A DNA stretch of 64,000 nt. Source: a virus. Lineage: Duplodnaviria; Heunggongvirae; Uroviricota; Caudoviricetes. The notes beneath the pieces were generated by a model that was not told where the DNA came from, ran no database searches, and worked only from the letters and a program-made list of their open reading frames with translations. Shown in pieces: positions 1-64,000 of the stretch; position 1 is the stretch's first letter, and the number at the start of each line of letters is the position of its first letter. The translations under genes and the position numbers were made by a program. The DNA lies in the IMG/VR virus record IMGVR_UViG_3300023707_000001. One strand, written 5' to 3'.

Positions 1-225
1 ACAAATGGTTTATAGGGCATTTTTTGGCCGCAGAAATCAACAAGGATTTCGTGATGTACCGGTTTGTGCTCATCGTTATAAACAAATACAGCTACCGCAT
101 CTTCTCTTTGCCTTATCTTGTTAACAGCCTTGGTCACTTCTTTCCAATCCAGACTGTCCGTACAGGGGATATTGCATACATTGCCGCCCGAAAGCATCAG
201 ATAATTAATCCAGTATCGGTTCATT

Positions 226-543
226 TCAACAACACTCCTCTTCTGCCATTTTCTGCGCCGCGATTCTTTTATCCTGCTCATCCAACAAACGGATATAGCC
301 GATGATATCTTCTTTGTGGCTAGGAATATAGTCTTTCTCGAATCGGCTATCGGTAGCCAATCCTAAGCAGCTTTTATTCTCATCGCAGAAATCGCGGTAA
401 AGGTTTTCAACGACGTAATCTTCCGGCGCCGAAATATACCGGCCATTATCGTTATAGTACAGCCATTTTCCTGTTTTGGTATAACGGCCTTCTATACCGT
501 CATGGCCATACCATTTATGTGTAAATATCCTTTCTGTTTCCAT
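226..543 (-). CDS. hypothetical protein (105 aa)
   Basis: Minus-strand ORF in a tightly packed co-directional gene string; no recognisable motifs. Confidence 0.4.
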   Translation of the reverse strand: METERIFTHKWYGHDGIEGRYTKTGKWLYYNDNGRYISAPEDYVVENLYRDFCDENKSCLGLATDSRFEKDYIPSHKEDIIGYIRLLDEQDKRIAAQKMAEEECC

Positions 544-557
544 AAATGTAGTTTACC

Positions 558-947
558 TCATTTACATTCAGGATACATTGTATAGATGATATGGTCTTTT
601 GTAAACCGGAACCATCCTTCCTCATCTACACTAACGAAAATCTGGCGTCTATCTTTCATACGGAAGTTTCTGAACTCATGCAAGTCTTTTATCTCTACGA
701 TGGTATCGTCGTTCAATACCGCTTTACCAACAGGGGCAATATACTTTGCATCCGGAGTAATTTCCGCCAAAGCAAAATAATTGTTATTTTCATTCCGCAC
801 CATCATGCCATTGCGTTTGGGCCAAATTGCATACCATTTTCCGTTTTCGTGTTTAACCGCCTTCGTGGGCATATCCTGATAATCACAAATATCATCATGG
901 GTGGGTTTTGCAAAGCTATTGATATATTCTTTTGTCATCGTAAACAC
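558..947 (-). CDS. hypothetical protein (129 aa)
   Basis: Minus-strand ORF contiguous with neighbours; the overlapping plus-strand ORF 591..1205 is judged an antisense shadow. Confidence 0.4.
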   Translation of the reverse strand: MFTMTKEYINSFAKPTHDDICDYQDMPTKAVKHENGKWYAIWPKRNGMMVRNENNNYFALAEITPDAKYIAPVGKAVLNDDTIVEIKDLHEFRNFRMKDRRQIFVSVDEEGWFRFTKDHIIYTMYPECK

Positions 948-950
948 AAT

Positions 951-1244
951 TTAGTCCTCCGCTACGTCTTTAATGTAATCCAAGGGAATAGCCGTGAAAT
1001 CGACATGAAAATTCTCGAACTGCGCGACGGCCATGATATAATCGTCTGTATCCTCTTCAAAGTCTGCCACATGGGTAGTGCTCGAATTTTTGTCGAAAGT
1101 GTATTCGTGGTCTTTGCTGGCCTCTTTTACCATTTTGACCAGTTGCTTTTTGATATCGTATTCGTCGCCAAATTTACGATATATATGCGTGCCATATTCT
1201 ACTGAATTATGCGCGCTGATAATCCAAGTTCTTATTGTAGCCAT
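951..1244 (-). CDS. hypothetical protein (97 aa)
   Basis: Minus ORF, 4-nt gap to upstream gene. Confidence 0.4.
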   Translation of the reverse strand: MATIRTWIISAHNSVEYGTHIYRKFGDEYDIKKQLVKMVKEASKDHEYTFDKNSSTTHVADFEEDTDDYIMAVAQFENFHVDFTAIPLDYIKDVAED

Positions 1245-1246
1245 GA

Positions 1247-1510
1247 TTATTTCCCCTGCGGATAGAAAATTTCGCCGATAATATTGCAGGAAGTAATTTC
1301 GAGCACTACTTCGCCGTTGGGCGAATAGATGCCGCCCGCTGCCAGCTCTTCCATATCATCTTCATCGTTGGCCAGAACTTCGGAGTCACCGATGCTCTTG
1401 GCATAATCCTTTGCCTTTTCAATGAATGCTCTTTCAGCGTCCTTACGATGGAAATACACATCGTAGCTGTTTTCATTGCGGCCATATTCGATTAACAAAT
1501 ATCCATTCAT
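1247..1510 (-). CDS. hypothetical protein (87 aa)
   Basis: Minus ORF in operon-like packing. Confidence 0.35.
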   Translation of the reverse strand: MNGYLLIEYGRNENSYDVYFHRKDAERAFIEKAKDYAKSIGDSEVLANDEDDMEELAAGGIYSPNGEVVLEITSCNIIGEIFYPQGK

Positions 1511-1513
1511 TGG

Positions 1514-1744
1514 TTATTCCTCCTTCAACTCATCACGCTTCATGTTCGGTTCCAACAGGTACGACCAGCCCAAAATGCGACTTTTTGCAATCAGGGCTTC
1601 GCCTGTATTGGTATGATACTCTCCGTCTTTGTAGTATCCCACGGCGAAACGGTTTACTTTCTCAATCGCTTCCTGATAAACCAGAATAGGCTTATTTTCA
1701 TCTGGAGTTATTTCAGGTGATAAGAAAAAAAGTGGTATTCTCAT
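1514..1744 (-). CDS. hypothetical protein (76 aa)
   Basis: Minus ORF in operon-like packing. Confidence 0.35.
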   Translation of the reverse strand: MRIPLFFLSPEITPDENKPILVYQEAIEKVNRFAVGYYKDGEYHTNTGEALIAKSRILGWSYLLEPNMKRDELKEE

Positions 1745-1796
1745 ATATTATTTTATCACTCCTTATTTTGAAATCATAGCTTTCCCCTCCAACTTG

Positions 1797-2219
1797 TTAA
1801 TATGTAGGGGTCCAGTTATCTGTGCCGCATTCTTTTGCTTGCTGCGCAATCCAGTCCATCAGGCCATGATAACGGATTACTTCATTGGTGACATAGACGG
1901 CGCCGCCATCTACGAAACGAAGATTTTCATGTCCTGACTGAACAAGTACAAAGCACTCGCCGTCCGGCAGAAGCTTCTGAATTTCCCCAATCATCTTGTC
2001 AAAATCGGCATCTTCATCTTCATCGTGCTTGTTTTCCACATATCCGTCAATCGAACCATAACAGCCAAAGCCATAGACCCACGTGCCATCTTCGCTCAAT
2101 TTGCTGAAATCCAGCAGTTTGTCTTCTGCTGCGATATGATTTTCGAACAGGTCCATATACTTGTCTTTGTCCGTTACGTGGAAATAATTTGTACGAGTGC
2201 AACAATCATAATTTGCCAT
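1797..2219 (-). CDS. hypothetical protein (140 aa)
   Basis: Minus ORF, acidic protein, no known motif. Confidence 0.45.
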   Translation of the reverse strand: MANYDCCTRTNYFHVTDKDKYMDLFENHIAAEDKLLDFSKLSEDGTWVYGFGCYGSIDGYVENKHDEDEDADFDKMIGEIQKLLPDGECFVLVQSGHENLRFVDGGAVYVTNEVIRYHGLMDWIAQQAKECGTDNWTPTY

Positions 2220-2237
2220 CGTGTATCGCTCCTTCTT

Positions 2238-2498
2238 CTACAACTCTTCTCCAACCTCAAAGGTAAATTCGTGGTCAGTGGTTTTGGCCGCAAAACTGCT
2301 GCGGCAGGACCGGCACTTGAATTCAATATCGCCATCTTTGGCGCTGGCCAGCTCCACGGTTTCGTTAATGCAATCAACGCCTTCTTTATCCAGAATGGCG
2401 TCGCCCATCAGACCATCCTCATCTACTTTGAAATGCGCATCAGTTTGTGCGACAAGCACCATATTGGTACTACCGCAATTAGGGCATTTAATAGCCAT
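2238..2498 (-). CDS. zinc-ribbon protein (86 aa)
   Basis: CPNCG ... CRSC paired Cys motifs. Confidence 0.4.
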   Translation of the reverse strand: MAIKCPNCGSTNMVLVAQTDAHFKVDEDGLMGDAILDKEGVDCINETVELASAKDGDIEFKCRSCRSSFAAKTTDHEFTFEVGEEL

Positions 2499-2578
2499 GG
2501 GTCATTCCTCCACTTCTTTCACTTGTAAGAGACAGCGGCCTTCGTAGTCATCCCACATATGTTTATCCGTCGCCATTT

Positions 2579-2893
2579 TCAATCCCTCCTGTTCCATCGT
2601 GCTGTTGCCTGCTCTATCGTTTGCCCAAAAACCGACGCGCCACATGATGCACACGCAATAATAACGTGACCTGAATATAAATCATCTAGGCTTATTGCGG
2701 TTTGGATATATGCTTCTCCACCACAGGTACATGGAAGTAACCCATTTTCTGCCATCTGACCTGATATTCTTTTGCCGCAAAACGGACAAAACTCAAAACC
2801 CTCATCGCTCTCGTTCATTACGATGGCCATCGTTTTCTTACAAGCTGGACACGTATAATGATGTCCGTCGACAATCCATTTATTCTTTGCCAT
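2579..2893 (-). CDS. Lar-family restriction-alleviation-like Cys-rich protein
   Basis: Two CxxC pairs and a C-terminal ...TIEQATARWNRR motif resembling Lar family proteins. Confidence 0.45.
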   Translation of the reverse strand: MAKNKWIVDGHHYTCPACKKTMAIVMNESDEGFEFCPFCGKRISGQMAENGLLPCTCGGEAYIQTAISLDDLYSGHVIIACASCGASVFGQTIEQATARWNRRD

Positions 2894-2894
2894 C

Positions 2895-3197
2895 TCACTT
2901 CTCCTTGCCCCCTTCGTTATCTCCGATAAAAATCTTTACCCCGTCAATTTCGTAAACCATTTCATGGTCTTCGTCAAGGATGCCGCCGATATGCGCCTTT
3001 AGCTCGTCGTAGTCAAACTGCAGCTTCTCAGCGATTGTACGAGAAATGAAGCCGATAGCTGACGCTTCAGCATGGTCAGCGTAAAATTCTACGGGATAGA
3101 ACTCGCCGTCATTAAGCATATCAGCCATTTCAGCTACGATTGCTTTGTTAAGACTTTTATTGCCAACACACTCGCAGAGAACAATATCGTATTTCAT
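2895..3197 (-). CDS. hypothetical protein, paralog of 7422..7724
   Basis: About 95% identical at protein level to the ORF at 7422..7724 (MKYDIVLCEC...). Confidence 0.5.
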   Translation of the reverse strand: MKYDIVLCECVGNKSLNKAIVAEMADMLNDGEFYPVEFYADHAEASAIGFISRTIAEKLQFDYDELKAHIGGILDEDHEMVYEIDGVKIFIGDNEGGKEK

Positions 3198-3199
3198 GT

Positions 3200-3583
3200 T
3201 TATTCCTCCGTATCGAGTTTCTTTGCTTCTTCGTAGAAATTAATCAGAGCTGTTTCAAAATCCGCCATTAACCCTTGCACATCGACAATGCTATACTGCG
3301 CAAATGGCGCCCAGATATCCATACACTTTCCGTTTTCGTCTTCGTACGACAGTTCGGCGGCCTCACATTCATCCTCTTCACTCTGGGATTCAACTTTGTC
3401 CATGAATGCGTCAGGGTCATCCGGCCAATCACTGTCGCCAACATTGCAGAAATAATGCTTAAATGCCTCTTTACAGGCCATTTCTCTGATTTTATCATTA
3501 ACTTCCATGGTTATCATCGCTCCTTTTTTACTCATCTCGGAAGATACAACAATGGCGAAGTTTATGCGGCCATTGCGGCGCAT
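3200..3583 (-). CDS. hypothetical acidic protein, diverged paralog of 8015..8317
   Basis: Shares KIREMA..EAFKHYFCNVG.SDWPDDPDAFMDKV...ENGKCMDIWAPF...LMADFE.ALINFY.EAKK with 8015..8317. Confidence 0.5.
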   Translation of the reverse strand: MRRNGRINFAIVVSSEMSKKGAMITMEVNDKIREMACKEAFKHYFCNVGDSDWPDDPDAFMDKVESQSEEDECEAAELSYEDENGKCMDIWAPFAQYSIVDVQGLMADFETALINFYEEAKKLDTEE

Positions 3584-3932
3584 CTTTCTCAGAAAATTTC
3601 AGGAAACGTTTAGCCTCCGCTTCATCCTCTTTTATGCATTCTACTTCCCAGCCTCGGCCGTAATCAATCAGGACTTCCCAGGCATCCACTGTTTCTCTCG
3701 GATGTTCCGGCTCATATGCCCACCAAGTTACAAACTCCAATGAGATATGTATTGATGAACCGTTTACATAAAATGCGCCCTGCTCATATCTCCCGTGCGC
3801 TACCCCAAACTTCGGGCCATAGAACAAAACATTTTTGTCGGGATACAGCCCAGGCAATGCTTCCGATGTACGTTTCCACTTAAATGTCGCAAATTTCCAC
3901 ATTGCGTGGTGTTTCCAAGTAATCTGCTTCAA
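3528..3932 (-). CDS. hypothetical protein (134 aa; true start may be internal)
   Basis: Minus ORF; the 5' 56 nt overlap the downstream gene, so an internal Met start is likely. Confidence 0.35.
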   Translation of the reverse strand: MKQITWKHHAMWKFATFKWKRTSEALPGLYPDKNVLFYGPKFGVAHGRYEQGAFYVNGSSIHISLEFVTWWAYEPEHPRETVDAWEVLIDYGRGWEVECIKEDEAEAKRFLKFSEKDAPQWPHKLRHCCIFRDE

Positions 3933-3953
3933 GCAGATATTCGTCCACTTTTC

Positions 3954-4319
3954 TCATACCTGTACCTCGCTTCCGTTTTCTTTGAGCCATTTCTTGTAGG
4001 CTTCTGTCAGCTCATCATCATCAGCTACATCCAGAAGTCCCTGGATGTAATCCGGCATGGTAAGCTCCGCGCCGCAGAACTCATCAAAACAAACATAAAT
4101 GCAGCCGCCGGGGACCCCTACGTCGCCTTCCCACTCTGCAAAGATGCCTTCAATGTCTGCGCGCATGCCAACTTCGCTATCAAGGATATGGCTGTCGTGG
4201 TCTACAGCCTCATGGTTGTCCATGCCCTTAATGACGTCTCTCAGGCTGTATCCATGAGACATCATCCAGTCAAGCTGATAAAGCTCATAAAGCCGCTTCT
4301 TCATCTGTTCTTCGGTCAT
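3954..4319 (-). CDS. hypothetical protein (121 aa)
   Basis: Minus ORF. Confidence 0.4.
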   Translation of the reverse strand: MTEEQMKKRLYELYQLDWMMSHGYSLRDVIKGMDNHEAVDHDSHILDSEVGMRADIEGIFAEWEGDVGVPGGCIYVCFDEFCGAELTMPDYIQGLLDVADDDELTEAYKKWLKENGSEVQV

Positions 4320-4399
4320 TTATGCTCCTCCATTCTTGCACAAATTTCTTTTATCATTTTTCCGTCATGTTTTATCGGCGCAGCCAACCATTTACGAGC

Positions 4400-4610
4400 T
4401 GCTTCGATGTGCTCATCGAGTGTATGTGGATACGTTGGGTCAGAAATTGCTGATTTCTTGAACACTCCGCCACTTAAAGAGGTGGCGGATTCCTGATTCA
4501 TCGAGCGCAGCGCCCTGACCTTAGTCAGGCCCGTCTTACGCGCTCTCCAAAGGCGTTCGCCCCGTTGAGGGCCAGTTCCCGTGTGACCCACGGTACTGAT
4601 TTTATGTGAT
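4400..4610 (-). ncRNA. putative omegaRNA/reRNA region of a truncated IS605-family TnpB element
   Basis: GC-rich, hairpin-dense sequence immediately 3' of the tnpB remnant. The 100-aa ORF annotated here (4316..4618) has a low-complexity N-terminus and is likely spurious. Confidence 0.3.
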
Positions 4611-5102
4611 TTAGGCAACTTTCGTTTTCATCGAAAGCGCCTTTTTTAAGATGTTGATTGCCGCGTTTCGGTCACGGTCGAGGGATTCTCCGCAGTGCGG
4701 GCAAACCCAGTCTCGAACGCTTAAATCTTTGACGATTGGATTCTGAAATCCGCAGACATGGCATGTTTGGCTGGACGGATAGAACGTTGGAATTTTTACC
4801 AATTTCCCGCCACGCTCTTTGGTTTTATAGTCCAGTTTTTCGAAGAACATTCCCCATGCAACGTCACTTATTGCCTTAGCTAATTTTTTATTCTTTACCA
4901 TGCCCTTGACGTTTAATTTTTCAACGGCAACGAGGGAATTTTCATTAACCAAGTGATAAGATAATTTGTGCTGAAAATCATTCCTCGTGTTTGTAATTTT
5001 TTCGTGAACACGAGCAACTCGTACACGTTGTTTTTTCCATTGACCAGAACCTAACTTGGCCTTTCGCTGTTTACTGTGGGTAAGGGCTTGAAGCCCACCC
5101 AA
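4611..5102 (-). pseudogene. tnpB: TnpB (IS200/IS605 OrfB) C-terminal fragment, N-terminally truncated
   Basis: Matches the TnpB C-terminal half: RuvC-II, a Zn finger (CHVCG...CPHCG) and RuvC-III (DRDRNAAINIL). There is no Met start (TTG) and an in-frame stop lies immediately upstream at the ISL3 junction. Confidence 0.65.
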
Positions 5103-6400
5103 AAATCTTATAGAATTATATCCATGAGATTATAAGACAGAAAGGCGTTATCTTACTTATCATGAATACAACTGACTTATTTGCGGCAGCTTTGAACCTG
5201 CCGGAACCTTGGTCTATATCCAAGGTGGAGTTCAAGCCGGACTCATCCGGAACTATGGAACTTCATATAGAGCTCTCCTTTCCCAGAGGCAGTAAGTTTG
5301 CTTGCCCCGAATGCGAAGCTGAAACTACTGCCTACGACACGACGCCTAGAACCTGGCGCCACCTTAATTTCTTTCAATACAAGACCTATATCCATGCTGA
5401 CCTACCACGGATTAAGTGCGGCGAACATGGTGTAAAAACCGTCAGCGTCCCTTGGGCTAGAGAAGGTTCTGGTTTTACCCTACTCTTCGAAGGCTGGGTT
5501 GTGGAGCTGGCTAAGCACCTGCCTGTCGCCACTATTGCCAATATGGTAGATGAGCATGACACCCGCCTCTGGCGGTTCATCAAGCATTATGTCGATGAGG
5601 CCCGCGCCCGTGAAGATTACTCCGAAGTCAATGCTATCGGCATCGACGAGACCAGCAAGAAAGGTCACAAGTATGTCACCGTAGTTGTTGACTTGGCCCA
5701 ACGCAAGGTTATCTTTGTTACTAACGGCAAAGATTCTGCCACCGTAGATCGGTTCGTAAAAGACTTCAAGGAACATAAAGGCATTCCGGGCAATATCAAA
5801 ATCGTCACCTGCGATATGTCCTTGGGCTTCAAGAAAGGCATTAACGAGCACTTCGTCAACAGCAGCACTGTCATCGATAAATTCCATGTCATCAAGCATA
5901 TCAATGAAGCTCTGGACGAGGTTCGCCGCGATGAAGTCAGGCAAGGTCCTTGGTATAAGCACCTGCTTAACAAGAGCAAATGGCTCTGGCTCAAGAATGA
6001 TGCGAATCTCACCGATAAACAGCTTGAGCGCAAGGAGTCGCTAATGCACAAGCGCCTGAAAACGGCTAGAGCCTACGCTATGCGCGTTACCCTGCAGGAT
6101 ATTTACGAGACATCTTTTAACCGCACCACCGCTGAAGAGCGTCTTAACCAGCTGTACAATTGGCTCACACGTTCGCGACTTACCCCCATGAAAAACTTTG
6201 CTAAACTGCTAAAAAATCACTGACAGGAAATACTCAATTACTTTGACTATCGCTACACCAACGCTATTTTGGAAGGCATGAATAGCATTATCCAGAATAT
6301 AAAGCGCCGTGCCCGCGGATTCCGTAACGATGAGTATTTCAAGACTATGATTTATCTGGGCTGCGGAAAATTGAATTTAGATATATAAGGGAGAGACTTG
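5103..6400 (+). mobile_element. ISL3-family insertion sequence (boundaries approximate)
   Basis: Contains an ISL3-type transposase. It truncates the tnpB remnant on the left and separates two copies of a duplicated phage gene cassette. Inverted repeats could not be defined by eye. Confidence 0.4.
5162..6223 (+). CDS. ISL3-family transposase, interrupted by an in-frame TGA (homology continues to 6390)
   Basis: N-terminal Zn-finger (CPEC...C..H) and a DDE_Tnp_ISL3-like body. After the TGA at 6221-6223 the same frame encodes QEILNYFDYRYTNAILEGMNSIIQNIKRRARGFRNDEYFKTMIYL, the conserved ISL3 C-terminus. Confidence 0.8.
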   Translation: MNTTDLFAAALNLPEPWSISKVEFKPDSSGTMELHIELSFPRGSKFACPECEAETTAYDTTPRTWRHLNFFQYKTYIHADLPRIKCGEHGVKTVSVPWAREGSGFTLLFEGWVVELAKHLPVATIANMVDEHDTRLWRFIKHYVDEARAREDYSEVNAIGIDETSKKGHKYVTVVVDLAQRKVIFVTNGKDSATVDRFVKDFKEHKGIPGNIKIVTCDMSLGFKKGINEHFVNSSTVIDKFHVIKHINEALDEVRRDEVRQGPWYKHLLNKSKWLWLKNDANLTDKQLERKESLMHKRLKTARAYAMRVTLQDIYETSFNRTTAEERLNQLYNWLTRSRLTPMKNFAKLLKNH

Positions 6401-6402
6401 TA

Positions 6403-6627
6403 ATGAATAATATCAAAGCACGTGAGGGAATCTGTCCTATAACAAACCAACGACATCGTATATCTCGTATGTATGTGTCTGACTCTTTCATGGAAATTAA
6501 AGGCGAAGAAAAAATTCGCCACGACCGCTGGAAAGTTTCGAACATAGTGGACTTTACATGTGATCCTTCTAGTGAATGTCTAGCAAAATGCCCAATCTAC
6601 AATTCTTTTCCTAGCCATATCGCATAA
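6403..6627 (+). CDS. hypothetical protein (74 aa)
   Basis: Plus ORF with AAGGGAGAG RBS 7 nt upstream, located just after the transposase; could be an IS passenger gene. Confidence 0.3.
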   Translation: MNNIKAREGICPITNQRHRISRMYVSDSFMEIKGEEKIRHDRWKVSNIVDFTCDPSSECLAKCPIYNSFPSHIA

Positions 6628-6632
6628 AGCTT

Positions 6633-6893
6633 TCAAATGAGTATGTCTTGTTCTGTGTCTAGGTTAACCTCTTGAGGCAATATTATGCTAAGATTAACGC
6701 CCGTAAGTCTCCTGAAATAATCTTTGATTTTTCTATAACTGTCGCCATCATTGCAGTGCACCTTACAATATGCACAGCCAGAAAATGGGGAACCTGTAGT
6801 CTCCAAAGCTTGATACATTCTCGCGAAGCAATATAATTTTTTGCGAGAAATAGTTACTTCTTCTGATGCTGTTGTTATGTCCAAGATATCCAT
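6633..6893 (-). CDS. hypothetical protein (86 aa)
   Basis: Minus ORF. Confidence 0.35.
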   Translation of the reverse strand: MDILDITTASEEVTISRKKLYCFARMYQALETTGSPFSGCAYCKVHCNDGDSYRKIKDYFRRLTGVNLSIILPQEVNLDTEQDILI

Positions 6894-6908
6894 CCTTTCT
6901 CTTAATAC

Positions 6909-7190
6909 TTATATACTGTTAACCCATACTAAATAGCGAGGAGCCGAGTATTCTCCCCAGCATTTCTCGATATCATGCTTTTTACGCCTGTCAATCCATG
7001 CCTGCTTATCGCCCACATAAGATTCTGGCTGCGCCGATTCGATATGCTCGATATGGCAAATGTCAGCCATGAATGCGCCTTTTAAGACATCTTCCTTGTC
7101 TCTTACATAGACTGTTTCGTGCAGCTCAATCAGTAAAGGCACATTAGAACTCATAGCTATCTGCCTCCGGATTCCATACAGGGACACCAT
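6909..7190 (-). CDS. hypothetical protein (93 aa)
   Basis: Minus ORF. Confidence 0.4.
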   Translation of the reverse strand: MVSLYGIRRQIAMSSNVPLLIELHETVYVRDKEDVLKGAFMADICHIEHIESAQPESYVGDKQAWIDRRKKHDIEKCWGEYSAPRYLVWVNSI

Positions 7191-7419
7191 TATCCCGCAT
7201 CGTCTTGATGAGCACCGGCATTACCTCTTTTACGATGGGCCGTAACTCATCTTCATCTGCCTGAAGAGTGGAAACTCCATAAGTCATTGAGTAGATGAGT
7301 TTAACGGCGTCCATGAGCGTATTTTCGATGGTGTCTCCGCATCGTTCCTGCCAGCATTTGACATTATCCAAATGGGCGAGACATTCGCAACCGGCCCACA
7401 TATGTTTATCTGTTGCCAT
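7144..7419 (-). CDS. hypothetical protein (91 aa)
   Basis: Minus ORF; its start region (ccacatatgtttatc.g..gccatttt) is duplicated at 2540-2578. Confidence 0.4.
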   Translation of the reverse strand: MATDKHMWAGCECLAHLDNVKCWQERCGDTIENTLMDAVKLIYSMTYGVSTLQADEDELRPIVKEVMPVLIKTMRDNGVPVWNPEADSYEF

Positions 7420-7421
7420 TT

Positions 7422-7724
7422 TTAGTCCTCCTCGTCTTCTCCATTATCTCCGATAAAAATCTTTACCCCGTCAATTTCGTAAACCATTTCATGGTCTTCG
7501 TCAAGGATGCCGCCGATATGCGCCTTTAGCTCGTCGTAGTCAAACTGCAGCTTCTCAGCGATTGTACGAGAAATGAAGCCGATAGCTGACGCTTCAGCAT
7601 GGTCAGCGTAAAATTCTACGGGATAGAACTCGCCGTCATTAAGCATATCAGCCATTTCAGCTACGATTGCTTTGTTAAGACCTTTATTGCCAATGCATTC
7701 GCAGAGAACGATGTCGTATTTCAT
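7422..7724 (-). CDS. hypothetical protein, paralog of 2895..3197
   Basis: Near-identical protein to 2895..3197. Confidence 0.5.
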   Translation of the reverse strand: MKYDIVLCECIGNKGLNKAIVAEMADMLNDGEFYPVEFYADHAEASAIGFISRTIAEKLQFDYDELKAHIGGILDEDHEMVYEIDGVKIFIGDNGEDEED

Positions 7725-7741
7725 GGCTCATTCCTCCGTCT

Positions 7742-8014
7742 TCACATAATCCTGCGTGATTTCGCCGTTATCAATGGCCTTGCGCAGATTATCTTCGACA
7801 TCCAAATTGGAATCATAGGACGGCAAATCCCGCACATCGAACACAATGTGCCGCTATCCTCATCCGTGCCGTCGTCGCTGCCGAATTCGTCCAGGCCAAA
7901 ACAGTATTCACGAACCCCGCCTTCATGGTCGTCATGTCTGTAAATGTGATAGATAAACACCCCCTTATGCTTTAATACCAATTCGTTAGGAATCCATTTC
8001 AGTGCCATAACCAA
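7742..8014 (-). CDS. hypothetical protein (90 aa)
   Basis: Minus ORF. Confidence 0.4.
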   Translation of the reverse strand: MVMALKWIPNELVLKHKGVFIYHIYRHDDHEGGVREYCFGLDEFGSDDGTDEDSGTLCSMCGICRPMIPIWMSKIICARPLITAKSRRIM

Positions 8015-8317
8015 TCACTCCTTATCATGTTTCTTTGCTTCATTGTAAAAATTAATCAGGGCTATTTCAAAATCCGCCATTAACTCTCGCATATCGCTAA
8101 TACTGTATGTCTCAAATGGCGCCCAGATATCCATGCACTTTCCGTTTTCATCTTCGTACGATAGTTCATCGGCCCCACATTCATATTCTTCATCCCGATC
8201 AACTTTATCCATGAATGCGTCCGGGTCATCCGGCCAATCACTTTCACCGACGTTGCAGAAATAATGCTTAAAAGCCTCTTCGTGGGCCATTTCTCTGATT
8301 TTATCATTAACCGCCAC
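8015..8317 (-). CDS. hypothetical acidic protein, paralog of 3200..3583
   Basis: See 3200..3583. Confidence 0.5.
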   Translation of the reverse strand: MAVNDKIREMAHEEAFKHYFCNVGESDWPDDPDAFMDKVDRDEEYECGADELSYEDENGKCMDIWAPFETYSISDMRELMADFEIALINFYNEAKKHDKE

Positions 8318-8336
8318 AGTTATTCACGCTCCTTTT

Positions 8337-8876
8337 TCATAACCTTGACAAATATTTTGCCGGCACTCTGTCCGTTAACCATACGCCATTGACGGACTGG
8401 TAGAACAGGAAACCATCCCTGTACATCTCACCAGCAAACACCCTGTAAATAATATTCTTGCCTTTGCGTCTGGCCGCTACCTTTGTCGCGGTTTCTACGT
8501 TCTCCGATAAATGTACATGCAGCCTATTTCCTTTTATCAGTCCTTTTGCCTCAATGGAAGCGCTGTTCTTTTCTACAGTACCGTGATATAGTACGGCGGG
8601 CGGTTTCACCGGCTTCAGCTCCACATCCACATGTATCGAATGTCCCTGGTTGGCTCTTATCTTTTTTCTGTCTGCGCTGAACGAAAACCTTTGTTTGTCG
8701 TTCTCTGCGACAATTCTCTCCAGCAGGGGAAGGTCTATACTGTGGCCTGTCTTATTTATTTTTTGCAGCAGTTCTTCCACATTAGCCCAGCCATGCTCGT
8801 CAAGCGTGATGCCTATTGTCTCTGGCTTATGGCGCAAAATCAGAGATAAGAATTTGCTTAGCTTCTTTAGCTCCAT
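8337..8876 (-). CDS. kptA: RNA 2'-phosphotransferase (Tpt1/KptA family)
   Basis: Strong match to KptA/Tpt1 signature blocks: LSKFLSLILRHKPE, GW, KQRF, IRANQGHS, LYHGT, LHVHLS, ATKVAARRKG, NGVWLT. Confidence 0.9.
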   Translation of the reverse strand: MELKKLSKFLSLILRHKPETIGITLDEHGWANVEELLQKINKTGHSIDLPLLERIVAENDKQRFSFSADRKKIRANQGHSIHVDVELKPVKPPAVLYHGTVEKNSASIEAKGLIKGNRLHVHLSENVETATKVAARRKGKNIIYRVFAGEMYRDGFLFYQSVNGVWLTDRVPAKYLSRL

Positions 8877-8879
8877 GAT

Positions 8880-9317
8880 TTAAGCCTCTCCGTTATATCT
8901 GTATTTATCGCCATACAGCTCTTTTATCCAGTAACGCAGTGTATCCCAGGCTACACCCAGGTTGGCATCGTGATGTGCTTTTACTTCATGCAACACATGG
9001 GCGGCTTCCTGTCTGGTCATGCCTAAATCCCGATAAAGTACTTCTGTGTTGCTTTTATCAAAGGCTACCAGCATATCGAGAACATCATCTACGGTCCAGA
9101 TAATTTCAATCTGTTCCGGGTACTTTGTTTCTTCCATTTTTTCCTCCTCAAACCAGGTCATCATGTTTTTGAAGCAGACAACCTTGTCATAGCACTTTTT
9201 CCCATTTTCCTGCGCTACGGGGCAATGCTTACAGTCTAAGCCTGTGGCCATAGTCAGAGCGAGTTCTTCCTCCGTTAGCGTTGCCAGGCATTCAATCAAT
9301 TTCTCTTTGTTTGCCAT
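8880..9317 (-). CDS. hypothetical protein (145 aa)
   Basis: Minus ORF immediately upstream of kptA. Confidence 0.45.
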   Translation of the reverse strand: MANKEKLIECLATLTEEELALTMATGLDCKHCPVAQENGKKCYDKVVCFKNMMTWFEEEKMEETKYPEQIEIIWTVDDVLDMLVAFDKSNTEVLYRDLGMTRQEAAHVLHEVKAHHDANLGVAWDTLRYWIKELYGDKYRYNGEA

Positions 9318-10378
9318 GTCTTTACCTCTGCTTTATCCTTTCTGCCACATTCTCTTTGGTGGGTTCGATGCCTTTTTTATGCAGTTTCCACTCACCGTCC
9401 GTGACATAATAGACATCGCCGAATGGTTCAAGAAATTTTATCAGTTTTTCGTCTCCAAGAATAGCTACATTTTCTGGCATCGCTTCAGCTACCTTGTTGA
9501 GCATATCAGCCGTGTACAGAATCATTCTATTCTCACCTTTCTTTGTCAGCCACAAGCCGAACTAAAAGAGATGTAGCTCTTTTTCGGCTTTTCTTTTACC
9601 GGCGCCCAATATACTTCGCCATATTCGTTAGGCTCGGCATAGCAGCACTTCTCGCCGTAAGTGACGTCGTATTTATAGTGTTCGCACTTATTGCAATTCT
9701 TTTCCGGAGTTCTCTCCGTCATGCAAATTTTAGCCATCGTTCACAGCCCCGTAAAATACTCACACAGCCACCAGGTTACACTATAAAGATATCTGCCGTT
9801 GCGTTCTTCAAATACATCATTGCTGATACCGTACTTGTCTCTGTTTCAAGCGGCGATACCACCAATGACGTTCTTGGTGGCGCCGCACCTTATCCGATTT
9901 TTTCATTGGCCACTTCCTTAAACACATAGAATGATGAGTGAAGTCCGTAGTCCCACCAGATACGGCCCTTGTCGTCGGCCATCTGACGAACATATCGCGG
10001 CTGATATTCGTTTTTCTGCCACCAGTCTCTTACAGACTGTTGAGCTTCTTCAAGGCTGTTGAATGTGCCATGATATTCGTCCTTATGAGGCTCACCTATG
10101 CACATTCCAAACGCCTTTACCCAATGCACTTCATATTTCATCGCTTTCCCTCAATTCATCCGCCCATGGAAGGAGCTGCGCCGTCCAGTACTTAACCTGC
10201 TCTCTTTTCCATGTAATGTTAAACATATCACTGACAAAATTATCATTTTGAGGAACATAGTGACCGAAGACAACCATTAATTCGTCGTCGCTGTGGTCAT
10301 CAAGGACGGCAAGATAACAATCTACCCATGGTGATGGCAATTCTTTTGATGTTTTGTGCCACTCGACCTCAAATCTCA

Positions 10379-10900
10379 TCATAGCTCTTCCGCCTTTTGT
10401 GCTCCATCATAATCCTTTTCAGACAAATATCCGCAGAAAGTATGATAGTTGCAATCTTCGAGCACGTCTTCAATCTTTTTACGGAACTTGTTTGCTTTAT
10501 GGAGTTCAATAAATGTACGCAAATCGTCTTTATAAAAACCCCAACCGATTGCGTGACTAAGGTCACGCCCATTTCTCACTTTGCGAAAGGCTGCCGGCCA
10601 ATCGTGGCGAATTGCCGCCGATTTCTTCCCTTTATCAATCATCTTTTCGACTTCTGAAAGGACTTCTGCGTTTGCGCCAGTCTTAACAGCAGTTGAGTAT
10701 ATTCGGGCGCCCGTTGCTTCAGTATCCTCAGCTCCTACCAAGACGGAGTCAACATCAGCCTCCATGTGGATAATGGGATTGCCTTTAACAAAGCTGATAT
10801 CCTCAGTGTTAAAAAACTCTTTAGAGAATGCCTTATAGACATCACACATCTGTGCTAAAGATTCTTGTGTCATAAACTCACTCCTTTTTCTCTTCTTCAC
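10379..10900 (-). CDS. hypothetical protein (173 aa)
   Basis: Minus ORF; no confident domain call. Confidence 0.45.
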   Translation of the reverse strand: MKKRKRSEFMTQESLAQMCDVYKAFSKEFFNTEDISFVKGNPIIHMEADVDSVLVGAEDTEATGARIYSTAVKTGANAEVLSEVEKMIDKGKKSAAIRHDWPAAFRKVRNGRDLSHAIGWGFYKDDLRTFIELHKANKFRKKIEDVLEDCNYHTFCGYLSEKDYDGAQKAEEL

Positions 10901-11197
10901 ACGCCTTCAGCAATTCCCCTATAGGTTTTGCAGCAACCTTCCTAAGTGGAATAGCCTTAAATTCAGCTGTTGGTTCCTCTTCGGCGCCGGTTTCATAAGT
11001 CACCGTTGCGTACAGATATTTATCTTCCCATTTTTTGACACCATCGCAATAGCAGTCTTCATAGTCCGCCATTGCATCCTCGACCATTTTTTCCAGGTAT
11101 TGCCTGACTTCTTCTTCTGTGCCTTTTGTAAAAATATAAACGCCACCTAAATTAAGCAACCATAATTCTCGTTGACTTTTCGCCATAACAACTTCTC

Positions 11198-11536
11198 CTA
11201 CAACCTGACTGATTCCTTGCAAACCAGTCTTACCAATTCATCCACCACCTCTGCATCTGCATCTTCCGGCAATTGGTGCACAATAGCTATGCGGGCCATT
11301 ACTTCTGCGGGCGGAATGACTAAGTGTGTCCCTATCGCCGCCGCCACAACAAAAACCATACACATGGCATACGATTTGAAGTTGCGTTTAAGCCAATTTT
11401 CTTCTTCGCAAGCACAATAAAATGGAATGGTACTTGCTAGGATAACAACGCTGGCAAAACCAAGCATAAACATAATTTCACGTATGAAATATGTCGCATG
11501 TACTAAATACCCTGTCCAGGGCGAAATCAAAGTCAT
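11198..11536 (-). CDS. small membrane protein (112 aa)
   Basis: Two to three hydrophobic helices. Confidence 0.4.
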   Translation of the reverse strand: MTLISPWTGYLVHATYFIREIMFMLGFASVVILASTIPFYCACEEENWLKRNFKSYAMCMVFVVAAAIGTHLVIPPAEVMARIAIVHQLPEDADAEVVDELVRLVCKESVRL

Positions 11537-11551
11537 CGTTCATACCTACTC

Positions 11552-11986
11552 TCATTCAAACTCGCCAATTTTGATGAAGAACGGGCCGTCTTTTTCAAAG
11601 CCACTTGTCTGACGGTTATTCTCTTCCGGCGTGCCGTCCCATTCCATATAGATTTCTTCGTAAAACCCGCCTTCGTGTTCGAGTGTGACACTGCAGATAT
11701 CTTTATGTTTTTGGATGCGTTCAAAAGGAAGTTCACCTTCTTCTTGGAAATAATCCTGCTGCCAAAACTCTTTTTTGTTAGCCCCTGGATTAATCTCGAC
11801 GAAGAAGTAGCTACATACTTCGTGCTCTTGCAGCGCATTGTCACATTTCCGGTATTTAAACATAGTTGACGTAATTCCGCCAACTCTAAACGCCTCAATG
11901 TAACGAGCCGGAATTTTAATACTGGATACGTTTTCAAAGTTAAGCGTGATTGATTTTAAAACTTTTTCTGCCATACTACCCTCCAT
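11552..11986 (-). CDS. hypothetical protein (144 aa)
   Basis: Minus ORF. Confidence 0.4.
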   Translation of the reverse strand: MEGSMAEKVLKSITLNFENVSSIKIPARYIEAFRVGGITSTMFKYRKCDNALQEHEVCSYFFVEINPGANKKEFWQQDYFQEEGELPFERIQKHKDICSVTLEHEGGFYEEIYMEWDGTPEENNRQTSGFEKDGPFFIKIGEFE

Positions 11987-11993
11987 CCTAAAC

Positions 11994-12461
11994 TTAAAGG
12001 AATCTATACTCCGTTCCGCTTCGCTTCAGGTGATAAATTGTACTGCCGCATCCCTGACATTCGTATTCATATTCAACGAAACCGCAACCATCACCATACA
12101 TGGTATATTTCAATTCCGTTGAACCGCATTTATTACAGGCAATCTTTCCATTCTTAAAGCGAGCTCCCTTTAGGATATTCGGCCTAAGACACCACTTGTC
12201 AAGCATGATATCTTTTAAAGCTTTCCGACGTCTGTCTTTCCCTTTTTCAAGCCTTTTATTGTTAATGGACCGATGGAAATAATCTCCCCGGTCAACAAGC
12301 CTATGGGCACGAAGAGCGTTTATAAGGTTTACCTTTCCATCTTTCCAGTACAGAGTCTTATGAGCTTCTTCAGGGGCTTTGCGGATAAAGAATTTAATAT
12401 CAGCAATGGTGGTGTATTTTTCTGCCGGGTATCTTTTCTTTAACTTAATGTACTTATTCAT
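11994..12461 (-). CDS. hypothetical protein with C-terminal Zn-ribbon (155 aa)
   Basis: CNKCG...CQGCG motifs. Confidence 0.45.
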   Translation of the reverse strand: MNKYIKLKKRYPAEKYTTIADIKFFIRKAPEEAHKTLYWKDGKVNLINALRAHRLVDRGDYFHRSINNKRLEKGKDRRRKALKDIMLDKWCLRPNILKGARFKNGKIACNKCGSTELKYTMYGDGCGFVEYEYECQGCGSTIYHLKRSGTEYRFL

Positions 12462-13449
12462 TAGTCGTCATACTCCGTTGTCCATTCATAAGCGGTATCT
12501 ACACGCACGATGGTTTCATAAAGCCCTGCGCCGTGAGCCGAGCATACATACAAGAGCTCTTCCTGAGTCGGCTCATGGTCGAATTTTATCTCGGCCAAAA
12601 ACTCTAAGTCCATTTCGCCTTTGAAGCTGCGGTAATTATGTGCCTTTTTATCCTGTTCCACGGTGACAATCCAGATTTTTCTCATCCGGTCACCTTCATT
12701 GCATACTGCCACAGGCTTTCCGATAAAATTGATGCCGCCGTTTTTGTCTTCGGCCGCCTTTACATCTTCTTCATTCAGACGGATTTTCTTACCGTCTCTG
12801 GTTGTAATGAACATCAACGAAAATACACCCCATCCACATCAATAGCAATTTTGCCATCTCGTTCCCATACATCAAATCCGGTCTCTTCTTGTTCTTCTAC
12901 ATATTGATAAGGGCTGGTCTTGACGGCGACGCGCGCAACAACTTCCATATCGTCCGGATATTCCTTTAGAATATCAATCAGTTCTTTTACATTCATGACA
13001 AAACCTCCAAACGTTCGAGCAGGACGCGGCCGATTGCAAGTCTCACATCGTCTGTATTGAAGTCCTGACAATCATGGCTTTCGTCTACTGCTGAAGTTGT
13101 AAATACATTTTCGATAACATCTTCGGAAATTCTATCTGTAATATCGCCCGCATAATCGCTGCCGGTGACTCCTCGAAGCAACGCAAGTGTAATCTGTTTA
13201 ATTTCTGTTCTTCCTGCGTCGTAATTTTTGTATACAGATTCGTTTGGCATTTTTAACATTCACCTACTTCTTCGTAATCCGTAATCTCAAAAATGTCGCC
13301 GCCGCAGAACAAATCTCCGTCGCTGTACTCATCTTCTGCTTGCCGCCGGAGTTCAGATACATCGTAATCGTCATCAACTTCGATGGTTACGCTGCCTTCT
13401 TTTACGACATTAAAATTAACTCTTACCCTTTTCATACAAGCACCTCCGA

Positions 13450-13887
13450 TTACTTACCCTGCTGCCCCTGCTCCAGAATTTTTTTAGCCTGTGCGGCGGT
13501 TTCATTTACGTCGCGTTTACCGACCTTTACCGTGTCACCAGCCTTATGCTCAACAATAATAACTTCGCCCTCCATCATGCCCAGGTTAGATGATTCTTTG
13601 AATACATAGGTTTTGGGCTGATAGTCGGCCGGAGCATCTTCGGTGAGATACCAGATGTTGGCATTTTTATCCCACTGTACGGTGTACGGGATAATGCGTT
13701 TGCCCGGGTCTACATCGATGGTAGACGTGCCGCCCGTACGGCGGGCATCCTGTTGACAACCGCAGAGCATGAGCGCAAAGGCTACCAAGATTAATGCGAC
13801 AAATACTTTCATGTTCTTCAAACGAATACCTCCCAACTCAATAATCACCAAAAGATGGAGCCTTTCCAATCTTCGTTGACATTCCAA
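13450..13887 (-). CDS. putative lipoprotein (145 aa)
   Basis: Signal peptide with lipobox LMLCGCQQ. Confidence 0.5.
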   Translation of the reverse strand: MECQRRLERLHLLVIIELGGIRLKNMKVFVALILVAFALMLCGCQQDARRTGGTSTIDVDPGKRIIPYTVQWDKNANIWYLTEDAPADYQPKTYVFKESSNLGMMEGEVIIVEHKAGDTVKVGKRDVNETAAQAKKILEQGQQGK

Positions 13888-14125
13888 GCTTCAACACTCA
13901 AACGATAACTGTGATTTTCGAAGTCCATGTTTTTAACGCACTCGTCAAAGTTCCCATGGCAATCCCAATCACATTCGTCTTCGTCTTCTGTGAGCTGCTT
14001 CCAGTTTTCGCGAAGGCATTTTTCAAAACCTTTGCGAGCCTTTTCTTTGGAATCGTATACACCCCTAATCTGGATAGGTTCTCCAGTTTCCGGGAAATTG
14101 TAAAACAAAATAATCCACGCTTTCT

Positions 14126-14575
14126 TCAAGCGAACACCTCCCAGTTCACGAATGTCTGGCGAATTTCCTGTTTCAGCCGGCGTTCATCGTCGTCATTAAA
14201 CTTAAAAGTGTCAATCATATCCATCAGCTCCTGATAGCCTTCAAAAATATGACTAACAGTCATTGCGATAATCTGGGGGTTGCTGATGGGGTTTTCGCGG
14301 CCGACCAGATTGTAAATATCCAGTTCATGCTGGATACTGTCTTCTAACATACCGTAATGTTCACCGTAAATAATGGCGCTGCACTCATCTTCGTCATCAC
14401 GGTCTTCGTTGGGCAGCATGCTAGGTGCTACCCCCTCTTCTGTAAGATAATCTTCCAAAGTATCGATAAGCTGGCCTTTGAACTCAGCCAGGGTATTTTC
14501 ATTCAACTGACTCATTTTCATCCTCCTGACGCTTACGTTCATACATATCATCAATAATTGGCATAACAGCGTCAT
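14126..14575 (-). CDS. hypothetical protein (149 aa)
   Basis: Minus ORF. Confidence 0.45.
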   Translation of the reverse strand: MTLLCQLLMICMNVSVRRMKMSQLNENTLAEFKGQLIDTLEDYLTEEGVAPSMLPNEDRDDEDECSAIIYGEHYGMLEDSIQHELDIYNLVGRENPISNPQIIAMTVSHIFEGYQELMDMIDTFKFNDDDERRLKQEIRQTFVNWEVFA

Positions 14576-15406
14576 AAATCTGGCTGTATGCTTCGTAATC
14601 GATTTCGCAAGTCGAATTTAGCCCGCTAAAAAAGTCGTTGATTTCAGCTTTGAGCTTTTCTTTCTCGCTTGCCTTTTCGGAAATGCCCCAACCCATAGTA
14701 GTACCTCCTTGAATATTTTTAAAGGCTTTCCTACCCAGATACACATTCTTGCTGCGGGTCGTATACTAAAGCCTTTTTAAGGTCTTCGTCTGATTTATCC
14801 ATCCATTTTGCCAACGTTGTTTCGCAGGTTTTCAGCGTGGGATGAGTGCAACAATACTTCCATGCTGGGCAATGCGAACATTTGATGCTTACATTTTCTG
14901 CCAATTCTTTATTCGACAATGAACGCAGGTAATCAATCAGCTCGTCGCGGGCTCTTTTCATTATGGCTCACCTCACTTTACGTCTTCTTCAAACTTTTGC
15001 TCAACCCATAGCCGAGTGCCTAATTGGCAAAAATCTTCTTCTACGCCATCGTGCTTGCAGTATTCTGCGTAGGCGCATGTGGCACCGCAACCGAGTAGGT
15101 TTATGTTCCTGACGAATTGTGCCAATTCTTCGTTGGACAAACTTCTGACATAATCCGCGTTTTGCATCTTACATAACCTCTTCACGGAAATATTCGACGA
15201 TGTATTCCGATGCGGATGTACAACCGGTGCCTCCGTTTACCACGACTTTATCGTCAATGATGATTGCGCCCCATAGAGAGCCATTCTCATCCGTGTAGAT
15301 GGTGGCAAAGCTTACTTCGCCATTCCGGATATCTAAAAGCCGGTAATCAACCATCTCCCAATGATTATAGTCGGCAAATTCATGAATCCTTTTAATTGCT
15401 TCTGCC

Positions 15407-15868
15407 CTATCCAACACACTTTTCCCTCCTCACTTCTTTTACAATAGCATCGATATCTACGATAAGGTCTTCGCCCGTTGGCCCCGGATATGGGTTCTCG
15501 TGATAAGAAAACATTCCGTAGGGTGTCGGCGCCTCGTTAATCGTACACGGTACAAGTTTTGCCGCTGCATCTGCCAAAGCCTTAATGATGGCGTTGTATA
15601 CTTCTTTAGGCTTCTGGGATTTGAATGTATAATCCATAATATTATAGAATCTCAGCTCAATATACTGACCATTCCTATTAATACTCTTAAATTGCGTATT
15701 GGCGAAAGTACCGGCTGGAGTCTTGATAAAGAACATCCCTGGCGCGTTCTGCACCTTATGCTTCGTTTCCATCGCTTCTACTCGTTTGATAAGGTTACTA
15801 ACCGTTTTCTCGTGGTTTTCTTTATTTCGCTTCTTAAACCAATCGAACATACTTACACCCCCAGACAT
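15407..15868 (-). CDS. hypothetical protein (153 aa)
   Basis: Minus ORF. Confidence 0.45.
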   Translation of the reverse strand: MSGGVSMFDWFKKRNKENHEKTVSNLIKRVEAMETKHKVQNAPGMFFIKTPAGTFANTQFKSINRNGQYIELRFYNIMDYTFKSQKPKEVYNAIIKALADAAAKLVPCTINEAPTPYGMFSYHENPYPGPTGEDLIVDIDAIVKEVRREKCVG

Positions 15869-16474
15869 TCTGCCTCAAAACTGTAAGTGTGCAGCCCGTG
15901 CATGTTATACAGCAGGTCAGCCAAGTCTCCTGTGTATTCTTCGCCAGTAGTGAGATAGCCTTCATTGTCAACTACAGCGTCACACCTGCTGTTAATTTCG
16001 TCATAGTCCAGATCTTCTCTACCATCCAGTTCGTAGTAGTCAAGGATGCCTTCGCTTACCAAATCCATAAGGATAGCTTTCGCCTGGCCTTCATGCCTTG
16101 CTGCCACTACTCCGTAAATCTGCATTTTTACTCACACCTCTTCTGCAAATGCAATAAGCGACTCATACGTTGGCAAAAATTTAACACAACCTTCTGGCGA
16201 CTCAACAAGAATGGACTCATTATTGTCCTCAATATCATCTTCGCGCACGAAAGTGACTGAATAATTAAGCTTGTTAAGTGCGCATATTGCATCTCCCAAC
16301 GTCATCGGGTTGCCGACACGGATATCCGGTTCCCCAACATAATCGTCCGAAGTCAGGACGACTTCACAATCACGGTACATATCATAAGCCTTGTCGTAAG
16401 CTTCGTTTTCGTCTTCAGCCTCAACTTCGATAGTGCGGGCCAGTTCCTCGCTGATTCTTACTTTATAAAGCATG

Positions 16475-16888
16475 TTAATTCCCTCTTTTCTTGGTAAGGA
16501 AAATCATGTAATCACAATATCCTCTATCTCGCATATAGAGATAAAAGCTAATTGTGTCGGCGGATTCTTCCTTCTTATAAGCTCGCGGAATAGCTTTCTG
16601 GGCGCATCGTCTGGACAGGTGGGAGAATTTCCTCACGACATAATATGCCATGTCATTAACCTCTTTCTGGGACATGTCCCAAACGCCTTCGGCGTACTCA
16701 TCTACCCAATTGTTGTAGCCCAGGCCTTCTTCGCTATCGAACCAGAGTTCTGACACAGTTTCAACACAATATCCGCTTCTTAATAACGACTTTAGGCGCT
16801 TACTGCTAAATACTACGCCCTCTTTCTTACTATAATGCTTCATCCAGAAACTGTCAATCGGTTTTTTCTTACTCATTTGCTGTTGCAA
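16475..16888 (-). CDS. hypothetical protein (137 aa)
   Basis: Minus ORF. Confidence 0.45.
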   Translation of the reverse strand: MQQQMSKKKPIDSFWMKHYSKKEGVVFSSKRLKSLLRSGYCVETVSELWFDSEEGLGYNNWVDEYAEGVWDMSQKEVNDMAYYVVRKFSHLSRRCAQKAIPRAYKKEESADTISFYLYMRDRGYCDYMIFLTKKRGN

Positions 16889-17292
16889 CCTTACTTCAAT
16901 ACTCGATATTTCCAGTTCCGGCCATTAGCCGAGGCGATATAATAATCGTCTTCTTTTTTTCCGCTGGTCCATGCTTCTATAGGAAGCTCCATTAACTGCC
17001 TGCCGGCAGGATGAACAAGCCTGAGGCCTTTTCGCGTCATATAGAACAGCCGTTCCTGGTCGGCTTCCTTGTCGGCCAAAACTGCTTCAACCATTTTAAT
17101 GGCCGGACGGCCTGATAACGTTACTATTCCATACTTTGTTTGAAGATATTCTGCTACTTCACTAGCATACAAATAATGCTCGTTGGATTCAACCTTTTGA
17201 TAGTATGTATACATCTTTTTCATCCTTTCTCTTCTCTAAAAACCACTATGATTGAGAGCAGAGCATTTGGCTGCCCCCAACTGTACTAGCTT

Positions 17293-18222
17293 TTAAGCAA
17301 CAGCCTGTACGCCCTTATCTGTAATTTCACATGATAAGTTGGCAAGCATCTTCGCATAGATTTCCTTGCTCTTTTCTATGAGCATTGCAGATCGTCCAGT
17401 CTGTTTTGCGGCAATACCAAGATTGCCCGAGCCGGCGAACTGGTCTAAAATATATTCGCCCGGCTTTGTGACATAACTTATAATTTGCTTTAAGAGTTCA
17501 ACCGGCTTTTCTGCTTTATGAATCTTTTCTCTGACAGACTTGGGCTGATAATCAAAAGCTATTGGTAGCATCCCTGCAGCACCGCGCATAATTCCTCCGC
17601 GCTGTTTATCAGGTCGAAGCCTGCGTGGTTCGCCTTTCGTGAAGATAACCACCTGCTCCATATTCTTTGCTTTCCGTCCTGTGTTGGCCACGAATGTTCC
17701 TTTCGTCCATGGCACAGTAGCATAATATTTGAAGCCGGCTTTCTCCGCCATCTTCTTGCATTGGTAAATGTAGTCATAGTTATTGGCGTTTTCCTCCGCA
17801 AAGAATTCGACAAGAAAAGCGCCATCTTTTAGCACGCGAGCCTTTTCGTTGAAATCGTCCTGTGTGTATTTGAAGACATCGTAATTAGCAAAATTACGAT
17901 TGCCTCCCTTAAGACTTTTCTTATCCTCATACGGATGGTCAGTAATAATGGCATCAATTTTCGCATCCTTAATCATAGACAAATCCCGACCATCACCATT
18001 AATGGCCATAATATTCGCTCCATTATCACGGATAACCGTATACACACCACGTCCTACTCGTTGAAACATAGTGCCAAGGTTATCATATACCCTGGCACGT
18101 AGTGTTGTTGCAGGCTTGTCTTGTATTGCCTCGTTAAGCTCTTTGAGGGTAAATGTTTCTTTATCCCCCATTAATGCAGCAATACGCTGAGCCATGTTCT
18201 GAATATGCTCAATCGTCTTCAA
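17293..18222 (-). CDS. DNA methyltransferase (N6-adenine/N4-cytosine, beta-class)
   Basis: Motif IV D-H-P-Y (DPPY variant) lies N-terminal to motif I FAGSGN, the beta-class order. Confidence 0.75.
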   Translation of the reverse strand: MKTIEHIQNMAQRIAALMGDKETFTLKELNEAIQDKPATTLRARVYDNLGTMFQRVGRGVYTVIRDNGANIMAINGDGRDLSMIKDAKIDAIITDHPYEDKKSLKGGNRNFANYDVFKYTQDDFNEKARVLKDGAFLVEFFAEENANNYDYIYQCKKMAEKAGFKYYATVPWTKGTFVANTGRKAKNMEQVVIFTKGEPRRLRPDKQRGGIMRGAAGMLPIAFDYQPKSVREKIHKAEKPVELLKQIISYVTKPGEYILDQFAGSGNLGIAAKQTGRSAMLIEKSKEIYAKMLANLSCEITDKGVQAVA

Positions 18223-18657
18223 AGGAAATCAACCTTTCTTCCTCTATCGGTTCGTCTTTTTTAAATTTGTGCAGCCTATTGCTCTTACAGTATTCGCAAG
18301 AGCCGTGATTGCGGCAAGTATGGTCTACGGCTTTGGCGCCGCGATATGGCTTGCGGTGTTCCTTGCCATGGGCAATGGCTTTATCCAAAGACATGTCAAC
18401 AACCTCACTTAAGTTCTTTTTCGACAAGTTTCAATTCGTATTCAGCTTCGCAGTGTTCTTTATTGTCCCAAAAATGAAGTTCGGCAATATTATTCACTAA
18501 GTCGCCGTCTGCTATTTCATCGGAATAGAACATATTATCGAGGGTTTCATAAAAAGCCTTGTGAGCCTTTTCTCTTGAATCAAAAACATCACGCAGAGAT
18601 GCGCCATCGTGTGTCCAGCTTACTAATGCATATACTTTCACATTCGATTCTCCTTCC

Positions 18658-18972
18658 TTAATGCTCGCGAATAACAAAGACTTTACTTATTTGCTCACTA
18701 TGTCCAAAACCGTCCTGATGAACCAAATCAATTACATACTCCTCAGGTTCTTCGCCTGCCCGTCTTTTTCGATGAGCAACATAGCCATTGACATTACTGT
18801 GGGCAAAATTCACAAATTTTTCTCCTACAGGCAAGTCAACAAAAGTTGTATCCCCATCGTCAACCAGTTTTTTATCTCCACCGCATCCGGCGCAAAGAAT
18901 AGCAGTTGTTAACAATACTGCGGCAAAAAACTTTTTCATTTTTTCTCCTTCATTAAAACCAAGCAGCACCAA
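18658..18972 (-). CDS. putative lipoprotein (104 aa)
   Basis: Signal peptide plus LCAGCGG lipobox. Confidence 0.45.
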   Translation of the reverse strand: MVLLGFNEGEKMKKFFAAVLLTTAILCAGCGGDKKLVDDGDTTFVDLPVGEKFVNFAHSNVNGYVAHRKRRAGEEPEEYVIDLVHQDGFGHSEQISKVFVIREH

Positions 18973-19375
18973 CAGATTCTTTTCCGTTCAGATTCAGTTG
19001 TACGACGTGGCGTGCCTGTTCTGAGCGATAATATTTACGGCGCGAAAATGCATCGCTAATAACATCATGGTTAATCTGCTTGATTCGGTCGTTGTAGCCA
19101 TCATCCCATGTCTTACCCGGATTTCTGCAAGAATCTATATGAGTGTACCATTCACAGCCCCAATAGCCGTTGGTTTTATGCGCCCGGATAGCTTCGGCTG
19201 CAGCGTGCGGTGTGAAATACCCCAGCGACTCTTCAATCATGCAAGCAATCAGTCGCGGATAACGGGCAAGAATCCGTCTCCAATTAGCATAGGCGACACT
19301 GTTTTTGACCACAATAGCCATAGGTTGCACCTCCTTTACAGATAAATAGTAAGGATTGGGTAGATGCCGTTGCAA
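18953..19375 (-). CDS. hypothetical protein (140 aa)
   Basis: Minus ORF. Confidence 0.45.
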   Translation of the reverse strand: MQRHLPNPYYLSVKEVQPMAIVVKNSVAYANWRRILARYPRLIACMIEESLGYFTPHAAAEAIRAHKTNGYWGCEWYTHIDSCRNPGKTWDDGYNDRIKQINHDVISDAFSRRKYYRSEQARHVVQLNLNGKESVGAAWF

Positions 19376-19781
19376 GAACGCTGTGACTCAAAGACGATAT
19401 TGCGTTCTACAGCATCAGCTAATCTCTTTAAATCTTCCATAGAGTCAAGTTCAATCAAGAGCTTGGCATTTTCGCCTTCGTCAAGTCGTTCCAACGTGAA
19501 GCCAGCTTCAAGAATGGGCTTTGCGTATTCATCGATAAGGTTTCCTATCTTTTGATACTGCATGCTTTTAATTATGCATTTCATAAAATCAGCTCCTCAC
19601 ATTTCCTCAGTACCCAAATGTTCGTAATAGTACCTAAGAGCTTCTGCACACGAAAGATGACACCTAGCATTACATGCACTATAAGCAGGGCAATTCTTAC
19701 AATAAATGTTATTATTCTTTTTAACAGCATCACCTATAAAGTCCCAAAACTCTCTTCTAGAAGTATCTAAATTGCTCACTT

Positions 19782-20639
19782 TTATTGCCGCATTCCCTTC
19801 TTTGCTTTTGCAATCATGATTTTTCTCGGATGTTTTTGTTTTTTAATCGGAGGTTCGAAGAACGTAATGTATCGTCCGCGACGGCAGATATCCTCCTGTT
19901 TTGTCCAAAGCTTGACCTCGTACGTATCAATCTCAAAATCAGTACGAACAAGCCATACGAAATCTCCCGCCAAACTTTCCAGCTTTTTGTTGTACGGCGT
20001 AAGAATTCTATCTTCAAAATCTTGCCAGTATCTACTGGTAGCTGTCCTGGCCGTTTTATTGCTTTCCCAGCCATGGATTCGGTAACGGGGACTTACCAAC
20101 CATCCGGTGCTCCAATTTCTATCCTCGATAGCAATACCGCGAAGTCCCAATCCGGCTTCTTTTGCAAGGCGGGGAAGTTCTGTTTTTAAGAGCTCAAGGC
20201 TTTCTTCCTTTATTTTTTCCTTTTGCTCTTTTTCGGCGAAATACTCATTGTATTCTTCTACGCCGTCTGTATCATCATCGGCAAAATACTCATCAATAAA
20301 CCCTTGCTTGGGGTCTTTTTCCAGCTCCGCGACCTTTCTCAGAAATACCTCCGCGCTGTCTGTGGAGATATTTGTACGGCTCGGCTTAAACTTATCCATA
20401 AACTCGTTTGCTTCACCAAAATACGTGCAGCCGGTGATGTTTCCGCTCTTGTCGTAGCGAGCCCAGATACCAAACGTCCAGCCATGTTTTTTGTCGCTAT
20501 TAAGTTTTGTGGAATAAAAATGCAACACATCCTGGTTAAAAACAAAGTAGTAAGGGGAATACCCTTTTACCTCAAAATTGGGATTAGTCTTTTTGAGCTG
20601 TTCGTAATACCCCATCAAGATTTGCTCTGCTGTCTTCAT
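19782..20639 (-). CDS. hypothetical protein (285 aa)
   Basis: Long minus ORF; no recognisable motif. Confidence 0.5.
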   Translation of the reverse strand: MKTAEQILMGYYEQLKKTNPNFEVKGYSPYYFVFNQDVLHFYSTKLNSDKKHGWTFGIWARYDKSGNITGCTYFGEANEFMDKFKPSRTNISTDSAEVFLRKVAELEKDPKQGFIDEYFADDDTDGVEEYNEYFAEKEQKEKIKEESLELLKTELPRLAKEAGLGLRGIAIEDRNWSTGWLVSPRYRIHGWESNKTARTATSRYWQDFEDRILTPYNKKLESLAGDFVWLVRTDFEIDTYEVKLWTKQEDICRRGRYITFFEPPIKKQKHPRKIMIAKAKKGMRQ

Positions 20640-21473
20640 TCAAAAAACCTCCACATTTTTATATTTTCTTTCCCATTTTTTCTCTTATTTCGCAATATTC
20701 GCCGCGCATCATATAACCGCAGCTGCCCCATTCAATGTCATCGTCGGTCAATTCGCTTTCGTGTATTCCCTCGCAACAGATGCACGGATTACAAAGTATA
20801 TTACGCAACCTGCAATCATGACATTGGCATACCGTCAAACAAGCTTCGTAACTACCAAAGGCACTCATAAAACCATTAACCCCCGAAAACATTTGCGGGC
20901 TACGTCCGCTATGACTTTATCTTGGCTGGTGGTGGCTTCTTTAATGTCTGCCAATAGTTTATCAAGGGCATCATCCAATGTGATACTCCGAGACTCTGAA
21001 CAGTACACAGTTTCTTTGGGCATATGTCGTTTCCATTCAATCACAGCCAGCGTAGTAGCAACCATCGTGGAAATCGTAGCATTTTCGCTCGGATTTTCCG
21101 TGATGTTCCGATAATATGCTTTGATTACATCCATAGTGGCCATCATTTGTGTATCAGATAGCTGCATCAAATCTCCTCCCAATAAGCGCCTTGGTCGCAA
21201 TGTTTTCTTTCGACGGCACCGTATTCAGCCATAAACCAGAGCAACATGACCACGATAAAAATGAACAGGAGGTAACCTACGCAAAAAGCTTCCTGACAGT
21301 CTAAACCTAGTACGGCAGCCACCGCTACAGGCGTCCCGATGATTAAGGCCGATATCGCAAAAACAATTAAAGCTACTGTAGCCGTTGCGCCCATGTTTTT
21401 CAGCGCTTCTTTTGTGAAATCTTTCTCTTCGGTCATCTTGAATCTTCCCTTCCAAATCTTTCGCCGGTGTATT

Positions 21474-21830
21474 TCACAATTTTAACTCTTCACATTCGTA
21501 TCCGTGGTCATTTAACCATTCGGCCAGAATATGACGATGGCAAAAAGTCTCTGGCTTTTCGTAGCACAGGAGAATTTTGCCCTGCATATTGGCGCCGACT
21601 TTATGTACATTGAGGGTCTTAAGGTATTCCCGGTAAGCCTTCGTGTACTTTTCTTCGTCGCCGTCCTCCTTATAAGCCTTAAGGATTTCCCATCCAGGTG
21701 CCAGCATAGTGTTGATAGGAATGTTGACACCTTTAGGTGTAAAGCGCGCGATGCTCATACACCGTGCCTGCTGTTCCGGCGTCATCTTGCGCATCTTAGC
21801 AAAATAACTCATATAAATCATTTTCTGCAA
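21474..21830 (-). CDS. hypothetical protein, possibly DUF488-like
   Basis: C-terminal ...CHRHILAEWL resembles the YeaO/DUF488 C-terminus; weak. Confidence 0.3.
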   Translation of the reverse strand: MQKMIYMSYFAKMRKMTPEQQARCMSIARFTPKGVNIPINTMLAPGWEILKAYKEDGDEEKYTKAYREYLKTLNVHKVGANMQGKILLCYEKPETFCHRHILAEWLNDHGYECEELKL

Positions 21831-22004
21831 TCACCTCTTTTTTCTCATTAATCAAACTGCGGATTAGTCGCCTTTGCATACAATCAACTTCTGCACGAAA
21901 TTGTTTTTTGTCAGATAGTGTCGGGTATAATTCTTTTACAAGCTGTTCGGCTTGTGCATAGATGTATCCTGCCAAAAAATAAATCATTTTATTCTCTGTC
22001 AACT

Positions 22005-22373
22005 TTAGCCCTCCCGTTTCATTTTAGCACCGCAGTTCGGGCAGAAATTCCAATCTTCCGCACCAACGCCTGTTTCGTAGTCAAAGCTAAACTCGGCTCT
22101 GCATGCCGAACACACCAACATCTCGATAGTGCGCTCGTTTCCAATGTAACCTCTTCTAATCCAATGCGGCGCTTTCTTGTCGCCCATTTTATTCTTCTCG
22201 GTCATCTTGTAGTCTGAGCAATTTACTTCGCCATGGATGCTGGTCTTTCGATTACACGTGCAATCTATGCCATCAATAGTCCAATCCGAAACCACTCTTT
22301 CTGTTCCGCTTATCGATTCTACGACCCTGCTCCTTGCAATCAGCGCATGCTCACAGTTCACACACTTTCCCAT
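22005..22373 (-). CDS. Zn-ribbon protein (122 aa)
   Basis: CVNCEH...CSACR...CPNCG motifs. Confidence 0.4.
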   Translation of the reverse strand: MGKCVNCEHALIARSRVVESISGTERVVSDWTIDGIDCTCNRKTSIHGEVNCSDYKMTEKNKMGDKKAPHWIRRGYIGNERTIEMLVCSACRAEFSFDYETGVGAEDWNFCPNCGAKMKREG

Positions 22374-23845
22374 TGTTAACCCTCCGATTTACTTTCCGCC
22401 ATTCAAAACACGCTCCTGAAAATCCACACAAGCTTTTTCTTTTTTATGGCGAGCCTCCTGCATGTAATGCAGCTTACAGTAATGCTCGTTGAATTTATAG
22501 ATGTTGACTACCCTGGTAAACCAAAAGCAGTCACCACATGTGTTCTCCGCCATCTTACTCGCGCACCTCCGCTCTTATGAGCCTCCACGCTCTTTCTAGG
22601 CCGGCATCAAAACCTGCACAATAATCGTTTTTAGAATCATAGTCATACAATTCTTCTTCTAAACTATCGCAAATGCTTTGCACCAATTCTTTCCTGCCGT
22701 CAGCACGGCCTTTGTCGTAACAAAGCTGCTCGCGTTCAGTCATTTTCTCTGTCATCTGAACCACCTGCCAATTTCCAATCCTCAAACGATGGATAGCGAT
22801 ACGATTCTCGATGAAAAGGATACTTTTTAAATAAGCGATTACCGTTACGCCCTTTCGTAAGTTTTCTCATGGCTGAGCCAAGACCGTTATCCAGCATATA
22901 TAGCGTGTAATCGTGAGTTTCCTCACCTTCCAACATAATGTCGATATATTCTTGAATTGCACATAGAAGCATACTTGTTTCTTGATTGTTAAATTTAATT
23001 CTGTTTTCCGCCATCTAATACACGCTCCAAATTATATTCTTTTACACGTACGGCACAGCAATATTCTGTTTTATACTGTCGCTTCAAATGCGGATTTTTT
23101 CCGACAACATCATAAGTGCCGTCGTTGTTGACCTTCTGAACTTTCATCTCCTGCATATAAGCCCATTGGTCGCCGCCAATCTTAAATTTAACTCTATCGC
23201 CCTTCTTGAATGCCATCTTCCAACCTCCTGCGCTTCAATTCATTCAGCAATTCCAAAAGTTCTGCGCATTGTTCTCGATGAAAATACTCACCAATATCCC
23301 CAGCTTTAGACCTGTCTGCTAAAAGCTCAATCCAGTAATCAATCGTCATTATCCTCACGCTCTTTTTCTTTTTTCTTTTTCCGTTCTTCCCACGCTTCTA
23401 TCTCTCGTGCATTTTTGAAATAATTATCTAAATAATTTAACCATTCCTCAGTCTTCATCGCTCTTCCGCTCCAACTCTTTTAATTCTTTATTGAATTCTT
23501 TCTCGTCCATATTGAATCTCTGCATCATTCTGCGTTTGAATTTCAATAAAGACACGCCGTAAAATGCGCGAAACGGAAACCCGTAACGCATCGGAAGTTT
23601 AACTTCCAACTTATTGTTTAACCGGAAATAATCCTTATAATGCGCCTTAAAATATTCTGTTGCCGATTCTTTGTCTTTATGAAGGACAACATCAGCTACT
23701 CCACCTTCAATCATCAAATCATCAAAATATGTAACCCATCGCATATTATTCGTCACTCCTTCTATTCGTCTAATCTAATTACCTTAAGTGAAACATAGCA
23801 GTGCTCAAACATTACACTTGAGCACTCTTAGTTGCACTTAATTTT

Positions 23846-24583
23846 TTATTCGTGCAATGGCCCCGAAAACATACTTTGCAAGTCGCCATAACACGTATAC
23901 ATTGTGGATTCATCTTCGCACTTTGTGATAACATCTTCCAAATGGTACTTTTTGATAGCAGCATCCATTCGGCGTTCATATTCATCTCTGGTTATTCCAA
24001 AATCATATGCCCACACCATATCTTCTTCTGTGTCACTGCTATATGCCGGTTCGTCAATGAACCACATATTGTTATCGCTTTCAGTGATGTTTCTCCACAA
24101 CTGCTGCATAACCGGGTCAGCATCTTCAATATGCGGGAGCTTAGCCGGGTCAAAACCGTCACGAAGGATTTTGTTCAACAACAATTTGCTTCCCTGGTCA
24201 CAGCCATCGTAAAAATCCTGACTATCAGGGAATACGTCTTTTATTTTGCATCCCCAGTAGCAGTAACGGTTATTGTGGACTACCAATGCCCATGCATGCT
24301 CGCCATCTACGTCTGTAAACCAATCCCTGACCATGATATTGCCACGGCGTAACCGACAAAAGAGTTTGTTGACCTCATCAAGAGCGATGCTGTCAGCATA
24401 ATCGCCATGCTCCAGTGTCTTCGTGACTTCGTTAATCACCTCTTTTATCTGCTGCTCGCTCATTTCAGGGATTTTACTTGTGATATAATCGCAGACCAAT
24501 CCCGGCGCATATGTTTTGCGTCCTATCGCATAGCGGTAAGCGAAAACCAGCATTGTAACATCATCTTTTGTTAACATCGGCAC
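23846..24583 (-). CDS. hypothetical protein (245 aa)
   Basis: Long minus ORF. Confidence 0.5.
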   Translation of the reverse strand: MPMLTKDDVTMLVFAYRYAIGRKTYAPGLVCDYITSKIPEMSEQQIKEVINEVTKTLEHGDYADSIALDEVNKLFCRLRRGNIMVRDWFTDVDGEHAWALVVHNNRYCYWGCKIKDVFPDSQDFYDGCDQGSKLLLNKILRDGFDPAKLPHIEDADPVMQQLWRNITESDNNMWFIDEPAYSSDTEEDMVWAYDFGITRDEYERRMDAAIKKYHLEDVITKCEDESTMYTCYGDLQSMFSGPLHE

Positions 24584-24983
24584 CCCCCCTCTGCCCTGAT
24601 GATTCGTTCATACATTTCTTCCAGAGTTACGCTGCACGGACAAGATTGCAGGCAGATGGTGTTTGCTGGACAAAGATTGCATACAAGGTCACGTTCTAGG
24701 ATATTTCCAAGCTTTTCCCAAAACTCTTTTTCCCTTATCATCAATAACCACCTTCGTTATCGCGAAGCCATTGCTTCATTTCAACATAAGCCTTTGCGAA
24801 AGCCAGCTCCATGTCGCTGTCCTGTGCCCAGCATAACTCCAAATCCTTGCCATCTTCTCCGAGACCTTTGCGGTAAACTCTAACGCAATAATCTGCAACC
24901 TTGTTGTAGCCAATTTCCAGGTGCATATAATAACCGCGTTCAATCATTTCATTGAAAAAACGAAAAAATTCGTTGACCATTTC

Positions 24984-25520
24984 TTATCCCTCTCTCTTTA
25001 AGTGGTCGAGAAACGTAATGTCTCCACTAATTCTGTCACCGATATTAATTTCCTGCCACCAGGACTCGTCGTCGACAATTAGAACTCTGGATTCACCGTT
25101 TACATTTCCTGTAATGGTGCGTATGGTTTTTCTATTCTTTTCCGCTTCTTCACCGACCCCGTATTCTCCCGAAGGTGGTGCAAGTTCTACTTCGCCATAG
25201 TATGGCGACTTGTCATTGCCGGTAGTTTTTACAACCCGGCTTTCTACCCAACGTTCAATGCTGTAGTAGTGTTTTGTCTGATACATTGGTATGGAAATGC
25301 CATTTACATACGTGTACGAAAAAATCTCGCTACATTCGTCATGCACACGTGCTCCTGGCGGAGCATTCCAGTCGGATTCTTCTACCGTTTTCCGCTCCAG
25401 AATGTTTACATCACATTCCCAACCAATATCGGTTACTTCTATCGTAGCATGTTTGGGGTAAAGAATATACGCACCAAGAAAGAGCAATACTGCACACGCG
25501 ATACAGCCATATTTATTCAT
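24984..25520 (-). CDS. membrane-anchored protein (178 aa)
   Basis: N-terminal TM helix. Confidence 0.45.
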   Translation of the reverse strand: MNKYGCIACAVLLFLGAYILYPKHATIEVTDIGWECDVNILERKTVEESDWNAPPGARVHDECSEIFSYTYVNGISIPMYQTKHYYSIERWVESRVVKTTGNDKSPYYGEVELAPPSGEYGVGEEAEKNRKTIRTITGNVNGESRVLIVDDESWWQEINIGDRISGDITFLDHLKREG

Positions 25521-26465
25521 GCGCGTTTACTCCTCCGGGACAGTCTTATACCCTCTTGTTACAGAGGTTACAAAAACATTTTCGAGCTGCGGATTCTCAT
25601 GCTGGAAAACATCTGCCGCATCTTCGATACTGTCTGCTTCAACAACTTCTACGCCTTTTGCGCCCTTGCATTCATAGGTTACAACGTATCTCATATCTTC
25701 TCTCCATTCTCTGCTGCCCGCAGGATATAATCCTGGGCCTCACTGACACATACATGTCCATCGATAAGGAATGCGAAAGTTTTTCGCCAGCTATAGTTCA
25801 TCCAGTCAGCTACTTGCTTGTCCGTATAACCACGAACAGGCGCTGCCAGTCGCGACCAACCATTTTCAATATGGTTGTGCTCGTAGTGGCCATATTTTGT
25901 TTTGGCCCGTTCCCATACAGTTACTCTCTGAACATCCATAAGCATGCCTCTTCCTACCTTTCCGTCAGAATAACACCCATAAAAGCATTTGTTATTTCGC
26001 CTTCAAGGGCTCCCGGTTCTGGTATCGGCCCACTATGCGCTTCTTTCATATTTATAGCGCCACGGATTATCCGCGCCATTTTACGGGCAACTTCCACGTA
26101 ATCGTCCGTTGGCTCATCCGTATCATACACGATTGTGCCGTCGCTACGATATGAAATTGCGACTTCATCGACCATAATGACTTTATTTTCTTCTGCCATA
26201 TTTTTTTCACGCTCCTTTTTCAAAACTCCGCTCGTTTAACTTCTCTCTCAACAAGCTCAAGTTCGTATTCAGCGTTGCCCGGATCATCACAGAAGCATAG
26301 TGTATCGCCGTCCTGAAGGTCGCCTTTACTAATGTCATACTCGTTAACCTTTAAGCGTTCAAAGAAAGCCTTCCTTGCTTCCGTATATGTGTCGAATACA
26401 CCGCACAAATATGCGCCTTCGTGGTTCCATTCGACTAATGCGTATACCTTCATAATTTTGCCCCC

Positions 26466-26834
26466 TTATTTAACAAAATCTCTATATGCTTTAAGCAGAT
26501 TGTCTGAAGCTATATCACAGACTTTGCCTATGGTAGCTACCATCGCCATTGCATATATGGGAATCATGAATACCGGCCACAAAGCGATATATTTGGCTTT
26601 GCGCCATAACATAAAATCGCTGCTGACATATTCGCCTTTGCGGTCATTCCAGTCATTGACCAGTCTGCGAATCGTTTCTCTTTCTGCATGACGCGACCTC
26701 AAACCACAAACGGAACAACAGATGTAGTAGAGTTTTTTGGGCCCATAAACGGATACATTTTTGATTTCTACGTGTTTACTTCCACAGCAAGGGCACACTT
26801 CCAAATTTGTTTCGGCCCATATTAAGTTATCCAA
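26466..26834 (-). CDS. membrane Zn-ribbon protein (122 aa)
   Basis: CPCCGS...CSVCG plus a C-terminal TM segment. Confidence 0.4.
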   Translation of the reverse strand: MDNLIWAETNLEVCPCCGSKHVEIKNVSVYGPKKLYYICCSVCGLRSRHAERETIRRLVNDWNDRKGEYVSSDFMLWRKAKYIALWPVFMIPIYAMAMVATIGKVCDIASDNLLKAYRDFVK

Positions 26835-27096
26835 CCTTTTTCACTCCTTTGCCCATGACTTGTTAGGCGTAATAATGATGTTCCCCTTGTGGTTCGGTGC
26901 TCTACCTGCAATGTAGCTATCGTCAAGCCAACCAAGATTCATTACATCATCTTCCAGCACCACGTATTCTGTGCCGGTATAATATGTTATTGCTTCTTTT
27001 ACTTCTTCTTTCGTAAAACAAATCGTAATTTTACGTGTGTCTTCCCCATTTTTTTTATCTATGGTTATCATTCTTGTCACTCCTTTGCTGTTCGCA

Positions 27097-27546
27097 TCAT
27101 TTTGTAAGTATAGCGGTAAGCCACCCACTTACAAAGCCGATGCCGCCCAGGATAAATACGGTCTTGAATTTTTCCCAGGTACTCGGATATACGCCGTTAA
27201 GCTTGGCATCCCACTCGCGCCAGTTAACCTGGCCACGCGGATATGCTTTCTCATCGATATAGCAATCGGCGTAAACTTTGGGGCTGAAACGGTTATCCCC
27301 TGTGCGGGCAATCCATTCAGCTGCATGCTGCGGGTCATTTTTATTTACCGCATCAAACTCAAGACCGGCCTCTCGGCACGCTTTAACAGCTTTTTCCAAT
27401 GCTTCGTCATGTCGGCACGTCCACAGGATAATCTTGTGGCCATTCTTCTTGGCCCGGCGCAAAACATTGATGGCCGGAAAAAACAGCTTTACCTCGGGAT
27501 ACGTGCCAAAGCTTAAGGTTTCGTCGAAATCTACGGCTACAATCAT
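27097..27546 (-). CDS. HAD-superfamily phosphatase (149 aa)
   Basis: N-terminal VDFDETL (DxDxT) catalytic motif, Pnkp-phosphatase-like. Confidence 0.6.
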   Translation of the reverse strand: MIVAVDFDETLSFGTYPEVKLFFPAINVLRRAKKNGHKIILWTCRHDEALEKAVKACREAGLEFDAVNKNDPQHAAEWIARTGDNRFSPKVYADCYIDEKAYPRGQVNWREWDAKLNGVYPSTWEKFKTVFILGGIGFVSGWLTAILTK

Positions 27547-27947
27547 AACTTTTCCTCCGCCAGACGCTGCACTTCTTTTTGCGCAACAGAGAAACCGTTC
27601 CGCAAATGCTTAACAATCGCATCGCATTCCTGTTCAGAAAGCTCCTCAAAGGTTTCTTTATCGTATTCCTGACAAACGACAAGAAGCGAACCAGCCAGAA
27701 TATCTGCAATGTTTCCGGCGTTGTCGTAAAGAACACCCGTCGGTGCCCATGGCTCCTTGAACTTACCTTCCTCGTCAAGATACACGGTATAGTTCTTTCC
27801 TGCGATATTCATGTGAACTGCTTCCACCGCTTCACAATCGAGAAGCTTATAAAGCCCCTCCAGTGTATGCTCAGCATTTACGGGCTGAATACGGCAAAAA
27901 TTCGTTTCTTTGTAATAAAGCAAGGCTACGCCATTATGTTTTTCCAT
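27543..27947 (-). CDS. hypothetical protein (134 aa)
   Basis: Minus ORF between the HAD and NTase genes. Confidence 0.4.
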   Translation of the reverse strand: MEKHNGVALLYYKETNFCRIQPVNAEHTLEGLYKLLDCEAVEAVHMNIAGKNYTVYLDEEGKFKEPWAPTGVLYDNAGNIADILAGSLLVVCQEYDKETFEELSEQECDAIVKHLRNGFSVAQKEVQRLAEEKL

Positions 27948-28190
27948 GTGTTACGTCCTCCAACAAAAAGCCCTGCAAGTTGCAGGGCTTCCTAAGTTTA
28001 CGCCCTTTTTCTTATATGTGTTCGGGCGCTTCTTCAATCATATCTTCTTCCACGCACGCCCTGATTTCATCAGGATACCAGCCGGCGATATGCGGCGCTC
28101 TTTTTACCAGAGTCAAAATGAAATCCTGTTTATCTTCAGCACTAGCTGAGAATGTCAAACCTGTTTTGGGGTTCTTTGCTACAAACTTCA

Positions 28191-28946
28191 CTACGCATCG
28201 CCTCTTTTTGTGTTTATTATTCTTTCGTGTATTGCCGCTTTTATGAATTTATTTAAATCTTCAAGCGGCTGGGGGTTTGGTTTTTGGTCCACAAAAAAGG
28301 ATTCCACTTCCTTTGCGTGATTGCGGTAATTATCCAAATGAAACTTTACCGTTTTCAGTGAAAATTCCCCTTCTTTGAACCAAAGTAATGCATCTCGGCA
28401 CATACTATCTTGTTCGTACCAAAAAGCGCTTGCAAAATATCGAGTTTTATAATACCTCGTAAGAAAGTCCACTACACGTATAGCGTGATGGGCGCTCTTA
28501 GGGTCGTATCCATACGTTTGAATTGCCTCATGCCTAGCGGGCGAGTCCATCAACATCAGCTTTTCCTTTTGAATAGACGTTCCCATCGATGCTGCATATA
28601 AGCGAGGCAGATTCATTGTTGCCAGCTTTTCCCTATTCTCTGTTAAATAATCAATCAGGGTAGAATTGCCGCTCAATTCTCTGGAATACAGGATTTCAAT
28701 AAAGTTTAGATTCGCTTTCCAAAGTAAACTCGGAAGCTTGCGAATATCATGGATGGTATAATCTTCCGTATTGGTGACAACTTCTTTATGATATTCCTGA
28801 TTGCGATAAAGGTCCTCAAACGTTGGCCACACGAAATACTTGTAGTCTTTATCGGACTTTGGTGTGTTCAAGTTATAATTATGGCTACCTACCAACGCTT
28901 TCAGGCAAATGGCGTGGCCATCAACAATGTCTCCGACATCAAACAC
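28191..28946 (-). CDS. pol-beta-superfamily nucleotidyltransferase (251 aa)
   Basis: hGS-x10-SDKD pattern (LVGSHNYNLNTPKSDKDY), the G[GS]...DxD signature of the pol-beta NTase fold. Confidence 0.55.
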   Translation of the reverse strand: MFDVGDIVDGHAICLKALVGSHNYNLNTPKSDKDYKYFVWPTFEDLYRNQEYHKEVVTNTEDYTIHDIRKLPSLLWKANLNFIEILYSRELSGNSTLIDYLTENREKLATMNLPRLYAASMGTSIQKEKLMLMDSPARHEAIQTYGYDPKSAHHAIRVVDFLTRYYKTRYFASAFWYEQDSMCRDALLWFKEGEFSLKTVKFHLDNYRNHAKEVESFFVDQKPNPQPLEDLNKFIKAAIHERIINTKRGDA

Positions 28947-28969
28947 TTATCCGTGCCTCCATTTATAAT

Positions 28970-29308
28970 TTATTTTACACTTTTAACAGCTTGTGCTACC
29001 TGTTCTACAAAATCCACTACATTGCCCTGTACAATCTGAATATTATCAGGCGTTACGTACTGAAGCGCTAACATAGTAAGCATGGTGTTCTTGGAGGGCA
29101 GTATAATCAAAAGCAGTACAGACGCAAGGAGAACCTTGAAAAATGCTTTTACAATTTTTTTCTCATCTTCACTTACAGTCGGTGAACTGTTTCCAAGAAC
29201 TACGAGTATACCTATGACGGATACGGCGATGGCGAGAACAGACACAACGCACAGGCTATGTATCACATCGATACAGTAGATAATCCACGGGTTGATAATT
29301 GGTTCCAT
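28970..29308 (-). CDS. small membrane protein (112 aa)
   Basis: Two TM helices. Confidence 0.4.
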   Translation of the reverse strand: MEPIINPWIIYCIDVIHSLCVVSVLAIAVSVIGILVVLGNSSPTVSEDEKKIVKAFFKVLLASVLLLIILPSKNTMLTMLALQYVTPDNIQIVQGNVVDFVEQVAQAVKSVK

Positions 29309-29543
29309 TTTTACCCCCTGCTTTCCAACTGTGTTTTAAAGTTATCAAAGTCTTCCGAGACTTTATTGCCCTGCCCCGTTTCTTCTCCGAGCTGTTCGAA
29401 AATGGTGTCGAAGGCACACCAATGCATGCCTTCGGTATCACCATCGTTGAAGGGGCAACCGTCTCCTTCTCCGGACTGGTTCTTGCATTTTTCTTTTGCG
29501 TATTCCTGCAAGAGCCCCAGGAGCCGCTGCTTGTTTATGAGGT

Positions 29544-30368
29544 TCATCCTACTTTAGCTCCTTCGCGGTCCAGCTCAAGCACGGTCATGATGGCGTAGTT
29601 GGCCAAATCCAAAAGGGTGTCGCGAATGCTTTCGTCCTTTACATTCTGCTGGCCGGACTTAGTCAGGGATTTGAAACGGCTGAGCTTATCCGACAGGCGA
29701 ATTCTGGCCATGGCCATGCCTTCTTCCAGGTATGTATCATGGAAGCTGTCGCCATAATCAGCATTCTTCTTTGCATAGAGCTCATTAAGCCCCATTACGA
29801 TTTTGCGGTGACGGGCAACATTGTCCGGCTCGGCCTTGCGGCTTACAGGTGCTGCGCAAAACATAGGCTCAACTTTATCGGTATGCGCTGCAGGGTTACC
29901 GAAAATTGCCCCGCCAACCACATTATTGTCGCCGTCTACCGTAAGTTTACGCTCATGCTTTTCATTGTCGCTTGCCTTTTTCGTCGGCTGCTTTTCTTCT
30001 TCCTTATCGTCGTCATCGCCGATAACACCGCCGATGACACAGACGCCGTTACCCAGCTTGTCAGCCAAGATTTTTGCAAAATCCTTTTCATTCGCGCCGG
30101 CTTTTGCAAGGTTTTCAACGAATTCCTGTACTGCCTTATTCTGGTTACCAAAATACATAGATGCATTCTCTCCTTTTTTCTTGTCTGTCAATTTATTATC
30201 CCGCCGCAGGGAACTATCCCCCATAACACTTAACGTCTGATGGGGGTAGCGGGAAAACTCTACTTCGTAACGTGTGTCACCAGTGTAGTCCGGAACGATT
30301 TCCTTAATGACGCCGTTACCATATACGTCATGGTATATCTTTTCTCCAACTTTAAATTTCTGGTTCAT
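29544..30368 (-). CDS. hypothetical protein with C-terminal DUF1599-like domain
   Basis: C-terminal ...YAKKNADYGDSF...RLSDKLSRFKSL pattern; N-terminal KOW/SH3-like region and an acidic linker. Confidence 0.4.
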   Translation of the reverse strand: MNQKFKVGEKIYHDVYGNGVIKEIVPDYTGDTRYEVEFSRYPHQTLSVMGDSSLRRDNKLTDKKKGENASMYFGNQNKAVQEFVENLAKAGANEKDFAKILADKLGNGVCVIGGVIGDDDDKEEEKQPTKKASDNEKHERKLTVDGDNNVVGGAIFGNPAAHTDKVEPMFCAAPVSRKAEPDNVARHRKIVMGLNELYAKKNADYGDSFHDTYLEEGMAMARIRLSDKLSRFKSLTKSGQQNVKDESIRDTLLDLANYAIMTVLELDREGAKVG

Positions 30369-30649
30369 TTATTCCTCTTCCTTTTCGATTGCTACATAAA
30401 ACGCACAAAACAATGCCGGCCAGAACACTGCTGCTGCATAAGAAAAAATCGGCGAAAGGATACCCGCCCAAACAGTAAACCAGAAAAGCAAATCCCGCAA
30501 TATGCGATTAACCTGATTTGAGGTTTCTTTATTATAAAACATAGTTACTTTTGTGTACCTTCCTTACTTTCAAAGTTTGGAAACTTACTTACATGTTTTC
30601 TTATTAGAGTATACACGTAAAATGCGTTTTCGTCAACCCATTTTGGTTA

Positions 30650-31105
30650 TTAAGCGACTTTCTTACCCACTGCGATGGGGACTTCAATCTCACGATAATG
30701 ATATTCCATTTTCTCTGGGCGCTTTTTGGCATTTTTCACACATCTATCAAGGTGAGATTGAATTTTTAAGCTCTGCAAGCTCTGAACCATCTGGTGGGTT
30801 CTCTTTATTTTTCTTCTTTCGCGCAAAGCTTTGCGAAGTAAGGAGGCCCAGTGCACAAGCCCAACTGCATCCAGATTATCCATTTCGATTTCATGGAGGA
30901 TGTCGTTAACTTGTCTGTCCAACTGAGAAAGCCGGCTGGATAATTCCCCACTTATAGATATCACTTTGTCCAATGATTTTATCGCTTGTTCTATCTCGTC
31001 ATAAACATCATTGTATACGCCAAATTCGTTATACTCTTCCATTTTCTTTTTCATTCCTCTCTTGATTAGTGTGTACACAAAACAAAAAGCAGAGAATAAG
31101 GGCAT
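30650..31105 (-). CDS. coiled-coil protein (151 aa)
   Basis: Heptad-rich sequence. Confidence 0.4.
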   Translation of the reverse strand: MPLFSAFCFVYTLIKRGMKKKMEEYNEFGVYNDVYDEIEQAIKSLDKVISISGELSSRLSQLDRQVNDILHEIEMDNLDAVGLVHWASLLRKALRERRKIKRTHQMVQSLQSLKIQSHLDRCVKNAKKRPEKMEYHYREIEVPIAVGKKVA

Positions 31106-31535
31106 GCGAAATAAACCAGCCTTTTCCTCTGCTTGTGTTCTTATATGATGTCCTTATATCTTTATTTTGTTTTTATTAAGAAAGCCTTACCCCGGAATTG
31201 CACCGGCTCGTGATAACCACTATCTCTCTATTAAGCGGCCAAGGCATTATACTTCCAGGTTGACTTACAGGTCATGGGCGCGGACATCAATGCGCCCGCT
31301 TACTAAGGCTGAACGGTCAAGTATCAGCTTTCGGCCCTGGAAGCAAATCAGCAGTTATGTCGTGCTGAGGACTCCACTTTTGGCAGCCAGCCACCTGCGA
31401 CTGGCTCCTAGCTGCGGATAGCTATGTGTAGTTTTAGTCGAACCTTGTGGGCCCGTTGATGCCCAGATAAGATTATCTGAACATCAACCAACCCGCAAGA
31501 GTTGGTTTTGAAGCTACTTCAATATAACTTCAATA

Positions 31536-32417
31536 TTACTTCAAGAAGTCGGCTCCAAGGATGAAACCGCCGTTCTGACCGCTAATCTGAGGGAGCTTTC
31601 CGTCCCACTTAGAGATTGCATTCTGCTGGAGTACGCCGGGCGTCAAAGACTGTTGCAACTTGGCGTTAGCCTGTGCCTGGCCTTCCGCTTCAATCAATGC
31701 AGCATCAGCTTTACCCTTTGCTGCCACACGGGCCTTTTCAGCTTCAACTTCGGCCTGCTGTTTTTCAATCTTGGCCTGCTGGAGTGCATTCTGGGCATTT
31801 ACAACGTTCTGGATTGCCGTTGCCGTAGCCTCATCTGGCACCACGTCAGACAGATTGAAAGTCTCAATTACAATACCGCAATCTTCAAGGTCAGCCTTGA
31901 ACGTTTCGTAAATCTTCTGGTTGATTTCAGGACGCTTATCGCCTACCAGTTCCATCAAAGAATACTGGGAGGTGATATTATTGAGCGCTTCGTACATGGC
32001 ATTCTTCATGTACCCTGATTCAATCGATTTAATGTCCTGGCCGCGGAACTTAGCAAAAACGGTCGGAAGCTTCTCCGGATCCATATGGTAAGCATACGTT
32101 ACCGAAACGTTGACCTGTTTGCCATCCCGTGTGTTTACATTGACGGACTTATCGGTTTTCTTGTCCTTATCGTCGCCATCTACAGAATTTTTCGTGTAGT
32201 ACACGGTTTCCGTGGATATCGGATATTCGCTCACGTGTTTCCACGGTGCTACCATATGGAAACCCTGACCGAGCGTTTCGCTTTCAATGCCGCCATCCAT
32301 GTTATAGATGACTCCTGCATAGCCCGGACCGATGCGTGTTACGCAAAGAAACGCAATCACCGCAAACAGTGCCATGGCGCCTAAGATTCCTACCAAACCA
32401 AGACCTTTGTTTTCCAA
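31536..32417 (-). CDS. SPFH/band-7 (prohibitin/HflC-like) membrane protein
   Basis: N-terminal TM helix then an SPFH-like body with a coiled-coil tail; AGGAGG RBS 8 nt upstream. Confidence 0.65.
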   Translation of the reverse strand: MENKGLGLVGILGAMALFAVIAFLCVTRIGPGYAGVIYNMDGGIESETLGQGFHMVAPWKHVSEYPISTETVYYTKNSVDGDDKDKKTDKSVNVNTRDGKQVNVSVTYAYHMDPEKLPTVFAKFRGQDIKSIESGYMKNAMYEALNNITSQYSLMELVGDKRPEINQKIYETFKADLEDCGIVIETFNLSDVVPDEATATAIQNVVNAQNALQQAKIEKQQAEVEAEKARVAAKGKADAALIEAEGQAQANAKLQQSLTPGVLQQNAISKWDGKLPQISGQNGGFILGADFLK

Positions 32418-32445
32418 AATATAATTCCTCCTCTTTCCCGGCTTT

Positions 32446-32571
32446 TTAGCCGAACAACTTTTTTAGGGTATCCTTAATCTCACGTCCTACTTCATTGGCA
32501 TAATGAATTCCGAAGAATACAAACAAGCCAATAAAAGCAACTGTAAGACAAAGAATCATTGCTCTCATCAT
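32446..32571 (-). CDS. small single-TM protein (41 aa) upstream of the SPFH gene
   Basis: Not in the ORF track: MMRAMILCLTVAFIGLFVFFGIHYANEVGREIKDTLKKLFG with a GGGGGAG RBS; co-oriented with and adjacent to the SPFH gene. Confidence 0.45.
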   Translation of the reverse strand: MMRAMILCLTVAFIGLFVFFGIHYANEVGREIKDTLKKLFG

Positions 32572-32588
32572 TGTGAAAACTCCCCCTT

Positions 32589-32681
32589 ATATAATTACTG
32601 GCGGACAGGGCACGATTCGAACGCGCGCGCCGCATCACTGCGACCTAGTGAGGTTCAAGCTCACCCTCTTCAACCACTTGA
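32589..32681 (-). tRNA. tRNA-Ser(TGA), type II
   Basis: Reverse complement folds as GGACAGG/CCTGTCC acceptor, anticodon loop CTTGAAC, long variable arm, T-loop TTCGAAT and encoded CCA. Confidence 0.75.
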
Positions 32682-33066
32682 GTACCTGTCCATGATAAAT
32701 GCGGCAATGAGTATTCAGACGGTTCCCCTACACTGACGGGACCTTTCGGGCGTTTATTTATTGTCTCCGCCCGAAGAAGATACCTGCAGCCGCATGTAGC
32801 AGGCATATTTATAGTGTTTGCGCACTTGGAGCTGTTGGAATTGCACAGACTTCGCATCCGGAATTGAAGCCTGTACGCACCAACACTTATTACCACCAGG
32901 ACGCCCGTCGGCGTGTCGGGAATCGAAACCCGCTCTTACTGTCCAATGTAGGAACTCCTTATAAAGGGAAACCCTGGACTCGAACCAGGCTGACCACCAC
33001 GGACCCCGCAGGGCGTCGGGAATCGAACCCGAATGCTCTTTTCCGCCACCTGACGTTTCCCATAAT

Positions 33067-33143
33067 ATGGTGCCCCTCCAGAGATTCGAACTCTGACTGT
33101 ACCGGGCTTAAACCGGTTGCCTCTGCCAATTGGGCTAGAAGGG
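33067..33143 (-). tRNA. tRNA with anticodon TAA (Leu-decoding) but short variable arm (atypical type I)
   Basis: Acceptor GCCCTTC/GAGGGGC, anticodon arm ACCGG-TTTAAGC-CCGGT, T-arm CAGAG-TTCGAAT-CTCTG, CCA encoded. Confidence 0.5.
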
Positions 33144-33149
33144 CATAAT

Positions 33150-33236
33150 ATGGTGCGCCTAGCAAGACTTGAACTTGCACGGTATCACTACCAGGAGATT
33201 TTGAATCTCCCATGTCTGCCAATTCCATCATAGGCG
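33150..33236 (-). tRNA. tRNA-Leu(CAA), type II
   Basis: Acceptor GCGCCTA/TAGGCGC, anticodon arm GGAGA-TTCAAAA-TCTCC, variable hairpin GGTA-GTGA-TACC, CCA encoded. Confidence 0.75.
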
Positions 33237-33242
33237 CATAAT

Positions 33243-33319
33243 ATGGTGTGATTGGTGCGATTTGAACGCACGACCTGCCGCTTAGGAGGCGGCTGCTCTA
33301 TCCAACTGAGCTACAACCA
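33243..33319 (-). tRNA. tRNA-Arg(CCT)
   Basis: Acceptor GTGGTTG/CAATCAC, D-arm GCTCAGTTGGATAGAGC, anticodon loop CTCCTAA, T-loop TTCAAAT, CCA. Confidence 0.75.
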
Positions 33320-33325
33320 CATGAT

Positions 33326-33388
33326 ATGGAGGCTTGGGCCGGGATCGAACCGGCGTGAAACGGTTTTGCAGACCGTTGCCTAACCACT
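33326..33388 (-). tRNA. tRNA-Cys(GCA), 3' portion only (gene interrupted by the IscB element)
   Basis: AAGTGGTTAGGC-AACGGT-CTGCAAA-ACCGT...GCCGG-TTCGATC-CCGGC-CCAAGCC-T-CCA closely matches bacterial tRNA-Cys from the D-loop onward. The 5' acceptor strand GGCTTGG is missing locally and is found 1.6 kb away at 34994-35003. Confidence 0.55.
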
Positions 33389-33390
33389 TA

Positions 33391-33437
33391 AAACGCGGCG
33401 CGGGGGACTCCACCCTCTACAGAGTGGAGGTGAGCGC
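33391..33437 (-). terminator. nested GC-rich hairpin at iscB 3' end (terminator or IS right-end structure)
   Basis: gcggcgc-ggggga-ctccac-cctctacaga-gtggag-gtga-gcgccgc: a 7-bp outer and 6-bp inner stem. Confidence 0.35.
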
Positions 33438-34685
33438 CGCTTCTCTCCTTTCGACTAAATACGAATTATTATGCATCAAAAATGTTATTTTTGATGGTGC
33501 TACTTCAGCCTTAGTTCCGTCTAGGTGCTTTAAGACAAAAGAACCTTTGACTCTCATACCTCTCACAAACCAGCATTGCTTTTGATAAAACACTGTGTCA
33601 TTTAAGCAGAACCCCCGAACAATATGTCCGGCTTGTGCTCGCTTACGAACGCCGCCTTTTGCTGGCACTTCGCGATGCAACTTACGGTTATGCCGACGAA
33701 TTTGTTTACGAAGATATTCGTAGTTGAGCCGTTCTGCATTGATATTGCCCGCAATACAGTAGGCGTCTGCCGAATGTGTTTTTGTAATACCATTTTTGAT
33801 GCGAGTGTTTTTCGTGATGTAGCCGTATGTTAAATGCACATCAGGATATTGCTCTTTAAGCTTGTTGTAAAAAGCCCAACGCATAATTCCCATGAAAGTC
33901 GCGTCTCGGAATCTCATGCCACGATGTATTGTCTTCGGTAAAGAGATATTGCCTTGATGATATCCCTGATGGCAGGTTTCACAAAGCGTTATCAGGTTAT
34001 TCGGCGCATTGCCTCCAGTCATACGACTTTCAATATGATGTACATTGAGTATTGGGTCGCCAGAACTCCCTTTACAGCACTGACATTGATGACCATCACG
34101 GAATAATACGTATTCACGAACATTCGCCCATCCAAACTGTTCTCCCTGCTGATATTCGACCCCAGAAATATCAGGATTCTTGATTTTCTGAATATCGAAT
34201 TGAGCTACTTCTACAATAACTTTCGTTACCGGAAGAATCTTATGGATATCCGCCACAAGCTTTAGATGAACATTGATTTTGTTCTCCACGCTTGGCGCAA
34301 GCCAACCTTTGTGTTTACGGCGAACCCGATTCAAAAATCTTACTTTGCGATACCGTGTCTTGCGGTTCCGGCGACTGTGACGAAGTTCTAACCGTTTAGC
34401 CAAAAGCCTTACAATAGATGCTTTGCCATCACCAGAGCGCATAATCGTTTCTGAAGCATATAATTCTTGTTTCTCTGTTGATGCTGAGGCTCCGATATGT
34501 ACAGAGCCAGCATCAATACCAAGAGTTATTGGCTGTTTATAGCCAGCTGAGCCATATTTCAACTTAATTGTAAACGGCTCATATTTTACAACCATAGCTT
34601 TGTTTTCCCTCAGCAGCTTTCTAGCTTTCTGAGGTTTACAAGGCATTAACGGTTGTCCGTTTTTATTGATAACGTACACGAACAT
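33417..34685 (-). CDS. iscB: IscB (OMEGA RNA-guided nuclease, Cas9 ancestor)
   Basis: 422 aa with N-terminal PLMP domain (VINKNGQPLMPC), RuvC-I (LGIDAGS), Arg-rich bridge helix, HNH (CQCC...NVHHIESR...N..LCETCH) and RuvC-III. AGGAGG RBS 8 nt upstream. Confidence 0.85.
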   Translation of the reverse strand: MFVYVINKNGQPLMPCKPQKARKLLRENKAMVVKYEPFTIKLKYGSAGYKQPITLGIDAGSVHIGASASTEKQELYASETIMRSGDGKASIVRLLAKRLELRHSRRNRKTRYRKVRFLNRVRRKHKGWLAPSVENKINVHLKLVADIHKILPVTKVIVEVAQFDIQKIKNPDISGVEYQQGEQFGWANVREYVLFRDGHQCQCCKGSSGDPILNVHHIESRMTGGNAPNNLITLCETCHQGYHQGNISLPKTIHRGMRFRDATFMGIMRWAFYNKLKEQYPDVHLTYGYITKNTRIKNGITKTHSADAYCIAGNINAERLNYEYLRKQIRRHNRKLHREVPAKGGVRKRAQAGHIVRGFCLNDTVFYQKQCWFVRGMRVKGSFVLKHLDGTKAEVAPSKITFLMHNNSYLVERREAALTSTL

Positions 34686-34993
34686 AACGTGTACCTCCTT
34701 TCCGAAGCTGAAGCTTCAAATTAGAGTAAATCTACCCTTCGCCAATGTTGTAATCGCTTGCCCGCAATGGCGGGCCGTCCTTAGGTTGACCGTTCCTCCT
34801 CTCAGAACTTTTACAGAGCCTACACAGAGCGGGGAGCTAGGATAAACACCCACGGGTGTGATAACGAAAACAACGTAGTCCGAGGCTTTTTCAAGCACTT
34901 GTCTAATACCGGACTTAGGCTAGTCGGTAAGAGCTTGCTTTCGCAAGCTCCCGCCTTCAAGCGCAAAGCGCTAGACGGGGGTTATTGACTAGA
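34686..34993 (-). ncRNA. IscB omegaRNA (HEARO-like), 5' guide expected at the tRNA-Cys junction
   Basis: About 300 nt directly upstream of iscB, ORF-free and hairpin-dense (GGGAGCTTGC-GAAA-GCAAGCTC, ACACCCGTGGGTGT, GCCCGC-CATT-GCGGGC), running up to the tRNA 5' fragment. Confidence 0.6.
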
Positions 34994-35003
34994 CTACCAA
35001 GCC
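34994..35003 (-). tRNA. tRNA-Cys(GCA) 5' fragment (GGCTTGGTAG)
   Basis: Exact complement of the 3' acceptor strand CCAAGCC at 33329-33335; it sits directly after the array spacer CATAATAAGG. Confidence 0.4.
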
Positions 35004-35011
35004 ATAATAAG

Positions 35012-35160
35012 GGGCAGTGGCGGGAATCGAACCCGCAACCAGCATCACCTATAAACTGTTTGCAACCAGTGTTATAGGCATGTTCTGTTTTATATCGGCG
35101 CAACCATTTCGTTAAGAGTCCTGTTTGCAACCAGAAAACTTAATATAGCCGACACTGCCA
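35012..35160 (-). tRNA. tRNA-like gene with ~70-nt internal duplication (probable pseudogene)
   Basis: Acceptor GGCAGTG/CACTGCC and T-arm GCGGG-TTCGATT-CCCGC are 149 nt apart; the anticodon-like module CTGGTTGCAAACAG occurs twice. Confidence 0.3.
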
Positions 35161-35169
35161 TGATAATAT

Positions 35170-35245
35170 TGGTCGGGATGACAGAATTCGAACCTGCGGC
35201 CTCCTGCTCCCAAAGCAGGCGCTGCCACCACTGAGCTACACGCGG
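35170..35245 (-). tRNA. tRNA-Pro(TGG)-like, acceptor stem not complementary (possible pseudogene)
   Basis: D-arm TAGCTCAGTGGTGGCAGC, anticodon arm CCTGC-TTTGGGA-GCAGG, T-loop TTCGAAT and CCA are present, but 5' CCGCGTG does not pair with 3' CATCCCG. Confidence 0.4.
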
Positions 35246-35579
35246 ATGATAGATATCCGGTTCGCAGGGAGCTCGACTAAGCGGTTGCCCTTTGTAGATA
35301 TCTTCACTATGCATCTTATCCTCTCTTCGCCGCATCGAGTCGGGAGCTACACCTAACTCTTTGGATAATACGCATAAAAATATTCAACTCGATGTACATA
35401 ATAAAGTCCGGAAGGTGTCCCGGTCTTGCCCCGGCTACTCACTTTTGTTTTGAGCTTTTGCCGGTGCCGATATATGGCCATATGACTTGTCCGTATCTTT
35501 ATCATACGGGAAAAGCCGACGCCAATATACCAGCGTTCTTTTCCTTCATCGTCAGACGTTAGCCTGATTTTGAAGATGA

Positions 35580-35662
35580 TGGCAGGGGTAACTGGACTCG
35601 AACCAGTGTAAGTAAATCGGAGCTTCAAAGGCTCCCGCCTTAACCAACTTGGCTATACCCCT
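35580..35662 (-). tRNA. tRNA-Gln(TTG) with unusually long (11 nt) variable region
   Basis: Acceptor AGGGGTA/TACCCCT, D-arm GCC-AAGTTGGTTAA-GGC, anticodon arm GGAGC-CTTTGAA-GCTCC, T-arm ACTGG-TTCGAGT-CCAGT, CCA. Confidence 0.6.
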
Positions 35663-35667
35663 AAGAT

Positions 35668-35724
35668 GAGGGACGGCAGGGTTCGAACCTGCGACGCATT
35701 GCGCCCGCCTCTCAACGACCCCTC
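35668..35724 (-). ncRNA. ~57-nt anticodon-arm-less tRNA-like element (mini-tRNA)
   Basis: Acceptor-like stem plus intact T-arm GCAGG-TTCGAAC-CCTGC, with only about 23 nt between them. Confidence 0.3.
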
Positions 35725-35963
35725 ATAAGTGGAAGGCTGTATTCCTTTCGTGCACAGCACACCGAAGCACTACCCAGAATGTTATACTGTCTGAGCGCAG
35801 TTGTTTCTTGAACAATAGCTAAAAAGGCTTTCGCCCGTACAACTCTCAATCTTTATTAAGAGCTCTACGGGCGCCTGAACCGAAGTTCAGAGCGCTCGCT
35901 ATTTTGTTTGTTTCTTAGAAAAAGGAGAGGAACTTACAAGGCTTTCGCCTTGCTTATTCCATA

Positions 35964-35995
35964 TGGTGGACCCCCTCGGACTTGAACCGAGGACC
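35964..35995 (-). tRNA. tRNA 3' remnant (T-arm + acceptor 3' strand + CCA) abutting the HNH endonuclease gene
   Basis: CTCGG-TTCAAGT-CCGAG-GGGGTCC-A-CCA; no matching 5' half. The HNH gene's stop codon is 19 nt away. Confidence 0.4.
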
Positions 35996-36013
35996 CGCGT
36001 CCACTGATTTTGT

Positions 36014-36643
36014 TTATGCGCCATACTTTTCGTACGACTTTATCCATTTTGCTATGGCCTTACCAGAAACGCCATAGCGCCGTCCCATCTCAGATTTGTT
36101 GCGACCAACTTCTTCATACTCTTTGAAGAATTCTTCTTTCGTTGGACGCACCGTCTTTCTTGCCCAGGGACGTATATTTCCTAAGACCGCTTCATCGACA
36201 TCATAATGGTTACAGAATTTTTCTTTTTCCATCGCTTTTTTTGCAACTTTTTCTTCTGCTATACGAACTCTTTCTTTTAGTGGAACAATCCATTTTTCGT
36301 ATTCATTAAGTTTGTGCTGTCCTTTAGCATGTTCTTCGGCATGGCAGTTAGCGCAAAGAAGAACACATTTGTCTAATTCCTTTTTTAAGCGATGCCAGCC
36401 GAGATTGTATTTTTGTCCAATGCCAAAATTCTTTTGCTGGGGGTCGAGATGATGGAATACCAATGCATTTTCGCATTTATCGTATCCGCATACCTGACAT
36501 TTCCTGCCTTTGTACTTAACAGCTCTTTGTTTCAAAAGCTTTTTTCTATAGTTTTGTCTGCAAGTGTTACAAATGTCTTTTGAGTGTCCTTTACTGCGGC
36601 CATATTCATATTCATTGCCACAAACTTTACATACATATTTCAA
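36014..36643 (-). CDS. HNH homing endonuclease with C-terminal HTH
   Basis: HNH core VFHHLDP...N...LLCANCH with a flanking Zn-ribbon CKVCG...CNTC; C-terminal GRRYGVSGKAIAKWIKS helix-turn-helix. Confidence 0.7.
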   Translation of the reverse strand: MKYVCKVCGNEYEYGRSKGHSKDICNTCRQNYRKKLLKQRAVKYKGRKCQVCGYDKCENALVFHHLDPQQKNFGIGQKYNLGWHRLKKELDKCVLLCANCHAEEHAKGQHKLNEYEKWIVPLKERVRIAEEKVAKKAMEKEKFCNHYDVDEAVLGNIRPWARKTVRPTKEEFFKEYEEVGRNKSEMGRRYGVSGKAIAKWIKSYEKYGA

Positions 36644-36725
36644 TTCATATCACCGTAGGCAACATTACCTATTGTGTGAACTTAAAACATGATGTTAGTT
36701 CAAAAAGTGCTCACAAATTAATTAA

Positions 36726-36804
36726 TGGTCCAGGCGGTGGGACTTGAACCCACGTAAGACACGGCTTATAAGGCCGCCGCTACCACCAACTTAGCTACGC
36801 CTGG
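36726..36804 (-). tRNA. tRNA-Ile(TAT) (AUA decoder)
   Basis: Acceptor CCAGGCG/CGCCTGG, D-arm GCTA-AGTTGGTGG-TAGC, anticodon arm GCGGC-CTTATAA-GCCGT, T-arm GTGGG-TTCAAGT-CCCAC, CCA. Confidence 0.55.
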
Positions 36805-36810
36805 GTAAGG

Positions 36811-36850
36811 TGGACCCCTCAGGGCTTCTAACCAACTGAGCTAGGGGTCC
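36811..36850 (-). ncRNA. ~40-nt tRNA-like hairpin (acceptor stem + D-arm only)
   Basis: GGACCCC-TA-GCTCAGTTGGTTAGAAGC-CCTGA-GGGGTCC-A-CCA. Confidence 0.3.
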
Positions 36851-37113
36851 TTAATCGAGACGACATGGCATTTTGCCGTCTCTAGTGAGTTTTTTTGCTA
36901 ACGTCGGGAGTTCGCCTACTCCCTCGATACACCTATCGCGGTATTCTGCGCTTGACATCTATAACGGCCAGTCAAGTCTCCGGCAGGTTATGGTTTTCTG
37001 CATACCATTTCCGCACCTGGTTGCCTTGCAGGCTCTCATTTACCCTTTGTTTCAGTTAGATAATTGCGCACTCATCATTGCCTATTCCTCAGGGTAAACT
37101 AAAACGGATTCCT

Positions 37114-37141
37114 CCCCGCTGAGACGCTAACCTCGTTGGGG
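37114..37141 (+). promoter_or_regulatory. conserved hairpin, ACGCTAAC loop variant (cccc-gctgag-ACGCTAAC-ctcgtt-gggg)
   Basis: Member of a 5-copy family with invariant loop and covarying stems. Confidence 0.4.
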
Positions 37142-37706
37142 ACATGATATAAACGGGAATGTTGCTGCGGTAGCTGCAAATCCTACCGCAACTCCCGTGA
37201 TACTTTTACGAAGCTCGAAACGGAGGATGCCAACCCGTCATTCTACAGACTCGTCCTTTGCAGTGGACTACTGATGGCCCCTTTATTATATAATTGCGTT
37301 GATACCCGACTGTTAATGCAGTATCCTGGGGCATATAGCCGCCCGCTTTTTGGTTAGTATATGACTCTTCCCGACAGAGCATCATCAGCTAAGTGATGTC
37401 TTGGGGTTTATGTCTTGTCCTTGACAACCGGCTTTGCCTTGTCACGGCATCCCATGATGCTTGGTCTGTCATGGTATCCGCCGAAATCTAACCCTGTCAT
37501 TTCGGTAACTGATTTTCGTACAGTCATTTTTCAGGATGATCAGTCCTGCAATCAGGTTTACGCTGCTTTCTTACGCATAGCAGTAAATACGCGGCGCGGC
37601 AACGCCAATCACCTGTTGGCGCAGGTGTTTTTGCTGTTTCTCGTTCAGCTCCGACAGGTGAATTCAGGCCTGTCCAATTACGCTCTTGTCGCAACCAAGA
37701 GAGGTA

Positions 37707-37761
37707 TCTACTCTGCAGGAATCGAACCTGCTTCTTCCAAAAGGCCACCAGACCAGAGTAC
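37707..37761 (-). ncRNA. ~55-nt anticodon-arm-less tRNA-like element (mini-tRNA)
   Basis: GTACTCT...GCAGG-TTCGATT-CCTGC-AGAGTAG; the middle TCTGGTGGCC... is similar to the 41999-42053 copy. Confidence 0.3.
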
Positions 37762-38761
37762 ATGATATTAGATGCGATAACCGACTTTATAATTCTTCGT
37801 CATCAAGCCAATCTTGAAAACTCATTTTTATCCCCTTTTTAATAAATTACGCGGGCGGAACGACGGAAGTTCCCGCGTGAGGTGCTTTTCTTATCTTAAG
37901 GCGGCAGCACCCTTCCTGCTTGAAGTGCACATCGGCAGGTTATTGCGTTCGGCCGGACTGGCTTACATCTTTTACGCCCTAAACCCGTTGCAAACGTGGG
38001 CGGAGGATTTTTACTGCTTTACTGCAGGTTCTGAAGCTCTCTTGTCAATGTCCGTACGGACTTGCACCGTACACCTCCCCCTTACCGGGGTGCCACTACT
38101 GTTATGACTAAGTATTTGACCTCTACGTCGCCGGACTCTAACACGGCTATTGACTCCTGGGTGCGAGCTCGACATATTCACAGACGCTCCTGCTGTGATG
38201 GGTTTTAATGTCTTTTCCTTGACAATTTTATGGTTGTCACGATTTGGTGAATTTCGTGTGGCAGCACAATTTCCGCTTTTGACTGCAAAAGTCGATAAGC
38301 TTTATTTATCTGCCAATATCTTTTATGAGATTTGTTCATTGAAAGGATGCGGTCGTGAGCCGAAATCGCTTCATGCGCTTTAGCTATACCTGCATTAATA
38401 CTTTCGATTACTTGCTCCGGAAGTTTAGTCTGCATATCTCTCACCATCCTCTGGCAACGGCTGGCCGGTATATATTATGCCACCCACTTTGCCGCATTTA
38501 GGACAATCCCATTTAGCAAGCCATTCCCCCTGCTTGTGCACGGACAACCAACGGTGCATGCAATGCAGGCAGATTACTTCGGCCACTTCATGCGGACTGT
38601 TCTTTTCTTTGTACTCTTGTAAATCAATGACCTTGCTCATGTTCTATCTTCATCGTTCAACATAGATACAGCTCCAATCGCTATTGCCCCAATCATTACA
38701 AGGGCGAAAATTAACATAAAGCCTGCAAAGACACTATCTGCTGCCGTCATACTTACACCTC

Positions 38762-39319
38762 TTAATATCGTATCCTCTTATAAGCTAACCAGTCTGTGGC
38801 ACCCATGAATAAGTTTGCTATGCATTGTGCCGCGATACAATACTCTACACTAATCTGCGTAAAGATTATCGCGATTACGCTGCCTAATAGTGCCGCCGTC
38901 AGATTAACCGTTTTAGACAAGCTGTTCCATTTTGTCAATCTATCGCCCTCAATCTTATGATTGATTGCGTCATTTACCACAGTAAACCAAAGAGTTGATG
39001 ATACGGCATTTAAAACAGCTAAGCCTAAGAATCTGACTTCCGGGATTGATATGCCTTCAAAACTGATAAGCGCGAAACAGACAACATCTATTGCGATTAT
39101 CCATAAGAAGTGATGCCGATAAAAGTCTTTGAGTTTATCTGACTGGATAGATGCGTTTACGCCTGCCGCCAAAGCGGTGGTCAGAATATTGGCCATGGCC
39201 AAAACACTGGAACTTATCAGGCTTATAAAATATATGTGGATAATTGGCGATGTTGCTGAATAAACAAAGTCTACGACAGCAGTACCGCCGAGAAGGTATA
39301 ACTTTACTTTCTTTTCCAT
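38762..39319 (-). CDS. polytopic membrane protein (185 aa)
   Basis: Five to six hydrophobic helices. Confidence 0.45.
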   Translation of the reverse strand: MEKKVKLYLLGGTAVVDFVYSATSPIIHIYFISLISSSVLAMANILTTALAAGVNASIQSDKLKDFYRHHFLWIIAIDVVCFALISFEGISIPEVRFLGLAVLNAVSSTLWFTVVNDAINHKIEGDRLTKWNSLSKTVNLTAALLGSVIAIIFTQISVEYCIAAQCIANLFMGATDWLAYKRIRY

Positions 39320-39837
39320 TTATCTTTTATGCCTTTGCTTTCCAGATAGGCGATTACGCCTCTATCAAAAACCTCATAGTGTTTCTGGTCATACGGTCTT
39401 CTGTCACGTAACATTGCCGAATCGTGAGAAATGCCGATAATATTTCCGCCCGCTTTTTTACAAAAACGGTCATACATCTTCTCAATCGGGTTCCCAATTA
39501 CCACTGTCCATTCCAACTTGTGAAACCCTCTATCGACGAATAGATATTTTAAGAACTGGTAAAAGTCTTTTGAAAAAACAAGGTCACACTTGGGGCCATA
39601 GTTGATTACACTCATACTGGCCAGCCTGTTAAGCGTTTCGTCGACAGCTACGCTAAAATATCCATGTACATTGTCTTCTTTATCGACTGATACCATCTGG
39701 ATGTTATTCCAGGTATTCTTGTCAACAACAATCTCTGTTTCCCATCCACCGTAATACCACTTTGTGTTTGGGTTCATCCAGTTTGCACGGTCCGTTTTAC
39801 GGAGCGCGTCTTCGTAATCCATCGCAAAAGCTAACAA
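39304..39837 (-). CDS. hypothetical protein, possibly GNAT-fold acetyltransferase (177 aa)
   Basis: RGFHKLEWTVVIGNPIEKMYDRF resembles GNAT motif A/B; weak. Confidence 0.35.
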   Translation of the reverse strand: MLAFAMDYEDALRKTDRANWMNPNTKWYYGGWETEIVVDKNTWNNIQMVSVDKEDNVHGYFSVAVDETLNRLASMSVINYGPKCDLVFSKDFYQFLKYLFVDRGFHKLEWTVVIGNPIEKMYDRFCKKAGGNIIGISHDSAMLRDRRPYDQKHYEVFDRGVIAYLESKGIKDKWKRK

Positions 39838-39966
39838 AATATTTTCCCCTTTCTCATATCAGTTCATTAAGACAAATCTATAATCCGGTGCAAGCTTCCG
39901 GAAAACATTTCAATAGATTTGCCTTAATCAGCCGATATGGCTGATTTCTTAAGCTCCGTAATTTTC

Positions 39967-39996
39967 GTTCCTTTGAGACGTTAACCTCATCGGAAC
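39967..39996 (+). promoter_or_regulatory. conserved hairpin gttcc-tttgag-ACGTTAAC-ctcatc-ggaac
   Basis: Two-tier stem with invariant loop; lies 3' of the tmRNA candidate. Confidence 0.4.
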
Positions 39997-40003
39997 GGTG
40001 GCT

Positions 40004-40033
40004 GCCGCTTCAAGACGTTAACCTTGTCGCGGC
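40004..40033 (+). promoter_or_regulatory. conserved hairpin gccgc-ttcaag-ACGTTAAC-cttgtc-gcggc
   Basis: As above. Confidence 0.4.
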
Positions 40034-40035
40034 CG

Positions 40036-40433
40036 TGGAGACGACGGGAGTCGAACCCGTGTCCAAAATGCATCCACCTGTAAGACATTATCGCAATAGG
40101 CATTTTTAAGAGCGCCATTCTCTAGGGTGTAACCAGCCGAACAAAGCGTAATGGTCTACACCTCCACCACCTGCTTTTTCGAAAGCAGGAAAACTCCCCG
40201 TGTTGTTTACGTCGAGCGGGCCTCCTGACGTTTGCTGTGTTTATTTGAAACCTACCGCCCTGCTCACAGCTAGTGATACGATAGGGGCTAACCAATCTAC
40301 CTTACGGCAGATTAGGCAGCGAGACGATATTCAACTTCGTCAGTTAAATTTAGCGGTTAATGAGTTAGACGTCATAACCATCGGTCTGCGAATCTTACGG
40401 CTTCAACACCCTGTCGAAACCAATTTCGTCCCC
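40036..40433 (-). ncRNA. ssrA: tmRNA (ssrA) candidate, tag ending ...DEVEYRLAA
   Basis: 5' GGGGACGAAATTGGTTTCGACAGGG and 3' GGACACGGGTTCGACTCCCGTCGTCTCCA closely parallel E. coli tmRNA ends (GGGGCUGAUUCUGGAUUCGACGGG ... GGACGCGGGUUCAACUCCCGCCAGCUCCACCA). The acceptor pairs GGGGACG/CGTCTCC. An internal frame reads ...ACT GAC GAA GTT GAA TAT CGT CTC GCT GCC TAA. Confidence 0.65.
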
Positions 40434-41998
40434 ATATGACCCTTTCGGGTCAGGCTATTAAACGCTTTTACTGGTATGAAAGATGATGAAGTACCAGTGC
40501 AGGTTTTTAGTGCCCGAGATACAGCAGCACTGTGTCGGATTGACCCATCCAAGCTTTGGCAAATAACTGCCCGATACCTGGGGGGTAAGCTTTACCGATT
40601 TGAACGAGATTGCTGTCCCTGTCTTTGCTTACGAGGTCTAATAATAGCATGCTCCGCATTGCGCTATACGGAACAAGGTACTCCTTCCGCATTTGTCGCG
40701 AATGAGCTATGATACCCGAAAGGATAAGCAGTATCTGGAGAATTTGGAGATGGGTTAGTCTCCATGACCGAGTTCTCGCTTTTTTTTATGAATTCCTTTT
40801 ACGGCCGCCAAGTAACTTACTCACCCCGCAGGGGAGGCCCACATGTCTTTGGCGTTTACCGGATTACTGCCGTAGCCACCGGTTTCCCTGCTTAACCCTG
40901 TGCCAAGCAGTTATCTTATGCAGGTTTTATGTCGGTTCTTCCGACTCGGGCGGCTTATTACGTAGTGCCCTTACCCTACGCCGTTTTTCGCCTTGGAGGC
41001 TAAATCACCTTCGTGCCTGTTATTATCCTTAAGTTGATAAGCTGTGTACTTTAGCTCATCCAGATAAAAGTAATCCAGGTACGCTTGGCGCAACCTTGCT
41101 ACCACTGAACCGAGCTACCGTTTGTACTTTACGGCGTTATCGGGGTGGACCAGGTTTTATATTCTTCGGTATACCTCCACCGAAAGGAATGCCTTCGCGT
41201 CGTTATTCTGAGTGCTAAAAACCGTGGCCTTTAGTTCTTACTTCCTCAGCAATTGTCCGATAGCGAACGCTCCGATAAAGGTCATCTCTTCGGCTGTTGG
41301 CACCGGGTAATCGAGACGCCTGCACACAGCAGTGCGAACCCAAAAACGCGGTTGGCCTATTCTGGTTACAGCCAAGGGTAATGGAGCCCTTATCCCGGTT
41401 TAACCTACCGTGCCGGGCAAGGAAAGCTTTCGTGTCGTGGAACGCGGCCTTATCGCCTGTCCGGCATGCTCCTTTCGGGACATCCGGGGTCCACGGTGAC
41501 TCAAGCTGGCTGTCTATTTACGCGCTCGCAGCCATTGAACGCCCGATTCTTAGAACTTCGGAAAACCCGCGAAATATTCATGGAGCTGTTTAACGTGCTT
41601 TACACCTTCATCGTCGCGGAAGCTTGACCTCACGGGCTATCCTAAGCTTATACACACCCGATAGCCAATTGGTGCCCGATTTTAATATCGGGAAACATCT
41701 TGATGCCCGGCTCCCAAGGCAGCATCATGGATTTAACATCGCCTGTAAAGGTAGCGACCCTTTTACATTTCCGGCGCCCAATTGCGCACGGTGGAGATTG
41801 GATAAGCGCTCCTTGCAGGAATCGAACCTGCCTTATGTACTGGATTGGTTATCCAGTATAAGCATAGCTCCCAGAGTTGGAACATTATAGGCGCCTGATA
41901 TGCTTTTACCATCCCTCAGGCGGGGGATGCCACGTCTGGAAATCATTGTGGCACAATGTTTGTTCCGAAAAGATTGATCATTTCCCTCAGAACAATGT

Positions 41999-42053
41999 TG
42001 CTCAATACAGGAATCGAACCTGTCTACCGGCCGGTGTCCCCCAGACTTTGAGC
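41999..42053 (-). ncRNA. ~55-nt anticodon-arm-less tRNA-like element (mini-tRNA)
   Basis: GCTCAAA-GT-CTGGGGGACACCGGCCGGTAGA-CAGG-TTCGATT-CCTG-TATTGAGC. Confidence 0.3.
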
Positions 42054-42058
42054 ATGAT

Positions 42059-42129
42059 ACCCCCAAGAAGGATTCGAACCTTCGCCGCAAGCCGTAGCCT
42101 TACGAGCTCTGCCGGAGGAGCTTTGGGGA
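42059..42129 (-). tRNA. degenerate tRNA-like gene (pseudo-tRNA)
   Basis: Acceptor TCCCCAA/TTGGGGG, D-arm GCTC-CTCCGGCA-GAGC, T-arm GAAGG-TTCGAAT-CCTTC; no canonical anticodon arm. Confidence 0.3.
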
Positions 42130-42139
42130 TGTATGATAT

Positions 42140-42222
42140 AGGGGCAGGGAGGAATCGAACCACCATCATAAGAAAGCCCCATTTGCTTTCTCGTCCGCTC
42201 TAGCCATTTGAGCTACTGCCTC
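42140..42222 (-). tRNA. tRNA-like gene with 7-bp anticodon-like stem and non-canonical loop AAATGGG
   Basis: Acceptor GAGGCAG/CTGCCCC, D-arm GCTC-AAATGGCTA-GAGC, hairpin AGAAAGC-AAATGGG-GCTTTCT, T-loop TTCGATT. Confidence 0.3.
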
Positions 42223-43083
42223 ATTATGGGGGCGACTTGTTTTACATCCTGCCGCCTTCGGATATGCGGTCAACCGTTGCCTCTACCGCCAGGGGGAATT
42301 TATACGATTTTTTTCCTTATCGGGTTTTATCGTCTTTTCCTTGACACGTATGATACAATAGACATCGGCTGAGAATATCGTAAAAATACTTTATCTACCT
42401 TTCACAAAACATGCATAACAAATGCTCCTCACCGAGCATTCCTTGCTACTGGGCAAGCACGGTAGCAATACATGTAGGCCAGGTATGGGATAACAGCTCG
42501 CAATCTTGCAAAAGACCTCGCGACCTGCCCGCCCCGCTGAAGTTTTTCCAAAAAACTTAGAAAGGAAGATTTAGCCATGGAATTATCCTTGACTCCGGAG
42601 TTTTTCGACTCTTTGCGCGATGCGCTGTATGCCGTCGCACTCGTAGTTTTAGCGTTTAAGTCCTAATACTTGCATAAAACGATATTCCCGGCTATTTTTA
42701 TATCTATTGCATCATACCTGCCAAGGAGGCAGGTATTTTTTGATTGCTGCTCGTCTCAAACAGCTTGGCTACTCAGCGTCGGTGTAGCCTCTCGTGCCGG
42801 GTTTTAACGGCTTTTCCTTGCCGTTGCCCACGGTCGAACCGTGAAAGCCTTGCACCTATCCGGCTTGTCCTCTAGGGCCGGATGTACCGTATTTCTTTAG
42901 GCGTTCATACGGTGTCCTCATTGGAGACTTTCTACCACTGGCCAAGTTTCTTTCTGGGCGCTCCGGAGGCTTGCAGGAAGCGGTACAGCCTCTCTGCATT
43001 CTTTATTCGCTGCATGGTTCTCTTGGCAACCAGCAGTCAGGTCACGCATGTTTTATGGCCGACATTAGTGTCGGTCGCAAAAT

Positions 43084-43380
43084 TTAAAAATCTGAATCTC
43101 GCTCGTAAGTTTCCTCAATTTTATATGAGTGAATTTCTAAGCGATGTTCACCATCGTTGTAATACGCGCCATTGTCACAATCTTCAAGGCCGTATTCATT
43201 AACCCAGTCGTCATAGCATGCCTGGGCGGCTTCGGCGTTTGAAAAAACACCCATAACGTCCTGGTCATAATCATCGCATAAAGTTTGGTGAATAACCATA
43301 TATACTGTCATATTCTTCTCTCCTAAAACAGGATTCTCATAAGGTGGACGATATTCTATGGCCTCATCCGGGCCAGTCAC
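43084..43380 (-). CDS. hypothetical acidic protein (98 aa)
   Basis: Minus ORF inside the RNA-gene region. Confidence 0.4.
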   Translation of the reverse strand: MTGPDEAIEYRPPYENPVLGEKNMTVYMVIHQTLCDDYDQDVMGVFSNAEAAQACYDDWVNEYGLEDCDNGAYYNDGEHRLEIHSYKIEETYERDSDF

Positions 43381-43391
43381 ATGGAGGGGAT

Positions 43392-44036
43392 TTATTCAAA
43401 GCTGCCAAAACTAATAGTCGGAAACACTTCCTGGCGCATCTTTATTATCTGCTTTCGCTTTTCATCGAAATAAACAAGACAGTTTTCGGGAATACGGCCG
43501 ACTACCTCAAAAGTTCGCACGAAAGGCATTTCCAATAAACCTACGAATGGATTCTTCTCTCTTATATCAAGTGAACCCTCGTAAGATGTTCCCAGGATAA
43601 CCCATGTCTGCGCATCGGCAGTGATTTCGCTTTCCAGAATATCACGTACATCCTGTGTTGTTCCTGCGCTTGCGAATTCGTCAATGAACGTTACTGTGCG
43701 TCGTTTATCCGAACACAATGTAATCATATTGTGCTCATTGGGAACGATGTCGATTTGCGGATACTGTTTCTTGTAATCATCGCCAAGGACTTCTTTTAGA
43801 GTCCTTTCCATAAATTTGGAATGAACTATATAACCGCACTTAATGACAATGTGGTCAGCCATATCTTGGGATAAGATTTTCTTTACCGCATTGGCGATAA
43901 AAGTGGTTTTGCCAAAACGACGGTCTACGTTGATTGCTGTTATGCCGCCGTCGATAAGATTCGCCAATGGAATCTTATCAAACCAATCTCCAGCCCCATA
44001 GCTGCAAATAACTTGTTTTTCAAGACAATTGCTCAT
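43392..44036 (-). CDS. RecA-superfamily P-loop ATPase (RadB/KaiC/Sak4-like, 214 aa)
   Basis: G.GDWFDKI...LIDGGI...VDRRFGKTTF parallels the RecA/KaiC Walker A region; Walker B VTFIDEF. Confidence 0.5.
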   Translation of the reverse strand: MSNCLEKQVICSYGAGDWFDKIPLANLIDGGITAINVDRRFGKTTFIANAVKKILSQDMADHIVIKCGYIVHSKFMERTLKEVLGDDYKKQYPQIDIVPNEHNMITLCSDKRRTVTFIDEFASAGTTQDVRDILESEITADAQTWVILGTSYEGSLDIREKNPFVGLLEMPFVRTFEVVGRIPENCLVYFDEKRKQIIKMRQEVFPTISFGSFE

Positions 44037-44203
44037 TATATGCTACCTCAGTGTTTCTTACCAGTAGTAGCTACATAGCGGCCCATCAGCCAGCCGTTCA
44101 TAACCGGCGTATTTACCGTAGCGCAGCATTTTGCCTTGGGATAAAACAGGCTCTTACCAACTCTGCTTCCTTTTGTGTTGTTAGAATAAGTTTTTACCAT
44201 AGA

Positions 44204-44431
44204 TTAACCAAACCTTTCTATCAAAAAATTCATTATGTTTTTTATGAGGAAGCCAAGCGCCGGCCCTGCGATAAACACAACCACTGCAAGCACAATTGCT
44301 CCTTCATAAAGTTTTGAAGCTATTAATACAACAAGAAGTGTTGCAATAACCACTGCACAAGTTGCAACCAAGTAAGTTGCATACTCACATATTTTATCTA
44401 GTGTTTCTTCCGAGAAAAACAAGTTGAACAT
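44204..44431 (-). CDS. small membrane protein (75 aa)
   Basis: Two TM helices. Confidence 0.4.
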   Translation of the reverse strand: MFNLFFSEETLDKICEYATYLVATCAVVIATLLVVLIASKLYEGAIVLAVVVFIAGPALGFLIKNIMNFLIERFG

Positions 44432-44456
44432 TTTTATCTTTCTCCGTTATTTAAAA

Positions 44457-44542
44457 TGGAGCCCCCGGTCAGATTCGAACTGACGTGTCCTTTCGGAACC
44501 GGTTTACAAAACCGGTGCAATCGGCCTCTATGCGACAGGGGC
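44457..44542 (-). tRNA. tRNA-Thr(TGT) with 12-nt variable region
   Basis: Acceptor GCCCCTG/CGGGGGC, anticodon arm CCGGT-TTTGTAA-ACCGG, variable TCCGAAAGGACA, T-arm GTCAG-TTCGAAT-CTGAC, CCA. Confidence 0.6.
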
Positions 44543-44548
44543 GTAATA

Positions 44549-44624
44549 TGGAGCGGAAAACGAGACTCGAACTCGCGACACCCGACTTGGAAGGACGGTG
44601 CTCTACCAACTGAGCTATTTCCGC
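44549..44624 (-). tRNA. tRNA-Gly(TCC)
   Basis: GCGGAAA-TA-GCTCAGTTGGTAGAGC-A-CCGTC-CTTCCAA-GTCGG-GTGTC-GCGAG-TTCGAGT-CTCGT-TTTCCGC-T-CCA; near-identical architecture to bacterial tRNA-Gly. Confidence 0.8.
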
Positions 44625-44627
44625 AAA

Positions 44628-44703
44628 TGGCTCCCCGAGCTGGACTCGAACCAGCGACATATGGATTAACAGTCCACCGTTCTACCGGCTGAACTATCGG
44701 GGA
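44628..44703 (-). tRNA. tRNA-Asn(GTT)
   Basis: TCCCCGA-TA-GTTCAGCCGGTAGAAC-G-GTGGA-CTGTTAA-TCCAT-ATGTC-GCTGG-TTCGAGT-CCAGC-TCGGGGA-G-CCA. Confidence 0.8.
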
Positions 44704-44798
44704 AGGGCGTAGGCAGTTAGGTCATACCCAGGACCTATTCTGTTTCCCTCATATCAGGGCCGTTGTAAGCCGACATGAGTGGCCGAATAGTAACCATT

Positions 44799-44830
44799 CC
44801 TTAGTGTTGTTTCTTGCCGGACGTTAACCC
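44799..44830 (+). promoter_or_regulatory. conserved hairpin gtttc-ttgccgg-ACGTTAAC-ccggtt-cgaaac
   Basis: Lies 15 nt 3' of tRNA-Ser(GCT). Confidence 0.4.
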
Positions 44831-44844
44831 GGTTCGAAACATGA

Positions 44845-44936
44845 TGGCGGAGCCGGTTGGATTTGAACCAACGATACCCTATAATGGGTATAACACCTTA
44901 GCAGGGTGCCGCCTTAAGCCTCTCGGCCACGACTCC
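44845..44936 (-). tRNA. tRNA-Ser(GCT), type II
   Basis: Acceptor GGAGTCG/CGGCTCC, anticodon arm GCACC-CTGCTAA-GGTGT, long variable hairpin TATACCC-ATTA-TAGGGTATC, T-loop TTCAAAT, CCA. Confidence 0.75.
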
Positions 44937-45173
44937 GGTTGAGCAGTTATTTCATGCTCAGGAACTACTCTGTTTTCCAATTCTACCGACGGATTAAGGC
45001 AGTCTCGTGGCCGAATAGTAGCCATTTTTTGTCATTAAGACCGTCTGGGACTCAACAACATATATCTAATCCCTTTGCAGGGGATTATTCATAGAATACT
45101 GCATTTGGTACTTGGCTCAGGGGGGGTAATGATACCACGCTGCAGTGGGCGTCCAGGAAATTGTTAGCCTCTA

Positions 45174-45192
45174 ACCAGACGTTAACCTGGTG
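45174..45192 (+). promoter_or_regulatory. conserved hairpin aaccag-ACGTTAAC-ctggtg
   Basis: Fifth copy of the motif. Confidence 0.35.
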
Positions 45193-45316
45193 TTGGGCAT
45201 TATCAGGCGGCCGGCAATTTTTACATCCCTCGACCGCGAAGGATACCGCTTTCGCGGCACTACACGTAGTGTTGCGCCCAGTCGGTTGATCGGACCAACC
45301 GGACTAATATTAGCTA

Positions 45317-45391
45317 AGCCAATGCCAGGACTCGAACCTGGGTCGCCGAGGTTACAGTTTCGGTGCTCTCTCCCTATTGAGCTACATCGGC
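45317..45391 (-). tRNA. tRNA with 18-nt anticodon arm (8-nt loop; anticodon TGT or GTA ambiguous)
   Basis: Acceptor GCCGATG/CATTGGC, D-arm GCTC-AATAGGGA-GAGC, anticodon arm CCGA-AACTGTAACC-TCGG, T-arm CCAGG-TTCGAGT-CCTGG; no CCA encoded. Confidence 0.45.
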
Positions 45392-45868
45392 ATGATGAAT
45401 ATGGACAAAACGCCAGCCAGGACTAAAAATCTTTGGTTGTAACCACCAATAAAAGTAAAATACCTGGATTTTTATCCGACCGTCAACCCCATACCTTAAA
45501 TATACTTTTTTCAAAAAAAGAAAATTAAATGGTGACGGTGCTTCTTTAAAGGTTTGCGCTTTTATCGTTAAACGAAAAAATCTTTAACAGTTAAATCTTT
45601 CAGCTTTTTGCTTTAGATTTTTGAGCTTTGCAAGGTAGGGCTCCATTGTGCGGAGCAATCTTCTTTATTCATATACGCTTTAAAAAAGCGGTGCCAATTG
45701 TTCATATCGGCTGATTTTCCACATACTTGCATGTGCTGTTAGAACCATTTTATACTTTGGTCAGAAGTTGTTACTTGCAAGATTTTCAGCGCTTCATCCA
45801 TATAAAATTGTGTGTAGTTTTGAAACTTTATATTTTGCGACTGACATGAATGTCGGTCGCAAAATTTC

Positions 45869-46588
45869 TTACAGACTGGTAAGGTCTACGTCAATCTTCT
45901 GGATTGCGTTTTCCTCGGACAGCTTAGCGTCAGCCTCAACGCGGAACTTTGTGATTTCCTCGTTGAGGGCCTTGATTTTTGCTTCAAGGTTAAGCGGGTC
46001 AACCAGCTTAAGGTCATTGTACTTATGCCAGTCAGCCGTGTGACGAGCAGTTTCTTCCGCCGTAAGCTTTGCATCCTTACCGGCCACATTGGCAAGGTAG
46101 GTGTTGATGCGCGCGTCCGCATCAGCTTCCATAACCTCGATGCGTCTCTTTGCGGAAGCCAGGTTGCTCTGCATACGCTGCAGAAGAGAACCTTTGAAAC
46201 CGCCATTGAAGCTGCGGCCGTAAACCGTGTTGAGTTCTTCAATGAGTTCTGCTACCGTGTAATCCTTATCGTTTACCTTTACGGTACGCGGTTCGCCCTG
46301 CAAACCAGCGTTGGAGCGGATAACAGCCGTTTTAATCTTTTCATAGTTGCTGATAAGACTTACGATGCTGTCATATTCGCCCTGAAAGCCTGCTTCGACT
46401 TCTTTGATGGGAACACCGTTGACCTTGTCTGCCCGGCCTTTTACGTAAGTAACAAAGCTGGCATGGTCGATTTCGTTTTCAATGCGCTTCTTGAGCGTCT
46501 TGAGCTCAAGCAGTGCTCTGTGGATTGTCATTTCCATTGTGATAACCATTCCTTTCTGTCTTTTCGCTTTATAATCATCGGTTTTCAC
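45869..46588 (-). CDS. hypothetical protein (239 aa), coiled-coil rich
   Basis: Long minus ORF; followed at 45836-45870 by a conserved hairpin repeat. Confidence 0.5.
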   Translation of the reverse strand: MKTDDYKAKRQKGMVITMEMTIHRALLELKTLKKRIENEIDHASFVTYVKGRADKVNGVPIKEVEAGFQGEYDSIVSLISNYEKIKTAVIRSNAGLQGEPRTVKVNDKDYTVAELIEELNTVYGRSFNGGFKGSLLQRMQSNLASAKRRIEVMEADADARINTYLANVAGKDAKLTAEETARHTADWHKYNDLKLVDPLNLEAKIKALNEEITKFRVEADAKLSEENAIQKIDVDLTSL

Positions 46589-46839
46589 CGATATACGCTT
46601 AAGGGGTAGCGCTTTATTTTGTTTCCCGCGCCAAGGAATAGGGTCGTTTATTCACTCTATTGAAAGGAGGAACCAAGAGAAGAACTCTCGATTCGGCCCG
46701 TTTTGGGCCCGTTAACCCACAGAAAAACTAAAAAACGAAAGGCGGTGATAAGCAAAGAATTTAGTTCTTCTGTGTGTTAGCCGACTCAAAACCGGTCAGT
46801 AGTTTTACGTCTTGCTTAGGACAAGATGCCTCTCTATAG

Positions 46840-47120
46840 GTTCATTGATGCAAAGAATACGGTAAATTAATTTTTTTGAAAGAAAGGAGAAATCACCAAT
46901 GAAAAAGTGACAAAACATATTCTTTACATCAACCAGCCTATAGAGGATAGGACTGGTTAGGAGATTTTTCTATGGTTTGAAATGAAAAAGATAGGAGATT
47001 GGATGTTACTAAAACTGTTGGGAGAACTAGAAGGCAAGAGGCGCTTGCTTCTGTACTACTTTGTGATTGGTTTGAATTATGATAGGAGATTTGTTTTATC
47101 GTCATCCCTGACGATGATTT
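46840..47120. repeat. iteron-like direct repeats (GATAGGAGATT x2, GATAGGACT) plus inverted repeat TCTCTATAGG/CCTATAGAGG in a 600-bp ORF-free AT-rich spacer
   Basis: Seen directly; candidate replication origin or regulatory region. Confidence 0.35.
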
Positions 47121-47186
47121 AATTATATACCATCTTGTTCTTAATGTCAAGAAAAAATCGTAAGAAAAAGTAAAAATTTTTCTTAA

Positions 47187-47573
47187 TTACGTTTTTTCTT
47201 TAAGGGTGGGTTTGGAATACTCTTCCCAGATGTATCTCAGCTCTTTTAAGTAACTTCCGTCCGCTATGCCGACATGCTCTTTTTCATAAACCTTATACGT
47301 CTTTTCCGTAAAAAGGTCTTCGTGCGTTGCCGACATATTCACATAACCATTTTCTCCTGTGGCTTTATCGTATCCTGGGTGCATATTGACTTTTAATGTC
47401 ACGCGGCCAGTCGCTCCAAAACCATAAAAGTTATAGCAGTCCCCCGCCTGCAAGTGCTGAGTCGTTAACCGACACACGCGGTTAATTGCAACGTCGCGAC
47501 TACGGGCGATGAGAGTTTCATTGTAGTATCGCAAAATATCCTCCGTAAAAAGAAGACAAAGAAAACAAGACAA
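47187..47573 (-). CDS. hypothetical protein (128 aa)
   Basis: Minus ORF. Confidence 0.45.
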   Translation of the reverse strand: MSCFLCLLFTEDILRYYNETLIARSRDVAINRVCRLTTQHLQAGDCYNFYGFGATGRVTLKVNMHPGYDKATGENGYVNMSATHEDLFTEKTYKVYEKEHVGIADGSYLKELRYIWEEYSKPTLKEKT

Positions 47574-47614
47574 CTGCCCGCGGAGCGGGCGAAAAGGGAA
47601 TGAAGAGAAAAGGA

Positions 47615-48421
47615 TTACGCGGCATCGATGGCACTCTGCATGCGTTTGCGGAGGTTGTTGCGCTCCTGTCGCAAAATGCGAAAAATGGTGGACATGGAAG
47701 CGTTGTATTTATCAGCAAGCTGTTTGACAGAATACTGCTTGGAGCTGTAATCCGCAAAGATTTCCGTAGCTTTTCCGCGTGCAGCAGACGGCTGGCTGGA
47801 ATGATGGCTTACCTTACGCTTTTTGTCCGTATTTACAACATTTGCCTGTACCTGCGCCTGGCTGTTTTCCGGAACAAAGCCGATTTTCTTAAGTTCTTCT
47901 GCGGCATCCAAGATAACCACTCCTCGGTTAATCGCGCGAACCAAATCGGTAATGTCCCCACCTTTTCCTGAAATTGGGTTAGTGTAGTCACCTTTTTCAT
48001 CAAGGACATACGGACCATTAATCGGGTCCTCACCTTTTTCTTCCGGGAACCTGACAAAGAAACCTTTGCCAATCTTGATTCCGGCGCTCATACAGGTGTT
48101 CCAGGCCTTCTTGGAAAGGACCGTGAATTCATCTGCTGTAGCTTTGTAGCCTTTTTCCTCAAGTTCACTCAGCGTTGCACCGCACAAGCCGTTGCCCCAA
48201 TACAGCAGCTGGTCAAACTTGCAGGCGTCGTTTACAATCTTATCCAGCATTGCCCCTGAAGCACAAAGAACAATGTCTTCTGCTTTGACGCCTTCCACGA
48301 TTTCTCCGTCTTTGCCGATAATGTTGTATTTGTTCTCGGCATAGTCGCAGGCATTAATCATACCTACAAAGGAATCGGGAAGATGCAGAACTACGTCATT
48401 AACCTCAAAAATGGTTTTCAT
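47615..48421 (-). CDS. protein with C-terminal helix-turn-helix (possible transcription regulator, 268 aa)
   Basis: C-terminal YSVKQLADKYNASMSTIFRILRQ is a typical HTH. Confidence 0.5.
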   Translation of the reverse strand: MKTIFEVNDVVLHLPDSFVGMINACDYAENKYNIIGKDGEIVEGVKAEDIVLCASGAMLDKIVNDACKFDQLLYWGNGLCGATLSELEEKGYKATADEFTVLSKKAWNTCMSAGIKIGKGFFVRFPEEKGEDPINGPYVLDEKGDYTNPISGKGGDITDLVRAINRGVVILDAAEELKKIGFVPENSQAQVQANVVNTDKKRKVSHHSSQPSAARGKATEIFADYSSKQYSVKQLADKYNASMSTIFRILRQERNNLRKRMQSAIDAA

Positions 48422-48691
48422 CGATTTTTTCCTCCAATATATTCATTTTATGGTATTAAGGGGTGATTCGCCCCTCTTACTTACAATTTTCAGTATAGCA
48501 CTTACTCGCAATTTGTCAAGATTTTTTCTTGCCGCCAAAAATTGTCTGTAAGACAAGCCTTCCGACTTTCGCTTCCAAACCTGTTTTTGATGTCGGAATA
48601 CCGGTCTTTCTGGCAAACTGGCGTTTCATATTCGTGATACCCAAAAGGGTCTTCCAGGAGAATCCGCCTTTATTCATAGGAAGTGTCTCCA

Positions 48692-49153
48692 TTACGCCGT
48701 GCGAATAAGCCCGCCGCCCGATTCTTTAATAGCAATGCCGCCATATTCGGAGAAATCTTCCTCATCTGCGTTGTAGACGTAAGCATACACTCTATAGCCA
48801 GAACGGCTGCCGATAAATGCGTCTTTACCAATCACACTGTCCTCTTCTTCGTCGTGAGACACATAAAGCACAGCAAACGTATTGCCAAACTCCATGTTTG
48901 TCTGAATGACGTGATATGGCAAATCTCCCTGCTTGCGAACATAAGCCAGTGCCGCATCGACTTCTTTTTTATAGGTATAGTTGCTCTGCGTGGTGTCGTA
49001 GAGGATGCCTACCTTTGCTGCACCGAGAGCACACCTTTCTGAACACCATACGTCATTCTCGTCTTCCTTGAATCTCTTAATCACTTCCGGGTATGCATTG
49101 AGTGTACAGAGATTCTTTAAGGCAATTTTCTTCATTTCTTCTGTGGTTAACAT
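48692..49153 (-). CDS. hypothetical protein (153 aa)
   Basis: Minus ORF downstream of nrdG. Confidence 0.45.
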   Translation of the reverse strand: MLTTEEMKKIALKNLCTLNAYPEVIKRFKEDENDVWCSERCALGAAKVGILYDTTQSNYTYKKEVDAALAYVRKQGDLPYHVIQTNMEFGNTFAVLYVSHDEEEDSVIGKDAFIGSRSGYRVYAYVYNADEEDFSEYGGIAIKESGGGLIRTA

Positions 49154-49170
49154 GAGAAGTCCCTCCTTTT

Positions 49171-49674
49171 TTACGCTACGCCTTCTTTATCCCGATTCCA
49201 GGGCAGCCACATATCACCATGACGTTCCCAGATACGCTGATTACTGCTGCCACGGAACTGGAGAGTAAGATTCCTTAATTCTTCTTTATACTCACCATCT
49301 ACCAGCACATCTACATGCTCTAACAACATCCTGTGCGGGCCATAAGTGTACCCAAGAAGCTCTTCTAATGTGTAGCCGGTATAGCACCAGATGTCTCCGC
49401 CCATTCTGTGTACTTCTTTAGCCAGTTCAAAAAACATCATCGGCTGCATGAATGGTTCGCCGCCGCTGAACGTCATGCCGTCCAGAAGCGGATTATTTTT
49501 ATATTGCTCCAGAATTTCCTCGGTAGTTGTCGTATAGCCACCTTCACTATTCCAAGTAGCAGGATTGTGGCATCCGTGACAGTGATGAGGGCACCCCTGA
49601 CCGAATACGGTCATGCGGATGCCCTCTCCATCAACTACAGAATCATCCTGAATGCCGGCGATTCTGATATTCAA
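49171..49674 (-). CDS. nrdG: anaerobic ribonucleotide reductase activating protein (radical SAM)
   Basis: GCPHHCHGCHNP (CxxxCxxC) cluster plus FSGGEP glycine-rich SAM motif; about 165 aa. Confidence 0.8.
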   Translation of the reverse strand: MNIRIAGIQDDSVVDGEGIRMTVFGQGCPHHCHGCHNPATWNSEGGYTTTTEEILEQYKNNPLLDGMTFSGGEPFMQPMMFFELAKEVHRMGGDIWCYTGYTLEELLGYTYGPHRMLLEHVDVLVDGEYKEELRNLTLQFRGSSNQRIWERHGDMWLPWNRDKEGVA

Positions 49675-49708
49675 AGTTTATCCTCCTCGTTTTTCTGTTC
49701 GCCGCGTT

Positions 49709-50296
49709 TTAGTTGACACGGCACTTTTTGAATTCTAACCCCATATCTTCTATGAGGTGGAATACAGCATCGTTGCTGGGATTCCAAGAGTTATCGATAG
49801 CGTCATACTGTTCTTTGGTGATTTCTGCAAACTCGAACCTATCACTTTCCCAGTACTTCTTCACACAAAAACATTTGTCGTTTTTTGTGGTGAGGTAATA
49901 GCAACGGGAAGCAATGTAGCCATTGGTCCTTTCCAGCAAATCGTCAAACTGAAAAATCTTATCGCTATACGCGGAGTAGTCTTTATGCTCCAGACTTTTT
50001 TCGTATTCGTGCCAGAGCGCATCAAAGATATCTTTCCAAAGCTTGCAACCGGCTTCGTCATCAATATCAAAGAATTCGCCCAGGTCACCTATCTCTCTGT
50101 CGCCATCCCAGACCTGCTCGTTGTCACTGCCGTAACCCCTGTGCATATCAATGCCGTCGTCAGATTCACAAAACAGATTCGCGTTCAGTCTTTTCCCGTT
50201 TGTCAGTTCGACCGTTCCGGACAGAAGGTAAGATTCCTCATTGAAGTCATCCCAGTGCTCCTCCCAGTCAACAACCCTTTTAACCATGATAGCCAT
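49709..50296 (-). CDS. hypothetical protein (195 aa)
   Basis: Minus ORF. Confidence 0.45.
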   Translation of the reverse strand: MAIMVKRVVDWEEHWDDFNEESYLLSGTVELTNGKRLNANLFCESDDGIDMHRGYGSDNEQVWDGDREIGDLGEFFDIDDEAGCKLWKDIFDALWHEYEKSLEHKDYSAYSDKIFQFDDLLERTNGYIASRCYYLTTKNDKCFCVKKYWESDRFEFAEITKEQYDAIDNSWNPSNDAVFHLIEDMGLEFKKCRVN

Positions 50297-51477
50297 AGTC
50301 TATTCCTCCCTTTAAAAATAGAAAATGAAAATTATGCGCCAAATGACGCAAGCCACCTATTCGGTGGTAAACAAAGAGAGGAAACACTTTTTTACACTTC
50401 GCTTATGATGTAAGTATCTAAGGGGCTCCCTTTATATACAAAGCCTCCTTCCTCACTCCAGAATACTTCATCCAGATTGATTAGCTCAGATGTTTCAAAA
50501 ACACCATGGCCATCTGTCCAGATGTATTTTCCGTCCTGTTCATAGCTATCCAGAATACCTTCGGAATCCATCCAACGGCTTCCATTCCAGACTACATTGC
50601 ATGCTTTTTTCATAGCAATCACTCCTTTTTATCTGTCGCCTCAATTGCGGCTCATCCCCACCAATGTGGGGCATAAGGAGTTATTCTTCTTTCAGTCTTT
50701 CCAGAATGGAACACCATGGTCATTTCGTTCAATATGCCCATTCTCTTCAAGAATATTCCAAGCCTGACTAAATTCTTCGCCATGGACCTCTTCTATGGAC
50801 ATAGGAAAGATACTAGGTTCTTCGTATTTTACGACAAAACAACCTACAAGGTCGCCGTAATAGCGACTTTTTTCGCTGACAATCTCAACATCTCCGTCAT
50901 ATCCGTGTACATTTTTATACACAAATAACCGACGGTATTCTTCTCCATGTTTATCTCCGATGATTCCCAATATCCGTTCTTTTTTCATTTTAGCCTCCTG
51001 TTATTCCTTTTACTCAATCTACTTATATTCGATTTGAGTTACTGAAATTCCTGCTAGGCAAATCGAAAATTTTCTGATAATATAAATATATAAGCCGCGA
51101 TGGCTTCAGTGTACCGCCGAATAGGCGGCTTGTCTCCCGGTCTTCAGGCCGAGAGCGGATTGAAACATTTTCTTTTTTTGTTACCTAACACGCAGTTGGC
51201 CGCCTTCGGGCGGTCTTTTGCGTTGTTCTGTTTTTGACTTTAATACGCCTCATTTCACCTTGGCCACTTCAATTCTGAAATCAACGTAACCACTTGTAAC
51301 GATATAACCATCAGATGTTTTACTGGCATGAGTTACCTTTCGTCCGTAGAAATCCTTGATGATTTTATCCGGCGATATCTTCTTTGCGACGATTTCCCTT
51401 TTTACAATGGGAAAGTCATTGGTAAAGGTCATCGGATAAGCGCGAACATTATACTTAAGCATTATATCTTCACCACC

Positions 51478-51891
51478 TCACTTCACTAAATACTTACCCC
51501 ACTCTTCGTTTCCGTAGCGCCTTACGGCATCAACAATTTCCCGAAAAGTTTTCTTGCCGCAATTTCTGGTTGTATATACATCCACAGCTCTTGTTACAAG
51601 TAGCTGTTCAAGCGTATATATTCCACTGTGCCATAGCACATTGAATGCTCTTGCTGAAAGATTCATCTCCTTTGTAGACGTAAGATGATTCATCCCAACG
51701 GTTCGCATTTTTAGTGCTCTGGCAGTTTCCTCTTTGCCATATCGCTTGAGGATTTCGGCCACCGTGGCATCCAGCAGATAGAAGATATCGTCGTTGTTCA
51801 GAGCTTGAACATCTATTTGCGTTCTGTCGAGTAACTGTTCTTGTGGTGTCATTACGGAACACCTCCTTTTAAGCCTGTTCCGGCTCCTCAA
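51478..51891 (-). CDS. RNA polymerase alpha-subunit C-terminal-domain-like HhH protein
   Basis: LSARAFNVLWHSGIYTLEQLL...RNCGKKTFREI parallels RpoA aCTD (LSVRSANCLK..GI.T.GDL......L....N.GKKSL.EI). Confidence 0.55.
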   Translation of the reverse strand: MRSRNRLKRRCSVMTPQEQLLDRTQIDVQALNNDDIFYLLDATVAEILKRYGKEETARALKMRTVGMNHLTSTKEMNLSARAFNVLWHSGIYTLEQLLVTRAVDVYTTRNCGKKTFREIVDAVRRYGNEEWGKYLVK

Positions 51892-52399
51892 ACGAACGCA
51901 GCACTTCTTGCAGATTGGTTCCGGTTACGATAACCGTGTTGTCCTTAAGCATACAGACAGTTGCTTTGCCGTTCCCGCGAGAGTAGTCAAACAGCATATT
52001 CTCCTCTTTGGCTTTCTTGACTATCTTTTTTGTCTGCGGCTCGCTGTAATCCGTCAACAGTAAAACATCCGTATAGGGCACGTAGGTATTGTAGCCAAGC
52101 CAAACAAATTTATTTTTACTCATATTCACCAACTCCCGTTAAATGTCGCAGCCGAGATATACGCTGTTAGATGCCTCGTCATAGTAAAGGTCATCTTCCT
52201 GCAAAGCTCGCCCGCTATACTCGTTATCGAAGAGAACGATTTTGGCATTTTTGTCCTTGATTTTTTGGAGCGCAGACATCAATTCTGCAACCGTGATAAA
52301 ATTGTCCTCATTTGCCCTCATCTCAATCATTTTACTCATTCTTTTTTGCTCCAATCTTTTATGTCGCCAGACAGCCCCGCAGGCAAGCCTGCGGGTTTC

Positions 52400-52945
52400 C
52401 TACATGAACTTTTCCTGCGGCCTTCCGGAGCCCTGGTTCGGGTCGCTTTCAGAAGGCGTTAAATCCACACCGTTATTCTTCACGGCTTCGTCGTAACACA
52501 CCTTATGGTAAGCTACTACACCACTTTTAGGAGCGACTTTAGGCGCATCTTCCAGCTGCTTATAGTCCTGGCAAGCTTCGTTGAAATCTACGATGTTTGC
52601 TTCCGGCCATTTCGTGGCAATGTTCCTTAACTCACAGTATTCGTAAATATCAACCGGTTTGCCATGATAAATCTTACGCCGTTCATAAACTCTACGCTCC
52701 GAGTCATCAAAATCAAAACAAGAGCTTATGACTTCCTCGTGGCAATTCGGGTCAGCTTTATCAACGCCATCCCATTTGTCAAAGGAGGCGTTATTGAAAC
52801 CTTCGTTTTCAAAGACCGAACCATAGCCATCAAATTTACCCTCTGCATGCCCCAGCACTTTACCATGCCGTACATGTATCAGATGGACTTTTTCTCCTGT
52901 ACAAATAGGGGTGCCACATTTGCAGATATAACTGTAATTTCCCAT
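52400..52945 (-). CDS. hypothetical Cys-rich protein (181 aa)
   Basis: Minus ORF. Confidence 0.45.
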   Translation of the reverse strand: MGNYSYICKCGTPICTGEKVHLIHVRHGKVLGHAEGKFDGYGSVFENEGFNNASFDKWDGVDKADPNCHEEVISSCFDFDDSERRVYERRKIYHGKPVDIYEYCELRNIATKWPEANIVDFNEACQDYKQLEDAPKVAPKSGVVAYHKVCYDEAVKNNGVDLTPSESDPNQGSGRPQEKFM

Positions 52946-52991
52946 AAAAATCTTCTCCTTGCTGCAATATATACTCTTACAGTATATTATA

Positions 52992-53489
52992 TCAGCTTAA
53001 CCATACAAAGTCTTTTCCGTACTCCAGACGAAGCGAATAGTCTGCTTCGTAGTTGTCCGTTACGGGCCAGCTGTTCAGGTATTCCAAACCATCGCCCACA
53101 TCCTGGACGGTATCTTCATCCATATCACTTAAAATGTCGGCTACGGTTGCAATTTCGGTATCGTCTGCGGTATCTTCTCCACTTGCCACCATTTCGGCCT
53201 GCTGGCTGGACAACTCATCGAGGTATTTGTCGACATTATATAGTCCCACCTCGGTTAAAATGGGATTTTTCTTCCCTTCGCCATTATACCAGCCCACGAT
53301 ACCAGTGCTGCTAAGGTCCAGCTTAAGCATAAGTGCCACTTCTACTTCTTTGAAGTTAGAGCTAGTTAATATAGACCTTGCTACATACCAATTATTCTGT
53401 TCGGGCTTGCGGTAAAGTGCGGTATATATTGCAAATGCTTTATCAATCGTATAAAGCCAGCCGCGCTTATCTCTGTATATTTCAGCCAT
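52992..53489 (-). CDS. hypothetical protein (165 aa)
   Basis: Minus ORF. Confidence 0.45.
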   Translation of the reverse strand: MAEIYRDKRGWLYTIDKAFAIYTALYRKPEQNNWYVARSILTSSNFKEVEVALMLKLDLSSTGIVGWYNGEGKKNPILTEVGLYNVDKYLDELSSQQAEMVASGEDTADDTEIATVADILSDMDEDTVQDVGDGLEYLNSWPVTDNYEADYSLRLEYGKDFVWLS

Positions 53490-53847
53490 TGTATTGCCTC
53501 CAAAAATCTCTTATCCGTTCCATCCCCGATTCATACACATGGTTAATGTTTCTGTTACACAGATATTTCTGCATCGCTCGAAGAGCCGGCACCACCTGTT
53601 CTTCGCGATAGTAATACTTTTTACTGCAGCCACCATGAAAGCTGAGGATTTCCAAGCCTGCTGCTACAAGTCCGTTGATATCCCGCTTCAGCAACGCGAC
53701 AGCCCACATATCTTCCATACGGGAGAGTTTAACGGACGAAATCCAGCCGGCTTCCTTTAACTCTTTTCGTGTCGTATCTTCGTCGGCTTCATAAATATGT
53801 TCTGCAATCTGTTTAATTGCCATTATTCTTCCTCCAAAACTCCTTTG

Positions 53848-54342
53848 TTATTTCTTTCGATTTAACCTATCGATACACTTCCAGACTTGATAATCCGTTA
53901 ATCCTACCATTTCATCCGTCTTGACCATTTGTTCCGGATAGAGGGCCAGAATATCGAAGTCCTCGTCATCCAATATGGCAAAAGTATCGACATTCTCATC
54001 ATAGTCGTGCGTTATAAGCCATTCCCGGATTTGTTCTCCGCGTCTATTGTTGTTAATAGGCGTTACATCCTCTATGGCCATGCCGTATTCAGCTAAACGC
54101 TGTTTGAGCCGGTCGCAAGTACCATGCTCATAACCAGCGCGCCATGATGATGACAGTATGATTTTTGCGCCGGTTTCATCTATGATTTTCTTCAAGAGCT
54201 CAAATGGCTTATCGCTTATGAGCTTCACAGAGAACCGGTCTGCAGCGGAATTCATCACACCGTCAACATCAAGGAACAGATATTTCATGCTATTCTTCCT
54301 CCAGCGCGTCGTTAATCTTATCCAGAGCATCGTCGGCTTCAA
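53848..54342 (-). CDS. HAD-superfamily phosphatase (HAD-SAK-like, RNA-repair-associated type)
   Basis: LFLDVDGVMN (DxDGV) catalytic motif at the N-terminus; small-cap HAD. Confidence 0.55.
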   Translation of the reverse strand: MKPTMLWIRLTTRWRKNSMKYLFLDVDGVMNSAADRFSVKLISDKPFELLKKIIDETGAKIILSSSWRAGYEHGTCDRLKQRLAEYGMAIEDVTPINNNRRGEQIREWLITHDYDENVDTFAILDDEDFDILALYPEQMVKTDEMVGLTDYQVWKCIDRLNRKK

Positions 54343-55259
54343 AACAAGAAAAGCCTCTGCCGTCTGAATCCTTTATCTTGATTTTTCTGCCGTCAGCCAG
54401 TTTACATTGGATGAGATAGCCATCCTGAATGCCGAGCCAATCGTTGTTCTCGATTATCTCTGCGTAGCATATATGCCGCGGATTGATGATTATGTTACCA
54501 ATTCTCATATCCTATTCCCTTCCGTTTATATGGCACTTCCTTAATACACTACATAATCACAATCGAAATGCGTATTTACGTCCGTAAATGCTTCCACCTT
54601 GACGTTTTCGGAATCAATCCCCGCGTCGCCAAAGTAGTTTTCGGCCTTGGTCTTGGCGTCGAAGCTGTCGTCTGACGCCACCAGGATTTTGAAGTTGTCT
54701 GCGCTCGTGGCTACATAAAGCCCTTCAAGGTCTGTGATTTTCATATAATCTCCTCACATTCAGAATCGATGCCTTCCAATACACCGCAGTCAATATCGGA
54801 GATATCGTCCTGCAGCTCCTCTTCAATTTCGTCGAAGTCTTTGCCTTTCAACTCTTCTGGGATATCTAAGTAAGCATACCCCGTTATCTTTACTCGCATT
54901 TTGTCTTTATGCATTTACTACTCCTCCTTAAGCAACCATCACATCTACAATGTAAGTCGTGCCGTTATCTTTCAGCTCCCATTTGCCTACATACTGTTCT
55001 TCGGCGTCCGAGCACGCAACCTCAACTCCGTTCTCATCAAACAGTACGGCTTCTGCCCAGGCCGTATTGCTCGTGCTCGAGTCAAACTTGACGCCGCAGC
55101 ATTTAATGTCCATCGAATAGCCATTGGGGAAGTTCACGTAATTTACAATTGTGCTGTCCTCTCCAATAACCATGTCTTCCTTGCATCTCGGCTCATGGGT
55201 TAAGGCATAATTGATAAACTTTGCTTTTTCCTTGCTAATAGTTATGCATTTTGCGTAAG

Positions 55260-55667
55260 TCATAATGCCTCCTCCAGTCTAACAATACTGTTTCCTTGTT
55301 CACGGGCCCTAACATATGCTTTATCTCTTATCATTGCATCTATGAGCCTCCATGTCGCAATGCCGCTGTATCTGCATACCACGCAGTTTACAATATCCTT
55401 CAGCTTCTCGTCAATTTCTTTTTCTTTGACGTTGATTATCGGGGTACTGGCATAGCAACTATACTCATAGTACACATCAGGCACAATCGGCCCAAAGTCC
55501 CAAGCACAAATATCGTCGTCAAACGCCGGCACAAACCGGCGCCACAACGACTCTTTCTGGATAAAGAAAAGCATTGCCTGCAGCCTTAGCGGGGTCAAAG
55601 CTGTATGATACTTTTCGCTGGCGGCAACAATAGTGCCGACCAAATCACTCGCCTTAACCCGGTTCAT
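55260..55667 (-). CDS. Panacea (DUF4065)-domain-like protein
   Basis: AWDFGPIVPDVYYEY resembles the Panacea W..GPV...Y core; weak. Confidence 0.35.
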   Translation of the reverse strand: MNRVKASDLVGTIVAASEKYHTALTPLRLQAMLFFIQKESLWRRFVPAFDDDICAWDFGPIVPDVYYEYSCYASTPIINVKEKEIDEKLKDIVNCVVCRYSGIATWRLIDAMIRDKAYVRAREQGNSIVRLEEAL

Positions 55668-56842
55668 TTACAATTTCCTCGACAAACTCGGTCAAACTTT
55701 CATCGTCGTCATCAATGATGTCATCCGGCACATAGAAGAAAATCTTTTCATCTACAAGCCGCGCTTCATCGGATACATAAAAGCCTTCCGCATTATGAAG
55801 AGATTTTTCTAAACTTTCCACACTGACAAGCATTGCTCCAAAACCAGGAATATTCAGCAGTCTCGTTGGATATTTCTTATCGTTAAATTCAATCAATGTC
55901 ATCACCACCAATTCTGCAGAGCCAAATCCGTTAGAATTCTGCGTTCCAGCGAAATCCTTACGTCTGTTGCGCAAAAGTTACGCGGCACAAATAATGTCGG
56001 CTGCAGCTTCCGAAGATTTTTATTTTCTGCTCCAAAAATAAGCATATGCGCCTCAATAGACTCATATGACTTATGATAAGTCTTATTATCTAATAATCGC
56101 TGAGCATCAAAGTTCATTCTGTCCCGCTCTTGAAGCATCATAAGCGTTGTTTGCTTTCCAGAATTTATTCTCCAGATGAGCGGGTCTAACCACCTAAAGG
56201 GCCTTTGCGGGTCATAAGGATTTTTTCTGCGAACTGAGTCCCAAAAAAGCTTGTAAGCTGGCATCCATTCTGTCATTGTAACAACGCTCCCATCATTTCA
56301 GGACAAATCAATACTCCGGTATCTTCTACATGGTCGCACAAAATAGCACCCAACTTCAGTAAACTTTCTATTGTGATGTTCTCTGCTCTTTCGACCGCGA
56401 TGATGTCTGCCCTTTGGCCACATAAAGCCATAGGCAATGTCCGCGTAATAGGCATACAGATAATCGTATGCGTTTCTGTGGAAATATCTATTTTGTTGCG
56501 AATACCCTCAAGGAGAACCAGCGCCCTGCTATGAGGGCGCGTTGTATTGAGTTCAGTCTGAACTTTCTCAATAAGTTCTTTATAAGATACATCGTTAGGC
56601 ACGTTTACAATTTTCATTGCATTTCCTCCAGACCTCATGAGCGTGACCGGTTAGCAATATCCGCGCGGCAATATAAGCTCTTCTGCGTTTTGTCTTCATA
56701 TGGATATAGAGAGGAGGCCGATTGTATGCTATCATTCGTCTTGTGGCTACTGCTAAAGCATTTACAGCTATTTTTCCAAAGCAGCAATGTTTTCTCTTGA
56801 GCTTCAAGATATCCAATCTGGCGCGCGTTTTCCATGATTTTA

Positions 56843-57235
56843 TCATTTCGGCTTACCCTCCGGTTCTTCGGAGGATTTTATAATCTTCTCGATAGCCTTT
56901 AACTGCTTAAGTGTGAGCTTATGACTTCCTCCGCCCCAACCAAAGAATTTTTGAAGCTCTTCGTGAAGTCGGCCTGCTTCTTCTCGGTCCTCGATTTCCT
57001 GCATCGAACAAAATGCTAACCAATTTGAGTTGTATTCGGATTCACCTCGTAAGGTGTTCTTATCAAATCGGCTACCTTCTTCGCCTCCGAAGTATACGCC
57101 CTCAATTTTGACGTACAGGTATTTTCGGCCAACCTTTGTTACGACCCCCTTACGAACATCCGAACCATAATAACGCGCGAGACTGCCTGTAGGAATAACG
57201 TACAATTCCTGTCCCGCTTCTATTTTATCGCTCAC
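56843..57235 (-). CDS. hypothetical protein (130 aa)
   Basis: Minus ORF overlapping the ligA start by 4 nt (translational coupling). Confidence 0.45.
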   Translation of the reverse strand: MSDKIEAGQELYVIPTGSLARYYGSDVRKGVVTKVGRKYLYVKIEGVYFGGEEGSRFDKNTLRGESEYNSNWLAFCSMQEIEDREEAGRLHEELQKFFGWGGGSHKLTLKQLKAIEKIIKSSEEPEGKPK

Positions 57236-59145
57236 TTTAGCATTTCCTCCAATTCTTCCGGGCTGATAAGAGTTGTACCCAGTTCTCTGGCTTTTTTGGC
57301 CTTAGAACTCTGGCTATTAACATCAGCGATAACCAGGTAATCTGTCTTGCTATTAACAGCACTGCCTTCTTTGCCGCCCGCCGCTTCGATTTTCTCGACA
57401 TAGTAGCTGCGCGGATGAGCCATCTTGCCGGTCAGCACAAATACTTTACCGACAAATTCGCCCACCACAACGTCTTTCTTCTCATAAGACGCAATAGTAA
57501 CATAATCTTTCAAGTCACTGACAGCTGACCAGAATTCATCTAAAGCAATGGTCTGTGCGGCCACAGGGCCAATGCCATCAATACGCTGCAGTCTTTCAAC
57601 GACACCGGAGCCTGTGCAAGCTGTGCACAGTTCATCAAGGCTGCCATATTTATCAGCCAAAATCTTACCGATATTGTTTCCGATTCCTGGAATGCAAAGA
57701 GCTTTAATGAAACGTGGCAATTCAACATCTTTACGAGCTTTCTGAATGGCGTCGCAAAGTTTCTGCGCGGATTTTTCTGCAAAGCCCGGTAAATCCTTGA
57801 TAGCGGAAACGTCCATAGCGAAAATGATATTCTGCTTATACTCCTTGGAAGTATCCGGCCACTTTTCGACAATCTTGCGGGCGGTCTGAATAGACAGGCC
57901 GGGGATGTCTAAGACATCTTTCTGCCCCAGGAATGCGATATTCTGTGCGATGCGTTCGGTACAGTCGGGGTTCGTGCAGAACTGCTGGCCATTAACGGTT
58001 TTCAGCGGGCCACCGCATGCGGGGCAAACGTCAAGAACGATGTCTTTGTCGCCCGGTTCAAGCACCTCACCCAGCTGAGGAATTATCTCATTTGCCTTGA
58101 AAATTGTGACTTTAGCTCCGATTTTGAGTCCCAGCTTGCGAATTTGCTCTGCGTTATGCAAGGATGCTTTTGTGACCGTAGCGCCGTCGATTTCCACGGG
58201 GTCTACGATGGCTACAGGCGTTGCTTTGGAGCGTCCCATCTGCCAGATAACATCGCGAACTACCGTTGTGAATACAGTTCTGCCCGGTTTCCATGCCACG
58301 GCATTCTTGGGATGATGCCCGGTATTGCCGAACTTTGCCAAGCTATTTTCCTGACAGCTCTTGATAACAATACCGTCAATCGGGAACGCACCAATGCTAA
58401 CTATATCTTCATACACCTGTTCGATACCAGAGACAGTATCTTCAGGTGTTTCGTAGCTAAATCCATCTGTGAATCTGAACCTTGTGCTTAGCATAATTTC
58501 GGTACGCATTTTCTCCGGTGTCATATCTGCACCAGGTATGTCATACACAATATATGTCAGCAAATCCAGGTAAGGACTGCGCTCTTTGCGACGTAATAAT
58601 CCGGCCGCCGCATTTCTCATATTTTTCATCGGTTCTTTGCCGTCCGCTTCTAGCATCCGGTTAAGCATTTCGAAATTCCCTGGCGTGATAAATACTTCGC
58701 CACGAATCGGATAACCGCTATCGTTGACATGTGTGCCTTCATAGTCGGGGATGAAGTTGGGCAGAATTTCCCCTACTTCTCCACCAAGGCCACGAGTCAC
58801 GAATTTACAGGAACCGTTTTTGTTCGGATATGCTACTATGGTGAGTCCATCGTATTTCGGCTGAACCTCTACCGGCCACAGCTTCTTAATCTGTGCCTTA
58901 AGGTCGCTCTCATCGTCTACGCCCTTAGTCCACTTACCCAAAGATGTGACCGGCGTCGGGTGCCGAAATTTTTCAAAACCATCTACGGCATTGCCGGGGA
59001 CATAGTTCAAATCCTCGGCACCGTACTGGTCAATGTAACTACGGCGCAACTGGTCGTACTCTGCATCAGACATGGACGGATTGTCCAGGTCATAATATTC
59101 ATGGTCAGCCTGTTTGATGGCCGACAAAAGCTCTTCTTTGGTCAT
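57232..59145 (-). CDS. ligA: NAD+-dependent DNA ligase
   Basis: Ia domain (YYDLDNPSMSDAEYDQL), adenylation motif KYDG, Zn finger CPACGGPL..C..C, HhH repeats and a C-terminal BRCT domain (VFVLTGKM...TDYLVIAD). Confidence 0.9.
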   Translation of the reverse strand: MTKEELLSAIKQADHEYYDLDNPSMSDAEYDQLRRSYIDQYGAEDLNYVPGNAVDGFEKFRHPTPVTSLGKWTKGVDDESDLKAQIKKLWPVEVQPKYDGLTIVAYPNKNGSCKFVTRGLGGEVGEILPNFIPDYEGTHVNDSGYPIRGEVFITPGNFEMLNRMLEADGKEPMKNMRNAAAGLLRRKERSPYLDLLTYIVYDIPGADMTPEKMRTEIMLSTRFRFTDGFSYETPEDTVSGIEQVYEDIVSIGAFPIDGIVIKSCQENSLAKFGNTGHHPKNAVAWKPGRTVFTTVVRDVIWQMGRSKATPVAIVDPVEIDGATVTKASLHNAEQIRKLGLKIGAKVTIFKANEIIPQLGEVLEPGDKDIVLDVCPACGGPLKTVNGQQFCTNPDCTERIAQNIAFLGQKDVLDIPGLSIQTARKIVEKWPDTSKEYKQNIIFAMDVSAIKDLPGFAEKSAQKLCDAIQKARKDVELPRFIKALCIPGIGNNIGKILADKYGSLDELCTACTGSGVVERLQRIDGIGPVAAQTIALDEFWSAVSDLKDYVTIASYEKKDVVVGEFVGKVFVLTGKMAHPRSYYVEKIEAAGGKEGSAVNSKTDYLVIADVNSQSSKAKKARELGTTLISPEELEEMLK

Positions 59146-59552
59146 ATCCTGCCACTCCCCTTTTTATTGTACGATTTTATACCAAACAAGGCTCGAAGTG
59201 CATCCGTGAAGTGCACACCTTCTTCTACGGTTTCTAAGCCTTTTTCGCTTTCATAAGCATCTTTAATGATTTTTTCGTAATACTGTCGGTCTTTTATTGT
59301 TTGTCCACTCTCCAATTCTGCAAGCGTATGGACATCTCCATTTGTGTCGTGTATGGGATTGTCTTTGCAACTCAAAGGAATTACCCATACCGAGCCGTCT
59401 TCACAATAGGCCAAGCCGAAGCGGCCCCTAATCGGCTTAATGCTCTTAATAGTATCTTCAGGGATGCTGGGAATAGTAGAAAAACGTGTTTGCATTTTTA
59501 CACCTCGTTAGCCGCAACGTACGTTACCGCCAGCATTGATATTGCCACGCAC

Positions 59553-59858
59553 CTAGCCTTCAACAAGTACACTGCCACCGGCATTAACACTTGTAGCGTC
59601 ACCGCTGACCTTAACAGTGCCGCCGGCATCCACGCGGTCTACGTTACCATTGACAGCTACGGAACCGGTCGATTCAATGTGTTGTACATTACCTTCGACA
59701 TAAATATCAATGACCTTGCTTTCCATGAATTCGCCGCTAATGGTCTGGCCGTTGATTACCACAGTGTTGCCATTGACAACGGATATACTTCCTGAGCCAG
59801 AAAAATTCATTTCATGGCCATTAATTGTTACTTTCATCGTTATACTCCTTAAAGTCAC
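59553..59858 (-). CDS. bactofilin-like beta-helical repeat protein (101 aa)
   Basis: Periodic G.V.V.G..V.G repeats (VVNGNTVVINGQTISGE..., VAVNGNVDRVDAGGTVKVSGD...). Confidence 0.4.
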   Translation of the reverse strand: MTLRSITMKVTINGHEMNFSGSGSISVVNGNTVVINGQTISGEFMESKVIDIYVEGNVQHIESTGSVAVNGNVDRVDAGGTVKVSGDATSVNAGGSVLVEG

Positions 59859-60481
59859 CTACAACCAATTTTCAAAAATGGCTCTGGTTTGAGCAAGTGC
59901 TTCCTCTTTTGAGCAGTCTTTGTACGTGTCGATATCGCACATGCCGCCGACAAATTTCTCGTTCTTGGCATCATTTCTGATAAGGACATGTCTCGTAAGC
60001 CAGCCAATGCGTTTATCCATCGTACTGCCTGCTTCTCCGATTTCTGCTCTGCAACCGGGAGACATCTTGCTCCAGCGCTCTTCTTCAAACTTTATGATTT
60101 CTTCCGCCGTGTCGAATGCACGGACTTCTTTCATTGCTTCTGTAAGTCCTCCGCGATGCGGACGATACAATACTGCCATCTTATCTTACCTCACACTCTC
60201 CCCAGGAAAGTTCATAGCCGTTACTGCAGTAGTAAGCACCCTCTTCAAGGCACTCCTCGTAAGAACGGCTTCCATCACTAAACCAGCTGTCAAATTTGGC
60301 TTTATTTTCTCGCCGTAACCGGATAAAGGCTGCTCGTGACAATCCCATATCGCCGGCAATCAGGTCTTCTACTTTTTCAAGCATTTTCTCTTCGTTATCA
60401 AAGACCAACGTAAAAATGCCATTGTAACACTGGTTGTTGAAGCCGCTTATAGCATATACTGACATATATTGGCCTCCTTTC

Positions 60482-60955
60482 CTACAGCCATGTACTTCTT
60501 TTGTTGAAGCGCTTGACGATATCTTCTGCGTTCATTCCGTCTTCATACAGGTCTTCGATATCGTTCGGATAGATAGAAAGACAGCCTTCAGATGTCAGTT
60601 CGGTGGCCGCTTCTTCCAAGACCTTCTGCTTCTCCGTCTTTTTCTGCGGCGTATGTTCTTCTGGTCTTACGACGAATTTCTGCAGCCTCTCACGAGCTTT
60701 CTGACACTTTTTGGCCAAGTCTTCATACGGGTCTGACTCATTCTCTTTGTAAATAGAAACAACATAATCACAGTCTTCAATGCTGCTGCGAACATCAAAT
60801 AAGTTTTGCGTGAAGTCATCCGAGTTATAATCGTCAATCTGAAAATGCCGCAGAGTATCTTCGATAGATTCGTTAGATGGGTACTCTTCAGCTCGTGCTT
60901 CAATGGCAATTTCGCCTTCTCTGTCGGCATTGTGAAGCCTAAAAATATATCCCAT
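60482..60955 (-). CDS. hypothetical acidic protein (157 aa)
   Basis: Minus ORF. Confidence 0.45.
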   Translation of the reverse strand: MGYIFRLHNADREGEIAIEARAEEYPSNESIEDTLRHFQIDDYNSDDFTQNLFDVRSSIEDCDYVVSIYKENESDPYEDLAKKCQKARERLQKFVVRPEEHTPQKKTEKQKVLEEAATELTSEGCLSIYPNDIEDLYEDGMNAEDIVKRFNKRSTWL

Positions 60956-61395
60956 TACATCATGTCCTTCCCCACAATGAACTCCCTGCCATTGATGCTT
61001 TTAACGGCATATTTTTCATGTTCAACGTATTCAAAGTCGACTATCTCCGGCGTCAGTTCTTCTTTGCTCATCCAGCCACCACCATATGCGGACGGCAGAT
61101 GCAAAACAAGGTTGCCCTTTGCATCGTAATGAACAATGTCACCTTCAACCAGAGAACCATTCGTATTTCCCTTGGTTACTACCAACAGGGGAAAATAGTC
61201 AATATTCGTTTTATCTTTCTCCCAGGGGTATTTCAGCATCTCACCGCAGTGTGGGCAGCGATTAAGTTTGTTCTCCGGGCACTCAATACCATAGACGTGG
61301 TAGGACTCCCGGCTTTCATCGCCACACACCGGACATATCCACGCCGGGTCGCCGCCCGGCGTGACAACGTCTTTAACATCTTTCCAGTTTTTCAC
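60955..61395 (-). CDS. hypothetical protein with N-terminal Zn-ribbon (146 aa)
   Basis: CPVCGDE...CPHCGE. Confidence 0.45.
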   Translation of the reverse strand: MKNWKDVKDVVTPGGDPAWICPVCGDESRESYHVYGIECPENKLNRCPHCGEMLKYPWEKDKTNIDYFPLLVVTKGNTNGSLVEGDIVHYDAKGNLVLHLPSAYGGGWMSKEELTPEIVDFEYVEHEKYAVKSINGREFIVGKDMM

Positions 61396-62078
61396 ACCGT
61401 GTTCTCCTCATCTTCTAAAACTCGATACCGTACCGTTCTAGCAAGCCCTGCATTTTCTATCATGCGAGAGCAAATAGGACACGGCTCCGCATCAATAGCC
61501 TTTTTCTGCACGCAGTCATATCCATACAGATAAAGCGTTCCGCCGAGCAGTGATGTTCCCTGGCGGGCGGCGTTGATGATTGCGTTCTGCTCTGCATGTA
61601 CGCTTCTGCACAGGTCATAGTTGCCAGAGTTATGTGCCATGTTCATTACCTGGCGAACACAAATCCCCTTATCGCTGCAGTTGTGGCCATCACGAGGAGA
61701 ACCGTTGTATCCTGCACTGACAATTACATCATTGCGAACGATAAGCGCGCCGTATTTGCGGCGAAGGCATGTCGAGCGGCTGGCAACCTGCTTGGCAATG
61801 TCGAGATAATACTCATCTTTCGACTGTCTCTCTTCCACAGCACGTTCAATAACGCGCGGTGTGCCATTCACTTTGATAAGCGTTTTGGGGTCTACGTTAA
61901 CTACGCAGGTTTTTCGAGAGACTCCGCTCATGCTTACGTTGTGGCTATTCATAACAAGTGTAATCTTAAACACTTCGTTAAACGGGTCGAAGTCATCGAG
62001 AGTATCATACATTTCCATTTTCACGGCTTCTTCCAGCGTAAACTGGACCAGGTCGCCGACTCTAAGCTCATCACTCAT
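61392..62078 (-). CDS. dCMP (deoxycytidylate) deaminase with ~80-aa N-terminal extension
   Basis: CDA zinc motifs HAEQNAI and PCPICS in the C-terminal 140 aa. Confidence 0.75.
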   Translation of the reverse strand: MSDELRVGDLVQFTLEEAVKMEMYDTLDDFDPFNEVFKITLVMNSHNVSMSGVSRKTCVVNVDPKTLIKVNGTPRVIERAVEERQSKDEYYLDIAKQVASRSTCLRRKYGALIVRNDVIVSAGYNGSPRDGHNCSDKGICVRQVMNMAHNSGNYDLCRSVHAEQNAIINAARQGTSLLGGTLYLYGYDCVQKKAIDAEPCPICSRMIENAGLARTVRYRVLEDEENTV

Positions 62079-62650
62079 TTTTCTTCCTCCTGCAGTAAAC
62101 GAACTGACACGATACAGTCTTTCAGCTCATCTTCGTTCTCAAAGTCAATATCCTGCACCCGGCCAGTTCTCATATTGAACATAATGAGGTGGTAAAGTTC
62201 ATCTTCTTCGCTGTAACTCTTTTCCAGCAAATTATCCATGCCCACATCTACCAGCGACAGCGTGCTGCAGTTTTCGTTATTGCCCTTGAAGTATTCAACT
62301 CTGCGATAATCCTCAGACTGAAGAATTACTTCAATGGTATATTTGTCACTGGGGCTGCCATCCATGTCGACATAATCGGCCGTCGGCTTATCTTTGTTGT
62401 CAAGGTATTCCTGTGAATACCCGATACAAAAGGTGTCTTCGTACTTTTTTTCTTCACCGGTTTCCGAATCTATGTATCTTCCGATGTGAGTAATCTTGTC
62501 ACACTTTGTGCATACGCCGCACGGTCCGATAATTTGCGGCTTACCCTTGCCGTCAATGGGGATATGCTTTACATGTCGGCCATAGGCATGGCCATAATCC
62601 ATTTTTGCCGTAAGGTTATCCCCACACGGGAAAATAATTTCTTTTTGCAT
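62075..62650 (-). CDS. hypothetical protein (191 aa)
   Basis: Minus ORF. Confidence 0.45.
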   Translation of the reverse strand: MQKEIIFPCGDNLTAKMDYGHAYGRHVKHIPIDGKGKPQIIGPCGVCTKCDKITHIGRYIDSETGEEKKYEDTFCIGYSQEYLDNKDKPTADYVDMDGSPSDKYTIEVILQSEDYRRVEYFKGNNENCSTLSLVDVGMDNLLEKSYSEEDELYHLIMFNMRTGRVQDIDFENEDELKDCIVSVRLLQEEEK

Positions 62651-62663
62651 TTTTTATCCTCTC

Positions 62664-63848
62664 CTATGCCGCCTCTTTGTATTCTTGCAGGTTATACTCT
62701 TCTACGATTTCCGCCCAAATCTTTCTTACAAGGTCTTTGGGGATAGTGGCGTCGTCGGCTGGCAAAACTGCACCAACAAGATTTTCCATTATTCCACAGG
62801 AAACTCTCCAGGTTTCAAAAGCTGCCTTGACGTCATCCTTTAACTTGTTGTTGCACGGACCGTATGCCTGTCGAATTGTATTGTTGTGAATCTCGATACA
62901 ACCACAAAGGTTTTCGTCCTTCTCCATCAATACAATTGTAGAAGTTTTACACAAAGCAGGTTTAAGATAGCAATGACCAACACAATTGTGCAACTTTTTA
63001 CCTGCTGCAACCAAATCCGCAGTTTTTCTGGGTAGAATAAACTTGAAGCCGTTAATCTCCTTTTCATACTTACGCACTTCTTCTTCAGTATAAAGAATCT
63101 TCCCGTCTTTTTCAAGTTTGTTTTGAACAATTTCTCTCATGGCAATACCGGCCATGGTCTTTTTACCATCTTGTTTTGCCTGCTTGTAGAGCTGTACCTG
63201 CTCATCGATGTTTTGCTGTGCCTGGATTTTAATTTCCATTTCCCTTCGTACATCTGCAAGAGCCACAAGCGCATCATGTGTTTTTTTGATAGATGGTTTA
63301 AAACACCGGCTAATGTCTTCTTCCGTAATATCAGAATCCTGAAGACCGTGGTGTATACGAATGGCATCATTAACCAATGTATTTCCCAGTGCTTTCACAA
63401 AAGACATTTCGGAACCAACCCGTAGATATTTCTGAACAAAACCTTTGAAGGCATCCATTTCATATCTGCTATAAAAATAATAATGGAAAATGCTATTCCT
63501 TAAATTTACGTTTTCCAAAATTTTATAGAAAGCATTTATGTCCTTAAAACCAAGACCTTTCCAGGCTTTAAATGCTTTGGTTGTGATGTATACATCATCC
63601 ATCAACGCCTTTTTAAACTTCTTGCTTTTGGGAAGTTTATACTTTTTCGAGATATTGTTTAATATCTGGAGGTCGTCATCATTTTTATCAATCTGCCGCA
63701 AAAAATTCAGTGCAAACTTTTCACACATTTTTCGTCCACAACGAGTTTCGCTAAGGTGCTGTTGTAAGCAATCGGTAAATTGTTTACTGGTATTGCGGAA
63801 TCGATTTATTGCCGCGTAGTTTGCCGGAAGGACCCCTTCCTCCTCCAT
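62664..63848 (-). CDS. hypothetical protein (394 aa), possibly PcfJ-like
   Basis: KLHNCVGHCYL...CGCIEI...QAYGPCN region is reminiscent of the PcfJ family; weak. Confidence 0.4.
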   Translation of the reverse strand: MEEEGVLPANYAAINRFRNTSKQFTDCLQQHLSETRCGRKMCEKFALNFLRQIDKNDDDLQILNNISKKYKLPKSKKFKKALMDDVYITTKAFKAWKGLGFKDINAFYKILENVNLRNSIFHYYFYSRYEMDAFKGFVQKYLRVGSEMSFVKALGNTLVNDAIRIHHGLQDSDITEEDISRCFKPSIKKTHDALVALADVRREMEIKIQAQQNIDEQVQLYKQAKQDGKKTMAGIAMREIVQNKLEKDGKILYTEEEVRKYEKEINGFKFILPRKTADLVAAGKKLHNCVGHCYLKPALCKTSTIVLMEKDENLCGCIEIHNNTIRQAYGPCNNKLKDDVKAAFETWRVSCGIMENLVGAVLPADDATIPKDLVRKIWAEIVEEYNLQEYKEAA

Positions 63849-64000
63849 TGCTTTAATCGCAACTTCGTAAAATGGCCCCTTAGAAGTACTGGAATATGTT
63901 ACATCTGCAATATTACTTTTGTATGACCAAAGCGCATCATTATTTTCAACTACCTTTTTCGTACCAAGCTCTACGGGAGCCTTGATATAGGTGTGACCAT

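What the first reader, a model, noticed from the sequence alone, without database searches (positions are those of the whole stretch)
36851..38200. Long ORF-free, GC-balanced, hairpin-rich stretches inside the tRNA array, candidates for large structured ncRNAs
Three ORF-free blocks lie at 36851-38200, 40440-41990 and 42230-43080. None has an ORF over 100 aa on either strand. They sit in a genome that is otherwise about 95% coding, and they show many GNRA-type hairpins (ccgaaagg, cggaaacc, gcgaaagc), long-range complementary segments and T-tracts. Large ornate RNAs such as ROOL and GOLLD are known to sit next to tRNA clusters in phages of gut and rumen bacteria. Group I introns or RNase P RNA are alternatives. 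I could not match any of them to a consensus by eye.
Basis: inference. Interest (0 to 1): 0.6.

Follow-up and report, generated by a model that had tools for sequence, protein, structure and literature searches.

The report
Phage non-coding RNAs with coremin-like caps
The three gene-free stretches are real, conserved, folded non-coding RNAs in a phage tRNA island; they belong to no described RNA family, and several begin with a two-hairpin signal that closely resembles the "coremin" element RNA viruses use to stop RNA-degrading enzymes.

Summary
All three blocks are non-coding. Compared with a related 211-kb phage contig, they show no codon periodicity and many indels. They diverge only 12-23% (one sub-block 31%), against 36-41% at third codon positions of neighbouring genes. 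Consensus folds beat shuffled alignments (z -4 to -6.4; coding controls -1 to -3.6). The three-sequence alignments hold 9-13 compensatory pairs against about 3 expected. Rfam 15 finds no ROOL, GOLLD, intron, RNase P or 6S in them. The relative does carry a true ROOL in the same tRNA array. GNRA hairpins are not enriched, and blocks 1-2 are no more stable than coding DNA.

The blocks are modular. They hold uncalled tRNA-like elements and RNA modules, several of which start with hairpin(loop AAGGAAAA)-UAAAACC-hairpin. This element occurs in about 60 viral contigs, cultured Bacillus phi29-like phages, Clostridia prophages and diverse RNA viruses. Its stem covaries in 51 of 52 viral copies, against 9 of 48 genome hits, most of them chance matches. 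Its architecture, stem and half of its spacer match the Xrn1-resistant coremin motif. Canonical coremin occupies the same slot in other dsDNA phages.

Best reading: stable phage ncRNAs of unknown function, capped by a coremin-class block to 5'-to-3' decay. The decay-blocking step is inferred, not shown.

The parts
38172..38224 (-). Coremin-like element, copy 3. hp1 is tgtc/gaca with loop AAGGAAAA, spacer tTAAAACC, and hp2 is (c)atcacag...ctgtga. It marks the 5' edge of RNA module B1a and overlaps the stop codon of the 80-aa ORF 38205-38447.
   Evidence: (repeat family D7). The orthologous copy is kept in L068 at 12050.
37850..38199 (-). B1a: a structured RNA of about 350 nt, ending in a G+C-rich hairpin (37850-37877) followed by TAATTTATT.
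   Evidence: 81% identical to L068. 77 consensus pairs, 7 with compensatory double changes, including GUACGG/CCGUAC -> GCGUGG/CCACGU. Alifold z -4.05 against -3.19 for the reverse strand. No codon periodicity.
37290..37845 (-). Variable segment with no counterpart in L068. It holds a 12-codon mini-ORF, a mini tRNA-like element (acceptor + T arm, 37709-37760) and a degenerate motif copy.
37402..37426 (-). Variant coremin-like copy: tgtc AAGGACAA gaca TAAACCCC.
36824..37289 (-). B1c: a conserved RNA of about 465 nt upstream of tRNA-Ile. L068 carries an extra tRNA-like gene inserted in the middle. It ends in an acceptor/D-arm-like hairpin at 36812-36850.
   Evidence: 83-84% identical to L068. Alifold z -5.76, reverse strand -3.30. 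L068 tRNA-like at 12999-13068.
40434..41800 (-). B2: a conserved non-coding RNA region of about 1.37 kb that runs directly into the tmRNA gene. Long invariant single-stranded stretches alternate with covarying helices. 41540-41690 is a window-specific insertion inside a hairpin.
   Evidence: Three-way alignment with L068 and L070. RNAalifold pieces A6, A3 and A4 have 9, 11 and 13 pairs with compensatory double changes in the tool tables. z is -5.3, -4.3 and -5.3, and compensatory pairs exceed all 60 shuffles. 12 and 13 double changes against 0-2 in slid controls. No codon periodicity.
40922..40945 (-). Internal variant copy: gtcgg AAGAA ccgac a TAAAACC. Kept in L070, replaced in L068. Weaker look-alikes lie near 41159 and 40508.
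41805..42222 (-). Run of tRNA-like elements:
- 42140-42222: Rfam tRNA at 33.9 bits, with a non-canonical anticodon loop AAAUGGG.
- 42061-42128: a full cloverleaf that neither tool calls.
- 42000-42053: acceptor + T arm only.
- 41805-41872: T arm plus a long hairpin.
   Evidence: The region is 86% identical to L068, but L068 lacks 42005-41815.
42305..42346 (-). Coremin-like element, copy 2: tgtc AAGGAAAA gacg a TAAAACC, with hp2 cgat...atcg. It heads the leader of the tRNA-like run.
42347..42727 (-). B3b: a closed domain. Its 5' arm (42727-42700) pairs with its 3' arm (42375-42345). A small conserved hairpin has a CCUU/UCCUU loop.
   Evidence: Single-sequence z -6.98, 0 of 100 shuffles as stable. 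Alifold z -6.4, but compensatory pairs only at chance. 69% identical to L068, where the domain sits in a different order.
42742..42825 (-). Coremin-like element, copy 1: aacggc AAGGAAAA gccgtt AAAACC, plus a branched hp2 region.
   Evidence: The orthologue in L068 (7201) has stem tagac/gtcta, so hp1 is kept through compensatory changes.
42857..43047 (-). B3a: a conserved RNA segment of about 190 nt, downstream of the gene-end hairpin at 43048-43085.
   Evidence: 87% identical to L068. Single-sequence z -2.36. Alifold z -2.6, with 3 compensatory pairs against 0.5 expected.
40033..40433 (-). Context: phage-encoded tmRNA (tag DEVEYRLAA) immediately 3' of B2.
   Evidence: 90.7 bits.

Best explanation
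The three blocks are transcribed from the minus strand together with the tRNAs and the tmRNA, as a chain of non-coding RNA modules. tRNA and tRNA-like elements probably act as RNase P/Z cutting points. Several of the larger modules (B1a, B3b, the leader of the tRNA-like run) begin with a two-hairpin element:
- hp1 of 3-6 bp with a C-G closing pair and loop AAGGAAAA;
- the spacer (G/A)UUAAAACC;
- a variable hp2.

I read this element as a variant of the coremin class of exoribonuclease-resistant RNA (xrRNA_C). In that reading it is a compact fold that mechanically stops enzymes moving 5' to 3' along RNA. Candidates are RNase J in Gram-positive hosts, and possibly 5'-end-dependent scanning by RNase E elsewhere. 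After processing or decay from the 5' side, the downstream structured RNA would then accumulate as a stable species, as flaviviral sfRNAs and benyvirus ncRNA3 do.

What the stabilised cargo RNAs do is unknown. By position and size they resemble ROOL and GOLLD.

Shown: non-coding status, purifying selection, conserved secondary structure, modular organisation, the covarying two-hairpin element, and its distribution.

Inferred: co-transcription, processing at the tRNA-like elements, nuclease resistance, and any cargo function.

The confidence of 0.5 is for the whole statement. Taken separately: about 0.8 that the blocks are conserved structured ncRNA modules, about 0.75 that the element shares the coremin architecture, and about 0.4-0.45 that it blocks 5'-to-3' decay in phage-infected cells.
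For: Non-coding and constrained:
- No open frame under any code.
- Substitutions against L068 show no 3-periodicity and many indels. Flanking genes show strong periodicity (p 1e-6 to 1e-16) and 36-41% third-position divergence, against 12-23% in most blocks (31% in B3b).

Structured:
- Consensus-fold z is -4 to -6.4 for most pieces (B3a only -2.6), against -1.0 to -3.6 for coding controls.
- Compensatory pairs exceed all shuffles in the three-sequence alignments.
- 12-13 double changes against 0-2 in slid controls.
- The window's minus strand scores better than the plus strand.

The element:
- Five copies in the blocks, all on the minus strand, and only two weak look-alikes in the rest of 128 kb.
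- An exact-pattern scan gave 64 viral loci.
- The unconstrained 5' strand pairs in 51 of 52 unique viral copies, against 9 of 48 genome hits; most of the genome hits lie in ORFs and look like chance matches.
- The middle base pair is U-A 27, A-U 29, G-C 3, C-G 1.
- At pair 4 there are 16 G-U against 4 A-C, which points to sense-strand RNA.
- hp2 plus a UAA tail is present in 52% of copies, against 10% of chance hits and 6% of shuffles.

Link to coremin:
- Coremin is GUC-CGAA-GAC-GUUAAACUAC-hp2. It needs a 3-5 bp hp1 with a C-G closing pair, a conserved 10-nt spacer and a variable hp2. Natural lp1 loops of 4-8 nt are known (PMC6546385, PMC10520033).
- Carriers of the AAGGAAAA variant include tombus-, sobemo/luteo-, picorna- and noda-like RNA viruses. 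There it lies in the RdRp-CP intergenic region or the 3' UTR.
- Canonical coremin itself is on many 20-60 kb dsDNA phage contigs and in Streptococcus phage Javan351, about 100 nt upstream of scaffold and capsid genes.
- The variant sits in the same slot in L012, L016, L060 and L066.

Other support:
- In L032, L049, L055, L111 and LUZ100 the element lies between about 10 and 50 nt downstream of a sigma70-type promoter.
- Cultured carriers include Bacillus phages MG-B1, QCM11 and Goe4.
- A flaviviral xrRNA blocks bacterial RNase J1 in vitro (PMC5760640).
Against: - Only two alignable relatives exist (L068, L070), and the structures were predicted from the same sequences used to count covariation.
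- Single-sequence stability of blocks 1-2 is ordinary.
- B3b shows no excess of compensatory pairs.
- The loop AAGGAAAA violates the experimentally defined YGAD/YGNNAD rule. AACGAA and ACGAAA loops failed in the BNYVV context.
- The 3' half of the spacer (ACCC) differs from CUAC at positions where single mutations abolished Xrn1 stalling.
- Related copies occur in phages of Pseudomonas, E. coli and Vibrio, which to my knowledge lack RNase J. An RNase-J-only story therefore cannot be complete.
- Loop constancy is partly ascertainment, because the scan pattern fixed AAGGAAAAG.
- No transcript data are available.
- Consensus promoters and terminators in the region are at or near chance.
- The internal copies in B2 are poorly conserved.
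Confidence: 0.5

Rival explanations
1. The two-hairpin element acts on transcription or binds a protein rather than blocking nucleases. It could be a put- or nut-like processive antitermination signal, or the handle for a phage or host RNA-binding protein (CsrA-like GGA-loop binding, ribosome or S1 binding as in STAB-SD 5' stabilisers). The blocks would still be ncRNAs.
For: - The element sits just downstream of promoters and ahead of long operons or hairpin-rich RNA arrays.
- An rrn-type boxA lies nearby in LUZ100 and forsur.
- The purine-rich AAGGA loop resembles a Shine-Dalgarno or CsrA site.
- Tandem arrays occur, as in MG-B1.
- It is present in phages of hosts that, to my knowledge, lack RNase J.
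Against: - The identical element occurs in 3' UTRs and intergenic regions of at least four RNA-virus lineages, where a bacterial RNA polymerase signal makes no sense.
- No protein family is shared by the carrier loci; the best is 11 of 73.
- The architecture and half of the sequence match a motif shown to work without protein (PMC6546385).
Confidence: 0.2
2. The blocks are decaying remnants of a tRNA array (pseudo-tRNAs and spacers) with no function of their own.
For: - At least six truncated or non-canonical tRNA-like elements are present.
- Their number differs between relatives through recombination at T-arm repeats.
- 37290-37845 is not conserved.
- Thermodynamic stability of blocks 1-2 is ordinary.
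Against: - Outside the tRNA-like run the sequence has no tRNA similarity.
- Divergence is about half that of synonymous sites.
- Compensatory changes are well above controls.
- Invariant stretches of 20-40 nt are shared by three phages.
Confidence: 0.1
3. The blocks are highly diverged members of ROOL, GOLLD or another described large RNA family, below the detection limit of the covariance models.
For: The genomic context is the same (tRNA island of a phage; PMC12286853). A true ROOL is present in the relative's array.
Against: - There are no matches even at E <= 10 with permissive filters.
- The ROOL of L068 scores 216 bits, so the model works in this lineage.
- The blocks align with other parts of L068, not with its ROOL.
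Confidence: 0.05
4. The blocks hide protein-coding genes, either small ORFs or recoded genes.
For: - Antisense ORFs of 106-116 aa exist.
- A 12-codon ORF with a ribosome-binding site lies near 37826-37788.
- B1c shows marginal periodicity, p = 0.024.
Against: - Stop codons of all three kinds occur in all frames.
- There is no periodicity elsewhere, and many non-triplet indels.
- No Pfam or PHROG matches.
Confidence: 0.03

Closest known systems
Coremin motif / xrRNA_C (Xrn1-resistant RNA of beny-, cucumo- and many other RNA viruses; Dilweg, Gultyaev, Olsthoorn; PMC6546385, PMC10520033)
   Same: - Two short hairpins separated by a conserved spacer of about 10 nt.
- The hp1 stem is literally GUC/GAC, with an obligatory C-G closing pair and a freely covarying second pair.
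- The spacer starts GUUAAA and contains the essential A-run followed by C.
- hp2 is variable in sequence and follows directly.
- Tandem repeats occur.
- It is found in 3' UTRs and intergenic regions of RNA viruses.
- Canonical coremin and this variant occupy the same slot upstream of scaffold and capsid genes in dsDNA phages.
   Different: - The loop is AAGGAAAA (AAGGAUAAA in Gram-negative phages) instead of YGAD or YGNNAD.
- The spacer ends ACC(C) instead of CUAC.
- Carriers include dsDNA phages and prophages.
- Nuclease resistance has not been tested.
ROOL and GOLLD (large ornate RNAs of phages and prophages near tRNA islands; RF03087, RF01998; PMC12286853)
   Same: - Large (0.35 to over 1.3 kb), conserved, structured and protein-free-looking RNAs, embedded among phage tRNAs.
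- A tRNA-like gene is inserted within one module in a relative, as is reported for GOLLD linkers.
- A true ROOL lies in the same array of the closest relative.
   Different: - There is no sequence or structure match to either model.
- The RNAs are lineage-restricted: only two relatives were found.
- Nothing is known about multimerisation.
5' mRNA stabilisers of Gram-positive bacteria and their phages (SP82 polypurine stabiliser, cryIIIA STAB-SD, 5'-terminal stem-loops that block RNase J1); from my own knowledge, not checked here
   Same: A 5'-proximal element with a purine-rich, Shine-Dalgarno-like sequence that would protect downstream RNA from 5'-to-3' decay.
   Different: Those elements act through a bound ribosome or a simple terminal hairpin. 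Here the unit is a conserved two-hairpin fold that is shared with RNA viruses.
HK022 put RNA and lambda nut sites (processive antitermination); from my own knowledge
   Same: Promoter-proximal position, two stem-loops, and a location ahead of long operons.
   Different: put and nut are not found in RNA viruses, and they show no sequence similarity to this element.

Membership tests
ROOL (RF03087) | Covariance-model score at or above the gathering threshold (99.1 bits). | tested here: not met
   No hit in the window at gathering, nor at E <= 10 in 36700-43500. The model detects the relative's ROOL at 216 bits.
ROOL / GOLLD | Location in a phage or prophage next to a tRNA island. | tested here: met
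   Context as described in PMC12286853.
GOLLD (RF01998), group I/II introns, RNase P RNA, 6S RNA | Covariance-model match. | tested here: not met
   No match at E <= 10.
tRNA (RF00005) | Cloverleaf scoring at least 29 bits with a canonical 7-nt anticodon loop. | tested here: inconclusive
   42140-42222 scores 33.9 bits, but its loop AAAUGGG lacks U33. ARAGORN and Rfam do not call the other four elements.
Coremin / xrRNA_C | hp1 of 3-5 bp with a C-G (pyrimidine-purine) loop-closing pair; stem sequence otherwise free. | tested here: met
   C-G closing pair in 60 of 60 copies. The second pair covaries (UA 27, AU 29, GC 3, CG 1). Stems are 3-7 bp.
Coremin / xrRNA_C | lp1 consensus YGAD (4 nt) or YGNNAD (6 nt). 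Hepta- and octaloops that start with CG are tolerated. | tested here: not met
   The loop is AAGGAAAA, with variants AAGGACAA, AAGGGAAGG and AAGGAUAAA. AACGAA and ACGAAA failed in the BNYVV context (PMC10520033).
Coremin / xrRNA_C | Conserved 10-nt spacer GUUAAACUAC, with A16-A20 essential. | tested here: inconclusive
   The spacer is (G/A/U)UUAAAACC. GUUAAA and a following C are shared, but the CUAC end is replaced by ACC(C). Streptococcus phage Javan351 has the intermediate UAAAAACUAC.
Coremin / xrRNA_C | A second hairpin, variable in sequence, directly after the spacer. | tested here: met
   52% of copies have a simple hp2 of at least 4 bp plus a UAA tail, against 6-10% in controls. The rest have longer branched stems. 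All three perfect window copies have one.
Coremin / xrRNA_C | Located in the 3' UTR or intergenic region of RNA virus genomes. | tested here: met
   Holds for the RNA-virus carriers. The window and the other phage carriers are dsDNA, which is outside the described range.
Coremin / xrRNA_C | Stalls Xrn1 at the base of hp1 without protein cofactors. | not testable with these tools
   Needs an in vitro degradation assay.

The most novel reading that the evidence does not exclude
Coremin-class exoribonuclease-resistant RNAs are not confined to eukaryotic RNA viruses. One and the same mobile RNA module is used by dsDNA phages of Bacillus, Streptococcus, Clostridia, Bifidobacterium and even Gram-negative hosts, at the 5' ends of late mRNAs, early leaders and ncRNAs. 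In this rumen phage it caps a set of previously undescribed large structured RNAs in the tRNA island. The result would be bacterial counterparts of flaviviral sfRNAs, produced by blocking RNase J or 5'-end-dependent decay.
Probability: 0.4. Interest if true: 0.9.

Novelty: new variant of a known kind. Interest (0 to 1): 0.7.

Why it matters
The blocks add a further set of large, conserved, structured phage RNAs next to tRNAs, beside ROOL and GOLLD, whose function is still an open question.

The element at their 5' edges links two fields that have not met. xrRNAs have been described only in RNA viruses of eukaryotes, and RNase J1 has been called an enzyme that xrRNAs "never naturally encounter" (PMC5760640). 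If the phage copies are functional, RNA-structure-based nuclease blocking is a cross-realm viral strategy.

The idea is directly testable in cultured Bacillus phages. It would also give a compact RNA-stabilising part for Gram-positive synthetic biology.

It further means that several 'hypothetical protein' calls in phi29-like phages, such as MG-B1 genes 021 and 022, probably lie on a non-coding RNA array.

Tried and rejected
- Stop-codon reassignment (TGA, TAG, TAA) opens no long frame.
- blastn of the blocks against 50,697 GenBank phages gave no match.
- Relatives fetched through the 177-aa protein were too distant and have no tRNA island.
- Relatives fetched through the 185-aa protein: only L068 and L070 are alignable in the blocks. 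L069, L071 and L072 share only the gene.
- A scan for an invariant 18-mer of B2 found only the known relative and one chance hit in a coding region.
- Single-sequence folding z-scores were uninformative for blocks 1-2. My first shuffle script timed out.
- The consensus promoter and terminator scan was at or near chance.
- Rfam on 20 motif-bearing loci shows that no family covers the element.
- No protein co-occurs with the element across loci.
- I considered and dropped, from memory of their consensus features:
  - class 3 (dianthovirus/polerovirus) xrRNA, which has a different architecture;
  - an HDV-like/theta or hatchet ribozyme;
  - ANTAR dual hexaloops;
  - RAT;
  - the phi29 pRNA, which lies elsewhere in those genomes.
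- MAFFT could not align the variable hp2, so no covariance model of the element was built. The hp2 statistics were done by script instead.
- A literature search by sequence string was uninformative.
Full report
**Setting.** The window is part of a large phage genome with small genes almost all on the minus strand. Identified genes include an NAD-dependent DNA ligase, a PcfJ-like protein, a methyltransferase and a tail-fibre-like protein. Between about 32.6 and 45.4 kb lies a minus-strand RNA island. It holds:
- 13 tRNAs called by ARAGORN and one more by Rfam;
- a tmRNA at 40033-40433;
- an IscB gene with its HEARO RNA at 33417-34989.

The three flagged stretches lie inside this island.

**The observation.** The blocks have no plausible coding capacity. 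All three stop codons occur in every frame, and reassigning any one of them opens nothing longer than about 200 codons. Four antisense ORFs of 106-116 aa touch the blocks. That number is what chance predicts, and none matches Pfam or PHROGs.

G+C is 48-50% against 44% overall.
- GNRA hairpins closed by three pairs number 5 in the blocks, against 6.4 expected.
- 150-nt folding z-scores average -0.54 (block 1) and -0.66 (block 2), against -0.6 to -1.35 in coding controls. Only block 3 (-1.8) stands out.

**Known families.** Rfam 15 at gathering thresholds finds only tRNAs, the tmRNA and HEARO in the window. A permissive search of 36700-43500 (E <= 10) adds nothing in the blocks. So ROOL, GOLLD, group I/II introns, RNase P and 6S are not present in detectable form. 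No GenBank phage resembles the blocks.

**Relatives.** A 211-kb IMG/VR contig (L068, also held as L017 and L018) is collinear with the island. It matches the blocks at 69-88% identity. A 2-kb metagenome contig (L070) covers 41932-40456. L076 and L077 come from the same source as the window.

Rfam finds a genuine ROOL RNA (216 bits) in L068, between two tRNAs of the same array. It lies just upstream of the region homologous to window 45393. The window has no ROOL there. This agrees with the literature that ROOL and GOLLD sit near phage tRNA islands (PMC12286853). It also shows that the flagged blocks are something else.

**Non-coding but constrained.** Against L068, the neighbouring genes show the coding signature. 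Mismatches by codon position are 21/2/65 and 49/35/89 (p 3e-16 and 1e-6), with few or no gaps and third-position divergence of 36-41%. The blocks show flat distributions (for example 33/30/34) and 5-41 gap columns. Their overall divergence is 12-23%, or 31% for B3b, which is close to the phage tmRNA at 12%. The blocks therefore evolve more slowly than nearly neutral sites without being translated.

**Conserved structure.**
- *B1a (38230-37845 against L068).* RNAalifold gives 77 pairs, 7 with changes on both sides. One hairpin changes from GUACGG/CCGUAC to GCGUGG/CCACGU. One variable hairpin is replaced by a different hairpin.
- *B2, three sequences.* Pieces A6, A3 and A4 give 9, 11 and 13 compensatory pairs.
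- *Shuffle control.* Against column-shuffled alignments, consensus energies have z = -4.05 (A1), -4.31 (A3), -5.31 (A4) and -5.29 (A6). Compensatory pairs exceed all 60 shuffles for A3, A4 and A6. The window's minus strand scores better than the plus strand, most clearly for A4 (-5.3 against -1.0).
- *Other pieces.* B1c gives -5.8, B3b -6.4 and B3a -2.6. Coding controls give -1.0 to -3.6, with compensatory counts at chance.
- *Pair-counting tool.* It gives 12 and 13 double changes against 0-2 when partners are slid, and 0 of 500 shuffles reach the observed covariation score.

Caveats: there are only two or three sequences, and the structures were derived from them. B3b owes its score to one long closing helix (single-sequence z -6.98) and has no compensatory excess.

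**Anatomy.** Read 5' to 3' on the minus strand, the island is modular.
- *Block 3.* A gene-end hairpin at 43085-43048 comes first, then B3a. Motif copy 1 follows at 42825, then the closed domain B3b (42727-42347). Motif copy 2 at 42346 heads a leader.
- *tRNA-like run.* Four tRNA-like elements occupy 42222-41805. One just passes the tRNA model, one is a full cloverleaf that no tool calls, and two keep only the acceptor and T arms.
- *Block 2.* About 1.37 kb of conserved RNA runs straight into the tmRNA. Invariant stretches of 20-40 nt alternate with covarying helices. There is a 150-nt window-specific insertion inside a hairpin, and other insertions in L068 and L070.
- *Block 1.* Motif copy 3 lies at 38224. 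Next comes a 350-nt RNA that ends in a G+C-rich hairpin and a T-rich tail. A 550-nt segment follows that is not conserved and holds a mini tRNA-like element and a degenerate motif. Last is the conserved B1c, which runs up to tRNA-Ile.

Relatives differ by module shuffling at motif copies and by deletions between T-arm repeats. So part of the 'decayed tRNA' alternative is true for the tRNA-like run, but not for the large modules.

**The recurring element.** A 25-nt repeat (family D7) reads gNc-AAGGAAAA-gN'c-nn-UAAAACC-C. A relaxed search finds five copies in the blocks, all on the minus strand, and only two weak look-alikes in the other 120 kb of both strands.

An exact scan for AAGGAAAAGNCNNTAAAACCC found 64 loci in IMG/VR and 51 in 596 Gb of prokaryote genomes. 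The pattern does not constrain the 5' strand of the stem, yet it pairs in 51 of 52 unique viral copies. It pairs in only 9 of 48 genome hits. Most of the rest lie in ORFs of unrelated bacteria and behave as chance matches. The paired genome hits are prophage-like loci of Lachnospiraceae, Ruminococcus, Oscillospiraceae, Acutalibacteraceae, Clostridium, Bifidobacterium and a Patescibacterium, plus one doubtful hit in a methanogen MAG (L104).

The middle pair is U-A 27, A-U 29, G-C 3, C-G 1. At the fourth pair G-U outnumbers A-C 16 to 4, as expected for an RNA read in this orientation. A second hairpin starts at the last C and is followed by (G)UAAA in 52% of copies, against 10% of chance hits and 6% of shuffles. 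No Rfam family covers the element in 20 loci.

**Where the element sits elsewhere.**
- About 10 to 50 nt downstream of canonical TTGACA-17-TATAAT promoters (L032, L049, L055, L111, LUZ100).
- Directly after a tRNA 3' end (L054, L083, L106, L114).
- Upstream of tRNAs (L011, L022).
- About 100 nt upstream of scaffold and capsid genes, after a terminator-like T-tract (L012, L016, L060, L066).
- As about eight tandem modules that fill a 1.2-kb stretch of Bacillus phage MG-B1, between the gp6 side and the SSB gene. Only two antisense 'hypothetical' ORFs are annotated there. The pRNA of these phages lies elsewhere (PMC6266182).
- A sister variant, AAGGAUAAA, follows the early host promoters of Pseudomonas phage LUZ100, Escherichia phage forsur and a Vibrio phage.

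**RNA viruses.** Many of the small IMG/VR contigs that carry the element are RNA viruses. They encode RdRP_3 (3e-93), RdRP_4 or RdRP_1 polymerases, S-domain coats or a nodavirus coat. The element lies between RdRp and coat genes or just after the last ORF. That position, and the architecture, led to the coremin motif.

Coremin is GUCCGAAGACGUUAAACUAC plus a second hairpin. It stalls Xrn1 without protein. It requires:
- a 3-5 bp hp1 with a C-G closing pair;
- a YGAD loop, with later variants YGNNAD and CG-initiated loops of up to eight nt;
- a conserved 10-nt spacer whose A-run and 3' half are essential;
- a sequence-independent hp2 (PMC6546385, PMC10520033).

The element here shares the GUC/GAC stem, the closing pair, GUUAAA-C of the spacer and the hp2 rule. 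It differs in the loop and in the last three spacer bases. The papers do not mention this variant, bacteria or phages. No paper in the library links coremin or xrRNAs to phages.

**Canonical coremin in DNA phages.** Of 64 unique copies, 60 have a complementary middle pair and 59 have an hp2. Many lie on 20-60 kb phage contigs, right after a T-tract and about 100 nt upstream of the scaffold (MNLQLFAEGG...) and capsid genes. That is the same slot the AAGGAAAA variant holds in other phages. Streptococcus phage Javan351 has GUC-CGAA-GAC-UAAAAACUAC there, a spacer intermediate between the two forms. This positional interchangeability is the strongest argument that the two forms do the same job.

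**Mechanism proposed.** The element is a coremin-class roadblock at the 5' edge of phage RNAs. After RNase P/Z cuts at tRNA or tRNA-like elements, or after pyrophosphate removal from a primary transcript, a 5'-to-3' activity would run into it and stop. The downstream structured RNA would remain as a stable species. In Gram-positive hosts that activity would be RNase J. That an xrRNA can stop RNase J1 has been shown for a flaviviral xrRNA (PMC5760640).

The copies in Gram-negative phages imply that the target cannot be RNase J alone. 5'-end-dependent scanning by RNase E is a candidate, from my own knowledge. None of this has been tested. The loop and spacer differences fail two experimentally defined coremin rules, so I file the element as 'works like, not a proven member'. 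An antitermination or protein-handle role is the main rival. It fits the promoter-proximal positions but not the RNA-virus carriers.

**Verdict.**
- The blocks are real, conserved, structured non-coding RNA modules: confidence about 0.8.
- Their 5' elements are a coremin-like variant: architecture about 0.75, nuclease-blocking function about 0.4-0.45.
- The cargo function is unknown.
- The host is not identified. Strong Shine-Dalgarno sites and the Clostridia prophage carriers suggest a rumen Firmicute.

Noticed in passing
window 33417-34989 (-): IscB (RRXRR + HNH, 422 aa) with its HEARO/omega RNA (83.7 bits) lies inside the tRNA island. An HNH endonuclease gene is at 36014-36643.
   Followed up: partly
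L068 2734-3317: The closest relative carries a bona fide ROOL RNA (216 bits) between two tRNAs of the same array. The window has about 470 nt of unrelated AT-rich sequence at the corresponding place (45400-45868).
   Followed up: partly
window 40033-40433 (-); L070: The window has a phage-encoded tmRNA (tag DEVEYRLAA). The tmRNA and the adjacent 177-aa gene are missing in relative L070, where block 2 abuts the 185-aa gene directly.
   Followed up: no
window 45317-45391 (-); L068 3372-3445: ARAGORN reports this tRNA with a 2-nt 'anticodon'. The anticodon loop is 8 nt (ACUGUAAC) in the window and 7 nt (ACGUAAC) in the relative. It could be an odd decoder or just a variant.
   Followed up: no
window 44937-45316 (-): This is a fourth ORF-free stretch between two tRNAs. 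It is 78-82% identical to L068 with alifold z -5.1, so it is probably another RNA module that the finding did not list.
   Followed up: partly
window ~42265-42225, ~41925-41885, ~45232-45195 (-); L070 1-40 and ~130-165: A recurrent leader, 'hairpin ending GGAUG, (G)UAAAA, 6-8 nt, GCCGCCCC, (U)AUAAUG', sits immediately before tRNA or tRNA-like genes. It could be a promoter or a processing signal.
   Followed up: no
window 43048-43085 and 45830-45867 (-): The hairpin AAATTTTGCGACCGACA...TGTCGG/TGTCAGTCGCAAAA is repeated at 82% identity, directly after two gene ends. It is probably a terminator or a stabilising hairpin.
   Followed up: no
L130 2500-3700 (Bacillus phage MG-B1, NC_021336 about 9.5-10.8 kb): About eight tandem copies of the AAGGAAAA/UAAAACC two-hairpin module fill a 1.2-kb stretch of the early region. 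The two annotated antisense hypothetical genes (mgb1_021, mgb1_022) are probably spurious.
   Followed up: partly
L134, L139, L151, L162 (IMG/VR dsDNA phage contigs); L251 1500-1590 (Streptococcus phage Javan351): The canonical coremin motif (GNC-CGAA-GNC-NUUAAACUAC + hairpin) lies about 100 nt upstream of the scaffold and major capsid genes of many Firmicutes-type phages. It is followed by repeated GGAGACACC...AAAACUG units.
   Followed up: partly
L254 451-476 (Pseudomonas phage LUZ100), L252 701-726 (Escherichia phage forsur), L253 701-728 (Vibrio virus VPMCC6): The variant gucA(A/U)GGAUAAAgacgUUAAAACCC lies 30-50 nt downstream of strong sigma70 early promoters. An rrn-type boxA (TGCTCTTTAACAA) is nearby in LUZ100 and forsur.
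   Followed up: partly
window 42715-42697 (-) and L068 about 5875-5890: A small conserved hairpin has the loop UCCUU/CCUU, complementary to the AAGGA of the motif loop. In L068 it serves as hp2 of a motif copy, so a loop-loop contact is possible.
   Followed up: no

What the first reader, a model, noticed from the sequence alone, without database searches (positions are those of the whole stretch)
37114..45192. Five-copy hairpin with invariant ACGTTAAC loop and fully covarying two-tier stems, positioned 3' of RNA genes
Copies lie at 37114-37141, 39967-39996, 40004-40033, 44799-44830 and 45174-45192. All have the same 8-nt loop ACGTTAAC (one copy ACGCTAAC), which contains a GTTAAC palindrome. 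Inner stems differ yet stay complementary (gag/ctc, caag/cttg, ccgg/ccgg, ccag/ctgg), and so do the outer stems (cccc/gggg, gttcc/ggaac, gccgc/gcggc, gtttc/gaaac). Compensatory change with a fixed loop argues for selection on structure plus loop sequence, i.e. an RNA or protein recognition element rather than a generic terminator. Four of the five lie immediately downstream in the minus-strand transcription sense of a tRNA or the tmRNA candidate.
Basis: seen in the sequence. Interest (0 to 1): 0.65.

Follow-up and report, generated by a model that had tools for sequence, protein, structure and literature searches.

The report
Conserved RNA hairpin after phage tRNAs
An uncultivated giant phage from ruminant guts places a small, strongly conserved RNA hairpin, preceded by the same leader as its tRNA genes, right after many tRNA genes and after its tmRNA gene; it is most likely a cutting and end-protection signal for these RNAs, which is a new motif but an unsurprising kind of element.

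Summary
The window holds seven copies, not five, all on the minus (tRNA-sense) strand between 35.5 and 45.2 kb. The two new ones are 35544-35575 and a GAAA-loop variant at 35929-35960.

The same element occurs in eight related jumbo-phage contigs. That gives 28 distinct sequences: 92% of stem cells pair (41-53% when partners are slid) and 94 cells show changes on both sides.

G·U pairs show it acts as RNA in the tRNA sense. The "invariant 8-nt loop" is better read as two pairs (G·U, Y-G) closing a tetraloop. UAAC is the commonest tetraloop; UAGC, GAAA, AAAA and AAAU occur in relatives. The GTTAAC palindrome is incidental, since GTTAAC occurs at chance frequency in the window.

Every copy has the leader YAUCAU (U at -1 in 27/28), the same as the phage's tRNA 5' leaders. 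A fixed 12-layer helix follows. 22 of 74 tRNA/tmRNA genes, and 6/6 tmRNAs, are followed by a copy within 12 nt. No U-tract follows most copies, and no Rfam family matches.

Best reading (inferred, about 0.4): a tRNA-slot punctuation hairpin that directs an RNase P-like cut and caps the downstream RNA. It is a new motif of a known general kind.

The parts
45167..45198 (-). Hairpin copy 1. RNA sense: gcc/caac/ACCAG-GUUAACGU-CUGGU/uaga/ggc. Leader GAUAAU lies at 45199-45204. Its orthologue in L051 directly follows tRNA-Asp.
   Evidence: (36.2 bits, E 5e-8)
44809..44840 (-). Hairpin copy 2. RNA sense: guuuc/gaa/CCGG-GUUAACGU-CCGG/caa/gaaac. It starts 4 nt (UCAU) after the CCA of tRNA-Ser(gct), which spans 44845-44936.
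   Evidence: (50.6 bits, E 2e-12)
40004..40033 (-). Hairpin copy 3. RNA sense: gccgc/ga/CAAG-GUUAACGU-CUUG/aa/gcggc. It starts 2 nt after the CCA of the tmRNA and is the first of a tandem pair.
   Evidence: (30.2 bits)
39966..39997 (-). Hairpin copy 4. RNA sense: cguucc/ga/UGAG-GUUAACGU-CUCA/aa/ggaacg. It is the second of the tandem pair after the tmRNA.
   Evidence: (46.7 bits, E 3.5e-11)
37113..37142 (-). Hairpin copy 5. RNA sense: ucccc/aac/GAG-GUUAGCGU-CUC/agc/gggga. Leader UAUCAU lies at 37143-37148. Its orthologues in L039/L043/L044/L047 follow tRNA-Ala.
   Evidence: (49.8 bits, E 4e-12)
35544..35575 (-). RNA sense: cuuca/aaa/UCAG-GCUAACGU-CUGA/cga/ugaag. It starts 4 nt (UCAU) after the CCA of tRNA-Gln, which spans 35580-35662.
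   Evidence: (48 bits, E 1.4e-11)
35929..35960 (-). Hairpin copy 7, a variant apex. RNA sense: ggaau/aa/GCAAG-GCGAAAGC-CUUGU/aa/guucc. It starts 3 nt (UAU) after ...GGGGGUCCACCA, a tRNA-Met 3' fragment, and is followed by UCUCCUUUUUCU. Orthologues follow tRNA-Met in L039/L043/L044/L047/L051.
   Evidence: 14.5 bits; -18.1 kcal/mol, z -5.4
40036..40433 (-). Phage tmRNA gene (tag DEVEYRLAA). Its 3' CCA abuts hairpin copy 3.
44845..44936 (-). tRNA-Ser(gct), the upstream partner of hairpin copy 2.
35580..35662 (-). tRNA-Gln(ttg), the upstream partner of hairpin copy 6.

Best explanation
The element is a cis-acting RNA module transcribed with the phage's tRNA/tmRNA island on the minus strand.

Anatomy, 5' to 3':
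- An AU-rich leader YAUCAU, the same as the leader in front of the phage's own tRNA genes.
- A 12-layer helix: an outer stem of about 5 bp, a symmetric purine-rich 2x2 or 3x3 internal loop, and an inner stem of about 4 bp that ends in an invariant G-C.
- An apical cap made of a G·U pair, a Y-G pair and a tetraloop (mostly UAAC).

The module sits in a "tRNA slot", directly after a tRNA or tmRNA CCA end where no further tRNA follows.

Proposed mechanism (inferred, not shown): the helix is handled like the acceptor/T-arm minihelix of a tRNA. An endonuclease cuts at the leader/helix junction; RNase P is the best candidate, with RNase E or RNase Y cutting in the AU-rich leader as the alternative. 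The cut would free the upstream tRNA or tmRNA with a trailer of only 1-6 nt, which exonucleases can trim. The stable hairpin would remain as a protective 5' cap on the downstream RNA, or be released as a small stable RNA.
For: Shown:
- (1) It is a real structured element under selection. In 28 distinct copies, 92% of cells pair against 41-53% for slid partners. There are 94 cells with changes on both sides and 9 of 12 pairs show such changes. 0/500 shuffles reach the observed values.
- (2) It acts as RNA in the tRNA sense. There are 65 G·U cells against 5 A·C cells in the pairs, or 19 against 5 without the two apical pairs.
- (3) Position. 23 of 32 copies lie at most 8 nt after a tRNA or tmRNA 3' end. 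Of 74 tRNA/tmRNA genes, 22 are followed within 12 nt by another tRNA, 22 by a hairpin and 30 by neither. 6/6 tmRNAs carry one.
- (4) Same leader as tRNAs. For the hairpins, A(-2) is 28/28, U(-1) 27/28, U(-4) 23/28 and A(-5) 24/28. For the 74 tRNA/tmRNA genes the leader is UAUYAU|G, with U(-1) 61/74 and A(-2) 58/74. Nine copies do not follow a tRNA. One of them is the second hairpin of the tandem pair, whose flank is AGCCAC. The other eight also end their 5' flank in A-U (YAU or AAU).
- (5) Fixed length. Exactly 12 nt separate U(-1) from the invariant closing G-C in 26/28 copies, even though the position and size of the internal loop vary. This equals the 7+5 bp acceptor/T-arm stack.
- (6) It is confined to the RNA island. 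There is no hit elsewhere in the 64-kb window. There is also none in about 250 kb of related phage DNA without tRNA arrays.

From the literature:
- Bacterial RNase P prefers U(-1). It cleaves hairpin-like non-tRNA substrates (pre-SRP RNA, phage C4 RNA, a hisCD hairpin whose cleavage is proposed to stabilise the mRNA) (PMC10731613).
- RNase P separates polycistronic tRNAs (PMC2190699).
- Simple stem-loops and t-elements are proposed as RNase P/Z signals for mRNA ends in plant mitochondria (PMC1920247).
- The UAAC tetraloop is reported to stabilise hairpins (PMC4931119).
Against: - No cleavage data exist, so the nuclease and even the occurrence of cleavage are inference.
- The hairpins lack a 3' RCCA and a T-loop, two determinants used by bacterial RNase P.
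- The 12 layers include 2-3 non-Watson-Crick layers.
- 30 of 52 array-terminal tRNAs have no hairpin, so it is not required for tRNA 3' maturation.
- The shared leader and fixed length could partly reflect descent from one founder copy. The alignment used for the length count was also fitted to the model.
- A pure processing or cap role does not explain why the apical 12 nt (RGGUUAACGUCY) stay nearly identical while the stems turn over in the window's clade.
- The host is unknown, so its RNase repertoire is unknown.
Confidence: 0.4

Rival explanations
1. The hairpin is a sequence-specific binding site for a phage or host protein that reads the apical module (RGG-UUAAC-GUCY with its G·U pair). 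Candidates are a dedicated endoribonuclease, an RNA chaperone or a regulator. The stems serve only to present the apex.
For: The apical 12 nt are nearly identical in 15 or more copies whose stems differ completely. The closing G-C is invariant (28/28), and the G·U is kept in 25/28 rather than being replaced by a Watson-Crick pair. The purine-rich symmetric internal loop is a common protein-docking feature.
Against: In the same slots, relatives carry GAAA, AAAA, AAAU and UAGC apices. One example is the orthologue of the 44821 copy in L033/L048, which has nearly identical stems but GUAAAUGU. No candidate binding protein was identified: neighbouring ORFs have no informative Pfam or PHROG hits. 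This rival is not exclusive with the processing model.
Confidence: 0.2
2. The hairpin is a transcription terminator, pause or attenuator that ends stable-RNA transcription units without a canonical U-tract. It would depend on a factor or be specific to a particular polymerase.
For: It lies where bacterial tRNA operon terminators lie, immediately after the last CCA. The tRNA-Met-associated variant (35929-35960 and its orthologues) is followed by a U/C-rich run, UCUCCUUUUUCU. The stems are stable, at -10.8 to -18.1 kcal/mol.
Against: Six of the seven window copies have no U-run within 10 nt. None is called by the terminator scan. The 44821 copy is followed about 105 nt later (44809 to 44703) by three more tRNA genes, and the scan lists no promoter-like site between them. 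The conserved 5' leader and fixed 12-nt length are not terminator properties.
Confidence: 0.15
3. The loops form loop-loop kissing complexes through the GUUAAC palindrome. This would bring hairpins, or whole transcripts, together.
For: GUUAAC is self-complementary. The two variant loops in the window, GUUAGC (37124) and GCUAAC (35556), are exact reverse complements of each other. Two copies lie in tandem after the tmRNA.
Against: L039 and L051 carry GCUAAC without a GUUAGC partner in the DNA seen. Family members with GAAA, AAAA or AAAU apices are not palindromic. All loop changes at positions 2 and 8 are U-to-C, which strengthen intra-loop 1-8 and 2-7 pairs. That leaves only a tetraloop exposed.
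Confidence: 0.05
4. The element is a DNA-level signal: a target of an HpaI-like restriction-modification system or methyltransferase, a target of a homing endonuclease, or a single-strand DNA hairpin used for recombination or priming.
For: GTTAAC is the HpaI site. A DNA methylase (17293-18222), an HNH homing endonuclease (36014-36643) and an IscB are encoded in the window. Gene content between the tRNAs is highly variable among relatives.
Against: GTTAAC is neither depleted nor enriched, at 18 observed against 16.9 expected. Variant copies lose the palindrome. The 65 G·U cells would be A·C mismatches on the other strand, so duplex or cruciform symmetry is not conserved. The tight link to CCA ends and the tRNA-type leader argues for RNA. 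Single-strand DNA of the sense strand cannot be formally excluded.
Confidence: 0.05

Closest known systems
Non-tRNA hairpin substrates of bacterial RNase P (pre-4.5S/SRP RNA, phage P1/P7 C4 RNA, hisCD intercistronic hairpin) and tRNA minihelix model substrates
   Same: It is a helix of tRNA-arm length preceded by a single-stranded leader with U at -1. It sits in a polycistronic transcript. The hisCD case is proposed to stabilise the downstream mRNA (PMC10731613).
   Different: There is no 3' RCCA and no T-loop. The helix is interrupted by a purine-rich internal loop. The element is multi-copy with a conserved apex. Cleavage has not been shown.
t-elements and acceptor-stem-like stem-loops of plant mitochondria
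   Same: They are tRNA surrogates placed at gene boundaries and proposed to direct RNase P/Z cuts that make transcript ends (PMC1920247).
   Different: t-elements keep a GGTTCRANYCC T-arm and a partial cloverleaf. This hairpin has neither: ARAGORN and Rfam tRNA models do not hit it.
Phage T7 RNase III processing sites (R1.1 type), from my own knowledge
   Same: They are repeated two-tier hairpins with an internal loop that punctuate a phage polycistronic transcript and leave a protective hairpin at an RNA end.
   Different: T7 sites have about 20 bp or more of helix and an asymmetric internal loop. Here there are only 12-14 layers with a symmetric loop, which is short for RNase III. The T7 sites are not linked to tRNAs.
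Intrinsic (Rho-independent) terminators after tRNA operons
   Same: It is a stable hairpin immediately after the last CCA. One variant is followed by a U/C-rich run.
   Different: Most copies have no U-tract. They have a conserved 5' leader, a fixed length, internal mismatches and a conserved apex.
Intercistronic stabiliser hairpins with special tetraloops (T4 CUUCGG hairpins, REP elements), from my own knowledge
   Same: They are small, very stable tetraloop hairpins in phage or bacterial intergenic RNA that are thought to protect RNA ends.
   Different: Those are defined by the loop or by stem sequence. They are not tied to tRNA slots or to a tRNA-type leader.

Membership tests
Intrinsic terminator | Run of U within 0-2 nt after a G+C-rich stem | tested here: not met
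   Six of seven window copies lack it, and the scan does not call them. Only the tRNA-Met-type variant has a UCUCCUUUUUCU tail.
tRNA / t-element (tRNA-like structure) | Cloverleaf or at least a T-arm with GGTTCRANYCC | tested here: not met
   ARAGORN and the Rfam tRNA model do not hit the hairpins. The apex GUUAACGU cannot be put in T-loop register (sequence inspection).
RNase P minihelix-type substrate | About 12-bp coaxial helix downstream of the cleavage site | tested here: met
   There are 12 nt from +1 to the invariant closing G-C in 26/28 copies. However, 2-3 of the layers are purine-purine mismatches.
RNase P minihelix-type substrate | Single-stranded 5' leader with U at -1 | tested here: met
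   U(-1) is 27/28 and A(-2) is 28/28. The consensus is the same as for the 74 tRNA/tmRNA leaders.
RNase P minihelix-type substrate | 3' RCCA and a T-loop contacted by the S-domain | tested here: not met
   The 3' flanks show no CCA consensus. The apex is a tetraloop, not a T-loop.
RNase P minihelix-type substrate | Actual cleavage at the leader/helix junction | not testable with these tools
   This needs an in vitro RNase P assay or 5'-end mapping.
RNase III processing site | About 20 bp or more of double-stranded RNA (two helical turns) | tested here: not met
   The element has 12-14 layers including mismatches.
MITE / longer dispersed repeat | Copies share extended flanks and stems identical by descent | tested here: not met
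   Flanks beyond about 44 nt do not align. The stems differ and covary.
Any Rfam 15 family | Score at or above the gathering threshold, or a credible E-value | tested here: not met
   No match overlaps the hairpins apart from the tmRNA models running into copy 3.
Type III toxin-antitoxin antitoxin repeats (considered for the tandem pair after the tmRNA) | Identical tandem direct repeats followed by a ToxN-like toxin gene | tested here: not met
   The two copies differ in both stems. Relatives have a single copy. The downstream 177-aa ORF has no ToxN, Pfam or defence hit and matches only an unknown PHROG.
Restriction/modification target (HpaI-type GTTAAC) | Site frequency departs from expectation, and the palindrome is conserved | tested here: not met
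   There are 18 observed against 16.9 expected. The palindrome is lost in many family members.

The most novel reading that the evidence does not exclude
These hairpins are a previously undescribed class of pseudo-tRNA punctuation marks in the stable-RNA islands of jumbo phages. They would be a minimal, ruler-length minihelix that recruits the tRNA 5'-processing machinery, or a phage-encoded nuclease that reads the conserved G·U/UAAC apex. This would separate tRNAs and tmRNA from interspersed mRNAs and set the stability of the mRNAs. It would be a bacterial-virus counterpart of the mitochondrial tRNA-punctuation and t-element system.
Probability: 0.2. Interest if true: 0.65.

Novelty: new variant of a known kind. 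Interest (0 to 1): 0.45.

Why it matters
Large phages carry long tRNA arrays and tmRNA genes interleaved with small protein genes. How such mixed transcripts are cut and stabilised is essentially unstudied.

A compact 44-nt module shares the tRNA leader and the tRNA-arm length but has no tRNA features. It would give a directly testable handle on how these transcripts are processed. It could also serve as a portable processing or stability tag.

It also adds a well-supported new RNA motif, with strong covariation across 28 distinct copies, that is absent from Rfam.

If it turns out to be only a stabilising hairpin, it is ordinary biology.

Tried and rejected
- A pattern scan of IMG/VR for CCA-UCAU-N-GGTTAACGTC gave 22 hits. 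All were chance matches without two-tier stems or tRNAs.
- A conserved tmRNA 23-mer scanned against IMG/VR found only one related contig.
- Megablast and blastn against GenBank phages found no relative: only a 58-nt tRNA-Asn match, and nothing for the tmRNA plus hairpins.
- Relatives found through the ORF at 39304-39837 (L001-L003) and the more distant Band_7 relatives (L030-32, L034-37, L049, L050, L052, L053) have no tRNA array near the anchor and no hairpin. L035 has tRNAs but no hairpin.
- The protein at 47615-48421 gave no related loci.
- Readings of the apex as a T-loop, anticodon-loop or D-arm mimic were tried by hand and fail on register.
- An integron attC reading was rejected, because the conserved bases are in the apex, not at the stem base.
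- BHB and K-turn readings were rejected, because the internal loop is symmetric.
- Small self-cleaving ribozymes were rejected: there is no Rfam hit and the element is too small.
- Type III toxin-antitoxin repeats were rejected (see the membership test).
- Promoter scans were uninformative, with 23 sites against 25 expected.

Full report
**1. What is in the sequence**

The five reported hairpins are present at the stated coordinates, with the stems described. ACGTTAAC occurs five times on the + strand against 1.47 expected, and 0/100 shuffles reach five. The fifth occurrence, at 61894, has no flanking complementarity and lies inside an ORF.

All tRNA genes, the tmRNA and most ORFs of the window are on the minus strand. 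In RNA sense the loop therefore reads GUUAACGU.

A scan for the loop with up to 2 mismatches plus a stem found a sixth clean copy at 35544-35575. Its loop is GCUAACGU, and it starts 4 nt after the CCA of tRNA-Gln.

A covariance model built later added a seventh copy at 35929-35960. It has the same two-tier architecture with a GCGAAAGC apex. All seven copies take the two-tier fold as their minimum-energy structure, at -10.8 to -18.1 kcal/mol.

With filters off, the model finds nothing else above noise in the 64 kb on either strand.

**2. Where the window comes from, and its relatives**

- The window has no close relative among GenBank phages.
- The same DNA occurs in ENA metagenome assemblies.
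- The Band_7 protein next to the tRNA array (31536-32417) has homologues of 67-93% identity on contigs of 180-334 kb. These contigs carry phage replication genes.
- Two such contigs are binned in ruminant-gut MAGs.
- This is therefore a family of uncultivated jumbo phages. tRNA arrays and tmRNA genes are already known to occur in huge phages (PMC7162821, listed; only its title and abstract start were seen).

**3. The element is conserved, with covarying stems**

Hairpins with the same apex and different stems occur in L039/L041, L043, L044, L045/L046, L047 and L051. Hairpins with the same architecture but other apices occur in L033/L048.

An ungapped alignment of 20 copies (A3) gave these values:

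| Measure | Proposed structure | Controls |
|---|---|---|
| Cells paired | 91.7% | 39-54% (slid partners) |
| Cells with changes on both sides | 61 | about 19 (shuffles) |
| Shuffles reaching the observed value | 0/500 | - |

A model-based alignment of 28 distinct copies (A5) gave 92.0% cells paired against 41-53% for slid partners. There are 94 cells with changes on both sides, in 9 of 12 pairs.

Layers 5-6 (sometimes 5-7) from the apex are almost never pairable. They are purine-rich: A·A, A·G, G·A and A·C.

Flanks beyond the 44-nt module do not align between paralogous copies, so this is not a MITE or a longer repeat.

**4. Strand and molecule**

The pairs contain 65 G·U cells and only 5 A·C cells. 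Leaving out the two apical pairs, the counts are 19 and 5. On the opposite strand, or in duplex DNA, the G·U cells would be mismatches. The constraint therefore acts on the tRNA-sense strand, most simply as RNA.

**5. The "invariant 8-nt loop" re-read**

Loop sequences across the 28 copies of alignment A5:

| Loop | Copies |
|---|---|
| GUUAACGU | 11 |
| GUUAGCGU | 4 |
| GCUAACGU | 4 |
| GCGAAAGU | 3 |
| GUAAAAGU | 2 |
| GUAAAUGC | 2 |
| GUAAAUGU | 1 |
| GUUAGCGC | 1 |

Weaker hits outside that alignment carry GUGAAAGU and GCGAAAGC.

Positions 1-8 and 2-7 are always pairable: G·U 25 and G-C 3; U·G 21 and C-G 7. The only changes at those positions are U-to-C, which strengthen the pair.

The simplest description is a stem that continues through a G·U pair and a Y-G pair, closed by a tetraloop (UAAC, UAGC, GAAA, AAAA or AAAU). 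UAAC is reported as a hairpin-stabilising tetraloop, and UNAC loops have been compared with GNRA loops (PMC4931119 and its reference to Zhao et al. 2012).

The GTTAAC palindrome is thus a by-product of GU + UAAC. It is lost in many members, and GTTAAC itself is at chance frequency in the window (18 against 16.9).

Even so, in the window's clade the 12 apical nucleotides RGGUUAACGUCY are far more constant than the stems. This remains only partly explained.

**6. Context**

- Of 32 copies, 23 begin at most 8 nt after a tRNA or tmRNA 3' end.
- Of 74 tRNA/tmRNA genes in eight contigs, 22 are followed within 12 nt by the next tRNA, 22 by a hairpin and 30 by neither. All six tmRNA genes carry one, and the window has two in tandem.
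- For the window copies at 37124 and 45179 no tRNA is called directly upstream. Their orthologues follow tRNA-Ala and tRNA-Asp in relatives.
- No copy was found in about 250 kb of related phage DNA lacking tRNA arrays.

**7. Two features that point to a mechanism**

First, the six bases 5' of the helix are conserved as YAUCAU: A(-5) 24/28, U(-4) 23/28, A(-2) 28/28 and U(-1) 27/28. This matches the consensus 5' leader of the phage's own tRNA and tmRNA genes, UAUYAU|G, where U(-1) is 61/74 and A(-2) is 58/74. Nine copies do not follow a tRNA. One is the second hairpin of the tandem pair, with flank AGCCAC. The other eight also end their flank in A-U. The leader therefore belongs to the hairpin unit.

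Second, the distance from U(-1) to the invariant closing G-C is exactly 12 nt in 26/28 copies. This holds although the internal loop is 2x2, 3x3 or 4x4 and sits at different heights. Twelve layers is the length of the acceptor/T-arm stack of a tRNA.

The hairpin thus looks like a stand-in for a tRNA in the array: same leader, same arm length, but no tRNA features.

**8. What it is not**

- Intrinsic terminator: most copies have no U-run, and the scan does not call them. The tRNA-Met-type variant does have a U/C-rich tail and may terminate.
- RNase III site: the helix is too short.
- Rfam family: none matches.
- Restriction-modification or homing target: excluded by sections 4 and 5.
- Kissing loops: the reverse-complementary pair GUUAGC/GCUAAC in the window is suggestive. 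However, L039 and L051 have GCUAAC without a partner, and many members are non-palindromic.

**9. Most likely mechanism (inference)**

The module is a processing and end-protection signal. An endonuclease cuts at the leader/helix junction. RNase P is the best candidate because of U(-1), the shared leader and the 12-layer ruler. RNase E or RNase Y cutting in the AU-rich leader is the alternative.

The cut would leave the upstream tRNA or tmRNA with a trailer of 1-6 nt for exonucleolytic trimming. The hairpin would cap the 5' end of the downstream RNA.

Precedents from the literature:
- RNase P separates polycistronic tRNAs (PMC2190699).
- RNase P prefers U(-1) and cleaves hairpin-type non-tRNA substrates, including a hisCD hairpin whose cleavage is proposed to stabilise the mRNA (PMC10731613).
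- Plant-mitochondrial t-elements and plain stem-loops are proposed as RNase P/Z signals (PMC1920247).

Weak points:
- There is no RCCA and no T-loop.
- Non-canonical layers interrupt the helix.
- 30 of 52 terminal tRNAs lack the element.
- The conserved apex is not explained by this model.
- There are no cleavage data.

I put this reading at about 0.4. A sequence-specific protein site stands at about 0.2 and is compatible with the processing model. An atypical terminator or pause stands at about 0.15, and the kissing-loop and DNA-level readings at about 0.05 each.

**10. Verdict**

It is partly wrong: the invariant palindromic loop and the methyltransferase link.

It is a new, well-supported RNA motif of a known general kind, namely a cis-acting processing or stability hairpin. 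Interest is moderate.

Noticed in passing
window 33417-34989 (-): An IscB-type gene (RRXRR + HNH, 422 aa, 33417-34685) sits next to a HEARO/omega RNA (34726-34989; Rfam 83.7 bits against a gathering score of 83) inside the phage tRNA island. In relatives L039/L041 a 428-aa homologue lies on the other side of the Band_7 gene. This suggests recent mobility.
   Followed up: partly
window 35964-36848 (-): tRNA-Met appears disrupted. A 5' remnant (GGACCCCUAGCUCAGUUGGUUAGA..GGGGUCCACC) lies at 36810-36848. The intact 3' part lies at 35964-35999. Between them lie tRNA-Ile (36726-36804) and an HNH homing-endonuclease ORF (36014-36643; PHROG 2255, E 7e-29). Neither ARAGORN nor Rfam calls this tRNA-Met.
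   Followed up: partly
window 32900-45350: Many T-arm-like GGAATCGAACC / GGTTCGAACC segments lie where no tRNA is called, for example 33325-33354, 35007-36, 35678-98, 37708-33, 41808-33, 42000-25 and 42069-89. The island probably holds more tRNA-like or degenerate tRNA genes and other structured RNAs than the callers report.
   Followed up: no
window 37402-37426, 38200-38224, 42322-42346, 42799-42823: A 25-nt motif, read on the minus strand as (U)GUCAAGGAAAAGACNUUAAAACCC, occurs in four copies inside the RNA island. Two of them lie about 100-130 nt upstream of RNA genes. It could be a phage-specific promoter or regulatory site.
   Followed up: partly
window 39926-39946 (-) and orthologous sites in L039, L043, L044, L045: A perfectly palindromic 8-bp hairpin, AAUCAGCC-AUAUC-GGCUGAUU, is conserved about 20 nt downstream of the tmRNA-associated hairpin in all relatives. 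No U-tract follows it.
   Followed up: no
whole window: GATC-containing 6-mer palindromes are very rare. They are expected to be rare as well, which means GATC itself is depleted: CGATCG 0, AGATCT 1, GGATCC 1, TGATCA 2. ACGCGT (0 against 5.0), GCTAGC (0 against 4.1), GGTACC (0 against 3.4) and CCTAGG (0 against 2.9) are also missing. This suggests restriction avoidance.
   Followed up: no
L039 6994-7086, L043 7206-7298 and 7515-7591, L044 7032-7124, L051 11796-11872: Relatives carry suppressor-type tRNAs (anticodons UUA and CUA) in the same island. This hints at stop-codon recoding in this phage family. The window has a tRNA with an odd anticodon loop at 45317-45391.
   Followed up: no
window 47122-47150 (-): A perfect sigma-70 consensus promoter (TTGACA-17-TATAAT) lies upstream of the RNA island on the transcribed strand. 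It argues for host RNA polymerase use and for a host that is not a Bacteroidetes.
   Followed up: no
window 5162-6223 (+): An ISL3-family transposase gene (Pfam DDE_Tnp_ISL3, E 2e-49) lies on the strand opposite to almost all other genes. It is an insertion sequence inside the phage genome.
   Followed up: no
window 44778-44800 and 45007-45030; L051 about 4880-4910: A repeated segment, on the + strand GTGGCCGAATAGTARCCATT, lies downstream of two hairpin copies. Its neighbouring sequences (CGGCCACUNAUNUCGGCUNACAA; GGNCGCCCACNGCAGCGNGG) are conserved in L051. This suggests further small structured RNAs next to the hairpins.
   Followed up: no

Follow-up and report, generated by a model that had tools for sequence, protein, structure and literature searches.

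A sequence-divergent one-piece tmRNA gene in the tRNA cluster of a probable human-gut jumbo phage

Phage tmRNAs and the gene in the window

Phages that carry tmRNA genes are already known. The gene is found in 402 of 18,146 phage genomes, about 2.3% (PMC9004378), and has been reported in huge phages (Al-Shayeb et al. 2020, PMC7162821); its proposed role in phages is to sustain translation or to tag proteins during infection (PMC7162821, PMC12484599, PMC9004378, PMC8928761). The bacterial one-piece tmRNA, represented by the Rfam family RF00023, combines a tRNA-like domain, helix 2 (H2), a first pseudoknot (PK1), a tag ORF, helix 5 (H5), and three further pseudoknots (PK2-4). In this work, we describe a gene of the same architecture in a stretch of viral DNA of 64,000 nucleotides (the window). 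Phage-borne tmRNA genes as such are not new; the divergent sequence of this one is.

A complete, one-piece tmRNA (ssrA) gene occupies 40036..40433 on the minus strand; it begins at G1, ends at the discriminator A, and comprises 398 nt. Positions within the gene are numbered from nt 1 (40433) to nt 398 (40036). A first-pass annotation, made from the sequence of the window, had proposed a tmRNA candidate here, and its identity is confirmed. ARAGORN calls a tmRNA at 40035-40433(-) with the tag DEVEYRLAA*, and the RF00023 covariance model matches 40033-40433(-) over model positions 1-374/374, not truncated. The gathering score of the model is 47 bits, and the score of the match (90.7 bits, E 6.1e-34) places it far beyond chance.

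Both end strings quoted in the first-pass annotation, which named no strand, lie on the minus strand: GGGGACGAAATTGGTTTCGACAGGG (40433 to 40409) is the 5' end of the gene, and GGACACGGGTTCGACTCCCGTCGTCTCCA (40064 to 40036) is its 3' end. The annotation had also described both ends as nearly identical to E. coli ssrA, and this part did not hold. The resemblance is at the level of the family, and a blastn search against 5,426 E. coli genomes returned only an insignificant 39-nt match (E=5).

Like the huge phages of Al-Shayeb et al. (2020), phage G, Stenotrophomonas phage Marzo, and Methylophilales phage Melnitz, the window combines a tmRNA with many tRNAs. Its tmRNA is one-piece, whereas marine phage tmRNAs are two-piece, and its tag is DEVEYRLAA, whereas that of phage G is AKLNITNNELQVA. 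Some huge phages encode SmpB, but none was seen in this 64-kb window. No sequence relative was found among 50,697 GenBank phage records, where blastn of the tmRNA gave only matches of T-arm length (32-47 nt), and a megablast search of the GenBank phages with the surrounding 3 kb gave no match. In IMG/VR, 0 matches were obtained with the 5' end, taken as an exact 25-mer or as a degenerate 21-mer, and with a pattern back-translated from the tag, and the 3' 29-mer found two other tmRNAs only, which have different tags and high, bacterial-like Rfam scores. Two sets of environmental metagenome contigs (L047/L056 and L062/L071) carry tmRNAs that share the same 30-nt 3' end, have a non-CCA trailer, and lie among tRNA genes, but they are shorter (360-373 nt) and unrelated in body (56-57% identity) and tag (ARAGORN predicts, for example, ANVINVDFAKKAPALRAAA).

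tRNA-like domain, tag frame, and pseudoknots

The secondary structure was drawn by hand from the window sequence itself, and all of its 104 base pairs, arranged in 16 helices, are standard pairs in that sequence. The MFE z-score of the tmRNA is -3.3.

In the tRNA-like domain, the acceptor helix proposed in the first-pass annotation does pair over 7 bp, and its ends span the 398 nt given there. The 5' strand GGGGACG (nt 1-7; 40427..40433, minus strand) pairs with the 3' strand CGUCUCC (nt 391-397) as G1:C397, G2:C396, G3:U395, G4:C394, A5:U393, C6:G392, and G7:C391, and the 3' strand is followed by the discriminator A398. The stem is invariant in all five copies. A G3:U wobble of this type is the AlaRS (alanine) identity element. 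The T-arm (nt 374-390), the acceptor 3' strand, and the discriminator together occupy 40036..40060 on the minus strand, as assigned by Rfam and a check of the pairs; the T-arm has the stem ACGGG/CCCGU and the loop UUCGACU. Both the T-arm and a reduced D-arm, UUGGUUUCGAC (nt 11-21), align to RF00023 at top-level posterior probability, and the D-loop region contains one nucleotide more than in bacterial tmRNAs.

The gene does not encode the 3' CCA (its end reads ...CUCCA|CGG), so that CCA would need to be added post-transcriptionally. In this respect the phage copy resembles the Trichococcus tmRNAs, which also end without an encoded CCA, and differs from the Clostridia-type tmRNAs L001, L002, and L017, in which CCA is encoded. 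Absence of CCA from the gene is normal in many Bacillota. Among the tRNA genes of the window, 11 of the 14 checked encode CCA.

The tag frame, placed by ARAGORN and the Rfam alignment, covers nt 93-122 (40312..40341, minus strand) and reads GAC GAA GUU GAA UAU CGU CUC GCU GCC UAA, that is, D-E-V-E-Y-R-L-A-A-stop. The resume codon is GAC at nt 93 (40339-40341). Besides being called by ARAGORN, it aligns onto GCa of the RF00023 model, and in an alignment with bacterial tmRNAs it shares its column with their resume codons, GAC/GCT. The frame has neither a start codon nor an SD sequence, and U(-5) and A(-4) precede the resume codon. The tag had previously been read as ...TDEVEYRLAA; the frame DEVEYRLAA-stop stands, but the leading T belongs to an ACU codon upstream of the resume codon and drops out. 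The C-terminal LAA is a classic ClpXP degron.

Helix 2 links the tRNA-like domain with the ring formed by the mRNA-like region and the pseudoknots. Its 5' strand (nt 21-47; 40387..40413, minus strand) was paired manually with nt 339-370 (40064..40095, minus strand), and the latter strand is placed by Rfam and the related phage L044 as well. All 23 pairs are standard, including three G:U pairs in succession in H2a. PK1 (nt 48-80; 40354..40386, minus strand), also paired manually, is an H-type pseudoknot with S1 GAC(C)G/CGUC and S2 UGGUUA/UAACCG (4 + 6 bp), and its 3' end is 12 nt upstream of GAC93. H5 (nt 119-142; 40292..40315, minus strand) has a 10-bp stem in which the UAA stop of the tag is embedded, closed by a GUAA loop. 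PK1 and this tag-ORF helix can both be folded between the two ends of the gene, and each shows pairing-compatible substitutions in L044.

Downstream of H5, the predicted pairing of PK2 (nt 149-200; 40234..40285, minus strand; S1 CCUAUCG/CGGUAGG, S2 GCUGUG/CACAGC) is well supported. PK3 (nt 203-237; 40197..40231, minus strand) was paired manually, with S1 ACGUC..GG/CU.GACGU and S2 CCCG/CGGG. The PK4 region (nt 245-335; 40099..40189, minus strand) is modelled as two hairpins, of 8 bp and 10 bp, plus an AGAG/CUCU stem and its GGC/GCC knot; this drawing is not unique, and no part of the model is less certain than this region.

Conservation and comparison with bacterial tmRNAs

The related phage L044 carries a tmRNA with the same tag, DEVEYRLAA, and the RNA is 94.0% identical to that of the window. 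The tmRNA is the best conserved segment of the neighbourhood in this comparison: identity reaches 100% in the tag ORF and 98-100% in the tag ORF plus H5, as against 84.0-86.4% in the upstream flank, 88.7% in the downstream spacer, and 83.7% in the neighbouring CDS. Within the RNA, the PK4 region is the most variable segment (89.5%). Judged against this one relative, the pattern of conservation shows purifying selection on the tmRNA.

The substitutions at paired sites keep the pairing in every case (11/11), including two double changes, and the remaining changes (9 substitutions and 3 indels) are all located at unpaired positions. In helix 2, G27:C364 is replaced by A:U in a compensatory manner, and there is one wobble change in addition. 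In PK2, U151:A181 is replaced by C:G, again compensatory, and the changes at two other pairs are compatible with wobble pairing. In H5, G141A turns U:G into U:A. Both changes in PK1 (C63U and G80A) keep the pairing; since they are one-sided only, the covariation support for PK1 is modest. PK3 gives no covariation evidence, because it is invariant between the window and L044. When the covariation was compared with a shuffle control on the three distinct sequences, 44 of 500 shuffles reached the observed value, so that the excess is not significant. A C:A mismatch is present in H5 of one variant (L011).

A metagenome scan with the CCA-less 3' end retrieved a further copy of this phage (L050) and many bacterial tmRNAs with the tag AEDNLAFAA; it found no intermediate relatives for covariation. 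The neighbouring gene encodes a 177-aa protein, whose homologues are 40-43% identical in IMG/VR and 58-83% identical in metagenomes. Near these homologues the tmRNA is mostly absent and was found only in L044. Because the tmRNA is missing from relatives whose copy of the neighbouring gene is 58-83% identical, it is dispensable for the phage lineage.

Among bacterial tmRNAs, those of Clostridia and Trichococcus have the identical acceptor 5' strand GGGGACG and an identical 29-nt stretch over the T-arm and acceptor 3' strand. Several of them also resemble the phage copy in being about 400 nt long and in having 9-residue tags with Asp (GAC) first and AA last, although the tags themselves are different (DNDTVA[LM]AA versus DEVEYRLAA). 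Outside the tRNA-like domain, bacterial sequences are essentially unalignable with the phage copy. All bacterial tmRNAs retrieved show 55-61% global identity to it, as compared with about 51% for shuffled sequence, and bacterial tmRNAs with the same 3' end score 150-155 bits with RF00023, whereas the phage tmRNA scores 90.7. Another difference from bacterial tmRNA genes is the location in a tRNA cluster, with no smpB found in the window. A scan of GTDB genomes with the 3' 29-mer gave 24 loci, almost all of them in Bacillota (Clostridia MAGs and Trichococcus); since none is more than 61% identical overall, no donor was identified. The tRNA-like domain shared with Clostridia and Trichococcus is nevertheless a usable clue to the host, which by this indirect assignment is probably a member of the Clostridia/Bacillota.

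Carrier genome, alternative explanations, and possible role

The tmRNA gene is located in a 13-kb cluster of RNA genes (~32.6-45.4 kb) with 14 tRNA genes, and on both sides of the cluster there are genes with matches to phage protein families. Small phage-family genes on the same strand and tRNA arrays run for >20 kb on either side of the tmRNA. PHROG matches in the window include NAD ligase, HNH, methylase, and RNA 2'-phosphotransferase, and further phrog_3869, phrog_200, phrog_5470, and phrog_1491, the last of which occurs in 641 phage records; a Phage_ProQ_C_like domain adjoins the ligase. An RNA-repair context is given by Tpt1/KptA (8337-8876), HAD_SAK_2 (53848-54342), and a nucleotidyltransferase (28191-28946) with a weak, sub-threshold match to the RlaP RNA-repair family. 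Insertion-sequence elements are represented by an ISL3 transposase, a TnpB fragment, and IscB, the last as an IscB/HEARO element. Proteins of the window recur on metagenome contigs of 0.2-1 Mb, one of them being 226,034 bp long (JGI 3300022377, Ga0216344_100026), the same gene order is found on several independent metagenome contigs, and related contigs carry the label human gut; gut samples that contain the phage include ERZ27247041 and SRR7110576.

No capsid, portal, terminase, or tail-sheath gene was found in the 64-kb window, so that the term phage rests on gene content and PHROG matches. Near the tmRNA, neither an integrase nor a bacterial housekeeping gene was found, and genes for conjugation or plasmid replication were not seen either. 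SmpB had no match among the scanned window ORFs of 135-422 aa or in the Pfam annotation of overlapping contigs, and a scan for a sigma-70-like promoter or an intrinsic terminator adjoining the tmRNA on its strand found neither. An attP fragment is ruled out, as the gene has its full length and there is no integrase nearby.

That the tmRNA is phage-encoded, as the first-pass annotation had it, is supported by the tRNA arrays and phage-family genes around it and by the recurrence of window proteins on large metagenome contigs. We consider it very likely that the window contains a functional one-piece tmRNA gene of an uncultivated human-gut jumbo phage of ~226 kb, whose host probably belongs to the Bacillota/Clostridia.

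If the gene were instead a host chromosomal ssrA beside an integrated prophage, which we regard as extremely improbable, one would not expect phage-family genes and tRNA arrays over >20 kb on both sides, with integrase, smpB, and housekeeping genes not found, nor a gene order repeated on several independent metagenome contigs. The Rfam score 60 bits under the bacterial copies and the global identity of 55-61%, against about 51% for shuffled sequence, also argue against it. What suggests such an origin is that tmRNA genes are frequent attB sites (PMC9004378), that searching IMG/VR and metagenomes with the 3' 29-mer gave mostly bacterial-type tmRNAs on 'viral' contigs, and that some loci with the 3' pattern contain no callable tmRNA, which fits prophage junctions. 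It is highly improbable, too, that the carrier, instead of being a phage, is a large mobile element of another kind, such as a giant plasmid, that encodes translation components. Large putative plasmids do carry analogous translation gene suites (Al-Shayeb et al., PMC7162821), and the lack of capsid, portal, terminase, and tail-sheath genes in the window, the PcfJ-like proteins, first described on conjugative plasmids (Pfam PF14284), and the ISL3, TnpB, and IscB elements are in line with this; however, many ORFs match phage families (for example the four numbered PHROGs above), the Phage_ProQ_C_like domain lies beside the ligase, conjugation and plasmid replication genes were not seen, and the tRNA arrays combined with long runs of short co-oriented ORFs without a Pfam match are what jumbo phages typically show.

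A different question is whether the gene is a decaying, non-functional relic of a host tmRNA, and this we judge very improbable. All defining elements are intact, the gene is the most conserved of its neighbourhood, above all in the tag ORF plus H5, and the paired-site substitutions are all pairing-compatible, with two compensatory doubles. These observations are set against a promoter and terminator not found nearby, an Rfam score that is low beside bacterial members, the absence of the gene from some related phages, and the H5 mismatch in L011. The lost CCA, still encoded in the three Clostridia-type tmRNAs, could be taken as decay as well, but CCA-less genes are usual in many Bacillota and the Trichococcus tmRNAs found here share this state.

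As a functional phage tmRNA, the RNA would be transcribed with or beside the phage tRNA cluster. Its 5' end would be matured by host RNase P, and its 3' end would be trimmed and, because CCA is not encoded, completed by the host CCA-adding enzyme. Host AlaRS would then recognize the G3:U identity pair and charge the RNA with alanine, and its delivery to ribosomes that have stalled on broken mRNAs or on mRNAs without a stop codon would fall to host SmpB and EF-Tu; with no SmpB gene in the window, function would depend on compatibility with the host SmpB. Translation would resume at GAC and append (A)DEVEYRLAA, whose LAA degron would cause destruction of the truncated protein, and the ribosome would be freed. 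The benefit to the phage may be that ribosomes stay available during infection, which would otherwise be trapped by host mRNA decay or by host defences that target RNA, such as anticodon nucleases and mRNA-cleaving toxins. The window's tRNA array and RNA-repair genes fit this reading.

Few tmRNAs are known from phages, and the find adds a well-supported divergent one and strengthens the view that large phages carry translation-rescue parts of their own; what is known of tmRNA or of phages in general is unchanged by it. That the tmRNA occurs alongside tRNAs and RNA-repair enzymes suggests that they defend the phage against RNA cleavage by host immunity.

The gene is flanked by hairpins that are conserved in L044. 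The 5' leader hairpin UGACCC-GAAA-GGGUCA (40437..40452, minus strand) ends 3 nt before G1 and is possibly a processing or terminator element, a function that we infer here. On the other side, 3'-trailer hairpin 1, CAAG-GUUAACGU-CUUG (40011..40026, minus strand), begins 9 nt past the discriminator and is followed by 3'-trailer hairpin 2, UGAG-GUUAACGU-CUCA (39974..39989, minus strand). Hairpins with the GUUAACGU loop recur with covarying stems, and most copies are just downstream of called RNA genes. A broader reading, which we hold to be unlikely, is that the tmRNA is part of a dedicated 13-kb RNA island that the phage runs for both translation maintenance and counter-defence, in which the hairpin would be a phage-specific RNA-processing or punctuation signal replacing the absent CCA and terminator, and the divergent acidic tag DEVEYRLAA would be tuned to the handling of rescued proteins that suits the phage. 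In the 2.6-kb ORF-free stretch upstream, Rfam at E<=1 gave a single weak tRNA only. An ORF-free stretch in the island matched no Rfam family and has unusually stable predicted folding (z = -5.6), and the island also holds several uncalled tRNA-like T-arm elements and an IscB/omega-RNA element.

Identity and anatomy of the tmRNA gene

The first-pass annotation proposed a phage-encoded tmRNA from two terminal strings, and both were located in the window: GGGGACGAAATTGGTTTCGACAGGG at 40433 to 40409 and GGACACGGGTTCGACTCCCGTCGTCTCCA at 40064 to 40036, on the minus strand, which is the strand of the gene and corrects the annotation. ARAGORN places a tmRNA with the tag DEVEYRLAA* at 40035-40433(-), and the covariance model of Rfam RF00023 matches 40033-40433(-) with 90.7 bits (gathering score 47; E 6.1e-34), spanning model positions 1-374 of 374, untruncated. 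The observation is thus confirmed well beyond chance. The RNA has the sequence and structure features that define RF00023, the fourth pseudoknot (PK4) only tentatively, and its biochemical function is predicted from sequence. The supposed near-identity to E. coli tmRNA did not hold up: a blastn search of 5,426 E. coli genomes gave only an insignificant 39-nt match (E=5), and the resemblance is at the level of the family, without close sequence similarity.

We assigned the structure by hand from the window sequence, numbering the RNA 1-398 from window position 40433 to 40036, and obtained 104 base pairs in 16 helices, with 104/104 pairs standard in that sequence. In the acceptor helix, which the annotation had recognized, G1-G7 pair with C391-C397, including a G3:U395 wobble, and the discriminator is A398; the G3:U wobble is an alanine identity element of tRNA-Ala and tmRNA. 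The T-arm has the stem ACGGG/CCCGU and the loop UUCGACU, and helix 2 (H2) joins nt 21-47 with 339-370 (23 bp). Pseudoknot PK1 and a helix at the tag end, whose presence was to be checked, both fold by hand pairing: PK1 is H-type (nt 48-80), its 3' end lying 12 nt upstream of the resume codon, and helix 5 (H5) has 10 bp, a GUAA loop and the stop codon inside. Hand pairing also gave PK2 (nt 149-200) and PK3 (nt 203-237), while the drawing of the PK4 region (nt 245-335) is tentative. The folding of the whole RNA beats that of shuffled versions (z = -3.3).

The proposed tag stands as DEVEYRLAA, whereas the leading Thr has to be dropped, since its ACU codon precedes the resume codon and the tag begins with Asp (GAC, nt 93). 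This start follows from the ARAGORN call, from the covariance-model alignment of GAC onto the model's GCa, and from an alignment of bacterial tmRNAs, whose resume codons share one column with the window GAC. The frame from nt 93 reads GAC GAA GUU GAA UAU CGU CUC GCU GCC UAA, with U(-5)A(-4) upstream of the resume codon. Including the tmRNA-borne alanine, the full tag would be (A)DEVEYRLAA; ClpXP canonically recognizes a C-terminal LAA, as in the E. coli ssrA tag.

CCA is not encoded by the gene, whose 3' end reads ...CUCCA and then CGG. Unlike the tmRNA at 40036, 11 of the 14 tRNA genes checked (window 32599-36804 and 44457-45391) encode a 3' CCA. The Clostridia-type tmRNAs L001, L002 and L017 have the same tRNA-like domain as the window and encode CCA.

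Conservation and origin

The same phage was found on several metagenome contigs. Its tmRNA is identical to that of the window on L009 and L010, and on L050 over their overlap, and differs on L011 by one change; L011 has one C:A mismatch in H5. One real relative, L044 (NCBI JAMQYI011854319.1), was reached through the 177-aa protein encoded next to the tmRNA gene, which is 82% identical there; its tmRNA has the same tag and an Rfam score of 84.1 bits. Between the window and L044, identity is 94.0% in the tmRNA, 100% in the tag ORF and 98.4% in the tag plus H5, against 84.0-86.4% in the upstream non-coding flank, 88.7% in the downstream spacer and 83.7% in the neighbouring CDS.

There are 21 substitutions between the two tmRNAs, 11 of them at paired positions, and a standard pair is kept in 11/11. 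In two pairs both partners differ, G27:C364 (H2) being A:U in L044 and U151:A181 (PK2) being C:G, and in seven a single partner differs, via G:U; the remaining 9 substitutions, like the 3 indels, are in loops. Note that the covariation set consists of three distinct sequences and that the paired positions come from the structure drawn on the window sequence itself. With these three sequences, a column-shuffle control was non-significant (the observed value was reached in 44/500 shuffles); when pairing partners were slid, paired cells fell from 99.7% to ~40% and double-change pairs from 2 to 0-1. Overall, the comparison makes a good, if not overwhelming, case for the RNA being maintained as a structured tmRNA that encodes a tag.

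The acceptor 5' strand and a 29-nt stretch comprising the T-arm and the acceptor 3' strand are identical to Bacillota tmRNAs. The genomes with the 29-nt match are gut and rumen Clostridia MAGs (Lachnospiraceae, Oscillospiraceae, Eubacteriales) and Trichococcus, and many of these Bacillota tmRNAs are ~400 nt long with 9-residue, Asp-first tags, DNDTVA[LM]AA. Identity in the tRNA-like domain suggests a Bacillota host whose AlaRS, SmpB and EF-Tu would serve the tmRNA. Outside this domain, the retrieved tmRNAs all show 55-61% global identity to the window RNA, compared with ~51% for shuffled sequence, which points to an old acquisition or fast divergence, with no donor identified among them.

Four tmRNA genes in tRNA arrays from environmental metagenomes (L047 9270-9642, L056 4313-4685, L062 6268-6627 and L071 1688-2047) have an identical 30-nt 3' end, likewise followed by a non-CCA trailer; their bodies are unrelated, and ARAGORN predicts long tags for them, for example ANVINVDFAKKAPALRAAA. 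They may be further phage tmRNAs.

Carrier genome and proposed function

Nearly all window ORFs are short and on the minus strand, and the tmRNA lies within an RNA-gene cluster at ~32.6-45.4 kb that holds 13 tRNA genes called by ARAGORN and a weak 14th found with Rfam. Flanking proteins with phage family or domain matches include an NAD-dependent DNA ligase, a PcfJ-like protein, an N6/N4 methylase, DUF1599, HNH endonucleases, an RNA 2'-phosphotransferase and HAD_SAK_2; a flanking Band-7 protein has its best matches in Bacillus, Staphylococcus and Enterococcus phages, and one flanking-protein family occurs in 641 phage records. Window proteins recur with identical sequence on metagenome contigs of 0.2-1 Mb (one, as read, of 226,034 bp; JGI Ga0216344_100026), and a relative at 60% identity lies on a contig read as 213,548 bp and on others listed at up to 260,012 bp. 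Human-gut metagenome is the label on several contigs that contain either the 3' pattern or a neighbouring-gene homologue. There was no near match among 50,697 GenBank phage records, and exact-pattern searches of IMG/VR with the 5' end and tag of this tmRNA gave zero matches. The 177-aa gene is retained, at 58-83% identity, at loci L037-L043, among them the 213-kb contig and contigs from gut metagenomes, where other small genes stand upstream of it in place of the tmRNA, one encoding a DUF6927 protein; the tmRNA is therefore accessory and variably present in this phage group.

A jumbo phage is the best-supported reading of the carrier, short of proof from the window because no capsid, portal or terminase genes were seen within its 64 kb. 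The unseen structural genes would also suit a giant plasmid, which we consider a very unlikely carrier. That the gene is a host chromosomal ssrA beside a prophage is extremely unlikely in view of its context, its divergence and the missing smpB and integrase, neither of which, nor any bacterial housekeeping gene, was seen among the window ORFs scanned and the called genes of overlapping contigs. A decaying tmRNA relic is unlikely too, as the gene is the best-conserved local segment and its substitutions are compatible with pairing.

The window carries an intact tmRNA gene, under constraint, in a phage-type genome. Following established trans-translation biology, RNase P would cut the RNA at G1 from a longer transcript, the 3' end would be trimmed, and a host enzyme would add CCA, a step needless for the 11 CCA-encoding tRNA genes. 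After charging by host AlaRS, SmpB and EF-Tu would bring the RNA to stalled ribosomes, translation would resume at GAC, DEVEYRLAA would be appended before termination at UAA, and ClpXP would degrade the tagged product. A likely benefit to the phage is that ribosomes are kept free during infection, a time of host mRNA decay in which tRNAs or mRNAs may also be cut by host defences. Candidate RNA-repair genes, all on the minus strand, encode a Tpt1/KptA RNA 2'-phosphotransferase (8337-8876; phrog_5470, E 3e-74; PF01885 on the retrieved contig L075), a HAD_SAK_2 'Swiss Army Knife RNA repair' domain protein (53848-54342; E 4e-25) and a nucleotidyltransferase (28191-28946; phrog_388, with a weak, sub-threshold RlaP match). 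The tRNA array and these genes are consistent with a translation-maintenance toolkit; taken with the tmRNA, they suggest a toolkit against RNA-cleaving host defences. Published proposals for phage tmRNAs run along the same lines: the maintenance of hijacked translation or the tagging of proteins for recycling (PMC9004378; PMC7162821).

Phage tmRNAs are already documented, so the window gene adds one more: they occur in 402 of 18,146 phage genomes (2.3%; PMC9004378), have been reported in huge phages, where SmpB is encoded as well (PMC7162821), are also reported in phage G (PMC12484599), and accompany 23 tRNAs in Stenotrophomonas phage Marzo, which has one (PMC8928761). What chiefly sets the present gene apart is how strongly its sequence diverges beyond the tRNA-like domain, along with its tag and its lack of an encoded CCA amid mostly CCA-encoding tRNA genes.

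Other elements in and around the RNA cluster

A recurrent hairpin, an ORF-free stretch and an IscB/HEARO pair may be more unusual than the tmRNA. The hairpin has six copies, with a conserved 8-nt loop, G(U/C)UA(A/G)CGU, and 3-5-bp stems that vary with pairing kept (CCAG/CUGG, CCGG/CCGG, CAAG/CUUG, UGAG/CUCA, GAG/CUC, CAG/CUG). Loops start at 45186, 44828, 40022, 39985, 37131 and 35562 (motif 35554-35564) on the minus strand, so that all six lie on the RNA strand at 35.5-45.2 kb, inside the tRNA/tmRNA cluster. Most are directly 3' of called RNA genes; two follow the tmRNA 3' end immediately, as a tandem, and both are conserved in L044. Allowing up to one mismatch, the 11-mer GGTTAACGTCT is present 8 times, the expectation being 0.8. 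The hairpin may serve to signal processing or termination.

Directly upstream of the tmRNA, 40440-43084 (2.6 kb, minus strand) has no convincing ORF, and gene callers leave the region empty on other contigs too. It contains four T-arm-like GGUUCGAWUCC motifs (41818, 42010, 42070 and 42151), just one of which is called: the sole Rfam match is a weak tRNA at 42140-42222 (33.9 bits), which has 22 nt in place of the model's 13-nt anticodon-arm core and, by eye, looks to have an extended anticodon stem. Segment 42223-43090 has a folding z of -5.6 and matches zero Rfam families at E<=1. In L044, ~1.3 kb of the stretch (41555-42856) is swapped for ~470 nt of unrelated sequence.

An IscB-type protein (RRXRR + HNH, 422 aa; 33417-34685, minus) lies directly downstream of a HEARO/omega RNA (34726-34989, minus; Rfam 83.7 bits), both sitting within the phage tRNA array as insertions; just upstream of the RNA is a tRNA-like remnant of T-arm and acceptor (35007-35036). 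An HNH endonuclease ORF (36014-36643, minus; 209 aa, phrog_2255) lies between uncalled tRNA-like 3' ends, GGUUCAAGUCCGAGGGGGUCCACCA at 35963-35988 and a degenerate copy at 36807-36832, and insertion of a homing endonuclease may have disrupted or duplicated a tRNA gene here. Outside the cluster, a 163-aa TnpB fragment (OrfB_IS605 + Cas12f1-like TNB; 4611-5102, minus) adjoins a 353-aa ISL3-family transposase (5162-6223, plus); 4611-6223 are IS remnants.

The tRNA gene at 45317-45391 (minus; Rfam 51.1 bits), without encoded CCA, is called tRNA-??? by ARAGORN, and its two-base 'anticodon' gt points to an abnormal anticodon loop. Finally, a 38-nt, hairpin-containing repeat (family D12; 43048-43085 and 45830-45867) follows right after the stops of two minus-strand ORFs, and a 25-nt repeat (family D4), GGGTTTTA.CGTCTTTTCCTTGACA, has four copies at 37402, 38200, 42322 and 42799; both are likely regulatory signals.
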